Source: a bacterium
Lineage (GTDB): Bacteria > Electryoneota > JAOADG01
DNA: 64,000 bases
Direction of reading: 5' to 3'
NCBI GenBank assembly: GCA_963681965.1
Contig: OY820579.1
Location: 1,760,001-1,824,000 of the forward strand
Both the position numbers and the translations under genes were made by a program. The notes beneath the pieces are model-generated. The model was not told where the DNA came from. It did no database searches and was given only the letters and a program-made list of their open reading frames with translations. Positions 1-64,000 of the stretch are shown here, piece by piece (the stretch's first letter is position 1; each line of letters opens with the position of its first letter).

Positions 1-1
1 A

Positions 2-739
2 AGCTTATTGCTTCCGAAGAAGAGCAGTAGCGGTCGAAATAATAACGGTCGTATCACGATGCGTCGCCGCGGCGGCGGTCACAAGCAAATGCTTCGAGTT
101 GTGGATTACAAGCGCGACAAGATCGGCATTCCCGCAAAAGTGGCGCACATTGAATACGATCCAAATCGTTCCGCACGTCTAGCTTTATTGCATTATGCCG
201 ATGGTGAGAAGCGTTATAGCATCGCTACCGTAGGTTTGAAACAAGGCGATGTGATCATGAGCGGTCCGGACTCCGAAATCAAAGCCGGAAACTGCTTGCC
301 GATTTCATCGATTCCGATCGGTACCGAAATTTGCATGATCGAGTTGCGTCCCGGTCGCGGTGCCCAGATGGCACGATCAGCCGGAGCCGTTGTACGATTG
401 ATGGCGAAGGAAGGCAAGTACGCGACGTTGCGTTTGCCCTCCGGTGAAATTCGCCGCGTCAGTATCACATGTTCGGCTGTCATCGGTCAAGTTGGCAACC
501 TCGAGCATGAAAATCAGAGCTTTGGTAAAGCCGGCAAGAGCCGCTGGTTGGGCAATCGGCCCAAGGTTCGCGGTGTCGTGATGAACCCGATCGATCACCC
601 GATGGGTGGTGGTGAAGGTCGTTCGTCCGGTGGTCGTCACCCTTGTACTCCGTGGGGCAAACCGACCAAGGGTTATAAGACACGACACAACAAATCGACT
701 GAAAAGTGGATCGTCCGTCATCGGTCGGCAAAGAAGTAG
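2..739 (+). CDS. rplB: 50S ribosomal protein L2 (5'-truncated by window edge)
   Basis: Motifs [35 protein letters not shown]; reading frame is open from the window start. Confidence 0.99.
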
Positions 740-761
740 TTGAGAAGAGAGGTTAAGCGGG

Positions 762-1052
762 ATGGCTCGTTCCATTAAAAAAGGTCCGTATATCGATCCG
801 AGAATCTCGGATAAGATCGACCAACTCAACAAAGATCGTAAGAAAGTCGTGGTCAAAACTTGGGCACGCCGTTCGATGATCGAGCCTGCATTTGTTGGGC
901 ACACGATCGCGGTACACAACGGCAAGAAGTTTCTGCCGGTGTTTGTCACGGAAAATATGGTTGGTCATAAACTTGGCGAGTTCGCTCCGACCCGAACATT
1001 CAAGGGTCACAGCGGTCATCGCAAGACGGAAAAAGCGGCGAAAGCCAAGTAA
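762..1052 (+). CDS. rpsS: 30S ribosomal protein S19
   Basis: [33 protein letters not shown]; S10 operon order. Confidence 0.99.
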
Positions 1053-1108
1053 AGCGGTATCGGATGACAGCAGACGATGCGTCTGCGCCACCTAAAAGAG
1101 ATAAAGCA

Positions 1109-1582
1109 ATGGAAGCAAAGTGTGTCAGCCGTTGGATTCGCGTCAGTCCGCAGAAAATGCGACTGTTGGCGGACATGGTACGCGGCAAGACAGTTAGCCA
1201 GGCAATCGATTTACTGCATTTCTCGCAGAAAACGACCGCACTTCCGATGGAAAAAGCGGTCCGAAGCGCCTTGGCGAACCTGTTGAACAAAGAGGATGCG
1301 CATAAAGTCGATGCCGACATCGTTCGGGTTGCCGAAGTGAATGTTCAAGCCGGTCCGACTTTGAAGCGTTGGTTACCACGGGCAATGGGACGTGCCACGC
1401 CACTGCTGAAGCGCAGTTGCCACATCTACATTCGGGTCGAAGAAGATCCGCGGATGCTGGCGAAGCGGGAGGCAGAAGAAACAGCCAAGCGTGCGACCCG
1501 AGTTCGCGGCAGCAGAACTTCGAAGAAGTCATCCAAAGAAGAAGCTTCGGCAGCGAAAGCTACCGAGACGACGCAGGAATAA
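1109..1582 (+). CDS. rplV: 50S ribosomal protein L22 with about 45-aa C-terminal extension
   Basis: IRVSPQKMRL, GPTLKRWLPRAMGRA; start set at ATG 1109 (MEAK), which matches the usual L22 N-terminus. Confidence 0.98.
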   Translation: MEAKCVSRWIRVSPQKMRLLADMVRGKTVSQAIDLLHFSQKTTALPMEKAVRSALANLLNKEDAHKVDADIVRVAEVNVQAGPTLKRWLPRAMGRATPLLKRSCHIYIRVEEDPRMLAKREAEETAKRATRVRGSRTSKKSSKEEASAAKATETTQE

Positions 1583-1591
1583 GGAGGCGGA

Positions 1592-2248
1592 GTGGGACAG
1601 AAGACGAATCCCGTCGGATTGCGATTAGGCGTTAACCGAACGTGGAACTCGAACTGGTTTGACGAGCAGGATTTTGCCGGCAAGTTGCAGGAAGATGGCA
1701 AAGTACGCCGTTATTTGAAAAACCGCCTGCAGAACGCCAGCATCGCTCGGATCGATATCGAACGACAAGGTCGTCAGTCACTTAAGGTGATTGTACACTC
1801 GGCTCGTCCAGGTGTAGTGATCGGTCGCAAGGGTCAGCAGGTTGACCAGATCAAAGAAGAGTTGACTAAGTTGACCTCGAAAAACGTCGCACTCGATATT
1901 ATCGAAGTTCGCCGCCCCGAAATCGAAGCGCAATTGGTCGCCGATAGTATCGCGAATCAGTTAACCGGTAAGGTCAGCTTCCGTCGCGCGATGAAGAAGG
2001 CAATTCAATCTGCCCGTCGGCTTGGCGCCGAAGGGATCAAAATCACCTGTTCCGGTCGATTGGGTGGCGCCGAAATGGCACGTACCGAATCGTACAAGGA
2101 AGGTCGGATTCCGCTTCACACGCTTCGTGCAATCATCGATTTCGCTCGCGGTACTTCGGTCACTGCGTACGGTACGATCGGCGTGAAAGTATGGATCTGC
2201 AAAGGTGAAGTACTGGGTAAGTGGTCATCGGTTCAAATGCAGCAATAA
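1592..2248 (+). CDS. rpsC: 30S ribosomal protein S3
   Basis: MGQKTNPVGLRLG, RPGVVIGRKG, GRLGGAEMAR, GRIPLHTLRA; GTG start after AAGGAGG. Confidence 0.99.
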   Translation: MGQKTNPVGLRLGVNRTWNSNWFDEQDFAGKLQEDGKVRRYLKNRLQNASIARIDIERQGRQSLKVIVHSARPGVVIGRKGQQVDQIKEELTKLTSKNVALDIIEVRRPEIEAQLVADSIANQLTGKVSFRRAMKKAIQSARRLGAEGIKITCSGRLGGAEMARTESYKEGRIPLHTLRAIIDFARGTSVTAYGTIGVKVWICKGEVLGKWSSVQMQQ

Positions 2249-2301
2249 TAGTTTTCATTCGGAGGTTGGACATCGGTCCGACCGAATGAGCGAGATAAGA
2301 A

Positions 2302-2718
2302 ATGTTAGCACCGAAGAGAATCAAATATCGTAAACAGCAGCGCGGTCGTATGAACGGCTTGGCGTATCGCGGTTCCGAAGTATCGTTCGGCGAATTCGGA
2401 CTGAAAGCGCTTGAACCGGGTTGGATTACCGCACGTCAGATCGAAGCTGCCCGTATCGCAATTTCCCGCCACGTCAAACGCGGTGGAAAAATCTGGATCC
2501 GGTTGTTCCCGGATAAGCCCGTCACCTCGAAACCTGCCGAAACTCGAATGGGTAAAGGAAAAGGCGCTCCCGAATTTTGGGTAGCAGTGGTGAAGCCGGG
2601 TCGCGTGATGTTCGAAATCGAAGGGATCGCGCCGGATATGGCGAAAGCGGCATTGCAGTTGGCATCTCAGAAACTTCCGATCAACTGCAAAGTGGTCGAG
2701 CGGGAGGAGTTGATATGA
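2302..2718 (+). CDS. rplP: 50S ribosomal protein L16
   Basis: [24 protein letters not shown]. Confidence 0.99.
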
Positions 2719-2930
2719 AATTGCATGAACTGGCAGAACTTCAGCCGGATCAGCTTGCGCTTAAATTGGCTGAATTGAAACACGACCTAGCCGAATTAAA
2801 GTTCGGTCGGGCGGCGCAACCGTTGGACAATCCGTTGCGGCTTCGCATCCTTCGGCGCGATATTGCAAAAGCAGAGACGTTGTTGAAAGAGTACGCAGCC
2901 GGCACCCGGACGCCGAAATTAGCGCAATAA
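2715..2930 (+). CDS. rpmC: 50S ribosomal protein L29
   Basis: ATGA overlap with rplP stop, GGAGGAG SD; [21 protein letters not shown]; position between rplP and rpsQ. Confidence 0.96.
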
Positions 2931-2989
2931 CTCAGGATTGGCGCAGTTAGTTTTGGCGCCTCCGATCAAAGGAATTTCGGACAGGAATT

Positions 2990-3250
2990 ATGGAACAGAC
3001 TCGTGGACATCGAAAAATAAGAGTCGGTCGCGTTGTTACCAGCAAGATGGATAAAACCATCGGGGTAGCAGTGGAACGGCGGATCGCCCACCCGTTGTAC
3101 GGGAAATTCGTTCGCCGTACATCGAAACTCTACGCACACGACGAACAGAACGTTGCAGGTGTAGGCGATGTAGTCAAGGTGATGGAGACGCGACCGCTGT
3201 CGAAAATGAAACGGTGGCGGCTGGTCGAAATCGTCGAAAAGGCGAAATAA
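2990..3250 (+). CDS. rpsQ: 30S ribosomal protein S17
   Basis: [28 protein letters not shown]. Confidence 0.99.
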
Positions 3251-3268
3251 CCCGGTAGGTAATCAATC

Positions 3269-3637
3269 ATGATTCGCGAACAGACGCAATTAACGGTAGC
3301 GGACAATACGGGAGCCAAGGTAGTCGAGTGCTTCCGACTCTATGGTGGTTCGTGGCGCCGTTCTGCACACATCGGTGACATCATTATGGTTAGCGTCAAA
3401 AGCGCCATTCCCGGTGGTCAGGTAAAAAAGGGACAGAAAACCAAAGCGGTCGTTGTCCGTACAGCGAAAGAACTCCGACGCAAAGACGGTAGTTACATTC
3501 GGTTTGACGATAACGCCTGCGTATTGCTCGACGACAAACTTGAACCGCGCGGTACCCGTATTTTCGGTCCGGTGGCTCGCGAGTTGCGCGATCGTCAGCA
3601 GATGAAAATTATTTCGCTGGCGCCGGAAGTCCTCTAA
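3269..3637 (+). CDS. rplN: 50S ribosomal protein L14
   Basis: [36 protein letters not shown]. Confidence 0.99.
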
Positions 3638-3660
3638 GCGCGGTGAAGGAGTAAGCAAAA

Positions 3661-3978
3661 ATGCATGTGCGTAAAAACGACATGGTGCTGGTACTGACCG
3701 GAAACGACTCCGGCAAGCGCGGTCGCGTATTGAAAGTGTACCCGAAGAAGGGTCAAGTCGTGGTCGAAGGCGTACGCTTTATCAAGCGTCACACCAAGCC
3801 TAGCCAAACGTTGCCGAATGGCGGAATCATCGAACGCGAAGCACCGATCAGTGTGACCAACGTTATGGTGATCGATCCCCAGACCAACAAGCCGACTCGC
3901 GTTGGACACAAGCGAATCGACGAAGGCGGCAAACGGCGGTCGGTACGAGTCAGTAAGAAGAGTGGAAACTCGTTTTAA
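3661..3978 (+). CDS. rplX: 50S ribosomal protein L24
   Basis: KOW motif DMVLVLTGNDSGKRG; GGIIEREAPI. Confidence 0.98.
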   Translation: MHVRKNDMVLVLTGNDSGKRGRVLKVYPKKGQVVVEGVRFIKRHTKPSQTLPNGGIIEREAPISVTNVMVIDPQTNKPTRVGHKRIDEGGKRRSVRVSKKSGNSF

Positions 3979-4067
3979 TCGGATTGTCCGGTAACATTCC
4001 GGCGATCGGAAAGTATCGCGCCGTCATTCTGGTGGTTTCACTATGGGTCGGCGGAGGAGAACGATAA

Positions 4068-4817
4068 GTGGCGAAGGACGATAAGAGCAAGAAGGGTGGC
4101 AGCGCGAAACCTGGTAGCGCGAAACCCGCAGCAAAGGGTGGCAAACCACCGGCTCAGCAAAGCAAGAAAGCTTCGAGTGGTGGAAAGTCTGCTGTCGCAG
4201 CAACTGCACCTGCTGGTGGTGGACATAAGGAAGTACCGGCTGGTTATATTCCCCGGATGCAGACCGTGTATCACGAAAAAGTGGTGCCCGCGTTAATGGA
4301 AAAACTGCAACTGAAAAACCGGATGCAAGTGCCGCGCTTGAATAAAGTCGTGATCAACGTCGGTGTCGGCAAGGGTCATGAAGAAGCCAAGTTGCTGGAT
4401 AGCGTTGTCGGCGAAGTGTCATCCATTACCGGTATGAAACCGCTGGTGACCAAAGCGAAGAAATCGATTTCGAATTTCAAGCTTCGCGAAGGGATGCCGA
4501 TCGGTGTGAAAGTTACTTTGCGACGCAAGCTGATGTGGGAATTTCTTGATCGCTTGTTCAACCTTGCCATTCCGCGTATCCGCGACTTTCGCGGTGTCAG
4601 CGACAAATCGTTCGATGGACGCGGCAATTATACGTTAGGTGTCAAAGAGCAGATTATCTTTCCTGAAATCAATTACGATTCAGTCGAGAAACTGCACGGT
4701 ATGGACATTACGTTCGTTACCACCGCTCGTACTGACGAGCATGCACGTGAATTTCTCCGGGAATTGGGCATGCCATTCCGCAAGAAAGAAACAGCCGCCA
4801 ATAAGGCAGCAATGTAA
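4068..4817 (+). CDS. rplE: 50S ribosomal protein L5 with about 60-aa N-terminal extension
   Basis: [42 protein letters not shown]; GTG start after GGAGGAG. Confidence 0.98.
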
Positions 4818-4876
4818 GACTGAGAGTGGAAGCCGAATTTGCGCTTCCCGAAGATGAAACGAAAGGACCATTCTGA

Positions 4877-5140
4877 ATGGCACGCTTGGCGATGAAAGTA
4901 AAGCAGGCGCGGATTGCCCAGAAGATAACTGAGGCACACGCGAAAGCCAAGGACCGGAAGGAATTCGCTGAATTGCTTACGAAACTGCCGTTGCAGTTTC
5001 ATCCGGTAAAAAGTCATAACCGTTGCCGCCGTTGCGGCCGGTCTCGTGCTTATTTGCGGCACTACGGCCTTTGCCGACTCTGTTTCCGCGATTCAGCACT
5101 GATGGGCGATATTCCTGGCGTAGTTAAGGCTAGTTGGTAA
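4877..5140 (+). CDS. rpsN: 30S ribosomal protein S14 (87 aa, CxxC...CxxC intact)
   Basis: [24 protein letters not shown]...IPGVVKASW. Confidence 0.98.
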
Positions 5141-5150
5141 AGGAGCGACA

Positions 5151-5546
5151 GTGGTTACCGATCCGATTGCGGACTTTTTGACGGCGATTCGTAACGCCCT
5201 GTCGGCGCGACATAAAACCGTCGACGTCCCGGCTTCGAAAATGAAAGAGGCGCTTGCGCAGATCCTGATGGATCAGAATTTTATTCGCGGCTTCAAACGA
5301 TACGAAGATGGACTTCAGGGAATCCTGCGGGTTCAGTTGAAGTACGACGAAGAAGGGATTCCGGCGATTACCGGAATCAAGCGGGCATCGACCCCCGGGC
5401 GACGCCGTTATGTGGGCAAGAGCGATATACCGCGTGTTATGAACCAGTTGGGCATTTCGATCATGACGACGCCGAAGGGCGTTATCACCGGCGGTCGAGC
5501 GCGACAGCTTGGAGTTGGTGGCGAAGTATTGTGCTACGTCTGGTAA
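5151..5546 (+). CDS. rpsH: 30S ribosomal protein S8
   Basis: TDPIADFLTAIRNA, STPGRRRY, GGEVLCYVW. Confidence 0.99.
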   Translation: MVTDPIADFLTAIRNALSARHKTVDVPASKMKEALAQILMDQNFIRGFKRYEDGLQGILRVQLKYDEEGIPAITGIKRASTPGRRRYVGKSDIPRVMNQLGISIMTTPKGVITGGRARQLGVGGEVLCYVW

Positions 5547-5574
5547 GCGCGAATAGAATTTAAAAGGTTGAACC

Positions 5575-6117
5575 ATGTCACGTATTGGAAAAAAACCGAT
5601 TCCATTGCCGAAAGGCGTTACCGTTACCGTAACGGATCGCACTGTGGCAGTGAAAGGTCCGCTAGGGCAGATGCAGCGCGTGCTGCCGGAGCGGGTGGCG
5701 GTTACGGTTGATGGCGCGGAAGTCAATGTGACCCGCGACGGCGACGATAAGACCGCACGTTCGATGCACGGTCTTGCCCGTACCTTGGTAGCAAATATGG
5801 TTACCGGTGTTTCGGCGGGATTTGTGAAGAACTTGGAAATTGTCGGTGTCGGCTACAAAGCGGAGAAAAAAGGGAATGACCTTGTGATGAGTCTTGGTTA
5901 TTCGCACCCGATCGAATTTGCTCCTCCGGAGGGGGTAACGATCGAAACTCCGAAGCTTACGCAGATTGTAATCAAAGCTTACGACAAGGAAGTACTCGGT
6001 ATGGTCGCTGCGACTATTCGCGGTTTCCGGAAACCTGAACCCTACAAGGGCAAAGGCATCAAGTACGAAAACGAGCGTATCCTTCGTAAAGCCGGCAAGA
6101 CTGGTAAGGGCAAGTAA
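5575..6117 (+). CDS. rplF: 50S ribosomal protein L6
   Basis: [34 protein letters not shown]. Confidence 0.99.
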
Positions 6118-6181
6118 AGCGAATCGTCTCGCGGCATGGCAGTCCAGCTAGAGGAATCATGCCGCCAAGGAGCGAGTAGGA

Positions 6182-6553
6182 ATGATTGAGAAATATCGTG
6201 AACAAAAGAGTATCGCACGGAATCGTCGCAAGCGACATATCCGGGCGAAAGTGAATGGAACCGGTGAGTGTCCGCGATTGGTAGTCTATCGGAGCATCTC
6301 CAAGATGTACTGCCAGTTGATCGACGATATCGCACATCGGTGCATTACCGGACTTTCGACGATGAATCCGGCTATTGCCGAAAAAGGCAAGCTTACGAAA
6401 ACCGCACAAAGCAAGGAACTGGGAATGGCAATTGCCGCAAAGGCGAAAGAATTGGGAATCACGCGCGTGGTTTTCGATCGTAACGGCTATCCCTATCACG
6501 GACGGGTTGCCGCTGTAGCAGACGGCGCACGGGAAGGAGGATTGATCCTGTGA
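6182..6553 (+). CDS. rplR: 50S ribosomal protein L18
   Basis: [34 protein letters not shown]. Confidence 0.99.
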
Positions 6554-7224
6554 GCGAACTGACCGAACAAAACTTGGAACATCCGACCCCGATGCCGGTG
6601 GAAGCAACTGAACCGACGGAACCCCGTCGCGAACGATCAGAACGCGGCGAGCGCGGTGAACGTGGCGAGCGTGGCGAACGCGGTCGTAGAGATCGCAACC
6701 GCGGTGGCGACGATCACGAATCGATGTTGATCGAAAAAGTCGTACATGTCAATCGCGTTGCAAAAGTTGTAAAAGGTGGTCGAAATTTCTCGTTCAACGC
6801 ACTGGTTGTTGTCGGTGACGGCAAAGGCAAAGTGGGATTTGGACTGGGTAAAGCCAACGAAGTAGCAGATGCAATTTCTAAGGGTACCGAACTTGCAAAA
6901 CGTGCGATGAAACGCTATCCAATGGTTGGAACGACGTTGCCGCATGAAATTATGGGTCGGTACGGCGCCGGTAAAGTGAAGTTGAAACCAGCTTCCCCCG
7001 GTACCGGTGTAATTGCCGGTGGTGCCGTTCGTGCGATCATGGAAGCTTTCGGCGTCCGCGATGTATTGACGAAGGTGTTGGGTTCGACTAATCCGCACAA
7101 CGTGGTAAAAGCCGTATTTGCCGGTCTCGAAGGCGCACTCGATATTACTACGCTGGTGCGTAAACGCGGAGTAACCGTTCGTCAGATTTTTGCTTCGGGC
7201 GCGTTGCGCGAGGAGGCGAAATAA
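6550..7224 (+). CDS. rpsE: 30S ribosomal protein S5 with N-terminal ERG-repeat extension
   Basis: [35 protein letters not shown]; GTGA overlap with rplR. Confidence 0.99.
6640..6684 (+). repeat. 9-bp coding tandem repeat (GAR CGY GGY)x5 encoding (ERG)5 in rpsE
   Basis: gaacgcggc gagcgcggt gaacgtggc gagcgtggc gaacgcggt read directly. Confidence 0.95.
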
Positions 7225-7226
7225 TC

Positions 7227-7421
7227 ATGGCACTCTTAAAGATTACTTACGTGAAAAGCAAGATCGACTGCACTGTACGGATGAAACGTACTGTCGAAGC
7301 ACTCGGTTTTAAGAAGTTGAATTCGCAAGTGATTCATCCAGACTCCCCGGCAATTCGCGGCATGATCGCGAAAATTCCGCACCTCTTGAAGGTGGAAGAA
7401 CTGCCGGACGAGGCGAAGTAA
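7227..7421 (+). CDS. rpmD: 50S ribosomal protein L30
   Basis: LKITYVKS...TVEALG...DSPAIRGMIAKIPHLLKVEE; spc operon order. Confidence 0.97.
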   Translation: MALLKITYVKSKIDCTVRMKRTVEALGFKKLNSQVIHPDSPAIRGMIAKIPHLLKVEELPDEAK

Positions 7422-7433
7422 AGGGGCAGCGAA

Positions 7434-7889
7434 GTGGGTACGACATTAGGAAATCTTAAACCAGCGCCGGGCGCTGTAAAAAAGACAAAGCGAATTGCTC
7501 GCGGCTACGGCAGTGGTCACGGTCGAACGGCGACCCGTGGTGGCAAAGGGCAAACCGCTCGAACTGGAAATAGCGATAAATCCGGTTTCGAAGGCGGACA
7601 GATGCCGATGTACCGACGGTTGCCGAAACGTGGTTTTAAAAATCCGTTCCGCGTTGTATATCAAGTGGTAAATGTTGGACTTTTGGATCGATTCGACGGC
7701 GAAGTGACTCGAGAGGTTTTGGATAAAGCTGGTTTGATTGCACTCTCGAAGGGTCCGATTAAAATTTTGGGTCAGGGCGACATTACGAAAGCTCTGAAGG
7801 TAACTGCAGATTCCGCCTCGTCGTCCGCGATCGAGAAGATCAAGGCAGCAGGCGGCGAAGTCGTGTTGACCAAGCCATTGAGCGAGTGA
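7434..7889 (+). CDS. rplO: 50S ribosomal protein L15
   Basis: RGYGSGHGRTATRGGKGQTAR, GFEGGQMPMYRRLPKRGF. Confidence 0.99.
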   Translation: MGTTLGNLKPAPGAVKKTKRIARGYGSGHGRTATRGGKGQTARTGNSDKSGFEGGQMPMYRRLPKRGFKNPFRVVYQVVNVGLLDRFDGEVTREVLDKAGLIALSKGPIKILGQGDITKALKVTADSASSSAIEKIKAAGGEVVLTKPLSE

Positions 7890-7893
7890 TCGC

Positions 7894-9234
7894 ATGCTAC
7901 AAACTCTGCGCAACATATTCAATATTCCGGAACTGAAGCGACGCCTTCTGTTTACGCTAGGCTGCTTCGTGGTTTACCGGTTGGGTGCTCACGTACCTGT
8001 ACCGATGATCGACCGCGATGCGCTAGCCGCTGCTTTCGAACTGCAAAAAGGGACGCTGTTCGGTCTCTATGACATGTTCGCCGGCGGTAACTTTGGAAAG
8101 GCGACGGTCTTCGCAGCCGGTATTATGCCGTACATCTCTGCTTCGATTATTCTACAATTGTTGGGAACGGTTATTCCCACATTGCAGAAATTGCAGCAGG
8201 AAGGTGAAGAAGGGCGTAAAAAAATCACGCAATGGACCCGCTATTTGACGGTCGCCATTGCTGCCATGCAGTCGGTTGGTATTGCCGCGTTTTTGGCTTC
8301 ATTGGAAGCCAGCGGTCGTCCGGTAGTACCGGGTGGCGCGTCGCTCGGTTTTTATCTATTGACGATGATCACGATGACAACCGGTACGATGTTTATCATG
8401 TGGCTCGGTGAGCGAATCACCGAACGCGGTATCGGTAACGGTATATCGTTAATCATTTTTATCGGTATTATCGATCGAATTCCGTGGGCGTTCCTCGACG
8501 AATTCCAGATGCTTACCAAGGGTATTCATGGAATCGTCCGCGTCTCTGCATTGCTAGTGATGATGTACTTCTCGATCGTTGCCGTGGTTTACTTGACACA
8601 GGGTGTCCGTAAGATACCGGTGCAGTATGCCAAGCGCATGGTCGGACGCAAGATGATGGGTGGTCAATCGACGCATATTCCGTTGCGGGTCAATACCGCC
8701 GGTGTTATGCCGATCATTTTCGCCCAGACAATCATGTTTGTCCCGTCGACGTTGGCATCCTTTTTACCGGATGATATGGAACTGCGAAATTGGCTCCATT
8801 CCGCCTTTACGTACGACAGTTTCGTTTACATGTTTATTTATGCTACATTGATCGTTTTCTTCACCTATTTCTATACGGCAGTTGCGTTCAATCCTACGGA
8901 TGTCGCCAACAACCTGAAGAAACACGGCGGATTGATCCCCGCAGTGAAACCGGGTAAGAAAACATCCGATTATCTGGACAATATTCTCTCCCGAATTACG
9001 CTTCCAGGCGCGATCGCCTTAGCGCTGGTTGCGATTGTACCGACGATTGTCTCGAAGTACATGGGTGTGAGTTACAATTTCGCGGCATTTTACGGCGGTA
9101 CCGGTTTGTTGATTTTGGTAGGCGTGGCATTGGATACGCTGCAACAGATCGAATCTCATTTGCTGATGCGGCATTACGACGGGTTAATGAAGTCGGGCAG
9201 AATTCGCGGCAGGGCTTCGACACGACGGATGTAA
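7894..9234 (+). CDS. secY: Preprotein translocase subunit SecY
   Basis: GIMPYISASII, WLGERITERGIGNGISLIIF, AGVMPIIFA, GGTGLLILVGV; about 10 TM segments. Confidence 0.99.
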   Translation: MLQTLRNIFNIPELKRRLLFTLGCFVVYRLGAHVPVPMIDRDALAAAFELQKGTLFGLYDMFAGGNFGKATVFAAGIMPYISASIILQLLGTVIPTLQKLQQEGEEGRKKITQWTRYLTVAIAAMQSVGIAAFLASLEASGRPVVPGGASLGFYLLTMITMTTGTMFIMWLGERITERGIGNGISLIIFIGIIDRIPWAFLDEFQMLTKGIHGIVRVSALLVMMYFSIVAVVYLTQGVRKIPVQYAKRMVGRKMMGGQSTHIPLRVNTAGVMPIIFAQTIMFVPSTLASFLPDDMELRNWLHSAFTYDSFVYMFIYATLIVFFTYFYTAVAFNPTDVANNLKKHGGLIPAVKPGKKTSDYLDNILSRITLPGAIALALVAIVPTIVSKYMGVSYNFAAFYGGTGLLILVGVALDTLQQIESHLLMRHYDGLMKSGRIRGRASTRRM

Positions 9235-9235
9235 C

Positions 9236-9868
9236 ATGAATGCAATTCTCCTTGGCGCACCGGGAGTTGGTAAAGGGACGCAAGCTCAACTACTGACTGA
9301 GCGCGACGGCTTTGTACAACTAAGTACTGGCGACATCTTGAGGACCGAGATCGCAAATGGCAGCGAGTTAGGTCTTTCCGCCAAGGGTTTTATGGATCGC
9401 GGTGAATTGGTCCCCGATTCCGTGATCTTAAATATTGTTTCTTTGCGGCTGGATAAGAATAAATCTTTTTTGTTCGACGGTTTTCCGCGAACAGTGCCGC
9501 AAGCGGATGGGTTATCGAATTTGTTAACTAGCCGCGGAATGAAATTAGATTATGTGATTTCTTTGGAATTACCGGTTGAAGCAATCGTAGAGCGGTTATC
9601 CGCTCGGCGAGTAGCGCTCAAATCCGGTCGGGTGTACAACCTGTTGTTCAATCCGCCGAAAGTCGAGGGCATTTGCGACATTTCCGGCGAATCGTTGATC
9701 CAGCGATCCGACGATAAACCGGAAGCAATTCTGGTGCGATTGAACGAGTACAATATGAAAACCGAACCGCTGAAAAAATATTACGAGCAGCGAATCGGCG
9801 TAGCCAGTGTGAATGCCGATGGCGATATGGAAACAGTCTATCGTCGGGTGAAAGCAGCATTGACATGA
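9236..9868 (+). CDS. adk: Adenylate kinase
   Basis: P-loop GAPGVGKGTQ, LSTGDILR, DGFPRT, LID region, QRSDD. Confidence 0.99.
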   Translation: MNAILLGAPGVGKGTQAQLLTERDGFVQLSTGDILRTEIANGSELGLSAKGFMDRGELVPDSVILNIVSLRLDKNKSFLFDGFPRTVPQADGLSNLLTSRGMKLDYVISLELPVEAIVERLSARRVALKSGRVYNLLFNPPKVEGICDISGESLIQRSDDKPEAILVRLNEYNMKTEPLKKYYEQRIGVASVNADGDMETVYRRVKAALT

Positions 9869-10632
9869 TTAAGTTGAAATCGCCCAAAGAGATCGATAAG
9901 ATCAGGAAGGCGAGTGTGATCGTCGCGGAAGCTTTGGATTTAGCTGCGACGATGATTGCGCCGGGTATTACGACCGGCGAAATTGATCGAGCGGTGGAAG
10001 CGTATATACGCTCCAGGAACGGTCGACCGGCATTTAAAGGGTATGGCGATCGCAGCCACCCCTTTCCGGCGGCAACATGCATCTCGATCGATGAAGAAGT
10101 TGTTCACGGGATTCCCGGACCCCGTCAATTGGAACCGGGAACGATTGTTGGAATTGACATTGGCGTAGAACTGGACGGTTATTTTGGCGACAGCGCACGT
10201 ACGTTCGCAGTTGGTGAAATCTCCGAAGAGAAACAACGCCTGATGACAGCAACCTTGGATGCGCTTGAGCTGGCTATCGCGGCTATTGTACCGAATGAAT
10301 CCCGATTATCCGATATCGGATACACGGTACAAAGTCGGGTTGAGCGTGAGGGGTTCAGTGTAGTACGAGATCTGGTCGGACATGGGATCGGCAAGCAGCT
10401 CCACGAGGAGCCGCAAGTTCCGAACTACGGCTCACCGGGTCGTGGTGTGGTTCTGAAGCCGGGGATGACTCTGGCGATAGAACCGATGATCAATGCCGGT
10501 ACTTACATGGTGAAAGTCCTACGGGACGGCTGGACGGTGGTAACTGCCGATGGCAAACCATCCGCCCATTTTGAGCATACAGTGGCGATCACTGAGACTG
10601 GTACGGTACGTCTGACAGTATCCGGTGAATAA
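9865..10632 (+). CDS. map: Type I methionyl aminopeptidase
   Basis: CISIDEEVVHGIP, DGYFGD, GHGIG..LHEEP, AIEPMIN, SAHFEHT. Confidence 0.99.
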   Translation: MIKLKSPKEIDKIRKASVIVAEALDLAATMIAPGITTGEIDRAVEAYIRSRNGRPAFKGYGDRSHPFPAATCISIDEEVVHGIPGPRQLEPGTIVGIDIGVELDGYFGDSARTFAVGEISEEKQRLMTATLDALELAIAAIVPNESRLSDIGYTVQSRVEREGFSVVRDLVGHGIGKQLHEEPQVPNYGSPGRGVVLKPGMTLAIEPMINAGTYMVKVLRDGWTVVTADGKPSAHFEHTVAITETGTVRLTVSGE

Positions 10633-10649
10633 GGGAGCGCTAAATAAGA

Positions 10650-10868
10650 ATGGGTAACGACGCTTCGATAAAGATGGATGGCGTGATAGTCGAGTCGTTG
10701 CCGAATGCGACGTTCCGGGTTGAACTTGAAAAAGGTCATATTGTTCTGGCGCATATTTCCGGTAAAATGAGGATGAATTTCATCAAAATTTTACCCGGCG
10801 ACAAAGTGACTGTCGAAATCAGCCCCTACGACTTGAAGCGCGGACGCATCATTTATCGATACAAGTGA
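10650..10868 (+). CDS. infA: Translation initiation factor IF-1
   Basis: [31 protein letters not shown]. Confidence 0.99.
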
Positions 10869-10884
10869 GGATTAAGGAGGAGTC

Positions 10885-11001
10885 ATGAAAGTTCGACCCT
10901 CGGTGAAAAAGATTTGCGACGCTTGCAAAATTATCAAGCGCAACGGTGTGGTGCGGGTCATCTGCTCCAAGAAGCCGAAGCATAAGCAGCGTCAAGGTTG
11001 A
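10885..11001 (+). CDS. rpmJ: 50S ribosomal protein L36 (38 aa; absent from the ORF track)
   Basis: Translated by hand: [38 protein letters not shown]; AAGGAGG SD. Confidence 0.98.
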
Positions 11002-11031
11002 TACATCGAAAGCAGTTAGAGAGGAGAAGTC

Positions 11032-11412
11032 GTGGCACGTATCGCGGGCGTAGATCTTCCACGCAATAAACGGATCGAAATCGCGTTGCGCTACATTTAC
11101 GGCATTGGGCCGTCGGTGGCGCGTAAGATCCTGGCGGATACCGGAGTCAATCCCGGCAAAAAAGCCGGTGATCTCAACGATGAGGAATTGAACAAGATCC
11201 GTAATGCGATCTCCGCAGAGTTTAAAGTAGAAGGCGCGTTGCGTTCGGAAGTTCAGATGAACATCAAACGATTGATGGACATCGCCTGTTACCGTGGATT
11301 GCGGCATCGCCGAGGTTTGCCGGTACGCGGGCAGAACACCAAGAACAATTCGCGAACCCGTAAAGGGAAGCGAAAGACCATCGCCGGCAAGGCTACGGCG
11401 CCGAAGAAGTAA
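11032..11412 (+). CDS. rpsM: 30S ribosomal protein S13
   Basis: [31 protein letters not shown]. Confidence 0.99.
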
Positions 11413-11510
11413 ACATCGGTGCGTTCGTTCGACGGAGCTTACCCGGGTGATACCGGGAGCTGTCGAATTGTAATGTACGACAGTGAGTTGGCTGGTTAAG
11501 GAGCGAGTTC

Positions 11511-11900
11511 GTGGCAACTCCCAAAAAGAAAAAAACGAAGAAACGTGAGAAGGTGGAAGCCGCTGGTGCGGCTTTTATCCAGGCATCGTTCAATAACACG
11601 ATTATCACGTTGACCGATCAGTACGGCAACACGATTTCGTGGTCTTCCGCCGGTAAGATGGGCTTCCGCGGAAGTCGTAAGAATACACCGTTCGCCGCTC
11701 AACAAGCGGCGCAGCAGGCAGCGAAGACCGCGATCGATCTCGGACTTCGCAAGGTGGCGATTTCGGTGAAAGGACCGGGTGGCGGACGCGAATCGGCGGT
11801 ACGCGCATTGGCGGCTGCCGGGCTGCAGGTTTTGTCGATCGTAGATGTCACACCGTTGCCGCATAACGGTTGCCGACCCAAGAAACGTCGGCGCGTCTAA
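11511..11900 (+). CDS. rpsK: 30S ribosomal protein S11
   Basis: [30 protein letters not shown]. Confidence 0.99.
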
Positions 11901-11940
11901 CCATTATTTAATCGATTTGGATTACCCAGGAGTGTAACGA

Positions 11941-12579
11941 ATGGCAAGATATAGTGGTCCGGTATGCCGGATCTGCCGCCGTGAGGGAGAAAAACTATAT
12001 CTGAAGGGCGAGCGTTGCCTGACACCGAAGTGCGCATTCGAGCGGAAGGGATTTATTCCCGGTATGCACGGTCGCACACGTCGTGGCAAGCTGTCCGAGT
12101 ATGGGATTCAGCTGCGCGAAAAACAGAAGATCCGGCGGATGTACGGATTGCTGGAAGCACAGTTTCACGCTTTCTACGAGAAAGCGTTGGCGATGCCCGG
12201 CATCACCGCGTCGAATCTCATGGTTTTACTCGAATCGCGTCTTGACAATATCGTCTATCGGATGGGCTTTGCCTCGTCCCGGGCTGCGGCTCGTCAATTA
12301 GTGCGACACGGTCATTTTTCGGTCAATGGCAAACGGGTGGATATTCCATCGTACCGTTTATCGACCAACGATATAATCCGTGTTTCCGAAAACGAGCGAT
12401 CGCGAAAATTGCCGGCGATTCACGAGGCAATGAAGCGTGTCAATGTGTCCCGGCTGCCTACTTACGTTTCGCTTGATAAAGCGAAAATGGAAGGCACCTT
12501 TACCAAGCCGGAACGCACAGACATCCCCGAAACGATGAAATTGCGCGAACAGATGGTTGTGGAATTGTATTCCAAGTAA
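11941..12579 (+). CDS. rpsD: 30S ribosomal protein S4 (Zn-ribbon form)
   Basis: CRICRREG...C...C, QLREKQK, LESRLDNIVYR, VELYSK. Confidence 0.99.
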   Translation: MARYSGPVCRICRREGEKLYLKGERCLTPKCAFERKGFIPGMHGRTRRGKLSEYGIQLREKQKIRRMYGLLEAQFHAFYEKALAMPGITASNLMVLLESRLDNIVYRMGFASSRAAARQLVRHGHFSVNGKRVDIPSYRLSTNDIIRVSENERSRKLPAIHEAMKRVNVSRLPTYVSLDKAKMEGTFTKPERTDIPETMKLREQMVVELYSK

Positions 12580-12612
12580 TTTTCCAATCGCGAACTTAGC
12601 AACGAGGAACGA

Positions 12613-13599
12613 ATGAACGGACCGGGTTTAGTAATGCCGGAGCAGGTCGAACTTGACGAAACCAGTTATTCGTCGACGTTCGGTCGCTTCATCATTCAGC
12701 CCTTGGAACGCGGATACGGCGTAACGCTGGGGAACTCGCTTCGCCGAATGCTGCTCTCGTCAATTCCGGGTGCTGCGATTACGGCGATTCGAATCGACGG
12801 TGTGTTGCACGAATTTTCGACGATTCCGGGTGTAGCCGAAGATGTCGCAGAGATCGTGCTCAATCTGAAGCAGGTAAGGTTCAAGCTGTTGAACAAGAAG
12901 CCCGACCGGGTGGAATTGCAACTGCGTGGACCGGGTGTCTTCACTGCCGCCGATCTTCAACAGGGAACGACGGATTTCGAAGTATTGAATCCCGAACTTC
13001 ATATTGCGACTTTGAACGATCGCGCACGATTCGGAATTGAAATCACCATTCGACGCGGTCGCGGATATATCGCTGCCGAAGACAATCGGATGCAGGATAC
13101 GCCAATTGGCATGATCCCGATCGATTCCGTCTTCACGCCGATTCGCAATGTTGTTTACAAAGTCGAACAAACGCGCGTGGGTCAGCGCACCGATTACGAT
13201 AAGCTTATTCTCGAAGTGACAACCGACGGTTCGATCACTCCCGACGATGCAATATCGTACGCTGCGCAGTCGATGATGGATCACTTGCGGTTGTTTGTCG
13301 CATTCGATGTCGCGAATAAACCCGACGACAGCGATTTCGACGACGAAACTTTGCGAATTCGCAAAATATTAAAGAAACCGATCGAAGTATTGGAAATGCC
13401 GATTCGCGCTGCCAACTGTCTGCGTGAAATGCGAATCCGTACGATTGCCGACTTGGTTCGACGCGAAGAAGACGATCTGATGCGCGCACGGAATTTCGGT
13501 CGGAAGACTCTCGAAGAACTCCGCTCAATTCTGAGCAAGGATGGTCTCGAGTTCGGTATGGATGTCGAAAAGTTTCTACCCGAATATCGCTTACGGTAG
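12613..13599 (+). CDS. rpoA: DNA-directed RNA polymerase subunit alpha
   Basis: PLERGYGVTLGNSLRR, VLHEFSTIPGV, RVGQRTDYDKL, RNFGRK. Confidence 0.99.
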   Translation: MNGPGLVMPEQVELDETSYSSTFGRFIIQPLERGYGVTLGNSLRRMLLSSIPGAAITAIRIDGVLHEFSTIPGVAEDVAEIVLNLKQVRFKLLNKKPDRVELQLRGPGVFTAADLQQGTTDFEVLNPELHIATLNDRARFGIEITIRRGRGYIAAEDNRMQDTPIGMIPIDSVFTPIRNVVYKVEQTRVGQRTDYDKLILEVTTDGSITPDDAISYAAQSMMDHLRLFVAFDVANKPDDSDFDDETLRIRKILKKPIEVLEMPIRAANCLREMRIRTIADLVRREEDDLMRARNFGRKTLEELRSILSKDGLEFGMDVEKFLPEYRLR

Positions 13600-13672
13600 A
13601 TCGGCAAACGTTTTCTTAGATTGACGAACCGGGCTGTACTTGATCCCGGATTACGGATAAAGGTTAGTTATC

Positions 13673-14254
13673 ATGCGACACCTGAATGCGAAAGCATATT
13701 TGAACCGGTCGAAATCCCATCGCCGTGCATTAATGATGAATCTTGCTTTTGCGCTGTTCGAGCGCAAGCGCATCACCACTACTCTGGCAAAAGCCCGAGC
13801 GGCGCGTAGTTATGCCGAACGATTGATTACAAAAGCGCGGAAAGGCGATTTGGCTTCGCGACGATTGGTTCTGGCGGAAATTCCCAACAAGGAACTCGTC
13901 AAACATTTGTTCGAAGAGATTGCACCGCGATTCAAAGATCGTCCCGGCGGCTACACTAGAATCATCAAACTTGAAGTTCGTCCCGGCGATGCAGCACCGA
14001 TGGCGTATCTGGAATTGGTTGGCTACGATGAAGAAATCATGAAAGCCATTCAAGAACGTCTCGATGCCAAGGAAAAGATCAAGCAGGAAGAGAAGAAACC
14101 CGCGATGGCTCGTGGAAAAGTCGACAAATCGAAAGTCGAAACTACGTCCGACGTCGAAAAAGCTACTAAGAAGCGCTGGCCGCGAGGCAAGTGGCATCCG
14201 GGAGCCAAGAAGGGGAGTAAAAAGCAAGCATCTCCGTCTGCCGAGTCAAAATAA
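13673..14254 (+). CDS. rplQ: 50S ribosomal protein L17 with about 76-aa C-terminal extension
   Basis: MRH...[30 protein letters not shown]. Confidence 0.99.
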
Positions 14255-14277
14255 TTTAATAAGTTACATAGTTAATT

Positions 14278-14305
14278 AAAACAGCCTCTCGAGGCTGTTT
14301 TTTTT
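14278..14305 (+). terminator. Intrinsic terminator of the ribosomal superoperon
   Basis: AAAACAGCCT-CTCG-AGGCTGTTTT followed by further T's. Confidence 0.92.
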
Positions 14306-14391
14306 ATCATTTGTACAACTGCATTTTTTTTGTATATTACCCGTGAAACAATGAATAAAAGTATTGATAAATATTCTCGCACTGGTAATAA

Positions 14392-14742
14392 ATGCCTATA
14401 GAAATGGAAATTAGTGGTATAAAGTTTAATTGTTATCCGCTGTCCGAAGTGGACTTTGTAGACGCGCCTTCGGTCTATATGATTATCAATGTTGAGACGG
14501 ATGGTACCTGGAATGTTCTAGACATCAATGGTACCGGCACTTTCAAGAAGAGAATCTTGAATCATCCGCGACGAACTTTGTGGAAAGATCTCGGTGGACG
14601 TTTCACGAATCTTTGGATCTGTGTTGCGGTTTTAGATCCCATTTTATACTCTCGAGATGTTCGAGTCGATTTCGAAAAATCGTTAATCGAATTCTACAAT
14701 CCTCCGTGTAACCGATTATTTCCTACTCCCGAAGAATTCTGA
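14392..14742 (+). CDS. Small hypothetical protein, possibly GIY-YIG-like
   Basis: 116-aa ORF; pattern PSVYMII...KKRILNH...EKSLIEFYNPPCN resembles GIY-YIG motifs. Confidence 0.6.
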   Translation: MPIEMEISGIKFNCYPLSEVDFVDAPSVYMIINVETDGTWNVLDINGTGTFKKRILNHPRRTLWKDLGGRFTNLWICVAVLDPILYSRDVRVDFEKSLIEFYNPPCNRLFPTPEEF

Positions 14743-14878
14743 TTTACTTATCCCTTATCCAATTATTGATCACGATCATCCACTCATTCGTAAATTCGAT
14801 AGTATTCAAACTTCTGTTAGTTTTGATTGGCTTCGATTTGCCAATTTCATACGACTTCCATACGCCCCGGAATCTTGC

Positions 14879-15015
14879 TAAATTGAGAACTATAGTAATT
14901 CTTGAAAATTAATTGTCACGATATCGGTGTCAGATTTAGCTTAATCCGCAAGCACCCGAGGCAGTCCTTACTATCGATACCAACTGATTTTTAAGAACGA
15001 CTATAATTCAATTTA
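14879..15015. other. Long imperfect inverted repeat / stem-loop upstream of hutU
   Basis: Arm 14879-14915 is complementary to 14981-15015 (23/29 match in the core); inner stem 14922-14929/14972-14979. Confidence 0.7.
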
Positions 15016-15031
15016 ATGTATTGGAGCGACT

Positions 15032-16693
15032 GTGAATCTCCCCTTGACTTTTCCTCTGCGTGCGCCGCGTGGCTCGCAACTAAATGCGAAAGGCTGGTTG
15101 CAAGAAGCCGCCTTAAGAATGTTACTCAATAATCTTGATCCCGAAGTTGCCGAACGTCCTAACGATCTCGTCGTGTATGGTGGTCGCGGGAAAGCCGCGC
15201 GTTCGATACCGGCATTGAATGCGATTGTTCACGAGTTATTGAATCTCGAATCCGATCAAACGTTGCTGGTTCAATCCGGCAAACCGGTTGGTGTGGTGCA
15301 AACACACCCGGATGCTCCACGTGTCTTGATTGCAAATTCGAATCTAGTTCCCAATTGGTCGACCTGGGCGCATTTCGATGAATTAGACCGCAAAGGTCTG
15401 ATGATGTATGGTCAGATGACGGCAGGATCGTGGATCTATATCGGCACCCAGGGGATTTTGCAAGGGACATACGAAACCTTTGCCGCACAAGCGCGAAAAC
15501 ACTTCGGTGGTACTTTGAAAGGGCGTTGGGTCTTGACAGCAGGACTAGGTGGCATGGGTGGTGCGCAGCCACTGGCTGTGACGATGAACGATGGAGTCGC
15601 ACTTTGTATCGAAGTCGATCAAACGCGCATCGAGCGACGTTTGCAGACCCGATATCTCGATGAAACTGCTCCGAATCTGGATGCTGCCATTGCGCGTGTT
15701 AAACAGGCTGTTGCTGCCGGTGAAGCGGTTTCGATCGGACTGCTCGGCAATGCTGCCGACATCGTTCCGGAACTGTCGAAGCGGGGTTTCATACCCGACA
15801 GCGTTACCGATCAAACCAGTGCACACGATGAATTAAATGGCTACATCCCCAATGGCTTCTCTTTATCCGAAGCAGCAGCATTGCGCATTTCCAATCCAGA
15901 TCAATATCTCAAAGAATCGTTCCGAGCGATGGCAGAGCACTGCAACGGTATTCTATCATTGATGGATAAGGGTGCGATCGCTTTTGATTACGGCAATAAC
16001 TTGCGTGCGAAGGCAAAGCAGGGTGGTTGCGAACGGGCATTCGATTATCCCGGTTTTGTTCCTGCTTACATTCGACCGCTGTTTTGCGAAGGGAAGGGAC
16101 CGTTCCGTTGGGCAGCACTATCCGGAGATCCAGCCGATATCGCGACAACGGATCGAGCCGTGAGTGAGCTGTTTCCCGAAAATGAAAGTATGCAGCGTTG
16201 GATCAAATTGGCGCAAGAACGTGTCGCTTGGCAAGGGTTGCCATCGCGCATCTGCTGGCTTGGTTACAAAGAACGTCACTTAGCCGGTTTGAAATTCAAT
16301 GAATTGGTTGCAACCGGCAAAGTATCGGCACCGATCGTGATTGGTCGCGATCATCTCGATTGTGGTAGTGTCGCATCACCCTTCCGCGAAACCGAAGCGA
16401 TGAAAGACGGCAGCGACGCAGTTTCCGATTGGGCACTGTTGAATGCGCTGGTCAATACAGCATCCGGTGCAACTTGGGTTAGTTTCCATCATGGTGGTGG
16501 TGTTGGTATGGGCTTCAGTCAACATGCCGGACAGGTAATCGTTGCCGATGGTACGCCGGAAGCAGCAAAGCGACTGGAGCGAGTTCTGACCAACGATCCA
16601 TTGATGGGTGTGTTGCGTCATGTCGATGCTGGCTATGACGAAGCAATCGCCTGTGCAAAGAAATTCGATGTGAATATCCCGATGGCGAAATAG
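15032..16693 (+). CDS. hutU: Urocanate hydratase
   Basis: [58 protein letters not shown]. Confidence 0.99.
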
Positions 16694-16696
16694 CTC

Positions 16697-17170
16697 ATGA
16701 TGCGACGCGGAGCACCAGGACCACAGTTACCGGGCGATCAGCAAACACTGAAAATCCTATTCGACCAATTTCCGGTCGACACCAAGGGTGATACGGATAT
16801 TATCGATGTCACCTTCGATGTACAACGGCTCGTCCAAAAAGCGGGTGTCATTTACGGAATGGCGAATGTATTTGTCGGTGGTTCCACCGCCGCAATCACT
16901 ACGATTGAATTTGAACCGGGATTGATCAAGGATTTTAAAACCGCACTCGAGCGAATCTACCCGAAGAACATTCCCTATTCGCACGATGCCGCGTGGGGTG
17001 ATGAAAACGGGTATGCTCACGTTCGTGCAAGTATGATCGGTGCTTCGATTTCGATCCCGATCCATCACGGGAAAATGGTGTTAGGCACTTGGCAGCAAAT
17101 TGTGGTCATCGATTTCGACAATCGTCCGCGACGCCGCGAAATCATTGTCCAATCGGTAGGTGTGGGTTGA
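16697..17170 (+). CDS. yjbQ: YjbQ/UPF0047 family protein (secondary thiamine-phosphate synthase family)
   Basis: GSTAAITTIEFEPGL, NGYAHVRAS, LGTWQQI..DFDNRPRRR; true start may be downstream. Confidence 0.9.
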   Translation: MMRRGAPGPQLPGDQQTLKILFDQFPVDTKGDTDIIDVTFDVQRLVQKAGVIYGMANVFVGGSTAAITTIEFEPGLIKDFKTALERIYPKNIPYSHDAAWGDENGYAHVRASMIGASISIPIHHGKMVLGTWQQIVVIDFDNRPRRREIIVQSVGVG

Positions 17171-17222
17171 TAAATTCCCGTTATAGAACATTGATCTTTA
17201 GCCTGAAATTGGCATTTTGAAT

Positions 17223-17290
17223 GGTACATTCATCCGTGTCTGATCGGGACTATATTTCAAGCTTTCCCATGACCAGAACAATGAATGACC
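17223..17290 (+). promoter_or_regulatory. Long imperfect hairpin upstream of the methylmalonyl-CoA mutase gene
   Basis: Nested pairs GGT/ACC, CATTCAT/ATGAATG, TCTGATC/GACCAGA, GGGA/TCCC. Confidence 0.55.
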
Positions 17291-17314
17291 GATAACGACT
17301 GTACTGGAGGAGTT

Positions 17315-18943
17315 GTGAGTACCGCACAAGAGAACTGGAAAAAGAAAGTTCTCAAAGAAATCAGCAAGAAGCCGGAACGCAAGGAAAAGTTTGAACTGGA
17401 CTCCGGTATTGAAGTAGATCGTCTGTATTTTCCGAAAGCGACCGACGAACAATACGAAGAAAAACTCGGTTATCCCGGCGAATATCCTTATACCCGTGGC
17501 GTCTATCCGACGATGTACCGGGGTAAGCTTTGGACGATGCGGCAATATGCCGGATTTGCCACTGCCGAGGAATCGAACAAGCGCTACCGGATGTTGCTCG
17601 ATAAAGGTACAACCGGATTATCCGTCGCATTCGATCTGCCCACGCAGATGGGTTACGACAGCGATCATCCGATGGCTCGCGGTGAAGTTGGAAAAGTAGG
17701 CGTTGCAATCGACACGCTCGCTGATATGGAAACGTTGTTCGATAACATCCCATTGGAAAAAGTATCGACCTCGATGACGATCAATGCTACCGCCGCAATC
17801 CTATTGGCAATGTATTGCGCTGTCGCAAAGAAGCAGGGTGCCGATTTAAAGAAGCTCTCCGGAACGATTCAGAACGACCTACTCAAAGAGTATATCGCTC
17901 GCGGAACCTATATCTATCCTCCAGCGGCATCGATGAAGATCATCACCGATATTTTCGCATGGTGTGCCAGTGAAGTACCGTCCTGGAATACCATTTCCAT
18001 TTCCGGTTACCATATCCGCGAAGCCGGTTCTACCGCGGTTCAGGAAGTAGCATTCACACTGGCAAATGCGATCGCATATGTCGAATCGGCAATTGCCGCC
18101 GGACTCGATATCGATGATTTTGCCCCGCGACTGGCATTCTTCTTCAATGCGCACAATAACCTCTTCGAAGAAGTCGCGAAATTCCGGGCTGCGCGACGGT
18201 TGTATGCTAAAATCATGCGCGAGCGGTTTGGTTCGAAGTCGGAGAAATCCTGGACACTCCGCTTCCACACGCAGACTGCAGGCTGTACACTGCAAGCACA
18301 ACAACCCTACGTAAACCTGCTGCGAGTGACGGTTCAAGCTCTGTCAGCGGTTCTAGGCGGAACACAATCATTGCACACCAACAGTTTCGATGAAGCCTTG
18401 GCACTACCCACCGATGAAAGTGTGACGCTTGCACTCCGAACTCAACAAGTACTCGGATATGAGTCCGGTGTGACGGAGACCATTGACCCATTGGCAGGGA
18501 GTTACTATGTTGAAGCGTTAACCGATGAGATTGAACGGAGAGCTGCCGAATATATCAAGAAGATCGATGAGATGGGTGGATCGGTAAAAGCAATCGAACG
18601 CGGTTTCTTCCAAGACGAAATTGCGACCGCATCTTACGCATATCAACAAGCAATCGAACACAATGAGAAAATTGTCGTTGGCGTAAATCAGTATCGAGAG
18701 AAAGAACGCGCCTTGCCACCGGTTCTGAAAGTAACCGAAGAGCAGGAACTTCGACAGGTGGATCGTTGCAAGCAGACCAAAACAACACGCGATAACAACG
18801 CTGTAACCGAACGATTAGCGAAGATATCGCAAGTCGCGTTAACTGATGAAAACATTATTCCGCACATTGTCGCAGCAGTGGAAGTATACGCATCGGTCGG
18901 TGAAATATCTGACGCGCTTAGAAAAGTCTACGGGGAGTATTGA
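17315..18943 (+). CDS. Methylmalonyl-CoA mutase, substrate-binding large subunit (no B12-binding domain)
   Basis: [53 protein letters not shown]; the Tyr of RQYAG and the Arg fit methylmalonyl-CoA specificity; GTG start after GGAGG. Confidence 0.95.
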
Positions 18944-19791
18944 TGCAAACATCGACCGGTCTCACTGTTACCACTCCCAATCTGAGTGAAACGGTACTGG
19001 GTGCAACCGAACAGCAATGGATGGGATCATTGCGCGAAGAATACGATAGTATCGATTCGACGCAACTTCGGGCAGTAGATTTACTTCGTAACGGTGTAAT
19101 CGGTGCGGTGGTCACATCGCGAAAGCAAACTGAAGGGCGCGGTCGGATGGGGCGATCGTTCTGGTCGCCCGATTCGATCGGGTTGTATGTCTCAGTCACA
19201 CTTCCACCACCGAAAATTAAAGAACGATTCCCACTCTTATCGTTATGGGCGGGTGTCACTACTTTACGAGCAGTACGTGAAGGTGGTGTGATTCTTAGTT
19301 CCATTCCGATTAATCTGACGAAACGTCTGTCGTTGAAATGGCCCAACGATGTCCTTCTCGATGGTCGGAAGTTAGCCGGTATTCTGTTGACCGGAGTATC
19401 TGCCGGATCCGATATGGTTGGTGCTGTGCTCGGTATCGGTATCAATTTAAATGTCGATAAAACACAATTTCCCGAAGAAATCCGATCGACTGCGACGTCG
19501 ATAAAAATGGCAACCGGACATGAATGGGATCGCTTGCTCTTTCTTTCGCACCTACTTACAGTCATCGAGCGAATGTGGAATCAGCTCAATGAACCTCCCG
19601 ATCAATTATTAGCTGAATGGTTGCGATGGGGTCCACAAATTGGTCAGTCACTATCGGTTCGCGATATTGATAAATATCTTGAAGGGAAATTTGCCGGATT
19701 AACTTGCTCCGGAGAATTGGTGCTCGAACTAGCGGATGGTAGTAAACGGAATATAATGTCGGGTATCGTTGAATACTTGGAATTCGAGTAA
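18943..19791 (+). CDS. birA: Biotin-[acetyl-CoA-carboxylase] ligase without N-terminal HTH
   Basis: QTEGRGRMGRSF, LKWPNDV, GRKLAGIL, GIGINLN. Confidence 0.95.
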   Translation: MQTSTGLTVTTPNLSETVLGATEQQWMGSLREEYDSIDSTQLRAVDLLRNGVIGAVVTSRKQTEGRGRMGRSFWSPDSIGLYVSVTLPPPKIKERFPLLSLWAGVTTLRAVREGGVILSSIPINLTKRLSLKWPNDVLLDGRKLAGILLTGVSAGSDMVGAVLGIGINLNVDKTQFPEEIRSTATSIKMATGHEWDRLLFLSHLLTVIERMWNQLNEPPDQLLAEWLRWGPQIGQSLSVRDIDKYLEGKFAGLTCSGELVLELADGSKRNIMSGIVEYLEFE

Positions 19792-19794
19792 GCG

Positions 19795-20559
19795 ATGAGT
19801 TTTCTGGCAATCGATATCGGCAATACGAATATTACCTTCGGAATTCTCGAAGCAGGTAATTCAGTCGCGGAAGCACGCATTGCAACCAAAACACCGCGAA
19901 CCTCCGATGAAATTCGCTGGCAACTGAATCATTTCCTGCACGATTTCGAAAGCAGCAGTAAGATCGAAGCGGCGGGCATTGCCTCAGTAGTCTTTGATAA
20001 AACTCCACTCGTTCATCGTGCTGTCCAAGACGCTCTGCCTGAGATCCAGTGCGATATCGTCGGTAAAACCGTCTTCCCGAAAATCACGATTACTTATGAT
20101 CCCCCATCGGCGGTCGGTGTTGACCGGTTGTGCAATGTCATTGCCGGTATGCGACGGTGGGGAACACCACTCATCATCGTCGATTTTGGCACGGCTACTA
20201 CGATCGATGCAGTTGATTCTGAAGGTATCTATCTTGGTGGCGCAATAGCACCCGGAATCGAGACATCGTTACAAGCGCTCGCACTAAATGCCGCACAATT
20301 GTATTCGATCGCGCTAGAGTTGCCACCATCACCGATCGGTCGCAATACCGCCGATGCGATGCGGAGTGGGTTGTTATGGGGAGCGCTGGGAGCTGTCGAT
20401 AGTCTGGCGATGAAATTCGCAATGGAAATTGGTGGAGCGCCACGGGTTGTAGCAACCGGCGGGCTGGCACCGATTCTATGCCCACATTCATTAATTATTT
20501 CGGAATATGTGCCCGGATTAGTTTTGGAAGGGATCGAATTGATCTGCCGGGAAAACTGA
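19795..20559 (+). CDS. coaX: Type III pantothenate kinase
   Basis: LAIDIGNTN, GVDR, VDFGTATTID, GGAIAPG, ATGG. Confidence 0.96.
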   Translation: MSFLAIDIGNTNITFGILEAGNSVAEARIATKTPRTSDEIRWQLNHFLHDFESSSKIEAAGIASVVFDKTPLVHRAVQDALPEIQCDIVGKTVFPKITITYDPPSAVGVDRLCNVIAGMRRWGTPLIIVDFGTATTIDAVDSEGIYLGGAIAPGIETSLQALALNAAQLYSIALELPPSPIGRNTADAMRSGLLWGALGAVDSLAMKFAMEIGGAPRVVATGGLAPILCPHSLIISEYVPGLVLEGIELICREN

Positions 20560-20581
20560 CTATGCAAATGTTTGTACTGAA

Positions 20582-22114
20582 GTGAAACAACCATCATCCA
20601 TCTTCTACGCTGTTCTAATATTCCTGAGTTCGATTGCTGGACTTTCACGAGCACAAATTGTGAAAAACCCGTATCCTGAGAAACCGACAGGGGCGCCTGT
20701 CGAAGTGGTCTATCCGCGTGAAAAAAATGTCGACGGAAAAGTCTGGTTGCGCAAGGGTATTGATTCGACTTTTTTACTGGGAAATGTTGCCGACCCGATT
20801 CATGCTAAATTGACTATTAACGGTCATCCAGTTACAGTTGATAGCAGCGGTGGGTGGCTTGTCTGGTTGAAATGCCCGTCACGGTACGATGATTTTGTTT
20901 GGCAGATTCAGGTCGAAACCCCCAAAGATACTTTTCGTTTAGTGCTACCCGTTGAGCGCTCCTTACCTCCGGCAGTGTTGCCGTTACATTTTTTTCCGAA
21001 ACCGTTTTGGGTTAAAACAAATGCCGATGCCCGCTTTCGAAATTCACCCCAAGGGAAGAACATCCTACTTCCAATGGCCGGAACACCGATTAAAATTCTC
21101 GCTCAGCAAGGGACAAACTATTCGGCAAAACTTCCCGATGGGAAAGTCATTTGGGTCGATTCCGCACGAGTCACTCCAATTCCACGGCCTGTAAATCCAG
21201 TAGCAATCCGAAAAATTGTGTCCACATATTTCCCTTCCTCACGCGAAACGCGGATAACGCTCCAACTAGGTTACCCAACACCTTATCGAATTCATTGGGC
21301 TGGCGATAGTTCCCGGATGGAAATCGAATTCCTCCGCTGTAATCTAGCTACAACTCCTCAAGTTGTACTGGACTCTGTTGGTTCCGTTTCGTCAATTGCG
21401 GTGAAAACGGCAAAATCAAAGTCTTCTTTGTGGATTGATTTTCGACCGAATACGTTTCTAATCGGTTATCATCTCTTTGCAGATAGTGCCGATTTACACA
21501 TAGTACTCCGGGAAGCACCACCCAAACCAGTCGAACACAGTAAGCCATTGATTGGTTGGAAAATCGTAGTTGACCCCGGTCATGGTGGATCGGAATTCGG
21601 AGCGATTGGACCGACATGGCTCTACGAGAAATCGGTCAATCTTGAGGTCGCAACCCGATTAACGGCGTTTTTGCGCGAAGCGGGAGCAATGGTTACACAG
21701 ACACGTGTGACCGATACCACGCTTGCACTGACCGAGCGGGTCGCTGCTGCCGAGGGGAGTAACGCCGATTTGCTGATCTCGGTGCATCAAAATGCCTTAC
21801 CTGACGATGAAAATCCGTGGGATAGCACGGGATCGTCGGTCTATTATTTTCACCCACAAGCTTTTGGTCTTGCACAAGTGCTTTATCGGAACTTGATTGA
21901 TAGTCTTGCATTACCCGAAAGAGGGGTGTATGTTGGAGACTTTGCAATCTGCCGTTCCCATCGACAACTTTCAGTATTGACCGAAGCAACCTATATTATC
22001 CGACCCGATCAGGAACGGAAACTGCATGATCCGATTTTTTTAACGAAACAGGCAACCGCTATCGGTCATGCAATCGTACAATATGTTACCGAACATTCGA
22101 ATCGGTTGAAGTGA
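20582..22114 (+). CDS. Exported N-acetylmuramoyl-L-alanine amidase (Amidase_3)
   Basis: Signal peptide; C-terminal VDPGHGG, EKSVNL, ISVHQNA, SVLTE. Confidence 0.92.
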   Translation: MKQPSSIFYAVLIFLSSIAGLSRAQIVKNPYPEKPTGAPVEVVYPREKNVDGKVWLRKGIDSTFLLGNVADPIHAKLTINGHPVTVDSSGGWLVWLKCPSRYDDFVWQIQVETPKDTFRLVLPVERSLPPAVLPLHFFPKPFWVKTNADARFRNSPQGKNILLPMAGTPIKILAQQGTNYSAKLPDGKVIWVDSARVTPIPRPVNPVAIRKIVSTYFPSSRETRITLQLGYPTPYRIHWAGDSSRMEIEFLRCNLATTPQVVLDSVGSVSSIAVKTAKSKSSLWIDFRPNTFLIGYHLFADSADLHIVLREAPPKPVEHSKPLIGWKIVVDPGHGGSEFGAIGPTWLYEKSVNLEVATRLTAFLREAGAMVTQTRVTDTTLALTERVAAAEGSNADLLISVHQNALPDDENPWDSTGSSVYYFHPQAFGLAQVLYRNLIDSLALPERGVYVGDFAICRSHRQLSVLTEATYIIRPDQERKLHDPIFLTKQATAIGHAIVQYVTEHSNRLK

Positions 22115-22128
22115 ATCTTTGGAGAATT

Positions 22129-22605
22129 ATGACCAGCAAATCTATTCCGATGAGTGCCAGTGGCATAAAAAAAATCGAGCGTGATCTATACGATTTGGTC
22201 GAAGTGCGACGCCCGGATATGTTACGCAGTTTACAAGAAGCGCGAGAAAAAGGCGACTTGTCGGAAAATGCAGAGTATGCGGCTGCCCGTGAAGGACTAA
22301 CTCAAATCGATATGCAGATCGGCAAGCTGCAACGATTACTATCCGCGGTAGTTCCGGTTGACGAAAACGATATCCCCACCGATCGGGTCGGATTGATGAC
22401 CGTTGTGACACTCCGGAACTTAAAAACGGACAAGGAAGTTCAATATCGTGTAGTTTCAGGTGAAGAAGCCGATCCGCGAGCGGGAAAAATTTCCTCTTCT
22501 TCGCCAGTCGGGAAAGCGTTATTGGATAAAGTTATCGGTGACGTTGTAGAAGTAGAAGTACCGGCAGGAATCGTTAAATACCGTATCGATGAGATTGGAA
22601 AATGA
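22129..22605 (+). CDS. greA: Transcription elongation factor GreA
   Basis: AREKGDLSENAEY, ISSSSPVGKALL, VEVPAG; ATG 22129 after GGAG. Confidence 0.97.
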   Translation: MTSKSIPMSASGIKKIERDLYDLVEVRRPDMLRSLQEAREKGDLSENAEYAAAREGLTQIDMQIGKLQRLLSAVVPVDENDIPTDRVGLMTVVTLRNLKTDKEVQYRVVSGEEADPRAGKISSSSPVGKALLDKVIGDVVEVEVPAGIVKYRIDEIGK

Positions 22606-22817
22606 GTCATAACTATATAATTCCCCAGAAATGTTATCGAAGTCGGCATGATCGGGTACTATTCGGAGTATGCGGTGGAATCGCCGAGTATTATGGTCTG
22701 GATCCTGTTCTAGTTCGTCTCGTGTTTTCGATTTTCTTCTTCATTTTCTGGATTGGATTGATTGTCTATTTGATTGGTTTGTTCGTGTATCCTGTCGAAC
22801 CAAAACCGGAGAAGTAA
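22602..22817 (+). CDS. PspC domain-containing membrane protein
   Basis: YRSRHDRVLFGVCGGIAEYYGLDPVLVRL followed by a TM segment. Confidence 0.93.
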   Translation: MSHNYIIPQKCYRSRHDRVLFGVCGGIAEYYGLDPVLVRLVFSIFFFIFWIGLIVYLIGLFVYPVEPKPEK

Positions 22818-22819
22818 CG

Positions 22820-23333
22820 CTGAAAAGGGCGAAAAAAACTTTCTGGATTACGCTATTCACGGTAGCAATCACAATGATGTTGTCGGGAATGGATCGAACC
22901 GGATGGCGAATGCTATCCGGTGTTTTAATGATTTCCGGAATCATATTAATATTCACGGCATCAGATCACTTCGAGCGGATTGCCATTTTCCCCGGCGTGC
23001 TATTTGCCGGTACTGCATTATTACAGCATTTCTTCGGATTCAATAACTTCCATTGGTTCGGTGATATTCTTGCTGGATACTTCTTACTTGCCGGAATCGC
23101 TACGCTTGCATATTTCATTTTAGAACCTGTATCCAAGCGCTATCTTATTTTCGGAATGTTGCTTTCTGCCGTTGCAGGTTCGGTCTGGTTGATCAAACGA
23201 TATGCCTGGCCGTGGTGGATTATCGCGCAATCGACTTGGATGCTACCGCTAGCAATTGTGATTGTCGGTTTGACATGGGCGTTTTATCCGCGAATATTGA
23301 AACGGAACTGGCAACAATTCAAAAGAGAGTCTT

Positions 23334-23362
<29 letters not shown>
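22820..23362 (+). CDS. Hypothetical multi-pass membrane protein
   Basis: About 6 hydrophobic segments filling the pspC-gpmI gap; start uncertain (CTG 22820 after GGAGA, or ATG 22874). Confidence 0.7.
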
Positions 23363-24856
<1,494 letters not shown>

Positions 24857-24860
<4 letters not shown>

Positions 24861-25531
24861 ACCGGAAATCTTTAAAACAACCGATTTGGGCGCCTGATGA
24901 GATCTATCAGGCGCTTCTGGCATATTTCGGTCCGCAGCGCTGGTGGCCGGGAGAAACCAAAATCGAAATTGTGGTCGGAGCAATACTAACACAAAATACC
25001 GATTGGCGAAATGTCGAGCGATCGATATCGCGGTTAAAAGCTGCTAATACTCTTACTCTTGAGGCATTGCAGTTAATCGATCCGATACTGCTTCAAGAAT
25101 TAATTAAGCCTTCAGGATTTATGACTGCCAAGAGCCGGACAATCCAATCTACCGTGAATTGGCTGCTGACATCACAAGTATTTAGTAACGGAATGGATGC
25201 TTCTACCCACGAATTACGATCGCAATTGATGGCAATCAAAGGGATTGGCGAAGAAACCGCCGATTCGATTTTGTTATATGCACTCGAGCGACCAGTTGCG
25301 ATGGCTGATGGCTACACCCGACGAATTGGTAACCGTATCGGTTTTCTCGAAGAAAATGCGAATTACCGAACCTGTGCTGATTGGGTAGAAACGTTAGCCC
25401 CATTAACGGCGTATGATCAGGGAGAAATTCATGCATTCATCGTTCGGTTGGCTAAAGCCGTCTGTTTTAAGCGTGCTCCCAACTGTGCCGATTGTCCACT
25501 TACCGGTAAATGTTCTCGCATCGGCTGCTAA
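24857..25531 (+). CDS. Endonuclease III-like HhH-GPD DNA glycosylase with 4Fe-4S motif
   Basis: WWP, GAILTQNT.W, IKGIGEETADSILLY, C-terminal Cx6Cx2Cx5C. Confidence 0.92.
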
Positions 25532-25573
25532 AAAATCGTACCTTCCTAACCGTAAGAATAGATTGGTTTCCCT

Positions 25574-27391
25574 ATGATCAAGTACTTTCCGAAATTCCTC
25601 GCGGTTGGATTGATTATCGTTTCCATAGCGATTTCCGTCCAAGCCAGCGGGTTCTCCGACGATACTCTCGTTTTGAAGGCGTTATCTGCGCTTAATCTCT
25701 CGCCATCGAACTTTGCGATTTCGCCTGATATCGAAACTCCCGATCCTTTCCGTAGTCCAATCATCACATATTTGTTATTGCACTCGGATCAACTAGAGTC
25801 TGTTTCGATGAAATTGACTGACAGTGTGTCAAAACAGTTGAAGATGTCTCCATCGATTACAAGTACGCTACCTGTGACTTGGGATAAAATCGTTACAGAT
25901 GCGAAACTAATTCGTGAGCGGAACTGGACCGGGTTTACTCCCGAAGAGCGAATAAAAGCTTTGTCCGACGTTCCCGATCTCTACCGGGAAGACGATAATG
26001 TTGCCGATCTCGATGTCTTTACGCTCAAAGAACGTCAAGAGATCGGTGCCGATTCGATGAAAGCGACGAATGCCTTAATCAAAAAGATTCACGGTTATAC
26101 CGACTGGAATCGATCATTGAATGCGTTGCGCGCATTTACTGCTTCGATTTCGGATACTAGTAATTGGGAAATGATATTTGGATCGCTTCGTCATACTCCA
26201 TTGGCTGGTGTGACCGGTGCAATTGTCGGATGGCAGGAAACATCGGGTGGCATCGTCATCATTGGCAGTAAAGCGCGAAATATCTACGACGGAGAATTTG
26301 CCGCAATCATCGACCTCGGTGGTAATGACGAGTATCGCGGTCGATTTGCTGGAAATAGTGAAAAAGTTCCAGTTGGATTGGTAATCGATTTTGAAGGCGA
26401 CGACTATTATCTCGCCGATTCCAATTTTTCTTGTGCCGGTGCGCGCGATGGTATTGCAATGCTGCTGGATTTCAGTGGAAACGATCATTACATCGGTAAT
26501 CAATGGTCGCAAGGTGCAGCAATGATGGGTGCATCGCTATTGGAAGACCGCTCTGGTTTCGATTCCTACGAAGCCGATGCCAACTCGCAAGGTTGTGCTG
26601 CATTTGGTTCGGCGTCCTTACACGATTTTACCGGTAATGATAACTATCGCATACACATGTACGGACAGGGTGTCGGTTTGATTGCGGGTTGGGGGACGCT
26701 GCTCGATGAACAGGGAGACGATCAATATCTGGCAACACCGCGATATGTCGATGTCTTGCGGTATCAAGATCATTCTCTGACACTTTCTCAAGGATTCGGT
26801 TACGGTCTACGTCCTAATTTCAGTGGTGGTTTCGGATTCCTGATCGATGAAACTGGTAGCGATTTTTACATGAGCGATATCTACGGTCAAGGTTGCAGTT
26901 ATTGGTATGCGCTGGGAGTATTGCTGGATAAAACCGGAAACGATCGGTATCTCGCATACCAATATGCACAGGGATCTGGGATACATATTTCTCTCGGTTT
27001 GCTGCGCGATGAAGCTGGTGACGATCATTACGACAGCAAAGGTGTTTCGCAAGGGTGTGGTCACGATCTTGGAACCGGCTATCTTCACGATTTGGCGGGC
27101 GAGGATAGCTATATCTGCAGCGATCTATCGCAAGGGGCGGGAAGTGCAAACGGTTTTGGTGTTCTGATCGACGATGCCGGTAACGATGTATATTCCAATC
27201 GCAATAGTGTATCAACCATGGGGTATGGTAATCCGCGACGAGATTACGGTTCAATCGGTCTTTTTTTGGATAAAGCTGGCGACGACCGTTATGCCGATAC
27301 CGATGCTGCCGATGGTCGAATGTGGCTGAGGGGAATTCGCGGAGTCGGTTGGGATATTGCCAAACCAGCGTTGAAAGGAGAGAAACCATGA
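25574..27391 (+). CDS. Secreted protein with about 12 DxxGxDxY repeats
   Basis: Signal peptide; GNDEY, GDDYY, GNDHY, GFDSY, GNDNY, GDDQY, GSDFY, GNDRY, GDDHY, GEDSY, GNDVY, GDDRY. Confidence 0.85.
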   Translation: MIKYFPKFLAVGLIIVSIAISVQASGFSDDTLVLKALSALNLSPSNFAISPDIETPDPFRSPIITYLLLHSDQLESVSMKLTDSVSKQLKMSPSITSTLPVTWDKIVTDAKLIRERNWTGFTPEERIKALSDVPDLYREDDNVADLDVFTLKERQEIGADSMKATNALIKKIHGYTDWNRSLNALRAFTASISDTSNWEMIFGSLRHTPLAGVTGAIVGWQETSGGIVIIGSKARNIYDGEFAAIIDLGGNDEYRGRFAGNSEKVPVGLVIDFEGDDYYLADSNFSCAGARDGIAMLLDFSGNDHYIGNQWSQGAAMMGASLLEDRSGFDSYEADANSQGCAAFGSASLHDFTGNDNYRIHMYGQGVGLIAGWGTLLDEQGDDQYLATPRYVDVLRYQDHSLTLSQGFGYGLRPNFSGGFGFLIDETGSDFYMSDIYGQGCSYWYALGVLLDKTGNDRYLAYQYAQGSGIHISLGLLRDEAGDDHYDSKGVSQGCGHDLGTGYLHDLAGEDSYICSDLSQGAGSANGFGVLIDDAGNDVYSNRNSVSTMGYGNPRRDYGSIGLFLDKAGDDRYADTDAADGRMWLRGIRGVGWDIAKPALKGEKP

Positions 27392-28545
27392 TCCGAGTTG
27401 CTCTGATGGGATTATTTCTCCTTGTAAATTCAGTAGTCTTTGCGCAGACAAACCCAGTTACTCAGCGAGAGACCGGAAAATCTAATGTCGATGAATTGCC
27501 GCCTCATCTCTGTAAAGGTCCTCTGAAACCGGGTTGGGAAGACCGTATCGTCTATTCCGCGGAATCCGACAAGCGCCTTTTCTGGGTTGCCAGCAGCGGC
27601 GAACCGAAATGGGCGGAAATTCGCCGGAAAGCCGATAGTACTCTCGTCGCACGTGGAATTATCGCAGTTCCATTCCTACTCACAAAACTCGCTACCGACG
27701 ATGCGCGTGAGAGTCAAACAGTTAACCTGATCTTGAAAAAAATCGGAAAACCTGCTATTCCATCGTTGATTGCAATTAATGACACGACGAAAGATCGCGA
27801 TATTAAGTCGATGGTATTGAAAACGCTTGGTGATATTGGTGATACTAGTGCCACTTCGGTGTTGATTACTGCAAGTACCGATACGTCGATTCGAATTCGC
27901 GGTGCGGCTGCAAGCGCATTGATGACAATGCCTGCCGGTGTTCCGGTCATCATGAAGCGACTTCGCGATTTTTCCCACGACTCGTGGGCAGGTATTCGTC
28001 GTACTTCGATTCGGGGATTGATCCTGATGGCGGATATTCCGTCGATTCCAGCGATCCTTTCATGTTTGGCAGATTCGTCTTATCCCGTTCGTGAAACCAC
28101 GATACAGGCACTGAGTTCACGACCGACTCATCACGACTCCCTTCAACCGGGACGATTAGACCAGATTACCGCTTTTCGGAACGCGTTAATGGATACTTTG
28201 GAACGACGCTTGAAACCATCTTGGCGATTGGATCGATATCTCTCATTCCGCACCGGTTTTGGTCTGTTTCCCGACTATCGCGAGGTTCGTGCCGACGAAT
28301 TCCCGATCAAGAATACATCGATGCTGGCAACTTATATACAAGTGTATCGGATTCTGCAAGGAACGGATGGCGACATTTGGCATGCTGCGGTAGTGAATCC
28401 ATCACCCGTAGTCAGAGCCGAAGCGTTGCGAGCCGGAACCAAACGGAAACTGGACGGTACTATTAGTGTCGAATCGTTTGCAAAACCATTACTGTGGGAT
28501 CAGGATCCGCAAGTATACTTCGTCTTGCGTGAAGTGTCGAAGTAA
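27388..28545 (+). CDS. Exported HEAT-repeat protein
   Basis: Signal peptide MIRVALMGLFLLVNSVVFA; repeats such as LGDIGD..A..VL and D....IRGAAASAL; ATGA overlap with the upstream gene. Confidence 0.8.
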   Translation: MIRVALMGLFLLVNSVVFAQTNPVTQRETGKSNVDELPPHLCKGPLKPGWEDRIVYSAESDKRLFWVASSGEPKWAEIRRKADSTLVARGIIAVPFLLTKLATDDARESQTVNLILKKIGKPAIPSLIAINDTTKDRDIKSMVLKTLGDIGDTSATSVLITASTDTSIRIRGAAASALMTMPAGVPVIMKRLRDFSHDSWAGIRRTSIRGLILMADIPSIPAILSCLADSSYPVRETTIQALSSRPTHHDSLQPGRLDQITAFRNALMDTLERRLKPSWRLDRYLSFRTGFGLFPDYREVRADEFPIKNTSMLATYIQVYRILQGTDGDIWHAAVVNPSPVVRAEALRAGTKRKLDGTISVESFAKPLLWDQDPQVYFVLREVSK

Positions 28546-28591
28546 CCAGAAATAATAATTATCTTTTTCGCAGTAGGACACATTTCTTAAC

Positions 28592-30040
28592 GTGTATCAA
28601 AAAGTAAAAGCACTGGCTGGTCAATCGATCGTGTACGGGATTGGGCAAATCGCCACCCGTGCTGCCAGCTTTTTACTACTCCCTGCGTACAGTTACTGGC
28701 TAACTGTTTCTGAATACGGCGCAGTGACGCTCTATTATAGTTTTATCGGTGTTGCGCAGGTAATTTATATCTACGGTCTCGACATCGCTTTAATGCGCTA
28801 TTATGTGCCATTGAAAGAAGAGGAAGCACGAAAAAATCTCTTCGGTACCGTATTAACGCTCTCCATTTTTACTTCGACCATCCTAAGTGTCTTATTGTGG
28901 TTTTTCCGGGCACCTCTCGCGAATGTTGTTCTCGAAAAAGGGGGAGACCCGCTTATACTGATTTACTGTCTAGCTGTCCTCTGGCTAGATACTTTTATGG
29001 CACTCCCATTTGTCATCCTTCGCGCCAAACAGCGAGCATGGCAGTATACGTCACTCCGATTGTTTGGTGTGATTATTAATCTCGGAGCGAATTGGATTTT
29101 AGTAGGAGTATGGAAAACCGGGTTACAAGGAGTTTTGCTTGCCAATGTTGTTAGCTCCGCGGTGATTCTTCTTCCATTACTCTTGTTGATTCGAAAAGAT
29201 ATCGTTTGGCGGTTCAACGGTAATTTACTGGGACCAATCCTGAAATTCGGTTTGCCGAATATTCCTAACCTCTTTTTTGTCATGGTATTGGAGTTAAGTT
29301 CACGAAAACTCCTAGAAGTATATTCCTCGACAGAACAAACTGGTTTATACGGTGTAGGGGCGAAGTTGGGAATGGTTTTCTCGATTTTGGCAATGGCGTT
29401 CCGAAATGCTTGGGCACCATTTTTCCTTGAAGAAGGCGAAAAAAAGGATAGTCCGGAACTTTTTGCCCGTGTTTTGACCTATTTTCTGTTAAGTTTTGGA
29501 ATATTGTTTTTAGGATTAACTTATTTTCTCCCGCCTCTGGTGACGATGAAGCTTCCGTTACTAGGAGCGCCGATGATCGATAGGAAATTCTGGGGTGGAA
29601 TTGATATATTCCCTGTTATCCTATTAGGTCAAGTTTTTAACGGGATCGCTGCCAACTTGTCTGCGGGTTTCTATTTACGGAACCGCATCCATGTTCAAGC
29701 GTATATATCGGGTATTGCCGCTACTTTGAGCGTATTATTCTGTATCTGGTTGATACCTGTTTATGGATTGTGGGCTGCGGCATGGAGCATTGTCGTGGGG
29801 TACGGATGTATCGCCCTCGGCGAGTGGATCTATGCGCGAAAGAATTACCCAGTTCCATACGAAAATCGGCGATTGCTCCAATTATCGGTTGCAGTTGCCG
29901 TTTGGTGGTATCTCGGAGCGGTCGTAGTTCAATCGATGTGGTTGCGAATCCCGCTATTTATCTTGTTTCCTGTCTTGCTGTGGTTCACGGGCTTCTTTTA
30001 TACCAGTGAAAAACGTCGAGTGTTACAACGATTTCGATAA
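28592..30040 (+). CDS. Wzx-type oligosaccharide flippase (MOP superfamily)
   Basis: LAGQSIVYGIG, FLLLPAY, EYG, 12-14 hydrophobic segments, GLYGVGAKLG, AFRNAWAPF. Confidence 0.92.
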   Translation: MYQKVKALAGQSIVYGIGQIATRAASFLLLPAYSYWLTVSEYGAVTLYYSFIGVAQVIYIYGLDIALMRYYVPLKEEEARKNLFGTVLTLSIFTSTILSVLLWFFRAPLANVVLEKGGDPLILIYCLAVLWLDTFMALPFVILRAKQRAWQYTSLRLFGVIINLGANWILVGVWKTGLQGVLLANVVSSAVILLPLLLLIRKDIVWRFNGNLLGPILKFGLPNIPNLFFVMVLELSSRKLLEVYSSTEQTGLYGVGAKLGMVFSILAMAFRNAWAPFFLEEGEKKDSPELFARVLTYFLLSFGILFLGLTYFLPPLVTMKLPLLGAPMIDRKFWGGIDIFPVILLGQVFNGIAANLSAGFYLRNRIHVQAYISGIAATLSVLFCIWLIPVYGLWAAAWSIVVGYGCIALGEWIYARKNYPVPYENRRLLQLSVAVAVWWYLGAVVVQSMWLRIPLFILFPVLLWFTGFFYTSEKRRVLQRFR

Positions 30041-30044
30041 ATGA

Positions 30045-30072
30045 TTGCTTGAGTAAGCACATCTGTTATCAT
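30045..30072 (+). promoter_or_regulatory. Candidate sigma-70 promoter for the DUF2723 gene
   Basis: TTGCTT-16 nt-TATCAT with an extended -10 TG. Confidence 0.45.
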
Positions 30073-30112
30073 GTGTTCCCAATATGATTGTTGATATTCA
30101 GGAGGACTACTG

Positions 30113-33049
30113 TTGCTGCAAAATGCGATAAAGAAACCATCATTCTGGGTTGGGACGGGAATCTTCCTGTTCGCCTGGATTATTCTGCTCATGTCGAATG
30201 CGAATACGGTTTCATATTGGGACTGTGCCGAGAACGCTGCAAGTTCATTTATTCTAGGGGTTCCGCACCCACCGGGATCGCCATTGTTAATGGTGATGGG
30301 TCGGATTTCGGTTTTGCTTTTTCCATTCGGTGAATATGCCCAGCGTGGCTGCCAGTTAACTTCGCTGTTATCGGCACTGTCGGTTCTGGGAACATTTTTG
30401 ATTACGATGCGATTGATCCGGATGTTCCGCGGAAAAGAGGAAACCCTAAGCGATACAATAACTGTCTTGGGTGGTGCTGCCGTCGGTGCATTGGCGTTTG
30501 CGTTTACCCCGTCGTATTGGTTCAATGCCGTTGAATTCGGCGTTTGGGCACCTTCGCTATTTATGACAGTACTGGTGATCTGGCTGATTATCAAATGGTA
30601 CGATGAATCCCAGGACGGCTCGAAAGATCATTTACTCTTGCTGATCTTTTTCTTGAACGGATTAGGTCTATCGCTGCACCAATTGAATTTGTTGACGCTC
30701 CCGACCATCTTCTTGTTGATTTGGTTTCGAAATCGCCGACTTGCCTATTTTTTACTCGTCGGTAACATTATCTCTTACTTGATAATCGATATTCCGATTC
30801 ACGCTGCCGTACCAATCTGGTTGCAGGTCGCATCGGTTCCCATTGCAGCAGGATTTTACATCTATTACAACAACCAGAAAAAACACGATGCCGCGTTGAT
30901 TCCGATGGTTCACATTTTAACGTTCCTCGGGTTCTCGCTTTACATCATGCTCTTCCTGCGTGCAACAATGCATCCGCTAATCAACGAAAACGACCCCTCG
31001 ACGTTTGCACGAATTCACAGCTATCTGTCGCGCGAGCAATACGGAACCGACAACATGATGGCGGGAATGTTCAATCGGCGCGGACCATTCTGGGAATACC
31101 AGATCAAGAAGATGTATCTCCGGTATTTCGATTGGAACTTCATTGGTTCGTTCAAAGACATCTACTATCGTGAGAATCTTTCCGGGTGGCGCTATTTCGG
31201 TCTACCATTCTTCCTCGGATTATTTGGTATCGTGCATCATTACGTCAAGGATCGGAAGCAGTGGTTTGCCAACCTCGTGTTGTTCTTTATGACCGGTTTG
31301 GCGGTAGTATTGTATGTTAATCAAGACGATCCGCAACCCCGTGAACGAGATTATTCTTATACTGGTAGCTTCTTTGCGTTTGCTATCTGGATCGGCATTG
31401 GTGCTGTCGCAGTGATCGATACGATTGCCGAATTCTTGAAAAAGAAGCAACTCTCTCCTGCTATCGCCGGTATAGCAATCTTGGCACTCGCCTTGGCTGT
31501 TCCCGGACGAATGCTGCAAGTGAATTACTATCACTGCAATCGCAAAAACAACTTTGTTGCATACGATTACTCGCGTAATATTCTCGAAAGTTGCGCACCG
31601 AATGCCGTGCTTTTCACCAACGGAGACAACGATACTTTCCCCTTGTGGTATCTGCAAACGGTCGAGCATGTTCGTCCCGATGTAACTGTGGCGAATCTCT
31701 CGCTTATCAATACCGGGTGGTACATCAAGCAACTGCGTGACGTTTTCAAAGTACCCATTAGTTTCGATAACGAATTCATCGATAAGTATGTCGACGAAAC
31801 GACTGAAGATGCGATCATGAGCCGTTACTGGCCACCCGAACGACGTCGAATTACAATTAAGTCGCCTGAAGGTCCGATGACGTGGGAAGCGCCGGCAGCG
31901 TTTTACATTCCGACCGATCGCGAGGGTCGCGATCGCTCCCCGAACTTCCTTCGGGTACAGGATATGATGATCATCGACATCATGCGCTCGAATGTGCGAC
32001 CGGATGGCTCATGGAAACGTCCGATTTATTTTGCTGCGACGGTATCGAACAATGCGATGACCGGTTTATCGAATTTCGGAGTGATGGAAGGGTTGTCTTT
32101 CCGGATCCAGCCGAGACCCCGCGATAGCCGCATCAATCCCGATATGATGTTCGAGATGTTGATTCATAAGTTCAAGAACAATTATCGTCACTTGAATGAT
32201 CCGGCAGTTTACTACAACGAAAACGAATCGCGATTGTTGCAGAATTATCGCAGTTGCTTCCTACAGTTGGCGTTTTACTACTATCAAGGTATCATCGATC
32301 CTGCCGAACGATCGAAATCATCGGGAATCGCGAAGGCGCAATGGGAAGATCGCTTTAAAGAGTTACCTGCTCGCGAAAAGACTCTTTTCTTGTTGGATCG
32401 GATGGAAGAAATTATTCCTACTTCGGTCGTTCCATTCGATATGCCTGAATTGGTGATGCAAGTTGGCAAGATTTACAACGATTTAGGTCGTCCCGAAGAA
32501 ATGCGGAAGCGACTCGAATTGATGAGCCAAAATGCCGCTCCAGACGATATCGAGAATCAAATCTTGTTGGCTGGTTCGTACGAACAGTATATGAATCGTC
32601 CCGACGAAGCTCGAAAAATCTATTCGCGCATTTTCGGTAGCACTCCTGGTGCGGAAGATCTGTACCATGCCGGTGAAGTGCTATACAAGAGTGGTTTGGA
32701 TTCCGCTGCAGCACGTAAGTTTACCGAAGCTTTGCAACGCGGTAATCTTGCCGGTGAAAAGCAGATGCGGGTGGTTTCTTACATGATGCAGATGGGTCGG
32801 TATGCCGATGCCCAGAATGTTCTCGAACCGATGCATCAGGGAAATCCCGAGGATGGTCAAGCGCTTGGTGCGTTGGTTGCTCTGTATGAACGAACGAATC
32901 AAATTGATAAGATGATTCCGTTATTGTCGGATTGGGTTGCCAAACATCCACAAGACAAAGGTGCCGCCGAACGATTGGAATCAGCTAAGAAATCGGTTCC
33001 GAATTTGGCAAAATCGGTGAAACCGTCGAAACCATCGAAACGTAAATAA
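30113..33049 (+). CDS. DUF2723/TMEM260-family membrane protein (putative GT-C protein O-mannosyltransferase) with C-terminal TPR-like repeats
   Basis: TVSYWDCAE, GVPHPPGSP, ENDP, REQYG, QPRERDYSY, FTNGDNDTFPLWY, RPDV..NLSL; many TMs; helical repeats at the C-terminus; TTG start after GGAGG. Confidence 0.9.
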   Translation: MLQNAIKKPSFWVGTGIFLFAWIILLMSNANTVSYWDCAENAASSFILGVPHPPGSPLLMVMGRISVLLFPFGEYAQRGCQLTSLLSALSVLGTFLITMRLIRMFRGKEETLSDTITVLGGAAVGALAFAFTPSYWFNAVEFGVWAPSLFMTVLVIWLIIKWYDESQDGSKDHLLLLIFFLNGLGLSLHQLNLLTLPTIFLLIWFRNRRLAYFLLVGNIISYLIIDIPIHAAVPIWLQVASVPIAAGFYIYYNNQKKHDAALIPMVHILTFLGFSLYIMLFLRATMHPLINENDPSTFARIHSYLSREQYGTDNMMAGMFNRRGPFWEYQIKKMYLRYFDWNFIGSFKDIYYRENLSGWRYFGLPFFLGLFGIVHHYVKDRKQWFANLVLFFMTGLAVVLYVNQDDPQPRERDYSYTGSFFAFAIWIGIGAVAVIDTIAEFLKKKQLSPAIAGIAILALALAVPGRMLQVNYYHCNRKNNFVAYDYSRNILESCAPNAVLFTNGDNDTFPLWYLQTVEHVRPDVTVANLSLINTGWYIKQLRDVFKVPISFDNEFIDKYVDETTEDAIMSRYWPPERRRITIKSPEGPMTWEAPAAFYIPTDREGRDRSPNFLRVQDMMIIDIMRSNVRPDGSWKRPIYFAATVSNNAMTGLSNFGVMEGLSFRIQPRPRDSRINPDMMFEMLIHKFKNNYRHLNDPAVYYNENESRLLQNYRSCFLQLAFYYYQGIIDPAERSKSSGIAKAQWEDRFKELPAREKTLFLLDRMEEIIPTSVVPFDMPELVMQVGKIYNDLGRPEEMRKRLELMSQNAAPDDIENQILLAGSYEQYMNRPDEARKIYSRIFGSTPGAEDLYHAGEVLYKSGLDSAAARKFTEALQRGNLAGEKQMRVVSYMMQMGRYADAQNVLEPMHQGNPEDGQALGALVALYERTNQIDKMIPLLSDWVAKHPQDKGAAERLESAKKSVPNLAKSVKPSKPSKRK

Positions 33050-34104
33050 TGATGTTGGATCTGAAACGACTGCTCACTGTGGTTATTCCCCACAATGGCG
33101 GCTCGGAAATGTTGCTTGATTGTTTGCATTCGATCGCGCGGGACCCTGATGGGGTTCCGCGCGTATTGATTGTAGACAATGCTTCGCCGGACGATTCGAT
33201 TGCGATTGCCCGGTCAAAATTCGACTGGATCGAGATCCTTGAATCGGAAACCAATCGTGGTTATGCCGGTGGCTGCAATTTTGGATTAGCGGCAGTGAAT
33301 ACACCTTATGCATTATTGCTTAATAACGATGTCGTGGTCGAACCGGGCTGCTTCGCAACGATGGTGGAGCGCTTGGAGGCGCAGCCCCGGGTAGCAGCAG
33401 TACAACCGAAGATTCGATCCTTCCAGAAGCCGGATTATTTCGATTACGCTGGTGCGACAGGCGGATTGTTAGATTGCGATGGTATTCCCTTCGCATTTGG
33501 TCGCATTCTTGATTGTATGGAAATCGATCACGGTCAGTATGACGAGGCGCGAGATATTTTTTGGGCGTCTGGAACAGCAATCGTTCTGCGCATGGATGCA
33601 CTCCGGGAGGTAGGGTTCCTCGAAGAGGATTTTTTTGCTCATCAAGAGGAAATTGATCTCTGTTGGCGATTGCAAGCACGGGGCTGGTTGATCCAAACCG
33701 TGCCTAAAGCTACACTATTTCACCGTGGTGGAGCGACTTTGAACCGTTCTAGCAATCGAAAACTCTATTTAAATCATCGCAACAGTCTCTTGATGTGGTT
33801 GCGAAACAACGAGAAAATATCGGTATATACAGTAAGTCGTCGGGTCACGCTTGAATTTGCTGCATTTGGTGCTTACCTTTGTCACGGGGATTTTCAACGT
33901 GCTCGGCATCAAGTCGCTGCGTGGCGGTCGGTGTTAGGGCGATTGTCCCCTACCCTACGCGAGCGTCGGCGGCTACAGCTAGAGCGAGTAGTGTCCGACG
34001 TGTGTTTTCCGGGACGTTACGCCGGTTCGGTAGTATGGCAATACTACTTTCGACGACGGCGCTTCACGGCGGATTTTTTCCATTTTCATCTACGAGGAGA
34101 GTAA
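33049..34104 (+). CDS. GT2 family glycosyltransferase (rhamnosyltransferase-like)
   Basis: VDNASPD, NRGYAGGCN, LLNND, FWASG, FFAHQEEIDLCWR. Confidence 0.93.
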   Translation: MMLDLKRLLTVVIPHNGGSEMLLDCLHSIARDPDGVPRVLIVDNASPDDSIAIARSKFDWIEILESETNRGYAGGCNFGLAAVNTPYALLLNNDVVVEPGCFATMVERLEAQPRVAAVQPKIRSFQKPDYFDYAGATGGLLDCDGIPFAFGRILDCMEIDHGQYDEARDIFWASGTAIVLRMDALREVGFLEEDFFAHQEEIDLCWRLQARGWLIQTVPKATLFHRGGATLNRSSNRKLYLNHRNSLLMWLRNNEKISVYTVSRRVTLEFAAFGAYLCHGDFQRARHQVAAWRSVLGRLSPTLRERRRLQLERVVSDVCFPGRYAGSVVWQYYFRRRRFTADFFHFHLRGE

Positions 34105-34108
34105 AACT

Positions 34109-34840
34109 ATGCATGTGCGACTGGGAACGGTTCTCTTGATTGGGTTGCTTTCGCTGGCGATGGTTGTTTCTGCTGCCGACTTGAATCACAAGTACGGCGT
34201 GGAACTGCGCGGCGGTTATGGCACGATCGCAATGAAGGATGTTAATAACCAGACCGATTCGCTGTGGGGTCGTGGCGTGACCTCTGCAACAAAGCTGAGC
34301 GGAACCCCGTCTTTTGGAGTGTCGATTCTGTACCGCACGGATCCGCGCTTTTTGTGGGAATTTGGTTACAACGCTTTACCGGGTGGCGAGTGGAAAGCCA
34401 AACAAGCCGGAACCGGCAAAGAATCATCTTTGAAGATTAGCGGAAGCGAACTATTCATTCTTCCGACTTATCTCTTGATTGCCAACGACAATTTCACACT
34501 CGGTATCGGTGCAGGTCCCGATTTCGCATTCGTTAATGCAAATCGTTCTGGCGATATGGTCAGCATGAACTTCTCCAATGCCTCCGGTCGTACCGTTGGC
34601 GGTATGGTTAAGCTGAATGCTGAACTCGCGATGGGCAAAAACAACGCTTTGTCCCTGTCTGCTGGGTATCGTAATCACTACGTCGATCGTATTCATACTG
34701 AAGACGATGCCGGAACCCGTACTTACGTCGGTATTTCTACCGATGCAACGGCGCAGAATCTTCCGATCGACATGTCTGGTGCATTTTTCCAGGTTGGCTG
34801 GCGTTTCTATTATAGCCCCTCCAATTGGAAAGCCGAATAA
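34109..34840 (+). CDS. Putative outer-membrane beta-barrel protein
   Basis: Signal peptide; alternating amphipathic strands; ends GAFFQVGWRFYY plus a short tail. Confidence 0.75.
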   Translation: MHVRLGTVLLIGLLSLAMVVSAADLNHKYGVELRGGYGTIAMKDVNNQTDSLWGRGVTSATKLSGTPSFGVSILYRTDPRFLWEFGYNALPGGEWKAKQAGTGKESSLKISGSELFILPTYLLIANDNFTLGIGAGPDFAFVNANRSGDMVSMNFSNASGRTVGGMVKLNAELAMGKNNALSLSAGYRNHYVDRIHTEDDAGTRTYVGISTDATAQNLPIDMSGAFFQVGWRFYYSPSNWKAE

Positions 34841-34852
34841 GATAGAATTCGA

Positions 34853-35797
34853 TTGATGGAACGACTGCGGCGAGTTGCGGTCGAAATGTGTCCGGTCTGT
34901 GGTGCACAAGATTTTCGCCGATGGTTGTCGTTACCCGATCGTTTCCGGTTATCCGCTGAAGAAGCGTATCCGCTAGCGGAATGCAGGCGGTGCGGAGTCA
35001 GTTTCTTACAAGAACTGCCAGCAGCTGAGCTGCTGGCTTCTTGTTATCCGGAAGAAGGGTACGACCCGTTTATGTCTTCGGGTGGTCCGAGGTCATTATT
35101 AGACCGGATTTATATTTCACTGCGACATATCTCATTGGCGATACGTTTTCGACGGCTGGGACGCCCTCGACACGGGAATCGATTACTCGATGTCGGTTGC
35201 GGCACTGGCGAGTTTTTGGTGCATGCGCGAAAACGAGGATGGATCGGACAAGCGGTGGAACCATCGGCGAATGCTGCCGAACTCGTCAAAAAGAATGGTT
35301 TTGAATGTTTCAATGGCGATTTACCGGCTTTTCCAGTCCCCGAGCATAAATTTAACGGGATCACATTCTGGCACAGCCTCGAACATGTACCGGAACCGCG
35401 AAAAGTGCTGGAAAAAGCCGTTAGTATGTTAGCTGAACGCGGTCGAGTGGTTATTGCCGTTCCAAATGCTACCTCGTGGGATGCAAGGATCTATCAAGAG
35501 GACTGGATCGCTTACGACGCACCGCGCCATTGTACGATGTTTACCCCCGATTCTTTGCGTTTTTTAGCAGAACAAAGTGGACTACAAGTTAAGTCAGTCA
35601 GTGGTCTGATCTTCGATCTGGCATATAACTTGGTGCACAGTGAGCGTCTTCGAAAACAGCGTAGCGGTAAATTTGATTGGTATTTTCCACTCCGACTTTT
35701 ATGGGCAGCTTTACCAGCCGCTGTTGGTGGAGAAGCAGGCGCATCGGTGATCGTATTGGTTGCGGAAAAACCAGTCGTTAAGAAATTGTCCCTCTAG
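34853..35797 (+). CDS. Class I SAM-dependent methyltransferase with N-terminal Cys pairs
   Basis: CPVC...CRRC, LLDVGCGTGEF, WHSLEHVPEP, AVPN. Confidence 0.93.
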   Translation: MMERLRRVAVEMCPVCGAQDFRRWLSLPDRFRLSAEEAYPLAECRRCGVSFLQELPAAELLASCYPEEGYDPFMSSGGPRSLLDRIYISLRHISLAIRFRRLGRPRHGNRLLDVGCGTGEFLVHARKRGWIGQAVEPSANAAELVKKNGFECFNGDLPAFPVPEHKFNGITFWHSLEHVPEPRKVLEKAVSMLAERGRVVIAVPNATSWDARIYQEDWIAYDAPRHCTMFTPDSLRFLAEQSGLQVKSVSGLIFDLAYNLVHSERLRKQRSGKFDWYFPLRLLWAALPAAVGGEAGASVIVLVAEKPVVKKLSL

Positions 35798-35853
35798 CAC
35801 TATTAGGTTAGTATTCTTATACTTACATAAAAATTCTAATTGGCGAGATATCT

Positions 35854-36753
35854 TTGCGAGTATTGGTCACAGGTGGTGCCGGTCGTCTTGGTCGAAAACT
35901 GCTTCCAGAACTCTTCTGGAAAGGGCATGAAGTCGTTGCTATCGATGTGATCCCCATCCCTCCCCAAGAAAATCATCACTGGAAATCATCCGCTTTGGAT
36001 ATTACCGATTCAACCGCGGTAGATACGTATATCCAAGCCATTAAACCGGATGTGGTGATCAATACGGTTGCGATGACAAATGTCGATCTCTGTGAGACCG
36101 AGCGTGAGAAAGCTTATCGAATCAACGCCGATGTACCCGCCAAATTGGCAAATATTTGTCGAAAACATGATATTTACCTCATTCATGTTTCCACAGATTT
36201 TGTTTTCGATGGCAAAGCTGGACCTTATCCAGAATCAGCTTTACCTAATCCGATTAGCTATTACGGTCGCTCGAAATTAGCCGGCGAAAACGAAGTACTG
36301 GGCGAAAACCGACACTTTGCTGTCGTTAGAACCTGCGTCTTGTTTGGATATGAACCGGAAACAGCCCCGGACTTTGTAACTTGGTTGCTCTCGAAGCTTC
36401 GGCATAGCGAACCGGTTAAAATTGTCACCGATCAATTTTCCTCACCCACCCTAACCGACAGTTTAGCGACTGGTCTCCGTCAAATGGTAGAACAAACTCC
36501 CAGCGGCATATTTCATTTAGTGGGGAAAAGCTATTTCAGTCGGTTTGAAATGGCGATCGAGATCGCTACTATTGCCAACCTTTCCAAGGAACTGATCGAA
36601 CCGGTCGATGGTTCGAGTTTTGTACAAGCAGCTCAACGACCCAAATTGGGTGGATTGTTACCAGAACGAGCGGTTCGGGAGTTAGGGTTCAATGCATTGA
36701 CCTTTCAAGATGCGATGAAAATGTATTTCTCACAAGAGGCGGTTAGAAATTGA
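35854..36753 (+). CDS. rfbD: dTDP-4-dehydrorhamnose reductase
   Basis: VTGGAGRLG, TNVDLCE, VSTDFVFDG, YGRSK, DQFSSPT. Confidence 0.88.
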   Translation: MRVLVTGGAGRLGRKLLPELFWKGHEVVAIDVIPIPPQENHHWKSSALDITDSTAVDTYIQAIKPDVVINTVAMTNVDLCETEREKAYRINADVPAKLANICRKHDIYLIHVSTDFVFDGKAGPYPESALPNPISYYGRSKLAGENEVLGENRHFAVVRTCVLFGYEPETAPDFVTWLLSKLRHSEPVKIVTDQFSSPTLTDSLATGLRQMVEQTPSGIFHLVGKSYFSRFEMAIEIATIANLSKELIEPVDGSSFVQAAQRPKLGGLLPERAVRELGFNALTFQDAMKMYFSQEAVRN

Positions 36754-37529
36754 ATAATCAATACATCAACTTAGGAACACTGCAAGTGCCTCCCTCACGT
36801 TCTGATATACCACTCCGCAAAACGGTGATTGTCATTCCGACTTATAATGAGATCGAGAACATCGATCGTTTACTAACAACACTCAAGGATATGAATTTCG
36901 ACTTACATATCCTTTTTGTCGACGACAATTCACCCGATGGAACGGCTCAGCGAATTCAGCAATGGCAACAATCGGATCCGTGGATTCATCTTCTGCAACG
37001 ACCCGGCAAACAGGGCTTAGGTTCGGCATACGTTGCCGGATTTAAGTGGGCGTTACAAAATGGCTATGAACGAATCTTCGAGATGGATGCCGATTTATCC
37101 CACAATCCCAATGAAATACCGAATTTTTTACATGCCGCCGAAACTGCGGATCTCGTCATTGGGTCGCGGTACATCGCCGGTGTGAATGTGGTGAATTGGC
37201 CTCTCTCACGGTTGCTTCTGTCATATGGTGCTTCGCTGTATACGCGCACGATAACTGGCATGCCAATTAAAGATCCTACTGGAGGATTCAAGTGTTTTCG
37301 ACGCGAAGTATTGGAGAACATTAATCTTGATTCGGTTAAATCAAATGGATACAGCTTCCAGATTGAAATGAATTTCAAAACTTGGCGAAAGAAATTCAAT
37401 GTCAAGGAAATTCCAATTATTTTTATCGATCGAGCAGTGGGAAAATCGAAAATGTCGAAAGCTATTGTCCGCGAAGCTGTCATTATGGTTTGGCGGTTGC
37501 GTTGGCTTGCGATGACCGGACGCATCTAA
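36750..37529 (+). CDS. Polyprenol monophosphomannose synthase (Ppm1/DPM1-like GT2)
   Basis: IPTYNEIEN, VDDNSPDGT, GLGSAYVAGF, EMDADLSH, GSRY, GYSFQIEM, GKSKMS. Confidence 0.92.
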   Translation: MNNQYINLGTLQVPPSRSDIPLRKTVIVIPTYNEIENIDRLLTTLKDMNFDLHILFVDDNSPDGTAQRIQQWQQSDPWIHLLQRPGKQGLGSAYVAGFKWALQNGYERIFEMDADLSHNPNEIPNFLHAAETADLVIGSRYIAGVNVVNWPLSRLLLSYGASLYTRTITGMPIKDPTGGFKCFRREVLENINLDSVKSNGYSFQIEMNFKTWRKKFNVKEIPIIFIDRAVGKSKMSKAIVREAVIMVWRLRWLAMTGRI

Positions 37530-37530
37530 G

Positions 37531-39174
37531 ATGACACCGACTGATACAATAACAATTTCGGTTGTTATCGTAAATTTCAATGTTCGGTATCTCTTGGAGC
37601 AGTGCCTATTGTCCTTGCGGAGAGGCATTGAATCACTCAAACTTCAAATTATTGTTGTCGACAATGCGTCGTCGGATAACTCGATTAATTATCTAAAAGA
37701 ACGGTTTCCCGAGGTTGAATTTGTTGCGTTAGCTGAAAATATGGGTTTCGCCAAAGCGAACAATATCGGATTAGCTAAATGCATCGGCGAATACATATTA
37801 ATTCTCAATCCTGATACTGTACTAGTTGAAGACACCCTGCCTAAATTGACTGATTTTCTTAAATCCAATCCATCTTGTGGGTTAGTAACTCCGAAATTAA
37901 TAAGAAAAGATGGCGCCCTCGATCTGGCTTGTCGCAGAGCGCTTCCAACGCCGTGGGTGGCGTTCTCGCGGATTAGTGGTCTAAGTAATATCTTTCCTAA
38001 GTCTAAATTATTTAGTCAATATAATTTAACTTACCTCGATTGCGATCAACCAGCTCGGATCGGTTCATTAACCGGTGCATTCATGCTCATGCCAAGCGAA
38101 GTTTATCGAAAAGTGGGAGGTTTCGACGAGCAGTTCTTCATGTATGGGGAAGACATCGATTTTTGTGCGCGAGCTGCCCAGGCAGGTTATGAAATCCATT
38201 ATCGACCGGAAGCGACTGCAATCCACTACCGGGGTGAATCGACCCGCAGAAGTAGTTTAGATCGCACCGATGTGTTTTACAACGCGATGCTCCTTTACGC
38301 TCGAAAGCATTATCGAGGCGGATCGAAAAAAATTGGTTTACCATTATTGCAAACTGGAATCTTTTTCGCAAAAGCAGGCTCTCAAATCCTTCAAGGGTCA
38401 CGTTTGATCTGGCCGGTAATGCTGGATGCGGTTTTAATCGCAATCGCGTTAAATTTCGGGCAGTTGTTGCGATGGGGTTCGCAACTAGATTTACTCTTGG
38501 ATTTTCGCGTTTTAGTTGCTTATATCATTTTTGTGGTGCTTTCGTTAACTGCTGCGGGAGCTTATTCGGAATCGGTCAAGCAACTCCCGAAAGCAGCGTT
38601 TAAAGGAACGGTACTTGGATCTTTTGTAGCAGGTACGTATACTTTCTTTTTGCTTCAAGGATATATGTTTAGCCGGTTGGTAGTGCTCATCTCAGCATTA
38701 TTATGGTGTATTTTTCTGCCTGGGTGGCGTTTTTTATTGCTTCAAATGGCAAAAACCTCTTGGGCTAGAGGATTATTGCGTCGATCGGCGATTATCGTAG
38801 GTACGGATAGTTTAGCGAAATCGATCGGCGAACAATTTCAACACCAGCAGGGCGAATATGAAATTGTTGGATTTGTACGTTACCGTAATGAAGTTGTAGA
38901 TTCAAGTTTTGGATATGATCCATTAGGATCGACTGACGAACTCGATCGGATTGTTGAAACCGAGCGTGTGTCGGATGTATTTTTTTCTACCGGTGGTGCA
39001 TCGTATGCGGAAATTGTCGCACTGGCGAACCGCTTGGCACCACAAGGAGTTCATTTTAAAGTGCTATCGGCGGAAGCGCCAGGCTCGGCATTACCGTTAT
39101 TTGGGGTCGATTGGCAAACACCAATTGGCATCCGCGGATTAATGCGGCGTGTGCAGCGACGCTGGGGGTTATAA
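37531..39174 (+). CDS. GT2 glycosyltransferase fused to a TM bundle and a Rossmann-like (CoA_binding_3-type) domain
   Basis: VDNASSD, GFAKANN, LNPD, FDEQFFMYGEDID; then about 4-5 TMs and AIIVGT...YEIVGFV...LGSTDELDRIV. Confidence 0.88.
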   Translation: MTPTDTITISVVIVNFNVRYLLEQCLLSLRRGIESLKLQIIVVDNASSDNSINYLKERFPEVEFVALAENMGFAKANNIGLAKCIGEYILILNPDTVLVEDTLPKLTDFLKSNPSCGLVTPKLIRKDGALDLACRRALPTPWVAFSRISGLSNIFPKSKLFSQYNLTYLDCDQPARIGSLTGAFMLMPSEVYRKVGGFDEQFFMYGEDIDFCARAAQAGYEIHYRPEATAIHYRGESTRRSSLDRTDVFYNAMLLYARKHYRGGSKKIGLPLLQTGIFFAKAGSQILQGSRLIWPVMLDAVLIAIALNFGQLLRWGSQLDLLLDFRVLVAYIIFVVLSLTAAGAYSESVKQLPKAAFKGTVLGSFVAGTYTFFLLQGYMFSRLVVLISALLWCIFLPGWRFLLLQMAKTSWARGLLRRSAIIVGTDSLAKSIGEQFQHQQGEYEIVGFVRYRNEVVDSSFGYDPLGSTDELDRIVETERVSDVFFSTGGASYAEIVALANRLAPQGVHFKVLSAEAPGSALPLFGVDWQTPIGIRGLMRRVQRRWGL

Positions 39175-40133
39175 TGGAAACACTATTTCTCGATTTTGAA
39201 AAGAGAATTGCCGAAATCGAACAGGAGATTGATAATCTCCGCAACAACAGCAAACTAGATGCCGAAGATAAAGAACCATTAATTGCGAAATTGGAAGAAA
39301 AGACTCGCAAAGAGATGGAAAAAACTTTCTCGAATCTTACACGATGGCAGAAAGTTCAATTAGCTCGGCATCCTCGACGTCCTTATTCACTCGATTATAT
39401 CAAGCAGTTCGATCCCGACTTTTTGGAACTGAACGGCGATCGTGGATTTCGCAATGACCGTGCGGTTGTCGGCGGACTGTGTAATATCGACGGTATCCCG
39501 GTGATGGTGATCGCTCAGCAAAAAGGGCGAGGAACCAAAGAAAACCTACTTCGCAATTTCGGTATGAGTCATCCGGAAGGGTATCGTAAAGCGATGCGCT
39601 TGATGAAAGTTGCGGAACGGTTCAGCGTACCGGTCGTTTCGTTGATCGATACTCCTGGTGCTTATCCCGGTATCGGCGCTGAAGAGCGTGGTCAAGCAGA
39701 AGCAATTGCCCGCAATCTATTCGAGATGATCAATCTCAAGACACCGACTATTACGGTGATCATCGGCGAAGGCGGTAGCGGTGGCGCTTTGGCTTTAGCT
39801 GTCATGGATCGCGTTCTAATGATGGAATTCGCGATCTATTCGGTGATATCACCCGAAGGGTGCGCATCGATTTTGTTCCGTGACAGCTCGCAAGCAGAAA
39901 AAGCTGCGGAAAATCTAAAAATCACTGCCAATGATCTGGAGTCTCTCGGTGTAATCGATGAAATCATTCCAGAACCGTTGGGTGGTGCTCACCGTGACTA
40001 TTCGACTGCTGCCATCAACGTTCAGAAAGCGATCGGACGTAATCTCCGCGAGTTGATGGCGATCCAAAATCCCGATTGGCAGCAAATGCGCATCGAGAAA
40101 TATTCAAAGATGGGAGTATTTACGGTTGACTGA
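39174..40133 (+). CDS. accA: Acetyl-CoA carboxylase carboxyltransferase subunit alpha
   Basis: LDFEK, LARHPRRP, PEGYRKA, IDTPGAYPG, GEGGSGGA, YSVISPEGCA; TAATG overlap. Confidence 0.99.
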   Translation: METLFLDFEKRIAEIEQEIDNLRNNSKLDAEDKEPLIAKLEEKTRKEMEKTFSNLTRWQKVQLARHPRRPYSLDYIKQFDPDFLELNGDRGFRNDRAVVGGLCNIDGIPVMVIAQQKGRGTKENLLRNFGMSHPEGYRKAMRLMKVAERFSVPVVSLIDTPGAYPGIGAEERGQAEAIARNLFEMINLKTPTITVIIGEGGSGGALALAVMDRVLMMEFAIYSVISPEGCASILFRDSSQAEKAAENLKITANDLESLGVIDEIIPEPLGGAHRDYSTAAINVQKAIGRNLRELMAIQNPDWQQMRIEKYSKMGVFTVD

Positions 40134-40593
40134 ACCGTGGATCATTACCACCTCAGTCCGGGTACGTTACGCCGACACCGATAAAATGGGTGTAATGTAT
40201 TATGGGCGCTATATGGAATTGTTCGAAGTCGGTCGTACCGAATGGATTCGCGCCTGTTGGCGACCTTATGTCGAAATCGAACGTGAAGGTGTTTTACTGC
40301 CGGTAGTGCATGCTGCAGCGACCTACCGGCAGAGTTTTCACTATGATGATCTAATCCAGATCCGGACTTTCCCAGTCGGAATACAGAAAGCTAGAATTAG
40401 ATTTGGATATGAACTATTTGGTGATAACGATCAGCAACCGCGAATTATCGGTCTAACTGAACACGCTTTTGTCGATGAATCCGGTAAGACCGTCAGAATA
40501 CCGAGTAAATTGGCGCAGCTACTATCCGGGCGCGTTCCCGAGCAGTTAACGAAATTCGATTTACGCGACCATCTGTTGTCTTCGAACGGGTGA
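40126..40593 (+). CDS. YbgC/4HBT-family acyl-CoA thioesterase
   Basis: VRYADTDKMGVMYY, FEVGRTE, YDD. Confidence 0.92.
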   Translation: MTEPWIITTSVRVRYADTDKMGVMYYGRYMELFEVGRTEWIRACWRPYVEIEREGVLLPVVHAAATYRQSFHYDDLIQIRTFPVGIQKARIRFGYELFGDNDQQPRIIGLTEHAFVDESGKTVRIPSKLAQLLSGRVPEQLTKFDLRDHLLSSNG

Positions 40594-40692
40594 AACAAAC
40601 TAATTTCTGGAACATCTTAGCCCTAGCGACGTTGAATGTGAAGATAACAGTGTTTCGAATCACTTTTTCTGTGAATTGACTATCCAACGCTC

Positions 40693-40721
40693 TTGACAAT
40701 GCGTAACACCAAATGTAGATT
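40693..40721 (+). promoter_or_regulatory. Sigma-70-type promoter for the porU-porV operon
   Basis: TTGACA-17 nt-TAGATT in the intergenic region. Confidence 0.75.
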
Positions 40722-40757
40722 GTATCATATTATTGGAGAATGCCCTTAGCACCTTGC

Positions 40758-40838
40758 GACCGAACTAGGTTTGGCTAAATATAACCTGATCGACAACTCT
40801 GTCGATCACAGTTGTGCCGAACCTTGGGTTCGGTTTTT
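40758..40838 (+). promoter_or_regulatory. Structured 5' leader with terminator-like hairpin and alternative pairing
   Basis: TGATCGACA/TGTCGATCA stem; GCCGAACC-TTG-GGTTCGGT-TTTT; upstream AGGTTTGGC can pair with GCCGAACCT. Confidence 0.65.
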
Positions 40839-40858
40839 CGTTTGTTTGGAGAGATGGA

Positions 40859-43800
40859 ATGCGGTGGTTTTCGGTATTAATCTTCATTTTAATAACCAGT
40901 TCGTTTGCAAGTTCAAGGTTGCCTTCGAATACGCTTCCACTTGCCGGAGTGGCGCTCCGAGTCTCGACTTATGAACAACTCGATTTCACCGTTTCCAGTG
41001 ATATTGTGAATCGGGAATCGAAACCGGGATCTTGGAAAGTGAAAGCGATTGATGGAACCTACCGGGTCGATCGAAATGGTCTGAAACATCCAGCGAAATT
41101 AGTATGGATTGCCGTTCCTCCCGGAAAACGGGTTCAGTTGACCTCGATAAAACCACAATCGACTTCATATCTGTCGGGTACGCTCGAACCTGCAATCTCC
41201 GATACGGCTAGGTCTGACTTGTTACGCGCTATGACTGGATCGAATTGGATTGAAATTGGAGAGCTGAATACTTTGCTGGGACATACTGTTGTGCCAGTAT
41301 ATATCATGTTTGCCGTTCAAAATGGCAATAGTATTGCGTACTCCAGCAACATCGCTGTTTCACTGCGGTTTGTTGACATTACTTCGACACAATCCGTCGA
41401 TCGAACACAATTGGCGCCGCTTCCCGATTATATTTTGAATCATTCGACGGCGAACAGATGGCGAACCTCGCGATCTTCAATCATGTCGCTAACTCAAACA
41501 TCAACTGTTGCCCCGATAGGACCACTGTACCGAATTTCAACCAATTCCGAGGGAATTACTGAAATCACAGGAGCGGAATTACAGCGAGCCGGAATCAATC
41601 TATCCCAAATCGATCCTCTTTCAATTAGATTATTGAGTAATTCGGCAAAGCCATTGGATGAAGCGTTGACAGCGGCGTTAAAAGAACCGTGGAATGAAAT
41701 TGCAATTCTTGTGGAAGACGGAAACGACGGTAGATTCGATCCAACCGATCGCATCTTGTTTTACGGTGAATCCACATACGGTTGGTCCCGGAACTCTAAT
41801 TCAACTTTCAGCCATTGGTTATCTCCATATACGCGCAAAGCGACTTATTTTCTCGATTTGAATCAAGGTGGATTACCCGGTCGCAGAATGTCATCACTCC
41901 CATCTGCCAACGATGAATTACTGGTGACCACAGCTATTGGTCGCTACCTTCGCGAAGACGATTTAAGCTGCTTTGCCAATGCATCATTCACTACCTCCGG
42001 AACACGATGGGTGGGTCCGTTATTGACGAATACCTCGGATATCATTCTGACTTTGCCACTTGCCGGCGCAGTTGCTTCACCTACCGGTATCGTAAAATTT
42101 TCTTCTCGGTGGGTATCAACCGATAATCTTTATCCATCCAATGGAAGATTTCTTTTGAACGGAACGCAATTCGACGCATCATCGTTTTCCTATTACGATA
42201 TTGTGATCAATAATCAGGCGAGCGCTTCGTTATTGCATGAGGGAGCGAATCAATTTACTGCGCGGAAAACGGGGAGCCACGATTTTTACTTCGACTGGTT
42301 GGAAGTTGAATATCCCCGCGATTTGACCATGCGGAATGGAAAGTTATTTGCCGATGTAACTATCGGATCGAAATATCGGGTGAACATCACCACCACGACG
42401 CTTCCCTATGTATTCGAGGTTTCGAATCGCGATAGTGTTCGATGGATTCACAATAAGAGCTTTGCCGATTCTGGATCTTCATTACAGTATCGCCGCTACG
42501 TGGCATTCGACGAAGATGCCTTTTTACATGTAGTATCGATCGACCCCGCACGTTTTGGTGGTGAAGATTACTCCTATCTTCGGGACACAACATTATCGGC
42601 AGATTATTTATTGATCTACGATGACGATTATCACGATCCCGCCAAGAAATTGCGCGATTACCGGATCTCACATAATTCGGTTGATGCGAAGATGATCCGA
42701 ATTCAGGATATTTACGATTGTTTCTCCGGGGGGAATGTCGATCCTGTCGCGATTAGGAATTTTCTTCGGTATACCGTCACCTCTTGGTCGCGTTCTCATT
42801 CGATTCCCAAATATGTCATGTTATTCGGCGATGGCGACTACGATTATCGTGGAATTCTTCAACCGAATACTAATCGACCGATTCCGGCATACGAAATCAG
42901 TACTTATGCCACGGACGATTATTTTACCAGATTGACTGGTTCGACTGCATTACCCGAAATGATATCTGCACGCTTACCGCTCCAAACGCCCCGACAGATG
43001 GATGCTTGGGTAGATAAATTGATGACCTACGAAACACAGCCGGTACCCGGAACATGGCGGAATAAAATCGTTTTATGTGCCGATGATGAGTATGGACAAG
43101 GCGGAACCTATGATGCATTTGAGCAAACCCATACCGAAAAAACCGAAGATATTTCCCGACGACTGATTCCAAATACATACGAGCAAGTGAAAATATACCT
43201 ACTTGAATATCCTGCAATCGTCGATCCAGTTCAATTAGCAAATGTCAAACCGGAAGCAAATGCCGCATTATTGACCGAACTCGAGCGCGGTGCTTTGATG
43301 GTGAATTGGATCGGGCATGGCAATCCGCGAGTTTGGGCGCACGAGCAATTGTTGCGTGAAAGTCGCGATTTAAACCGGATTAATACCGGGATGAAACTGC
43401 CACTTTGGCTGGGTTTCACTTGCGATTGGGCTTACTGGGACGATGCCGCGGTTCAAAGTATGCCGGAAAAATTGTTAGGCTTATCGAACAATGGAGCGCT
43501 GGCGGTCGTTGCAGCAACTCGACCAACTGGTGCCGATCCCAATGAAATTTTAGCCGATTACTTTTTCCGGGCAATACTGGACACATTGCAGCATCCCCAC
43601 CGGTCGATTGCCGAAGCGCTGACATTGGCAAAAGTCCAATCGGGAACCGATGCCCCGTATTCTCGCGCCAATTCCAGTTTATATACCTCGCTATGCGATC
43701 CGTTGACACGATTGGCATTGCCGGAATACGATATCGGAATCGATTCGATAACTCCATCGCCGATTACCCCATTGGCTCGCTCAATGACCCATGGTAAAGT

Positions 43801-44761
43801 AGTAATACAAGATGGATCCAGTCTTAGCGATGGTCAACTTACCGTCACATTGCGCAGTTCGCCATTGAAGCGAGTACATCATTGGGATGATGATCCATCG
43901 AATTCAGCCATAACTTATTTCAAACCGGGAAGATTGCTGTTCCGAGGTACGACGACATTGACGGATACTAGTTTCCGAACCCCATTATTGTTGCCGCTTG
44001 ATGTTACCTATAATGACAGCGCAACTGCTTATGCTTATGCGAACGGTAGTTGGGGTGCGGCATCGGGAATTCTGATCAATCAACGCACCGATTCGGTTTG
44101 CGCGAATTTACGCGATACGATTCCGCCTGCGATAAAGCTTTTTATTAACAATCGAGAATTTCGTAGCGATGATATTGTGAATGACAACCCGATTTTACTA
44201 GCCGATATCGTCGACTCCAGTGGTGTAAATTTGACCGGTGAAATCGGACATCGTATTATTGCAACGATTGACGGCAAGGATCTGGATTTTACCGAACAAT
44301 TCGCCTACATGAACAATCAAGTCACCAAGGGAACGGTAGAATCGCCACTAGGCTTCCTCGATCCGGGCAAACATCACTTGCGACTGGTTGCCTTTGATGG
44401 TGCTAATAATCCCGGAGTCGCCGTGATTGATTTCGAAGTTGCCTCGACCTCTTCGGAGTTATCGGTGCGGAATCTGTTGAACTATCCGAATCCAATCAGT
44501 GGAAACACGGCTTTTACGTTCGAATGTTCCGTTGCCGGAACGGCTTCGATCGATATTTATTCAATACACGGTACAAAAATCCGGTCAATATCTAGTTTCC
44601 CGATTCACATCGGGTACAACTATCCTTCGGAGGCGACATGGGATGCACGCGATAAAGATGGCGTGGATGTTGCCAACGGGGTTTATCTATGGCGACTAAA
44701 AGCGAAAGCCGACGATGGACGATCGGTGGATGCTACCGGTCGCGCAGCGGTTTTACGATAA
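40859..44761 (+). CDS. porU: PorU-like C25-family cysteine peptidase (T9SS sortase) with FlgD-Ig/CTD-like C-terminus
   Basis: Signal peptide; DGRFDPTDRILFYG, DPVAIRNFL, LFGDGDYD, catalytic-type WIGHG and FTC; NLTGEIGH; NYPNP...WDARD..G..VANGVY. Confidence 0.88.
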   Translation: MRWFSVLIFILITSSFASSRLPSNTLPLAGVALRVSTYEQLDFTVSSDIVNRESKPGSWKVKAIDGTYRVDRNGLKHPAKLVWIAVPPGKRVQLTSIKPQSTSYLSGTLEPAISDTARSDLLRAMTGSNWIEIGELNTLLGHTVVPVYIMFAVQNGNSIAYSSNIAVSLRFVDITSTQSVDRTQLAPLPDYILNHSTANRWRTSRSSIMSLTQTSTVAPIGPLYRISTNSEGITEITGAELQRAGINLSQIDPLSIRLLSNSAKPLDEALTAALKEPWNEIAILVEDGNDGRFDPTDRILFYGESTYGWSRNSNSTFSHWLSPYTRKATYFLDLNQGGLPGRRMSSLPSANDELLVTTAIGRYLREDDLSCFANASFTTSGTRWVGPLLTNTSDIILTLPLAGAVASPTGIVKFSSRWVSTDNLYPSNGRFLLNGTQFDASSFSYYDIVINNQASASLLHEGANQFTARKTGSHDFYFDWLEVEYPRDLTMRNGKLFADVTIGSKYRVNITTTTLPYVFEVSNRDSVRWIHNKSFADSGSSLQYRRYVAFDEDAFLHVVSIDPARFGGEDYSYLRDTTLSADYLLIYDDDYHDPAKKLRDYRISHNSVDAKMIRIQDIYDCFSGGNVDPVAIRNFLRYTVTSWSRSHSIPKYVMLFGDGDYDYRGILQPNTNRPIPAYEISTYATDDYFTRLTGSTALPEMISARLPLQTPRQMDAWVDKLMTYETQPVPGTWRNKIVLCADDEYGQGGTYDAFEQTHTEKTEDISRRLIPNTYEQVKIYLLEYPAIVDPVQLANVKPEANAALLTELERGALMVNWIGHGNPRVWAHEQLLRESRDLNRINTGMKLPLWLGFTCDWAYWDDAAVQSMPEKLLGLSNNGALAVVAATRPTGADPNEILADYFFRAILDTLQHPHRSIAEALTLAKVQSGTDAPYSRANSSLYTSLCDPLTRLALPEYDIGIDSITPSPITPLARSMTHGKVVIQDGSSLSDGQLTVTLRSSPLKRVHHWDDDPSNSAITYFKPGRLLFRGTTTLTDTSFRTPLLLPLDVTYNDSATAYAYANGSWGAASGILINQRTDSVCANLRDTIPPAIKLFINNREFRSDDIVNDNPILLADIVDSSGVNLTGEIGHRIIATIDGKDLDFTEQFAYMNNQVTKGTVESPLGFLDPGKHHLRLVAFDGANNPGVAVIDFEVASTSSELSVRNLLNYPNPISGNTAFTFECSVAGTASIDIYSIHGTKIRSISSFPIHIGYNYPSEATWDARDKDGVDVANGVYLWRLKAKADDGRSVDATGRAAVLR

Positions 44762-44783
44762 TGGAATCAATACGGAGGATTGC

Positions 44784-45830
44784 ATGAAACGACTACTGAT
44801 TTCAGTGCTAATGGGAATGATTGCACTGTTGATCTGCGCCCAGGCTTATGCCGGAGTTTCGGAAGCTGCGGCATTATTCCTGAAAATTTCCCCGGGTGCC
44901 CGGTACGGTGGCATGGGTGAAGCCGGTGTTGCACTGACCGACGATGCCAGTGCGACGTGGTGGAATCCCGCCGGACTCGGATTTCAGAACCAGCGACAGA
45001 TTACTATGATGCACGCAAATTGGTTGCCGCAGTTCCATCTTCCCGACCTATACTACGACTTTATTTCGTACGTGCACACTGTTCCTGAAGTAGGAACATT
45101 CGGTGGTCAGATTATCTTCCTCAATTTGGGAACTTCGACCAGAACCGATGAAGTCGGTAACGAACAGGGAACATTCTCGACCTACGAAGGGGCATTGGGA
45201 GCTTCCTACGGTACGCAACTTAATCAGCAGACTGCGCTCGGTATCAGTTTTAGAGTGATTTACTCGCATCTATCCGATCGTGGCGCTGGTGCTGAAAAAG
45301 GTTCCGGGAGCGCAACCGGAGTTGGAGTCGATGTCGGCGTAATCCATAAGGCGAAGTTTCTCAAGGGTCTTCAGTACGGTGCGAACTTGTCGAATATGGG
45401 TCCGAAAATTTCCTATATCGATGCCGCTCAAGCCGATCCCATTCCGACCAATTTGAAATTAGGCGTTGCATATCACTTACTCGATACCGAATTCAACAAA
45501 GTAACATTTGTAGCCGATGTCGATAAGGAACTGGTTCGCAAATACAGTGATGGTACATCCGATCCATTTTATGTAGCATTGGTTACTAGTTGGACTGATG
45601 AGCCATTGATTCAGGAAATGATTTATCACGTTGGCGCTGAATATTGGTATACGAATTTGGTCGGATTGCGGATGGGCTACTGGAACGACCAACAAGGTAA
45701 AGTCAAACCATTGACGTTCGGTGCTTCGCTGCAATATTCGGTCTATCGTTTCGATTTTAGCTATGTTTCCGCCGGTGAAGGACATCCTTTGACCGATACA
45801 ATGCGCTTCTCGCTATCGATTGGTCTCTAA
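44784..45830 (+). CDS. porV: PorV/PorQ-family (FadL-like) outer-membrane beta-barrel
   Basis: FLKISPGARYGGMGEAG, WWNPAGL, NMGPKISY, DPIPTNLKLG, HPLTDTMRFSL; directly follows porU. Confidence 0.88.
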   Translation: MKRLLISVLMGMIALLICAQAYAGVSEAAALFLKISPGARYGGMGEAGVALTDDASATWWNPAGLGFQNQRQITMMHANWLPQFHLPDLYYDFISYVHTVPEVGTFGGQIIFLNLGTSTRTDEVGNEQGTFSTYEGALGASYGTQLNQQTALGISFRVIYSHLSDRGAGAEKGSGSATGVGVDVGVIHKAKFLKGLQYGANLSNMGPKISYIDAAQADPIPTNLKLGVAYHLLDTEFNKVTFVADVDKELVRKYSDGTSDPFYVALVTSWTDEPLIQEMIYHVGAEYWYTNLVGLRMGYWNDQQGKVKPLTFGASLQYSVYRFDFSYVSAGEGHPLTDTMRFSLSIGL

Positions 45831-45882
45831 TCGATGAACGATCCTAACAACGCTGTCGGCACATCTACAAGGACGGATTGCA

Positions 45883-48800
45883 GTGACTAATCGATTGTAC
45901 TTAATAGCGGGTTTGATTGCGGTACTGGTTTCGGTTTCGGTGGCAGTATCTACTCCACTAAAACCGTTATTTCGAGGAGTGAAGTCCGGTTCCGATTTCA
46001 AATCGCGGTCGATTGTCAGCTTGCGTCCGACGATGCGGATTCTCGCAATTCGTGTCGATTTTCCACGCGATACCATTTCGACTACGACCGGTGATGGTGG
46101 TTTCGATTTTGGAAATCGCGAAGGACGCAAAATCGATCCGCCTCCACATGACAGCAGTTATTTTCAAGATCAGTTCAAATTTGTCGATCACTATTTTCGA
46201 CAAGTTTCGGGAAACCGATTGTCGATGGAGGCTACGGTTTTTCCCTCCGGCAATCGTATTGCTTACCGAATGTCTGAGCCGATTTGGCATTATCATCCCG
46301 ATCCTGCCGACAACGACTTGACCAATCAACGGATTACCGAATTGTGGCGGGAAGCATGGAACGCCGCGGGTCAAGATCCCAATGTTCACTTTTATACTGT
46401 GAGTGGGACTGATACCATTCCTAATTACGACCTCTATGTTGTTTTGCATGCCGGTTCTGGAAATGAATACGATTTAGGGTATGACGATACTCCGTTCGAC
46501 ATCCCTTCGGGATTCATGACCAAAGCTGATTATTCAAAATATTTATCCATAACCAATCCCCGTGGATTACCCATAACGACTTCTGACGGTGGCACCTTCT
46601 ACATCCCGGAAGGTGCCTTACTGCCGGAGATGTCGTCGCAGAAAACCGGTTCCGAATGGATCGATATCGGAGTCGGAGGTCTTTATACATTTTTACTCGG
46701 TCGATCGATCGGTATGCCGTTCCTGTACGATGTCGACAAGGGAACCTCGCGAGTTGGACGGTGGAGCCTGATGGATCGTGGATTCGGAACGTTTTTCGGT
46801 ATTCTTCCCGGATATCCCGACGCCTATACTCGAATGCGGATGGGCTGGGTACAACCAGTTCCAGCACCCGATACCGGCATCGTGGAACTTCGAATTCCGC
46901 AGGATACACTCCATCCCACGCTGCCTGAAGTCATGCGGTTCGAAGGTGCCGGCGACGAATATTATCTGATGGAAGCCCGGAATCGCGATCCTGATTCGGT
47001 GAAATGTGCTTATGTCTATGATGTTGCCGGACATCGTGCCAAACTGACCGATCAATATGAAATCGAACTTGATACCTCACTCGCTAATTCATTTGGCGTG
47101 ATCGTTCGTGCCGATAATTACGAATTCGATACACCCGGTAGTGGAGTGCTCGTTTGGCGCGTGAATGCTGCTGAAGAGCGACGTCGTACCGCGTTGAATA
47201 TCCCTTTCCAAACCGGTTCTATACCGTATGTTTTGAAATTAATCGAAGCCGATGGTTCCGAGGATTTCGGTCAGAATTACGATATGTTTTCACCCGGGAG
47301 TGGTACTGAAACCGGATCTCCCTACGATGCATTTTTCCGGAATAATACCGAATGGTCGCATGCCAATGGCGACGATGGCGCAGTTCGCTTTTCACGCGAA
47401 GTAAATCCCCCGGCAATCACTTCGAATGGTGCGCCACTACAGTTTACACTTGGGCAATTCTCTTCAGTTGGTTGGACGATGTCCTTCCGGGTTTATCGAA
47501 ATTCGAATCAACTGGAAGGCGAGAAACGGTTCCGGATTTCGCCGTCGAAGTCACCCGTCGTAGCAATTCCCTTTGATGTGAACAACGACCGCTTCGATGA
47601 AGTTTGGATTGCCGACAGTAATGCCATTTACGGACTTACTACCGATGGAAATTGGATCGGCACCGACACAATCCGATTCGTAACGCACGATCAGACCACA
47701 GGTGCGATGCTGGATTCGATTGCTTCGCCGGCACTATTCCACTTCGACGGTCCTCCGATTCGGAAAATGGTCTTTCATAACGCTTCCGGATCGTTGCGAA
47801 TATTAGCCTATCGATGTTATGCCGATGGTAGCGGAAAACGATTGACAGATTATGCTTGCACACTGCCAATTTCCGGAGCAGTGTCGTTATCGCAACATTC
47901 GATCGATCTACCGGGAGCAGTGACTACACTTGCTTGCGACGAAACCAGTAATCAGTGGATTGTTGGATTGAGTGATTATGCAATTGTACGCGATTCGATC
48001 CGGACCAATCCACAATTAGTAATGACGTTTATCAATCGATCTTATCATCTCGATATTCTGAATCCGAGTGGCACAGATCTCGAATTTCCACTCCCATCGG
48101 ATCTATCGGGAAATCCGGAAATCTTTGGTTTAAACTCTACTGTTCCGCTGGCAGGTGTTGGAAATCGATTATACCGGTATTCCGGAACGGAATGGTCCCT
48201 TGATCCTTCGTTTTCGATGGTCGCCGATTCGATTAAAGCGATTGGCTGGACAAGTGAAAACGCTGTTGTTATTACTCGCAACCAGTGGCTATTAACCAAT
48301 GGTAAATCGCTTCGAACCGGATTTCCGCGCAGATTGCCATCCTCTTCAGCGCCAATATCTTTGGTGGCTGCCAAGACAACACAAACCGATCCGGTAATCT
48401 GGTACGGCACCGAAACCGGTGAATTATGGAAATTGTATCGTGATCGAGTGGATCGCAATTATCCGATTGCGATCGGTATTCAACCCGTGGACGGTTTGGT
48501 TTTGTTGACTGCTCATCATATACCTACTGCTCCGGATTCGGTGCGATTGGCAGCGGTGTCTCGCGATGGTGTGGTTTTTTTGACGACTTTACCCTTATCG
48601 GATGTTGAAGCGGCTACTTGGGCAGCCCCTGCCGGTACCGGCTCCGGATTACCGAATTCTACTCCCGAACGGGATTGGTCGGTGATGTACGATAACGGTC
48701 TCTCGTATGCATTCGTATGGCCCAATCCGATCAAGGGGAATCAGGGATTTGTCCGGGTAGGGTCAAATCAAGCCGGAATGTCCCAAGCCAAAGCCGAAGT

Positions 48801-48972
48801 ATTCGACGTTATCGGAGAGCGAATCGCGACACTACATAATCCCTATCCAGTAGAAGGGGGCGGGTACGAATGGCGCTGGGATGTTTCTTCAGTCTCGCGT
48901 GGTTTGTATATCGTTCGCGTTCAAGTTCCCGGTGCTCCGGTTAAAATGATCAAAGCAGCGGTGGTAAAATGA
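45883..48972 (+). CDS. Secreted M6 (immune inhibitor A)-like protein lacking Zn ligands, with CTD-like C-terminus
   Basis: ILAIRVDF, YFRQVS, LHAG, WSLMDRG, RMRMGW, EYYLMEAR, GSGVLVW, LIEADG; HExxH position reads FLLGR; C-terminal WPNP...GLYIVRV...KAAVVK. Confidence 0.8.
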   Translation: MTNRLYLIAGLIAVLVSVSVAVSTPLKPLFRGVKSGSDFKSRSIVSLRPTMRILAIRVDFPRDTISTTTGDGGFDFGNREGRKIDPPPHDSSYFQDQFKFVDHYFRQVSGNRLSMEATVFPSGNRIAYRMSEPIWHYHPDPADNDLTNQRITELWREAWNAAGQDPNVHFYTVSGTDTIPNYDLYVVLHAGSGNEYDLGYDDTPFDIPSGFMTKADYSKYLSITNPRGLPITTSDGGTFYIPEGALLPEMSSQKTGSEWIDIGVGGLYTFLLGRSIGMPFLYDVDKGTSRVGRWSLMDRGFGTFFGILPGYPDAYTRMRMGWVQPVPAPDTGIVELRIPQDTLHPTLPEVMRFEGAGDEYYLMEARNRDPDSVKCAYVYDVAGHRAKLTDQYEIELDTSLANSFGVIVRADNYEFDTPGSGVLVWRVNAAEERRRTALNIPFQTGSIPYVLKLIEADGSEDFGQNYDMFSPGSGTETGSPYDAFFRNNTEWSHANGDDGAVRFSREVNPPAITSNGAPLQFTLGQFSSVGWTMSFRVYRNSNQLEGEKRFRISPSKSPVVAIPFDVNNDRFDEVWIADSNAIYGLTTDGNWIGTDTIRFVTHDQTTGAMLDSIASPALFHFDGPPIRKMVFHNASGSLRILAYRCYADGSGKRLTDYACTLPISGAVSLSQHSIDLPGAVTTLACDETSNQWIVGLSDYAIVRDSIRTNPQLVMTFINRSYHLDILNPSGTDLEFPLPSDLSGNPEIFGLNSTVPLAGVGNRLYRYSGTEWSLDPSFSMVADSIKAIGWTSENAVVITRNQWLLTNGKSLRTGFPRRLPSSSAPISLVAAKTTQTDPVIWYGTETGELWKLYRDRVDRNYPIAIGIQPVDGLVLLTAHHIPTAPDSVRLAAVSRDGVVFLTTLPLSDVEAATWAAPAGTGSGLPNSTPERDWSVMYDNGLSYAFVWPNPIKGNQGFVRVGSNQAGMSQAKAEVFDVIGERIATLHNPYPVEGGGYEWRWDVSSVSRGLYIVRVQVPGAPVKMIKAAVVK

Positions 48973-51900
48973 AGCGAACGACTGCCTACTCGATTTTAGG
49001 AATATCGCTCCTGCTGCTGATTGGAGTGGCGTTTGCGCAAGTAACTCCATTCAATCACGCTGAATTATTATGGCGAACGATCGAAGGGAAGCACCACATC
49101 GTCCATTACCACGTCGGCGCTGAACGTACTGCTCAAATGATTTTGGATATTGCCGACGAAGTACATCAACCACTTGCCGATCTGTACAAATACGAACCGG
49201 ATACGAAAGTCAACTGGGTCATTTACGATACCGACGATTATGCCAACGGCGCGACGTATTTCCTGAACAATCGCATCGTGATCTGGGCACCGGCACTCGA
49301 TTTTGAATTTCGTGGTACGCATAATTGGCTTCGAAATGTTGTGACGCATGAATATACTCATATGATTCAACTCGGAGCTGCACGGAAGTGGTCGCGACAG
49401 ATGCCGGCGATCTACGGACAGTATATCGGTTATGAACCGGAAACCCGACCCGATGTTCTGTATGGTTTCCCGAATCGGATCATGAGTTACCCACTATCCA
49501 ATACTACCGTTCCTCATTGGTTTGCCGAAGGAACAGCACAATCGATGCGCCGCGGAATGAATTACGATTATCGCGATAGCCACCGCGAGATGCTTCTTCG
49601 CTCTCGAGCGCTTGCCGACAATTTGTTGACGATGGATGAGATGGGTGTCTTCGAGAAGACTAGTCTTGGCGGCGAATTGGTTTACAACCAGGGATTTGCG
49701 TTAGTTCAATACATAATCGACCGGTTCGGTGAAACTGCTTTAAGAACACTATCTGAATCACTCGGGTCAATGTCGGTTTGGTCGTTCGATGCCGCGTGCC
49801 GGAAGACACTGGGTATACCGGCTCAGAAGCTTTACGATGAATGGGTTCGCGCGATGAAGGAAACCTATCGCGTGCGCACTGAAACAATACGCCAGCACGA
49901 AGTGACCGGTCGATTGTTGGAAGAAGATGGCTTTGCTAATCTATATCCACGATGGTCGATCGACGGGAAAAAAATATACTTTACCTCGAATAAGGAAAAG
50001 GATTATTTCGGTGGATCGTCGTTGGTCGAGATGAATCTTGCAACCGGTAAGAAAGAGAAGCTCGTCAAAACAATGGCACCCTTTGCAGTTCACCCGAATG
50101 GCAAAGGATTGATCTATTCGGAACAACCGTTACAAAAGGGGCAGCGACGACTCGACGATCTATTCTTCTACGATTTTGCGAAGAAAAAATCCTACCGGCT
50201 GACTTATGCCGAACGTGCGCAACAACCCGATGTTTCATCGGATGGGAAAAAGATTGTCGCCGTCACGCAATCCGACGGAACGATGAATCTTGTCGTGTTT
50301 GAACTTCCCGATTCGATCAAAGCCGATGTGAAGCAAAAAGCACAACTGAAGAAACGAGTATTGACATCCTATGTCAATGGCGAACAATTATCTCACCCTC
50401 GATTTTCACCTGACGGAAATAAAATTCTTTATTCTTTCGCACGCGAACAAAACCGCGATCTATTCGAATTCGATCTAACGACAAATACTTCCACGCTACT
50501 GCGCGCGAGTAAATGGGATGACCGCGACGTCGCATGGTCAAAAGATGGTCAGTGGATCTATTTTTCCAGCGACTCAACTGGTATCTGGAATATTTACCGG
50601 ATGCGTAGCGATCGCACAATCATCGAACCGGTGACGAATGTTGTCGGCGGTGCTCTGCTCGGTGAACCATCGCCGGATGGTGCGAAATTGGCATTCTGTC
50701 GATACGAATCGACCGGCTATAAGTTAGCATTATTGGATAAAATCGAACCAGTCGATCGAGCATACATGCAGTATCAACAGAACTATGCTCAATCGCTGCC
50801 GAATGTGTCGATACCCGATTCGATGCCACCGGCGAAACCAGTCATGAAATACAAACCGGCATTCGAGAAAACCTATATTCTTCCGCGAATTGCTTGGGAT
50901 TACGGTCGTTTCAAACCCGGTTTCTATGTCTATACGAACGATTATCTGGAAAAATTGAACCTGTTCGGTGGCTTTGCGATTAATGGTAAGAAGGACTACG
51001 ACTTGTATTTGTCGACCGACTACCGACAACTTCCACCGACGTTGTTCATGGACTTTTACAATATCGTCCGTCACGACGATAAACGATTCGATGATCCGCT
51101 CCGAATTGTTGGTCAATCCGGTCACGGTGATTCAGCCCAACCGATTTATGCACAATATGGAACAAAATATAAGTTCACGTTGCTCGAATTGGATATCGGT
51201 TTCCGGTACAATATCGATGAGAAGACTGTTGCCAGTTTGTATGGTATGTTCTCGCGCTACAGTGCGGCACTAGATTTCGACGACGGTTCATCATCGTTTG
51301 GTTACACGTATTTCAAAGGTCACAGTCTTGTCGCTTCGCTTACGCAAACCGCAATTACGCGCAGTGTAACCGATGACATCAATCCGTCCGGTGGTTATCA
51401 ATTCGGAATTCGGGCGCAACGCTCGCAGCACAATTACATCCAAGGGTTCACCATCAACGCCGATAAACTGACACTGCAGGAAGTCTATTCACCCTACAAT
51501 TACTGGCAGTTGGAAGGATCGTTTAATTATTATCAGAAGCTCTGGCATAAATGGGTGATGTCGCCGTCGGTTAAACTTGGTTATATCGATCGTAACGTCG
51601 ATCCATTCATGAATCTTTATGCCGGTGGTTTGTTCGGGATGCGCGGCTATTCGTTCTATAGTCTTGGTGGTACTCGCACGACTATTGCACAACTAGCACA
51701 GGAACTCCCGTTGTGGGAGCCGATGGGCAAACGACAGTATCTCGGTTGGGTACATCCGATAAGCGTCTATGCCAATCTATTCGCCGATGTCGGATCGGCA
51801 TGGCGTGGCGATGTGCAACATGCAAAATGGGTGCGGGATTTGGGTGGTGAATTGCGGTTTGGTTCGATATCGGTATTCAGTTATCCTACCGCGATCACGT

Positions 51901-52055
51901 TGTCGGCAGCACGCGGATTAGACCGGGTATCGGTGACCGAAAACGACAATACGACCGTATATGCGCCCCAGTGGCGATATTACTTCACAATTTTATTTGG
52001 ATTTACTCAACCGCCGACTGGAATACAACCAGCTCGTGCGATTGACCGGCAGTAA
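48969..52055 (+). CDS. Gluzincin-like peptidase + PD40/TolB propeller + Omp85-type beta-barrel fusion
   Basis: Signal peptide; HEYTH and PHWFAEGTA; PRWSIDGK, PRFSPDGN, WSKDG, PSPDG repeats; GMRGY and FADVGSAW barrel motifs. Confidence 0.85.
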   Translation: MKRTTAYSILGISLLLLIGVAFAQVTPFNHAELLWRTIEGKHHIVHYHVGAERTAQMILDIADEVHQPLADLYKYEPDTKVNWVIYDTDDYANGATYFLNNRIVIWAPALDFEFRGTHNWLRNVVTHEYTHMIQLGAARKWSRQMPAIYGQYIGYEPETRPDVLYGFPNRIMSYPLSNTTVPHWFAEGTAQSMRRGMNYDYRDSHREMLLRSRALADNLLTMDEMGVFEKTSLGGELVYNQGFALVQYIIDRFGETALRTLSESLGSMSVWSFDAACRKTLGIPAQKLYDEWVRAMKETYRVRTETIRQHEVTGRLLEEDGFANLYPRWSIDGKKIYFTSNKEKDYFGGSSLVEMNLATGKKEKLVKTMAPFAVHPNGKGLIYSEQPLQKGQRRLDDLFFYDFAKKKSYRLTYAERAQQPDVSSDGKKIVAVTQSDGTMNLVVFELPDSIKADVKQKAQLKKRVLTSYVNGEQLSHPRFSPDGNKILYSFAREQNRDLFEFDLTTNTSTLLRASKWDDRDVAWSKDGQWIYFSSDSTGIWNIYRMRSDRTIIEPVTNVVGGALLGEPSPDGAKLAFCRYESTGYKLALLDKIEPVDRAYMQYQQNYAQSLPNVSIPDSMPPAKPVMKYKPAFEKTYILPRIAWDYGRFKPGFYVYTNDYLEKLNLFGGFAINGKKDYDLYLSTDYRQLPPTLFMDFYNIVRHDDKRFDDPLRIVGQSGHGDSAQPIYAQYGTKYKFTLLELDIGFRYNIDEKTVASLYGMFSRYSAALDFDDGSSSFGYTYFKGHSLVASLTQTAITRSVTDDINPSGGYQFGIRAQRSQHNYIQGFTINADKLTLQEVYSPYNYWQLEGSFNYYQKLWHKWVMSPSVKLGYIDRNVDPFMNLYAGGLFGMRGYSFYSLGGTRTTIAQLAQELPLWEPMGKRQYLGWVHPISVYANLFADVGSAWRGDVQHAKWVRDLGGELRFGSISVFSYPTAITLSAARGLDRVSVTENDNTTVYAPQWRYYFTILFGFTQPPTGIQPARAIDRQ

Positions 52056-52086
52056 CAAAACGACGCGTTAACAGGAGGTAGTAAGA

Positions 52087-53004
52087 ATGTGGTATAAATT
52101 AATCATTTTGGTTTTAGCGTTGTGTTCGATTTCCTTCGCGATACCGTACAAGGAAGCGGATAATTCCGATAATATGCAACCATTACCGAAGTCACTCAGT
52201 CAACTTCAGCATGAGCGCGAAATCAAACTGGTGGCAGCGATGGAAAGTGGTGCCCCAACCGATTCGACAACTGCTGCTCCGGTAAAAGGTCCGAATATGG
52301 GCAAAGCGATGTTGTTATCGGCGATCATGCCCGGAACCGGTCAACTCTACATCGGAAGCAAATGGAAAGGGTATACTTTCCTAGGAATCGAAGCCGCTGC
52401 TTGGACAATGGCAATCATGTACAATGTCAAAGGCAACCAAACAACGAAAGATTTTCAGAATTATGCCGAATCCCACTGGGGTGTAAACGAATCCTTATAT
52501 CGCCAAAAGGAATTCTATTACGCGACATTGAATAGTCTCCCCTCGCGAATTTCTTCGACACCTTATCAGGGAACCCGTGCCGATTGGGATTTATTGAGCT
52601 GGGATGACAAATCGAAATATTTACCATCGAACTTCACCCACGAACTGCCGTCATCGCATAATCAGCAATGGTACGAAATGATTGGTAAGTATTTGACGCA
52701 ATTCGGTCCCTTCTGGGATGACGCCGATACTTCGTCTTCGGCATACAGTGCGACCGGCGTTTGGTCAGGATCCAGTACAACTGCCAATAAATACGCCGAC
52801 AAACGATATGATGCGAACAAGCAATTGAAAGCCGGAAATACAATGTTCATGGTTGTAATGATCAATCACGTATTGTCCGCAACGGACGCTGTATTATCGG
52901 TTAAAGCGATGAACAATCGAACCGTCCAAACTGCCGTTCGATTGGAACAGCGAAGCTTCAACAATGAAGTAGTCACGATGCCAACACTTCATATTACGTT
53001 CTGA
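52087..53004 (+). CDS. Exported DUF5683-like membrane protein
   Basis: Signal peptide; KAMLLSAIMPGTGQLY, QQWYEMIGKY, NHVLSATDA. Confidence 0.7.
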   Translation: MWYKLIILVLALCSISFAIPYKEADNSDNMQPLPKSLSQLQHEREIKLVAAMESGAPTDSTTAAPVKGPNMGKAMLLSAIMPGTGQLYIGSKWKGYTFLGIEAAAWTMAIMYNVKGNQTTKDFQNYAESHWGVNESLYRQKEFYYATLNSLPSRISSTPYQGTRADWDLLSWDDKSKYLPSNFTHELPSSHNQQWYEMIGKYLTQFGPFWDDADTSSSAYSATGVWSGSSTTANKYADKRYDANKQLKAGNTMFMVVMINHVLSATDAVLSVKAMNNRTVQTAVRLEQRSFNNEVVTMPTLHITF

Positions 53005-53006
53005 CA

Positions 53007-53642
53007 ATGAAACGACTCTATCTGGTAATTTTTTCTGGATTGATTGCGCTGACGTCGTTTGCGCAACCGCTCCCGCGTCCGAAAGCACCTACCGGTTCAA
53101 CGGTATTTTTCAAGTCGCTGTTGTTACCGGGATGGGGGCAGATGTCGCAGGGAAGACCAAAAGAGGCTACAATTTTCCTGTCATCCGAAGCGATCCTAAT
53201 TGTTACTACATTTGGTTTGCAAACCTACGGTGATTGGCTCAAAAGCGACTATCGATCGGTAGCAGCGCTCTATGCCGGGATCCCGAATGGCGGTAATCGG
53301 AACCATACAATGTATGTCGATATGGGAAATTGGAATACCGTGGAAGAATTCAATGCTGCACGACAACGCGATCGCGAATATGATCGACAATATTTGAAAG
53401 CCGAGGATCAGTGGCGCTGGACGAATGATTCCGAACGAAGGCGTTTTAAAGCGCTTCGTTTGAAATCGGATAAAGTATTGGAATCGGTTAAATTCTCGAT
53501 CGGTGCGGTAGTCGTCAATCATTTTATTGCCGCAATTGAAGCATCAGCATTCGAACGTAAGAAAGTGAAAAACCCGTCGATCGGTGTCACGATGTCGGGA
53601 ACAACGAGCGAACCACAGGTTCGACTTCATGTGAATTGGTAA
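53007..53642 (+). CDS. Exported DUF5683-like membrane protein (distant paralog of the upstream gene)
   Basis: Signal peptide; KSLLLPGWGQ, WRW, NHFIAAIEA. Confidence 0.7.
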   Translation: MKRLYLVIFSGLIALTSFAQPLPRPKAPTGSTVFFKSLLLPGWGQMSQGRPKEATIFLSSEAILIVTTFGLQTYGDWLKSDYRSVAALYAGIPNGGNRNHTMYVDMGNWNTVEEFNAARQRDREYDRQYLKAEDQWRWTNDSERRRFKALRLKSDKVLESVKFSIGAVVVNHFIAAIEASAFERKKVKNPSIGVTMSGTTSEPQVRLHVNW

Positions 53643-53657
53643 ACTTCTGTTACGCGG

Positions 53658-53694
53658 AAAACGGGCAACTCGTCTGAGTTCGCCCGTTTTTTTT
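53658..53694 (+). terminator. Intrinsic terminator closing the porU operon
   Basis: AAAACGGGC-AACTC-GTCT-GAGTT-C-GCCCGTTTT followed by TTTT. Confidence 0.9.
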
Positions 53695-53715
53695 CGAAGA
53701 ACATATCAATCAGGA

Positions 53716-53744
53716 TTGACGGGAACAGTGAATTCGGTTACTTT
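53716..53744 (+). promoter_or_regulatory. Sigma-70-type promoter, probably giving a leaderless transcript
   Basis: TTGACG-17 nt-TACTTT, with only 5 nt between the -10 box and ATG 53750. Confidence 0.65.
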
Positions 53745-53749
53745 TTAGT

Positions 53750-54637
53750 ATGAAGAGACGAATCTTAATAACGGGTGCATCCGGATATCTTGGGGGGCAT
53801 CTAGTTCTCACTGCTCCACAGGATTGCGAGTGTTTCGCTATGTACCGGTCGGCTCGACCTGAAAGCGATTTTGGTGCTCATTGGATTCAGGGCGATTTAA
53901 TCGATGCTTCGCTTCCACATCAGCTAATCCGGGATATTCGACCCGATGCGATTATTCACAATGCCGCCTTATCGAAACCGGAAGAATGCGACGACAATCC
54001 CGATCTTGCCAATGAAATCAATATCGAAGCTACCGATCGTCTAGCTACTGTGTCCGATCAGACCAGTACCCGCTTTATATTTTTGTCTACCGATATGGTT
54101 TTCGATGGGAATCATCCCCCATATACCGAGTCATCCCTGCCAAACCCCATTCACCGCTATGGAATTACCAAAGTTACTGCTGAACGTCGAATTGCGAATA
54201 GATCGGATAAACATGCAATTGTACGTTCTTCCGTGATCTTCGGACCACAAGGGATCTTCAATTCCAATTTTGCCATGCATCTGATTGACCACTGGCAACT
54301 CGGCGAGCCGACCAATGTATTTGTCGACCAATTCCGAAATCACGTATCGGTGAAATGGTTGTGTCAAGCCTTGTATGAACTGACCGAATCCGCTTTCTCC
54401 GGGATCTTGCATCTTGGTGGCGGGGAATCGACGAGTCGAGCCGAATTTGCCCACTGTCTCGCGAAACGCTTGAATTATCCCGACCAATTGTTGACTGAAA
54501 CCTCTTTAGTTGGTAAGTTGCTTGCGCCTCGACCTCGAGATTTAACGTTCGATGTGCAATTAGCCAGATCGGTTTTGAAAACTTCACCGCTCACACTGGC
54601 GCAAGGTATTGCGTTGGAGTGGGCACAAATACTGTAA
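53750..54637 (+). CDS. RmlD-like SDR family oxidoreductase
   Basis: ITGASGYLG, HNAA, LSTDMVFDG, YGITK, DQFR. Confidence 0.88.
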   Translation: MKRRILITGASGYLGGHLVLTAPQDCECFAMYRSARPESDFGAHWIQGDLIDASLPHQLIRDIRPDAIIHNAALSKPEECDDNPDLANEINIEATDRLATVSDQTSTRFIFLSTDMVFDGNHPPYTESSLPNPIHRYGITKVTAERRIANRSDKHAIVRSSVIFGPQGIFNSNFAMHLIDHWQLGEPTNVFVDQFRNHVSVKWLCQALYELTESAFSGILHLGGGESTSRAEFAHCLAKRLNYPDQLLTETSLVGKLLAPRPRDLTFDVQLARSVLKTSPLTLAQGIALEWAQIL

Positions 54638-54641
54638 TGCC

Positions 54642-55301
54642 ATGACACCTATCGACTTATCAGCAACACAGCCCTATCTAGCGCTTGCCGGCAATATTGG
54701 CGTGGGAAAAACGACCATGACGACCCTACTGGCATCGAAATTGCGTTGGGATCCATGGTTCGAACCGGTCATCGACAATCCTTATCTCGACGACTTTTAC
54801 GCCGATATGCATCGCTGGAGTTTCCATCTCCAAATCTACTTTCTCTCGAAAAGATTCGAAGCGCAACGGCGCATCCTCGATAATTCGCGACCCTCTGTAC
54901 AGGATCGAACAATCTATGAAGATGTCGAGATCTTTGCTCGAACGCTACACAAACAGAAGTTTATGACTGATCGCGAATACGAAAACTACTCTTCGCTATT
55001 CTCTTGTATGATGGAGTATCTAAGACCACCGGATGCAATTGTATATCTACGCGCTCCGGTAGAGGTTTTGCTGGATCGAATTTCAAAACGCGGTCGCGAC
55101 TCCGAGAAGACTATTGCCAGATCATATTTGGAGGAATTGAATAACGCCTACGAAAGCTGGATCGAACGTTCAAAAGATCTAACTCAGGTGTTAATCTTCG
55201 ATACTGCCATTTTCGACAATGAAGGTGCAGATGCACTTTCAGATCGAATTATCAGTACGTTACGTGCAAGTCCACAATTATCATTCCTGCCATTTGCCTG
55301 A
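54642..55301 (+). CDS. Deoxynucleoside kinase
   Basis: AGNIGVGKTT, NPYLDDFY, LQIYFL, QDRTIYED, RISKRGRDSE. Confidence 0.95.
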   Translation: MTPIDLSATQPYLALAGNIGVGKTTMTTLLASKLRWDPWFEPVIDNPYLDDFYADMHRWSFHLQIYFLSKRFEAQRRILDNSRPSVQDRTIYEDVEIFARTLHKQKFMTDREYENYSSLFSCMMEYLRPPDAIVYLRAPVEVLLDRISKRGRDSEKTIARSYLEELNNAYESWIERSKDLTQVLIFDTAIFDNEGADALSDRIISTLRASPQLSFLPFA

Positions 55302-55339
55302 TCATTCCCAATCAGGCTGAACTTTTTGTAATTTAGATC

Positions 55340-55396
55340 TAGGTGTTGCAGCACACGTGCGATTAGTCGTAATCGTCACGCTGTGCTGTGTTACTA
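55340..55396 (+). promoter_or_regulatory. Long hairpin in the leader of mce
   Basis: GCAGCACA/TGTGCTGT, CGTG/CACG, CGATTA/TAATCG around a GTCG loop. Confidence 0.65.
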
Positions 55397-55425
55397 TTCA
55401 AAACAACATTAGGTGGTTATTTATT

Positions 55426-55860
55426 ATGTCACTACAATCGTTCAAAGTGCTGCAAATCGATCATCTTGGCGTTGCAGTAAAAGATTCTTCACCGATCTCG
55501 AACTTCATGTCGGTACTTGGGATTCCACAATGCGGCAATGAAATTGTGGCGGATCAGCGAGTAGCAACAACCATGTTCGACGCAAATTCCGTTCATGTCG
55601 AATTACTTGCCGCGACCGACGACCAATCGACCATCGCGAAATACATTGAGAAGCGCGGAGAAGGATTTCACCATATCGCTTTTCGCGTCGACAATCTCCA
55701 GAACGCACTGAGCGCATTGTCTGAAGCAGGGGTTCAGTTAATCGACCAAACACCGCGCAAGGGAGCAGGGGGCAAACTGATCGCGTTTCTACACCCAAAA
55801 TCCACCGGTGGCATTTTGGTCGAGCTTTCGCAAATCGATCCCGAAATGGATCATCGATAA
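55426..55860 (+). CDS. mce: Methylmalonyl-CoA epimerase
   Basis: IDHLGVAV, QRV, VELL, KRGEGFHHIAF, GAGGKLIAFLHPKSTGGILVEL. Confidence 0.95.
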   Translation: MSLQSFKVLQIDHLGVAVKDSSPISNFMSVLGIPQCGNEIVADQRVATTMFDANSVHVELLAATDDQSTIAKYIEKRGEGFHHIAFRVDNLQNALSALSEAGVQLIDQTPRKGAGGKLIAFLHPKSTGGILVELSQIDPEMDHR

Positions 55861-55881
55861 GTCGAGATACTGGAGAACGAA

Positions 55882-57075
55882 ATGAGCAACTACATCGATC
55901 CGAATTGGAAGATGTCAACGTTAGTATGTCACGGTGCCGGTGGATCCGATCCCGCTACTGGTGCTCACTGCAAACCGATTTATCAAACATCGACTTTTGC
56001 CTTCCGCGATGCCGATCACGGCGAAAATTTATTTACTGGAAAAGAAAAAGGTTTTATCTACAGTCGTTTGGGCAATCCGACGATCGAAGGACTGGAACAC
56101 GAAATTACCTGCCTCGAGAGTGGTGTTGCCGGATTGGCGTTTGGTAGTGGCATGGCTGCAGTCAGTGCCGTGATTCTTGGTATCTGTGGAGCTGGTGAAA
56201 ACTATATCACTACTGTGCCGATTTATGGTGGAACGCATACTCTCGGTCAATCCATACTACCTCGATTCAATATCGAAAATCGGGAAGTGAATTGCTCCGA
56301 TTTGGCAGCATTGGAAGCCGCGATTGACGAAAACACCCGGTTGATCATGATTGAAACACCGGCGAATCCGACGATTCGCTTGGTCGATATCGAAGAGTGT
56401 GTGAAAATTGCCCGTCGACACAATGTTGTATTGGCAATCGACAATACATTCGCAACCCCCTATCTCCAAAATCCATTGAAAATGGGCGCCGATATCGTAT
56501 TGCATTCGGCAACAAAATATATCAGCGGTCACGGCGATACGGTAGCCGGGCTAGTTGTCTGTTCGACCGAAGAACTGAAATTAAAAATTCAACCCATTCA
56601 GCACGATATCGGTGGTGTTATCTCGCCGTTCAACGCGTTCCTGTTGTTACGCGGATTGAAAACTCTGGCTGTGCGGATGGATCGACACTGTATGAATGCG
56701 TTGAAAGTAGCACAATATCTATCTTTCCATCCGAAAGTAGCTGAGGTATGGTATCCCGGCTTATCAACACACCCCGATCATGAATTGGCTAAAAAACAGA
56801 TGCGCGATTTCGGAGGTATGGTTTCATTTATTCTAAAAGGTGGTAGATCTGCTGGCAAAACGGTATTGAATAACGTTAAACTGGCGGTAAATGCTGTTTC
56901 ACTCGGCGATACCGATACTTTGATCGTTCATCCGGCAACGACTACTCATAGTAGTTACTCGCCTGAAGCACTGAAACTTGCCGGTATGGATGAAGGATTA
57001 GTTCGACTTTCGGTTGGTATCGAAGATTATCACGATATAATCGACGACTTGTCTCAAGCGCTAAAACAAGTCTAG
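55882..57075 (+). CDS. Cys/Met metabolism PLP-dependent enzyme (methionine gamma-lyase-like)
   Basis: PIYQTSTF, YSRLGNPT, ETPANP, DNTFATP, HSATKYISGHGD, AVSLGD; YGGT rather than YGCT leaves specificity open. Confidence 0.9.
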   Translation: MSNYIDPNWKMSTLVCHGAGGSDPATGAHCKPIYQTSTFAFRDADHGENLFTGKEKGFIYSRLGNPTIEGLEHEITCLESGVAGLAFGSGMAAVSAVILGICGAGENYITTVPIYGGTHTLGQSILPRFNIENREVNCSDLAALEAAIDENTRLIMIETPANPTIRLVDIEECVKIARRHNVVLAIDNTFATPYLQNPLKMGADIVLHSATKYISGHGDTVAGLVVCSTEELKLKIQPIQHDIGGVISPFNAFLLLRGLKTLAVRMDRHCMNALKVAQYLSFHPKVAEVWYPGLSTHPDHELAKKQMRDFGGMVSFILKGGRSAGKTVLNNVKLAVNAVSLGDTDTLIVHPATTTHSSYSPEALKLAGMDEGLVRLSVGIEDYHDIIDDLSQALKQV

Positions 57076-57086
57076 TGGAGTAAGAT

Positions 57087-57548
57087 ATGATTCCTCTCGA
57101 AGAAATATTGAAAGCTTCCGGACTGACCCGGTCGATGAAGGATGAGTTTGTCGCAACTTTAATTGAGTTCACTGAACTTCAACACTTTGCGAAAGACCAA
57201 ACCGTTATTCACGAAGACAGTCGAGACCGGGATATGTTTATCCTAGTGGAGGGAAAGGTTTCGATTAACCTTTTCGTTCCCGGAACGCTGGATCGAATGG
57301 AATCGATTGTCACACTTCGTGCCTATCAAGTGTTCGGAGAATTTTCGTTAATTGATGGTGCCCCGCGCTCGGCAGCCGTTAAAGCGGATACCGATATCGT
57401 GGTATATCGACTGAGTGCTGAGAAGCTACTGCATTATTGCGAAACGAATTGCGAATTCGGATACCGCTTGATGCAGAATCTGGCAGCAATTCTCGCAGCG
57501 CGAATCCGCGATACGACGTTATTGGTTCGCAACAATATTATTTGGTGA
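57087..57548 (+). CDS. Stand-alone cyclic-nucleotide-binding domain protein
   Basis: MFILVEGKV, FGEFSLIDGAPRSAAV; no HTH. Confidence 0.92.
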   Translation: MIPLEEILKASGLTRSMKDEFVATLIEFTELQHFAKDQTVIHEDSRDRDMFILVEGKVSINLFVPGTLDRMESIVTLRAYQVFGEFSLIDGAPRSAAVKADTDIVVYRLSAEKLLHYCETNCEFGYRLMQNLAAILAARIRDTTLLVRNNIIW

Positions 57549-57555
57549 TGTAATT

Positions 57556-59520
57556 ATGGCTACTAGAAAACGGGCAGGGGGGGATTCTCCTGCCCGTTCT
57601 CAGTCTATTTCCGAATTAGCGGTTCCACTGGAAGATAAGTTGGAATCGCTGCCGATGCGTCCGGGGTGCTATCTATTCAAAGATAGTAAAGGCAAAGTTA
57701 TTTATGTCGGCAAAGCGAAATTGCTCCGCAATCGTGTTCGCAGTTATTTTTCCGGTCGTAGCGATGGGAGAGCACAATTTCACCGTCTAGTGAATGCAAT
57801 TCGCGATCTTGAGATCATTATCGTCGATAGTGAAATTGAAGCATTAATTCTCGAAAACAATCTGATCAAATTTCATAAACCCCGTTACAACATCGATCTC
57901 CGCGACGATCGCGGTTATCCCTTCTTGAAAATAACCAATGAACCTTTTCCACGTATCTTTCTTCAGCGAACACCCGGGAACGACGATGCTAAATATCTAG
58001 GTCCATTTATGGAAGTTACGGCATTGCGGAGTCTGGTAAGAGAGTTGAAGAAGACCTTTCGGATTCGAACGTGTGAGTTGATAATTAACTCCGATTCGAT
58101 TGCCAAAAAGAAACACAAAATCTGCTTACAATATCACCTGAAACTCTGCGATGGACCCTGCGAAGGACTGACTACGGAAACCGAGTATCAAGCGAATGTG
58201 AAATCGATGATCGATTTACTCAATGGTCGGACAACCGGTTTCGAACGGAAATGGCAGAATCGCATGACTGAATTAGCTGCAGCCAAACGATTTGAGGAAG
58301 CAGCGTTGTTCCGAGATCAATTGCGCGCGATTCAACACATGGCATCCCGCCAACGGGTATTGTCAGTCGATCCCTATGATCGCGATGCCGTCGGAATTTA
58401 TCGCATTGACGATGAAGCTTGTGTCGTACTATTGCGAATTCGAAACGGGAAAATGGTCGGTCGATTGCACTATTTCCTGACACAAATCGATCCCGATCAC
58501 ACCGAGCCGGAATTGGTGTCGGCATTTCTATTTCGACACTATTCCACCGCCGACATCCCGCCAGAGATTTTTGTGCAAAGCGAATCGGAAGAGTGGGATA
58601 CGATTGCAATCGCACTCAAAAAGCTTCGCGGAAGCAACTGCAAGATCGAAGTACCCAAAATCGGCGATAAAGCGGGACAGGTCCGATTGGCAATTGCCAA
58701 TGCCGAATTGTTGCTCGGTCAGAATATGCTCTCAAAACAGAAACGCGATTTCATTCCGCAAAGTATGAAGGGACTACAGGAGTTGCTGGGTCTGGAAAAA
58801 GCACCGACTCGGATAGAGTGTTTCGATATCTCGCACTTAGCCGGAACCGGTACAGTAGCGTCTATGGTCTGTTTTGTCAATTCGAAACCGGCTCGCTCGG
58901 AATATCGTAAATTTGTCGTAAAGACCGTCACCGGGATCGATGATTTCGCCTCGATGAAAGAAGTAGTCGGTCGACGTTACAAGCGGCTTATATCGGAAGA
59001 AAAATCGCTGCCGGATGTAATATTGATTGACGGTGGTAAAGGTCAACTCTCAGCCGCTCGCGAAGCACTTGCCGAAGTCGGTATTCCCGATCACCCGATA
59101 CTAGGATTGGCAAAGCGTGTCGAAGAACTATTTTTGCCGCAAGAAACTGAATCGCGGATCCTTCCCAGAACCTCAAGCGTTCTTAGAGTGTTGCAACAGA
59201 TTCGCGACGAAGCGCACCGCTTTGCCGTGACATTTCAGCAACAACGCCGCAATCTTTCGCTCAAATCCCAACTGGAAGAGATCCCAGGGATTGGTGAGGC
59301 ACGACGTCAACTATTGATGAAACGATTTGGAAGCGTTGCAGCGATGAAGAAAGCATCGATCGAAGAAATTGCCGAAATCGGTGCAATCGGTTCCAAATTG
59401 GCTAATAAAATTCTGGTCTATCTGAATGCGAATGGACAAACGAATGAACTCAATCAATCTGGAAACGATGAAATATCGAAACCGATTGGTTCGAATGGAG
59501 ACAATGATGGTGAAGAGTAA
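57556..59520 (+). CDS. uvrC: Excinuclease ABC subunit C
   Basis: PGCYLF..YVGKAK, EALILENNLIK, IECFDISH, LIDGGKGQ, RDEAHRFA, IPGIG. Confidence 0.99.
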   Translation: MATRKRAGGDSPARSQSISELAVPLEDKLESLPMRPGCYLFKDSKGKVIYVGKAKLLRNRVRSYFSGRSDGRAQFHRLVNAIRDLEIIIVDSEIEALILENNLIKFHKPRYNIDLRDDRGYPFLKITNEPFPRIFLQRTPGNDDAKYLGPFMEVTALRSLVRELKKTFRIRTCELIINSDSIAKKKHKICLQYHLKLCDGPCEGLTTETEYQANVKSMIDLLNGRTTGFERKWQNRMTELAAAKRFEEAALFRDQLRAIQHMASRQRVLSVDPYDRDAVGIYRIDDEACVVLLRIRNGKMVGRLHYFLTQIDPDHTEPELVSAFLFRHYSTADIPPEIFVQSESEEWDTIAIALKKLRGSNCKIEVPKIGDKAGQVRLAIANAELLLGQNMLSKQKRDFIPQSMKGLQELLGLEKAPTRIECFDISHLAGTGTVASMVCFVNSKPARSEYRKFVVKTVTGIDDFASMKEVVGRRYKRLISEEKSLPDVILIDGGKGQLSAAREALAEVGIPDHPILGLAKRVEELFLPQETESRILPRTSSVLRVLQQIRDEAHRFAVTFQQQRRNLSLKSQLEEIPGIGEARRQLLMKRFGSVAAMKKASIEEIAEIGAIGSKLANKILVYLNANGQTNELNQSGNDEISKPIGSNGDNDGEE

Positions 59521-60919
59521 ACAACCTCGACGGAAATGGTTATGGATGATTCTAACGATTCTTATAATCGGATCATCAGTTGTTGTGATAGCGGCAAGCA
59601 ATGAATCGCGTACTTGTTTTATTTATCCCCCATTCAAACATACTTGGGGTGTGGTTCGAGGAACTCCAGCTAAGTTATTCATGTTAGTCGGGAAACGAGC
59701 CACTTTTGCAGAGCCATTAGGACTTTGCTGCGTGCGGCTCGATTGTTGGGATGACCCGAAAATTGCTGGCGATGACGACGAAGTGACAGTTTACGGCGTC
59801 AATTCCAATCAAAATATGGTGATCTATAATAAATCGATGTTTGAATTGGGGATATATGGCGACCGTGAGACCGGATCGGCAAAACTCAATAAACCTTGGG
59901 GTGTAGCTGCCAACAATAAAGGTGACGTGTTTGTAACCGATTTAGGGAATAACCGAGTGGTGAAATTGTTCAATCCCAAATCGGAATTGAAGTATGTATC
60001 GGCTTTCGGCTCGCTAGGTTCAAATAATGGTCAATTCAATTCACCTCGAGGTATTGCACTTGACAACCGCGGAATGATCTATGTCGCCGATTATCTGAAT
60101 AATCGCGTTCAGATTTTCAACTCATCCGGTGTTCATCAGCGAACCATCTTCGGAGTATTGGGTCCGATTGCTGTTGCCGTGATCGATGCCGAGGATCGTT
60201 GGAGCTACTCTTATGGACCGCGTCGCGAAGAATTTCTAATTGTCGTTGACTCGCTCGATGCACGTATTTCGAAATATTCGCTTGAAGGCGATCTGCTGGA
60301 ACGGGTAACCTCGGGCGATTGGGGTGCTGGTACCTGTCAACTTCAATTCTGCACAATCGATTATTTCTCGCAGGTTTTATTAACCGACCGGAAAAATAAT
60401 TGTATCTGGAAACTGGATCGTGATTTGAAAATGATCTGTCGGTTTGGTCGCAAAGGTACTTCCGATTACGAATTCGACGATCCGAGGGGAATTACGATGT
60501 ATCGTCGCTTTGGTCAGACCTTTGTTGCGGAACGGGAAGGGGCACAATATTTGTGGGTTGCCGTCGACTTACTTCACCCACAGGCAAAATGGGATGAGAA
60601 GACACGAATCTTGACCATCACCGGAATTTATTCCGAACCGGCGTTGGTTGATATGGACTTACTTGATGCATCCGATAAAATTGTAACCAGAGTTGCGATG
60701 ATCCGATCTACTGCTGGACCGTTCCAACATGAGTGGGATGGAAATATTAAAACATTTCCAAAATCAGGGTTGACCGATGCCGAACAATCGCAAGCAGCCC
60801 GGTTCCAAGATGGAAAACCGGTACCTCCCGGAAGTTACAAATTGAGGATCGCTTCGAAAGCGACCTATTCTTCAATCAAGGATTTCGTACAGGTGTTGAC
60901 GATACCTGTCACACTTTAA
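59507..60919 (+). CDS. Membrane-anchored/exported NHL-repeat protein with C-terminal FlgD-Ig-like domain
   Basis: N-terminal TM; LNKPWGVA..VTDLGNNRV, FNSPRGIA..VADYLNNRVQIF, FDDPRGI; HEWDG...PVPPGSY. Confidence 0.85.
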   Translation: MVKSKQPRRKWLWMILTILIIGSSVVVIAASNESRTCFIYPPFKHTWGVVRGTPAKLFMLVGKRATFAEPLGLCCVRLDCWDDPKIAGDDDEVTVYGVNSNQNMVIYNKSMFELGIYGDRETGSAKLNKPWGVAANNKGDVFVTDLGNNRVVKLFNPKSELKYVSAFGSLGSNNGQFNSPRGIALDNRGMIYVADYLNNRVQIFNSSGVHQRTIFGVLGPIAVAVIDAEDRWSYSYGPRREEFLIVVDSLDARISKYSLEGDLLERVTSGDWGAGTCQLQFCTIDYFSQVLLTDRKNNCIWKLDRDLKMICRFGRKGTSDYEFDDPRGITMYRRFGQTFVAEREGAQYLWVAVDLLHPQAKWDEKTRILTITGIYSEPALVDMDLLDASDKIVTRVAMIRSTAGPFQHEWDGNIKTFPKSGLTDAEQSQAARFQDGKPVPPGSYKLRIASKATYSSIKDFVQVLTIPVTL

Positions 60920-60934
60920 ACTACTTGGAGTTAA

Positions 60935-61360
60935 TTGTCCGGTATGTTGCATCACGTTGAATTGTATGTCGCTGATTTGAATCGCTCTCTGGCGTTCTGG
61001 GATTGGTTTCTACGGGAACTTGGATACTCTGAATTCCAATCTTGGGACTCGGGAAAAAGTTTCAAATTCGGCGATACTTATATCGTATTTGTTCAAGCTG
61101 AACGGCGATTTTGTCAGGAACCGTACCACCGTTGTCGACCGGGTCTCAATCATCTGGCATTTCATGCGAAGTCACGCGAACAAGTAGACCAGATTTCAAG
61201 GGAAATTCAGTATAGGGGGTTGAAGTTACTATATCCTGAACGTCATCCTTATGCAGGTGGCGAAGGGTATTACGCCCTCTTCTTTGAAGATCCCGATCGA
61301 ATGAAAGTGGAATTGGTTGCTCCAGATCCCATCGAGATTAGTACTCACTCCGAGGGGTGA
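60935..61360 (+). CDS. VOC/glyoxalase family protein
   Basis: LHHVELYVADL, GLNHLAFHA, YALFFEDPDRMKVELV. Confidence 0.93.
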   Translation: MSGMLHHVELYVADLNRSLAFWDWFLRELGYSEFQSWDSGKSFKFGDTYIVFVQAERRFCQEPYHRCRPGLNHLAFHAKSREQVDQISREIQYRGLKLLYPERHPYAGGEGYYALFFEDPDRMKVELVAPDPIEISTHSEG

Positions 61361-61466
61361 GTGATTGAAATAATTGTGGTTTCATTTTCTGTTAAGCAGA
61401 AACAATTATCTAACAATTTTCTGAGGAGTCTTTTAACTGACCGAGTGGAATTCTAAATTGTTTCAC

Positions 61467-61494
61467 TCAAGAGTAATCATTTTTTCGTCGATAG
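61467..61494 (+). promoter_or_regulatory. Possible sigma-28 (FliA)-type promoter
   Basis: TCAAG-15 nt-GTCGATAG versus consensus TAAA-N15-GCCGATAA (spacer one base long). Confidence 0.4.
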
Positions 61495-61518
61495 AAGATA
61501 CGAGGAGGAAGTGGTTCG

Positions 61519-61716
61519 ATGGAATCTGATCGATTGAATATTATCCATAACTGGCGGCAGGTTTACCAACCCACACCGGATGGGCGGAACCGTCACCAAA
61601 ATGGACAATCTTCACCGGATCGAGAACACTCCGAACACCATGATAAAGAACCACCATCGCACGATCCTGTAACCCATCCCAAAGATGAAGAGCACAAAGT
61701 GGATATGACGGTTTAA
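61519..61716 (+). CDS. Small hydrophilic His/Pro/Asp-rich hypothetical protein
   Basis: GAGGAGG SD upstream and a terminator directly downstream. Confidence 0.7.
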   Translation: MESDRLNIIHNWRQVYQPTPDGRNRHQNGQSSPDREHSEHHDKEPPSHDPVTHPKDEEHKVDMTV

Positions 61717-61735
61717 CAGGATCAACATGAATTTG

Positions 61736-61763
61736 AAAAAGCAGGCGAAAAGCCTGCTTTTTT
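61736..61763 (+). terminator. Intrinsic terminator after the small ORF
   Basis: AAAAAGCAGGC-GAAAA-GCCTGCTTTTTT. Confidence 0.88.
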
Positions 61764-61801
61764 GTTGTATCTTATGGTTTAACAAGAATAGAAATTCACT
61801 G

Positions 61802-63220
61802 ATGTTTGCATCATTTTGGAACAAAATTACCGATTCTCTTCGTGGAACCACTAATGATCCTGGTGGTATAGCTAAACGTTTGAAATCGCTTTTATCTGGC
61901 TCGAATCGAGCGGAAACAATATCCTTTGTTCGAAGAGGTGCCCGATCCTTACGTTTGCGAAGCTTGGATTTGAAAACCGGTTCCAATTCAAAATCGCTGG
62001 TTGCCGAAGTCGATGATTGGGTTTTCACGTCTGGTCAAAATGACACAATTCGTTTGATTTTAACTGTATCTCACTGGCAAGGCGGCGAGGAAATTCGACT
62101 CGAAGGAGAAACGGATGTCGTGGAACCTCCATCCATTGTTCCAGGAATAGTCGAGCTGACAATTCCCGAAAGTATGTCGCAAACTACACTGGAATTTTTA
62201 ACACGACCCGATCCAGTTAAACCACTTACTTACTATTTTTCAATCGATGGTGAGGAATTTCACGCACCCGTTCTAGAAATGAGCCGTCGTAGTTTCCGGT
62301 TTCGACTTCCCGCCGATCAGGACATTTCACCGGATGGTGCGTTAAATGGCGATGGTTATATTCGTTTTGTCGATGGGACGTCAATTCCATTTGAGAGTTG
62401 GTGGAACCGGATCGGTAAACTGTTGACCGAAGCTGAAATCCAACGGATCAAATCAAAGCAATTAGAAATTGTAATCGCTTATCTTCGGGACCGGTTTTTA
62501 GCACAAGAAGTCGTATGGGATGGGATGCATAAAGTCGATCCCGAAGACGACAACGAACCGGGCATTCGGATGCGCCGTAAATCGCAATTAGGTGATTTGA
62601 AAGCGCTTTGGTTAGATTCTGATGCACCACCATCGAATTGGTTTCCCGGTGCGATTGAACCGGTTCAGAAATGGACTTCGAAAAGTGCCGATGCGATCGC
62701 AGTCGAATATGATGCTGTTATTGGTTCAAATCGCAGTTTAGTAAACTGGATTGAACAAAATTCGTTGAGTAATAATTTCGAAAATCAGTGCGTTATCATT
62801 CAGCTTGGAACCGGTCAAAGTCACGCTTTGACGATAACTTCCATCGAGAAGACAACTGATCCGGTCGATTGGGAAGCTCTATTTGGTTGGACCAAGCGAT
62901 ATGACTATGAAATTGAGAAAGAAGCTTATTTGGTTGAAGGTTCTCGGCGTGATCATTTCCGGCTGGCACAACAGCTTACGCCATTCAATGTTCGATTGCA
63001 CTGGATCACTCGAAGTAAACTATTTCCTGAAATTGGATCATTTATTTTTCTACCGGACGACTATTCAATAGCGACTCAATTGATCGAGGCAAATAAGTTG
63101 TTAATCCCTCTAGTTCGAGCTTGGGTCTTAGGTGAGGGTGGGGTGGAATGGGATTCGATCGGCATTGCGCCAATGCCAAATGTAGAAGAATGGGCTGAGA
63201 AATTTGCCAATGAACAATAA
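61802..63220 (+). CDS. Hypothetical protein with possible degenerate YcgR/PilZ-like region
   Basis: Long ORF; start set at ATG 61802, downstream of the terminator; LTIPESM...FLTR and VLEMSRRSFRF echo PilZ motifs. Confidence 0.7.
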   Translation: MFASFWNKITDSLRGTTNDPGGIAKRLKSLLSGSNRAETISFVRRGARSLRLRSLDLKTGSNSKSLVAEVDDWVFTSGQNDTIRLILTVSHWQGGEEIRLEGETDVVEPPSIVPGIVELTIPESMSQTTLEFLTRPDPVKPLTYYFSIDGEEFHAPVLEMSRRSFRFRLPADQDISPDGALNGDGYIRFVDGTSIPFESWWNRIGKLLTEAEIQRIKSKQLEIVIAYLRDRFLAQEVVWDGMHKVDPEDDNEPGIRMRRKSQLGDLKALWLDSDAPPSNWFPGAIEPVQKWTSKSADAIAVEYDAVIGSNRSLVNWIEQNSLSNNFENQCVIIQLGTGQSHALTITSIEKTTDPVDWEALFGWTKRYDYEIEKEAYLVEGSRRDHFRLAQQLTPFNVRLHWITRSKLFPEIGSFIFLPDDYSIATQLIEANKLLIPLVRAWVLGEGGVEWDSIGIAPMPNVEEWAEKFANEQ

Positions 63221-63292
63221 ATATGTCAGATTGTTTAATCACGATGGTTGGTCAATAGAAAATTCATTTTCGAACACAATTCTGGGTACTAG

Positions 63293-64000
63293 ATGAAGCA
63301 AATTATTGTTATTTGCCTTGCGATCTCGGTCGTTCTTGCAGGTTGCTCGATGTCTTCGATTACGGTGAAAGCAACTAAACCCTTGATTCGATCCACCTTC
63401 ACTGAAGTAATGGATGAACCGGATCTGGTTATTGCCAAGACTTCGGTCGAATCGAATTTAAAATTGTTAGATGGAATGCTGCATGACCAACCAAAGGATC
63501 GAGAGCTACTGGAATTGGCTGCAATGGGTTATTTTGCCTATTCGATCGCATTTGTCGAAGATGATTCTGCCGCACGGGCGATGGCAATTTATGAAAGATC
63601 AAAAGGGTACGCTGCTCGTGGTTTGGCAACTTTTGGCTACGATACTGCCCTACTGCGGGCTACTCCGGATGAAATTGCCTCGTCAATCGAAAGGCTACCT
63701 GCAAAAGCGACACCATTTGTCTTCTGGTTTGGGTTGTCATCTGCGATGCGAATTATGTTAGCTATTGATAATACTGAATTACTGGCTGACTTGCCGCGCG
63801 TAGAAAATATGATGCAATTAGTAAGGATGCGTGATTCTACGTATTTTTATGGTGGAGCACCACTATTCTTTGGTGTGATGAATGGATTTCGACCAAAGAT
63901 ACTTGGGGGAAATCCTGAACTTGCGGAACGCGAATTCGATCTCTGCCGTAAAATGAGTAACAATCAGTTCCAATTGGAGCGGGTTTTCCGGGCAAGATAC
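63293..64000 (+). CDS. TRAP transporter TatT-family lipoprotein (3'-truncated; absent from the ORF track)
   Basis: Hand translation MKQIIVICLAISVVLAGC (lipobox), DEPDL, NLKLLDGML, GYFAYSIAFVED, YFYGGAP, RPKILGGNPE. Confidence 0.85.
   Translation, partial: MKQIIVICLAISVVLAGCSMSSITVKATKPLIRSTFTEVMDEPDLVIAKTSVESNLKLLDGMLHDQPKDRELLELAAMGYFAYSIAFVEDDSAARAMAIYERSKGYAARGLATFGYDTALLRATPDEIASSIERLPAKATPFVFWFGLSSAMRIMLAIDNTELLADLPRVENMMQLVRMRDSTYFYGGAPLFFGVMNGFRPKILGGNPELAEREFDLCRKMSNNQFQLERVFRARY

Follow-up and report, generated by a model that had tools for sequence, protein, structure and literature searches.

Human TMEM260 (PF11028; 9rql/9rqm/9rqn) is an ER O-mannosyltransferase acting on the IPT domains of plexins, cMET and RON, and its family includes the central enzyme of the locus described here. 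A pathway of similar layout is the Haloferax Agl system (AglJ, AglG/I/E, AglP, AglR and AglB), in which a Dpm1-like enzyme starts the glycan on a lipid monophosphate and soluble GT2 enzymes extend it in the cytoplasm, followed by modification by a SAM-dependent methyltransferase, Wzx-like flipping and GT-C transfer. In Bacteroidota, the protein O-glycans share a conserved reducing-end core of Man, Rha and GlcA, deletion of the lfg locus leaves (Me)dHex-Hex, and a 2025 review calls the core machinery, flippase and transferase 'undiscovered', as given in the available text of the two sources (PMC12871550, PMC8729774).

ORF calling combined with Pfam and NCBIfam searches located a run of eight + strand genes at 28592-39174 of the window (the whole 64-kb stretch of DNA that was analysed), confirming at its coordinates every gene listed in an earlier sequence-only reading (Table 1). 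That reading had ended the unit at 39174; the packed unit instead runs on through AccA and a thioesterase. The ATG of AccA and the stop of GT2c overlap, just as the GT2a start has one base in common with the transferase stop, and the first real gap (220 bp, 40593-40814) follows the thioesterase and precedes porU. AccA is a co-packed housekeeping gene and no glycan enzyme. Co-orientation, noted in that reading, carries no information, since the + strand holds almost every long ORF of the window and all family-matching long ORFs in the scanned region 23334-45830.

Table 1. Genes of the packed unit, with positions in the window and the main family matches.
Feature	Position	Strand	Basis
Wzx-like MOP-family flippase candidate, 482 aa	28592..30040	+	PF01943 2.6e-14, PF13440 8.8e-14
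TMEM260-like PF11028/DUF2723 GT-C glycosyltransferase, 978 aa	30113..33049	+	PF11028
GT2a, soluble family-2 glycosyltransferase, 351 aa	33049..34104	+	PF00535 2e-19
Small outer-membrane beta-barrel candidate, 243 aa	34109..34840	+	PF13505, sub-cut-off
SAM-dependent methyltransferase, cytoplasmic, 314 aa	34853..35797	+	PF13489 3.9e-29
RmlD, dTDP-4-dehydrorhamnose reductase	35854..36753	+	TIGR01214
GT2b, probable Dpm1/Ppm1-like polyprenol-phosphate hexose synthase	36750..37529	+	Pfam GT2 106 bits, 5mlz homology
GT2c, GT2 + WbaP-type membrane/CoA_binding_3 module	37531..39174	+	PF00535 1.4e-19, PF13727 1.6e-8
AccA, acetyl-CoA carboxylase carboxyltransferase alpha	39174..40133	+	NF004344 474 bits
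YbgC/FadM-type acyl-CoA thioesterase	40126..40593	+	PF13279 6.9e-17, TIGR00051 62 bits

The 978-aa protein is a genuine TMEM260-family GT-C enzyme with its three alignable catalytic residues intact. It scored 152 bits against PF11028 (cut-off 24.2), which is the correct accession in place of the PF10895 named earlier, and C-terminal TPRs were also detected by Pfam. Human TMEM260 (9rql) was matched with an E-value of 1.7e-12 by phmmer and of 6e-29 by a profile built on 35 orthologues, the profile alignment covering membrane helices one to seven and the beginning of the Rossmann-like domain. Residues D37, H52 and D505, invariant across all 35 orthologues, align with TMEM260 D52, H67 and D441, which are essential by mutagenesis according to the available part of a preprint (10.64898/2026.03.17.711096). 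No alignable counterpart of TMEM260 R264, Y267 or R355 emerged from the profile comparison. Two patterns, one of them a motif of the D505 region, matched 603 stretches in species genomes, 602 of which belonged to relatives. The AF2 model (pLDDT 85.2, pTM 0.81) places a membrane GT-C domain up to residue ~475, a periplasmic alpha/beta domain at ~495-700 and TPRs at ~703-961, and, together with the sequence matches, bears out the family and fold proposed in the sequence-only reading. Its structural matches were ArnT (Z 22.5), ALG12 (Z 21.8), Pmt1-Pmt2 (Z 21.5), Pmt4 (Z 20.6), AglB (Z 20.0) and PglB (Z 19.2), with AftB, EmbB, PimE and ALG enzymes also among the fold matches.

Judging by homology, GT2b is probably a Dpm1/Ppm1-like polyprenol-phosphate hexose synthase, with mannose as its probable sugar, and the likeness suggested earlier for this small GT2 was upheld. 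Its best solved relative was the P. furiosus Dol-P-Man synthase 5mlz (124 bits, E 5.2e-35), with ArnC trailing by 25 orders of magnitude (7e-10) and GtrB lower still (2e-5). As in the Dol-P-Man and polyprenol-P-Man synthases (5mlz, DPM1, Ppm1), the DAD metal-binding motif is present, and the alignment to 5mlz spans the whole catalytic domain (residues 24-253). None of the NCBIfam equivalog cut-offs was reached by GT2b, which matched the AglJ model TIGR04182 at a sub-cut-off 55.6 bits; its orthologues carry the source annotation polyprenol monophosphomannose synthase. The true start may lie ~20 codons downstream of the called one. Unlike the archaeal 5mlz, GT2b showed no membrane helices or anchor in a hydrophobic-segment scan, and in this it is similar to human DPM1 and the Ppm1 catalytic domain, which have no anchor of their own and need a membrane partner.

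Among the other products, the Wzx candidate scored 53.7 bits against Polysacc_synt/Wzx (cut-off 28.2) and contains ~12 hydrophobic segments. GT2a (Pfam GT2, 70.6 bits) has no hydrophobic segment and weakly matched the rhamnosyltransferase subfamily TIGR01556. The 243-aa protein stayed below the OMP_b-brl cut-off (26.7 against 28.7 bits), while its N-terminal hydrophobic segment and its neighbours in a language-model atlas, which are small OMP barrels, agree on a small outer-membrane barrel. The methyltransferase (Methyltransf_23, 101.9 bits) carries a Cys-x2-Cys ... Cys-x2-Cys arrangement in its N-terminal segment, and RmlD scored 248.3 bits (cut-off 224), with RmlB 5.6 kb past the end of the window and an RmlC-like gene elsewhere in the genome. 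GT2c, whose hydrophobic segments lie at 289-397, matched positions 2-221 of the 445 in TIGR03025; it has the N-terminal WbaP-type module and lacks the Bac_transf phosphotransferase domain. No signal peptide was found in GT2a, GT2c or the methyltransferase. These enzymes, which use cytoplasmic donors, cannot carry out the extension or decoration of protein-bound mannose that had been proposed; being cytoplasmic, they would instead have to work on an intermediate still attached to lipid and not yet flipped.

We tentatively read the operon, at somewhat less than an even chance, as a periplasmic protein O-glycosylation route using a lipid-phosphate sugar, a reading in which the earlier interpretation is partly supported. 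By homology, GT2b would transfer mannose from GDP-Man to polyprenol phosphate at the cytoplasmic face, and GT2a and/or GT2c might then add RmlD-derived rhamnose to the lipid-linked sugar, and the methyltransferase perhaps O-methylate it, before flipping, for which the adjacent Wzx could serve in the window's own family. The TMEM260-like enzyme would bind the donor in its membrane domain, use its periplasmic alpha/beta and TPR domains to hold an exported protein along an extended segment, and transfer the sugar to a Ser/Thr hydroxyl; D505 would be the base, and D37/H52 would position the donor. Mannose as the sugar and protein as the acceptor are what the homologies suggest; the unit transferred may be one sugar or (Me)Rha-Man, and to our knowledge no GT-C O-mannosyltransferase transfers a disaccharide from a monophosphate carrier. 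The route may also be the same as the D-S/T general O-glycosylation system, of which we know of no report outside classical Bacteroidota. The gene content fits the Man and methyl-Rha core of Bacteroidota O-glycans, and the mixture of mannose, rhamnose and methyl genes pointed out earlier matches the residual (Me)dHex-Hex core in the available text of PMC8729774 and PMC12871550. The operon would hold the enzyme set expected for the still-missing Man/methyl-Rha core machinery of Bacteroidota protein O-glycans.

A transferase orthologue was present in all 79 phylum genomes, and gene neighbourhoods were counted in 40 fetched loci out of the 79. Beside the transferase, GT2a, its steadiest neighbour, occurred in 39 of these, the barrel in 36, GT2b in 35, GT2c in 34 and AccA in 32, in each case after GT2b/GT2c, whereas the methyltransferase was found in 18. 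RmlD lay immediately 5' of GT2b in 19/40, as it does in KSB1/Calditrichota-type loci, and in one phylum family GT2c is a bare GT2 of ~286 aa. The upstream flank (iPGM, HhH, the 605-aa protein, HEAT and Wzx) was common to 0-1 of the 40 loci, and the downstream block has therefore been selectively kept. Wzx adjoined the transferase in a single locus, that of the window's own family, so its earlier inclusion as a locus member does not extend to the phylum.

Outside the phylum, the linkage loosened. The predicted DUF2723-Ppm1 synteny held within the phylum and was not FCB-wide: it appeared in 12 of 79 wider loci, and in 0/40 broad-Bacteroidota loci, where no true GT2b orthologue lay near the transferase and GT2a did so only once. 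GT2a adjoined the transferase in 19/79 wider loci, the pair recurring in Marinisomatota, Latescibacterota and one broad-Bacteroidota lineage. In an evenly drawn sample of 151 broad-Bacteroidota genomes, PF11028 and a single-copy GT2b orthologue each occurred in 151/151, so that the two genes co-occur there unlinked; GT2b was also found in 5/5 named genomes, Chlorobaculum and Prosthecochloris among them. GT2a orthologues were present in 116 of the 151 genomes and missing from 35, and methyltransferase homologues (E<=1e-15) were present in 68 and missing from 83.

A rather unlikely alternative is a three-component envelope-glycan modifier, in which GT2b would supply polyprenol-P-hexose and the GT-C enzyme would add a single sugar to a non-protein periplasmic acceptor (LPS core/lipid A, a lipoglycan or a wall polymer), in parallel to ArnC/ArnT, GtrB/GtrC and the mycobacterial Ppm1-dependent mannosyltransferases. 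The counterpoint to a protein acceptor is that similarly folded GT-C enzymes act on lipid A, arabinan and lipid-linked glycans, with ArnT the top structural match; universal single-copy presence would be just as natural for a core lipid or glycan of the envelope, GT2b in other lineages has WbaP-type, GT4, Wzx and sugar-modifying genes as neighbours, and the available text of PMC11127046 calls three-component systems common among bacteria. In sequence, however, the nearest family by far is the protein O-mannosyltransferase. The periplasmic alpha/beta-domain Asp that, according to the preprint, takes the proton from the acceptor Thr in TMEM260 is invariant here, the long TPR domain, an extended-peptide binder in TMEM260, is retained in the phylum orthologues, and no small GtrA or ArnE/F-type flippase was found among the scanned ORFs.

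Unlikely, too, is a mosaic of independent envelope genes, in which a transferase-GT2a-barrel module stands next to an older, separate RmlD-GT2b-GT2c-AccA-thioesterase block dedicated to a lipid-diphosphate glycan (LPS or exopolysaccharide); the two would be neighbours by inherited gene order and have no pathway in common. In most phylum families PurE and DUF4837 separate the methyltransferase from RmlD, and one family has GT2a upstream of the transferase and lacks the methyltransferase and RmlD. AccA and the thioesterase are found everywhere in the conserved block, and with such unrelated housekeeping genes inside it, gene order is no proof of shared function. In 40 broad-Bacteroidota GT2b loci, neither the transferase, RmlD, GT2a nor the methyltransferase was found around GT2b. 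AccA was linked to GT2b in 17 of them, as was GT2c in 17, and the GT2b-GT2c-AccA-thioesterase block occurs there in 17 of 40 loci, independent of the transferase; Wzx homologues (28-30% identity) followed GT2b-GT2c-AccA-thioesterase in 6/40, and the partner in 6/6 scanned neighbouring ORFs of 460-490 aa was a full WbaP-type phosphotransferase, a context that looks like a lipid-diphosphate glycan pathway. Against the mosaic, the two halves lie within 10 kb of each other in 35/40 phylum loci despite transferase identities of only 38-45% between families, while the upstream flank is not kept; moreover, enzymes of this GT-C family depend on a sugar donor carried by a lipid phosphate, for which GT2b is the sole Dpm1-like candidate nearby, and both genes are universal in the sampled genomes.

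An ordinary Wzx/Wzy-dependent O-antigen or capsule locus, with the DUF2723 protein as a bystander or as a polymerase or ligase substitute, would account for Wzx, three GT2s, RmlD and the methyltransferase as typical O-antigen cluster genes, but is highly improbable, as the Pfam scan found no Wzy, Wzz, WaaL or initiating phosphotransferase domain in the locus ORFs (the first three already noted as unrecognisable), three Wzy_C and two Bac_transf proteins are encoded elsewhere in the genome, gene content and order are conserved phylum-wide rather than hypervariable, the G+C content (0.44-0.49) resembles that of the surroundings, and 39 of 40 related loci lack Wzx.

Compared with TMEM260, the transferase keeps the order of GT-C membrane, alpha/beta (Rossmann-like) and TPR domains and the residues that correspond to D52, H67 and the catalytic base D441, but at 978 aa it exceeds the 707 aa of TMEM260, has an enlarged alpha/beta domain and an extended TPR array, and is alignable in sequence over two stretches only. 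It is bacterial and periplasmic and shares an operon with the putative synthase of its donor, and the IPT sequon of TMEM260 clients is not expected here. As in actinobacterial Pmt/Ppm1 and eukaryotic PMT/TMTC, a cytoplasmic lipid-P-Man synthase would be paired with an extracytoplasmic GT-C enzyme, and, as for TMTC and TMEM260, the TPR domain would pick clients (PMC10214176, available text). Unlike Pmt/PMT, the GT-C family is PF11028 rather than PMT/PMT_2, separate PMT_2-type proteins being encoded by the same genome, and the MIR domain is absent. The Haloferax Agl pathway, echoed by the weak AglJ match of GT2b, is N-linked, archaeal and of STT3 type, unlike this locus, and is a precedent for the en-bloc reading only. 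The likeness to Bacteroidota O-glycosylation (D-S/T-[AILVMT] sequon; lfg) is that its published core is Man with (Me)Rha and the locus contains a mannose-lipid synthase candidate, RmlD, a methyltransferase, GT2s and an O-mannosyltransferase homologue, the transferase and GT2b being universal in the 151 sampled broad-Bacteroidota genomes. The published Bacteroidota model invokes an en-bloc oligosaccharyltransferase, as opposed to a single-sugar mannosyltransferase, and the present host, an uncultured relative, lies outside classical Bacteroidota. Genes that are scattered in Bacteroidota themselves are clustered in this lineage.

Eight ORFs in series, all on the + strand between 28592 and 39174, were identified by Pfam and NCBIfam searches (see table), and the gene list of the sequence-only reading was correct, its accession PF10895 having to be replaced by PF11028 as the actual family match. 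The intergenic spacing within the series was -4 to 72 bp, and the tight packing ran past 39174, where the ATG of AccA overlapped the GT2c stop and was followed by a YbgC-type thioesterase; the first sizeable gap (220 bp) was found upstream of porU at 40814. The co-orientation of the genes, put forward earlier as an argument, carries no weight because the + strand carries essentially everything in the 64-kb window. Scans for promoters (34 found vs 30.1 ± 5.5 expected) and terminators (23 found vs 21.4 ± 4.1 expected) were at chance, and operon boundaries could be derived from neither. The window's genome is complete (4.24 Mb); its only RmlB above the TIGR01181 cut-off was located 5.6 kb past the window's end, and its RmlC-like gene is 1.85 Mb distant.

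Features of the locus and its surroundings, with the number of phylum loci (of 40) in which each lay beside the transferase; positions prefixed G000:C1 are those of the window's genome
Feature	Position	Strand	Identification	Phylum loci (of 40)
605-aa protein, one N-terminal hydrophobic segment	within 25574-28545			1
HEAT-repeat protein, following the 605-aa protein	within 25574-28545			1
Wzx-like MOP flippase	28592-30040	+	Pfam/NCBIfam	1
Transferase, 978-aa PF11028 'TMEM260-like' protein, TPRs at C-terminus	30113-33049	+	Pfam/NCBIfam	
GT2a, soluble family-2 glycosyltransferase (GT2)	33049-34104	+	Pfam/NCBIfam	39
Small barrel-like outer-membrane protein	34109-34840	+	Pfam, score slightly below cut-off	36
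Methyltransf_23 enzyme	34853-35797	+	Pfam/NCBIfam	18
RmlD	35854-36753	+	above TIGR01214 equivalog cut-off	19
GT2b, 259-aa GT2	36750-37529	+	Pfam/NCBIfam	35
GT2c, GT2 with WbaP-type membrane/CoA_binding_3 module, without WbaP catalytic domain	37531-39174	+	Pfam/NCBIfam	34
AccA				32
Thioesterase, YbgC-type				20
iPGM				0
HhH glycosylase				0
porU (T9SS sortase), directly downstream	within 40814-45830		NF033707, 619 bits	
RmlB	G000:C1:1829620-1830576		above TIGR01181 cut-off	
Second, shorter PF11028 protein, outside the window	G000:C1:4178616-4179113			

The PF11028 match of the transferase covered residues 37-208 and reached 152 bits (cut-off 24.2), and it was recovered in the whole-genome search too. 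Human TMEM260 was matched among solved structures both by phmmer (E 1.7e-12) and by a profile of 35 orthologues (E 6e-29), which aligned to TMEM260 residues 364-484. A 2026 preprint on the TMEM260 structure (10.64898/2026.03.17.711096) describes a Rossmann-like 'palm' and 'fingers' made of TPRs in addition to eleven membrane helices, and gives D52, H67, R264, Y267 and D441 as essential residues, with D52 and H67 forming the donor site, D441 acting as the catalytic base, and R355A lowering activity. The aligned counterparts of D52, H67 and D441 in the transferase, D37, H52 and D505, were invariant in the alignment of 35/35 orthologues. The donor-loop residues R264/Y267 and R355 in TMH10 fall outside the regions aligned by phmmer or the profile; R307-x-x-Y310 and R410/R412, invariant in the orthologues, are only candidate counterparts.

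An AlphaFold2 model with the 35-orthologue alignment as input (pLDDT 85.2, pTM 0.81) displayed helices up to approximately residue 475, a mixed beta/alpha region at 495-700 and TPR helices at 703-961, and this succession of GT-C, Rossmann-like and TPR parts bears out, together with the HMM match, the fold expected earlier. The libraries used for fold comparison had no TMEM260 among their matches, and the values refer to other GT-C enzymes: the membrane part matched these at Z 16-22.5, including ArnT (Z 22.5, 431 aligned residues), ALG12 (21.8, 416), Pmt1-Pmt2 (21.5, 383), Pmt4 (20.6, 370), AglB (20.0, 417) and PglB (19.2, 446), and Foldseek concurred with E 8e-6 to OSTs and ArnT. From sequence, the predicted activity of this family member is the transfer of mannose from polyprenol- or dolichol-P-mannose to protein Ser/Thr.

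The second PF11028 protein of the genome (614-aa frame) matches PMT_2 too, and several further PMT_2-type GT-C proteins are encoded there. Two tandem full-length transferase paralogues were seen in the KSB1-type loci L079, L080, L081 and L084. Three transferase orthologues, from genomes G019 (locus L008), G068 and G003, read through in-frame stops (two TGA, one TAG and one TAA), which may reflect errors in the assemblies or genes in decay.

The window's phylum is small and belongs to the FCB group, and a full-length orthologue of the transferase was found in all 79 of its genomes compared; the closest homologues are labelled KSB1, LCP-89, Calditrichota or Zixibacteria in source records. Loci from 40 of the 79, up to 20 kb each and covering all nine families (13 were shorter owing to a nearby contig end), were examined by tblastn with the window proteins, and neighbours were counted at E < 1e-10 and at least 40% coverage on the same strand. 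The block downstream of the transferase was retained (GT2a in 39/40, GT2b in 35/40), whereas the upstream flank was not, and thereby constitutes an internal control. In most families, unrelated DUF4837 and PurE genes were found between the methyltransferase and RmlD (L037-L041, L048-L050, L053, L055, L058 and others), where RmlB or RmlC had been expected; a search of the whole genome to which the window belongs gave no DUF4837. One large family had GT2a upstream and a GT2c reduced to a bare GT2 of approximately 286 aa, and was without methyltransferase or RmlD. The 605-aa protein, which had no Pfam or NCBIfam match, and the HEAT-repeat protein formed a pair ahead of Wzx and the transferase in no family other than that of the window (L034).

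The best solved relative of GT2b (PF00535, 106 bits; no membrane segment) was the Pyrococcus Dol-P-Man synthase 5mlz (E 5.2e-35; the alignment spans residues 24-253 and takes in the DAD motif), and the next relatives, ArnC (7e-10) and GtrB (2e-5), were far behind. No NCBIfam model matched at its cut-off, the best being PpgS with 59 bits vs 370, while orthologues are named polyprenol monophosphomannose synthase in public records, which is annotation only. The 5mlz match upholds the earlier proposal of a Ppm1/DPM1-like donor synthase, and we infer, on good grounds, that mannose is its sugar, which would make GT2b a putative Dol-P-Man-type synthase.

As a GT-C enzyme of a protein O-mannosyltransferase family with intact catalytic residues, the transferase would need a lipid-phosphate sugar. 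GT2b is the only Dpm1-like gene nearby and, across the phylum, lies within 10 kb of the transferase; in the broad Bacteroidota, the neighbouring phylum, all sampled genomes have both. Read as a whole, the locus may thus serve lipid-phosphate-sugar-dependent protein O-glycosylation, a tentative reading whose chances we put slightly below even. Raw counts of the D-[ST]-[AILVMT] motif, at which the Bacteroidota general O-glycosylation system modifies exported proteins, were 0-4 per locus protein and 8 in PorU and are uninformative.

The acceptor might instead be a glycan or a lipid, in the manner of ArnT, which we consider rather unlikely. Three-component systems of the GtrABC or ArnC-ArnT-ArnEF type combine a GT2 lipid-P-sugar synthase, a small flippase and a GT-C transferase, and the locus has candidates for the first and last of these in the synthase-like GT2b and the GT-C protein; no GtrA or ArnE/F-type protein was found among the scanned ORFs of at least 80 aa, and, as regards a flippase, the window's own family is the only one in which Wzx adjoins the transferase.

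A pattern scan with one genome per species yielded 602 relatives among 603 matched stretches. Of these, 79 loci were retained, from KSB1, Calditrichota, Marinisomatota, Latescibacterota, Ignavibacteria, Chlorobi (cultured Chlorobaculum and Prosthecochloris among them) and Balneolales. Beside the transferase, GT2a was found in 19 of these wider loci, GT2b in 12, which are of the KSB1/Calditrichota kind, RmlD in 10 and Wzx in none. A further 151 genomes were drawn evenly from the broad Bacteroidota, a sample that includes Chlorobaculum, so the phylum is taken here in the sense that includes Chlorobia. Presence was phylum-wide for PF11028 (151/151, open frames mostly approximately 880-1300 aa) and for GT2b orthologues (151/151, 44-62% identity, single-copy in all but one), with GT2a in 116 (E ≤ 1e-30) and the methyltransferase in 68 (E ≤ 1e-15). 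Around the transferase, 40 broad-Bacteroidota loci contained a true GT2b in no case and GT2a in one, and one locus held a GT2b paralogue of 28% identity; by coordinates, five genomes, all from a single lineage, have GT2a next to the transferase.

The synteny of DUF2723 and Ppm1 genes, which the sequence-only reading had suggested checking across the FCB group, stood for the phylum (35/40) and part of the wider loci (12/79), but not for the broad Bacteroidota (0/40). When 40 loci around GT2b were examined in the latter, the transferase, RmlD, GT2a and the methyltransferase were found in none; instead, 17 had AccA following GT2b, 17 had GT2c, 14 contained the thioesterase and 6 a Wzx homologue. 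All six scanned neighbours of 460-490 aa (59 of 125 unidentified ORFs neighbouring GT2b were scanned) were full WbaP-type phosphotransferases, the others being unrelated housekeeping genes. Since it is present there without the transferase, GT2b-GT2c-AccA-thioesterase(-Wzx) constitutes an old unit of its own, whose junction with the transferase module is confined to the window's phylum and the closest relatives of that phylum. The locus could also be a mosaic of independent envelope genes, as PurE, AccA and the thioesterase lie inside the block and GT2b has a separate WbaP/Wzx context elsewhere; we consider this rather unlikely.

The order GT2b-(GT2c)-AccA-thioesterase (36750-40593 in the window) persists into the broad Bacteroidota loci L203-L242, with the Wzx homologue of the 6 loci coming after the thioesterase, and a fatty-acid synthesis gene, AccA, is thus persistently packed with a lipid-sugar synthase. 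In the Calditrichota-type loci L091 and L094, AccA is followed by homologues of the ORF that comes after porU.

A classical O-antigen or capsule locus is very improbable: a Wzx/Wzy locus has a polymerase, a chain-length regulator, a ligase, an initiating phosphotransferase and variable content, whereas Wzy, Wzz and WaaL, which the sequence-only reading had not recognised either, and an initiating enzyme were not found among the ORFs here, being encoded elsewhere in the genome, and the content is conserved phylum-wide.

Returning to protein O-glycosylation, two publications describe a Bacteroidota O-glycan with conserved reducing-end Man, Rha and GlcA, of which (Me)dHex-Hex remains once the lfg outer-glycan locus is deleted (PMC12871550, PMC8729774), and a 2025 review lists the first-sugar transferase and the Man-Rha core genes as undiscovered (PMC12871550). 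With a mannose-lipid synthase, RmlD, a methyltransferase, rhamnosyltransferase-like GT2s and a TMEM260 homologue, the predicted gene content fits a Man-(Me)Rha core, and matches the set of enzymes that one would draw up for making it. Enzymes extending protein-bound mannose were considered and ruled out, GT2a, GT2b, RmlD and the methyltransferase having neither signal peptide nor membrane segment. A periplasmic glycoprotein is out of reach for GT2a, GT2c and the methyltransferase, which are cytoplasmic, so the 'extension' role once suggested for them was abandoned. Against solved structures, GT2a and GT2c gave only generic GT2 matches (best E 1.7e-5 and 2.6e-7, respectively), and Atlas look-ups yielded only 'GT2' and 'small OMP barrel', with no finer assignment. 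In other FCB lineages (L203, L208, L228, L230, L239 and L241), only GT2b separates the GT2c orthologue from a full WbaP-type enzyme, which hints that the N-terminal membrane/CoA_binding_3 module common to GT2c and that enzyme mediates an interaction.

A possible explanation is that the operon encodes the core-glycan module of a general protein O-glycosylation in the FCB group. GT2b would start the glycan as polyprenol-monophosphate-mannose, GT2a and/or GT2c would add rhamnose to the lipid-linked mannose and the methyltransferase would methylate it, all at the cytoplasmic face, whereupon the lipid-linked (Me)Rha-Man would be flipped and moved en bloc onto Ser/Thr by the TMEM260-like enzyme. This scheme is speculative, and we would not expect it to hold in full. 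Alternatively, GT2a, GT2c and the methyltransferase may work in a different pathway, and the transferase may add a single mannose.

The transferase for the first sugar in the general O-glycan of Bacteroidota, and the genes for the Man-Rha core of this glycan, have been sought since 2009. In Bacteroidota the candidate genes are scattered and therefore offer no contextual clue, while in this sister lineage they are found in one operon conserved across the phylum. In the literature searched, no function was assigned to a bacterial DUF2723 protein and no Bacteroidota O-oligosaccharyltransferase or O-mannosyltransferase was identified; among the matches listed for TMEM260, none dealt with an enzyme from bacteria, judging by titles and abstracts, and Larsen 2023 mentions only 'distant homologs in bacteria' (PMC10214176). 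What is new here is a phylum-wide operon pointing to the likely partners of the bacterial DUF2723 protein, and with it a specific testable set (transferase, Dpm1-like synthase, GT2a, methyltransferase and RmlD) instead of a single-gene guess, with clear orthologues in the cultured, tractable relatives Chlorobaculum and Prosthecochloris and, for PF11028, in Bacteroides thetaiotaomicron. If protein O-glycosylation is indeed the function, the TMEM260 family, so far known only from a human developmental disease gene, would gain a function in bacteria as well as an origin in evolution; if transfer is en bloc, this would be the first GT-C O-mannosyltransferase relative to move more than one sugar.

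A precedent for building a glycan on a lipid carrier and transferring it en bloc exists in the Agl pathway of archaea. Under the en-bloc reading the locus would be its bacterial, O-linked counterpart, although only a weak AglJ match was found here. With the TMEM260 family, the transferase shares the family match, the domain order and counterparts of three essential residues, and the system, known here purely from sequence and models, would be a variant of lipid-P-Man-dependent protein O-mannosylation.
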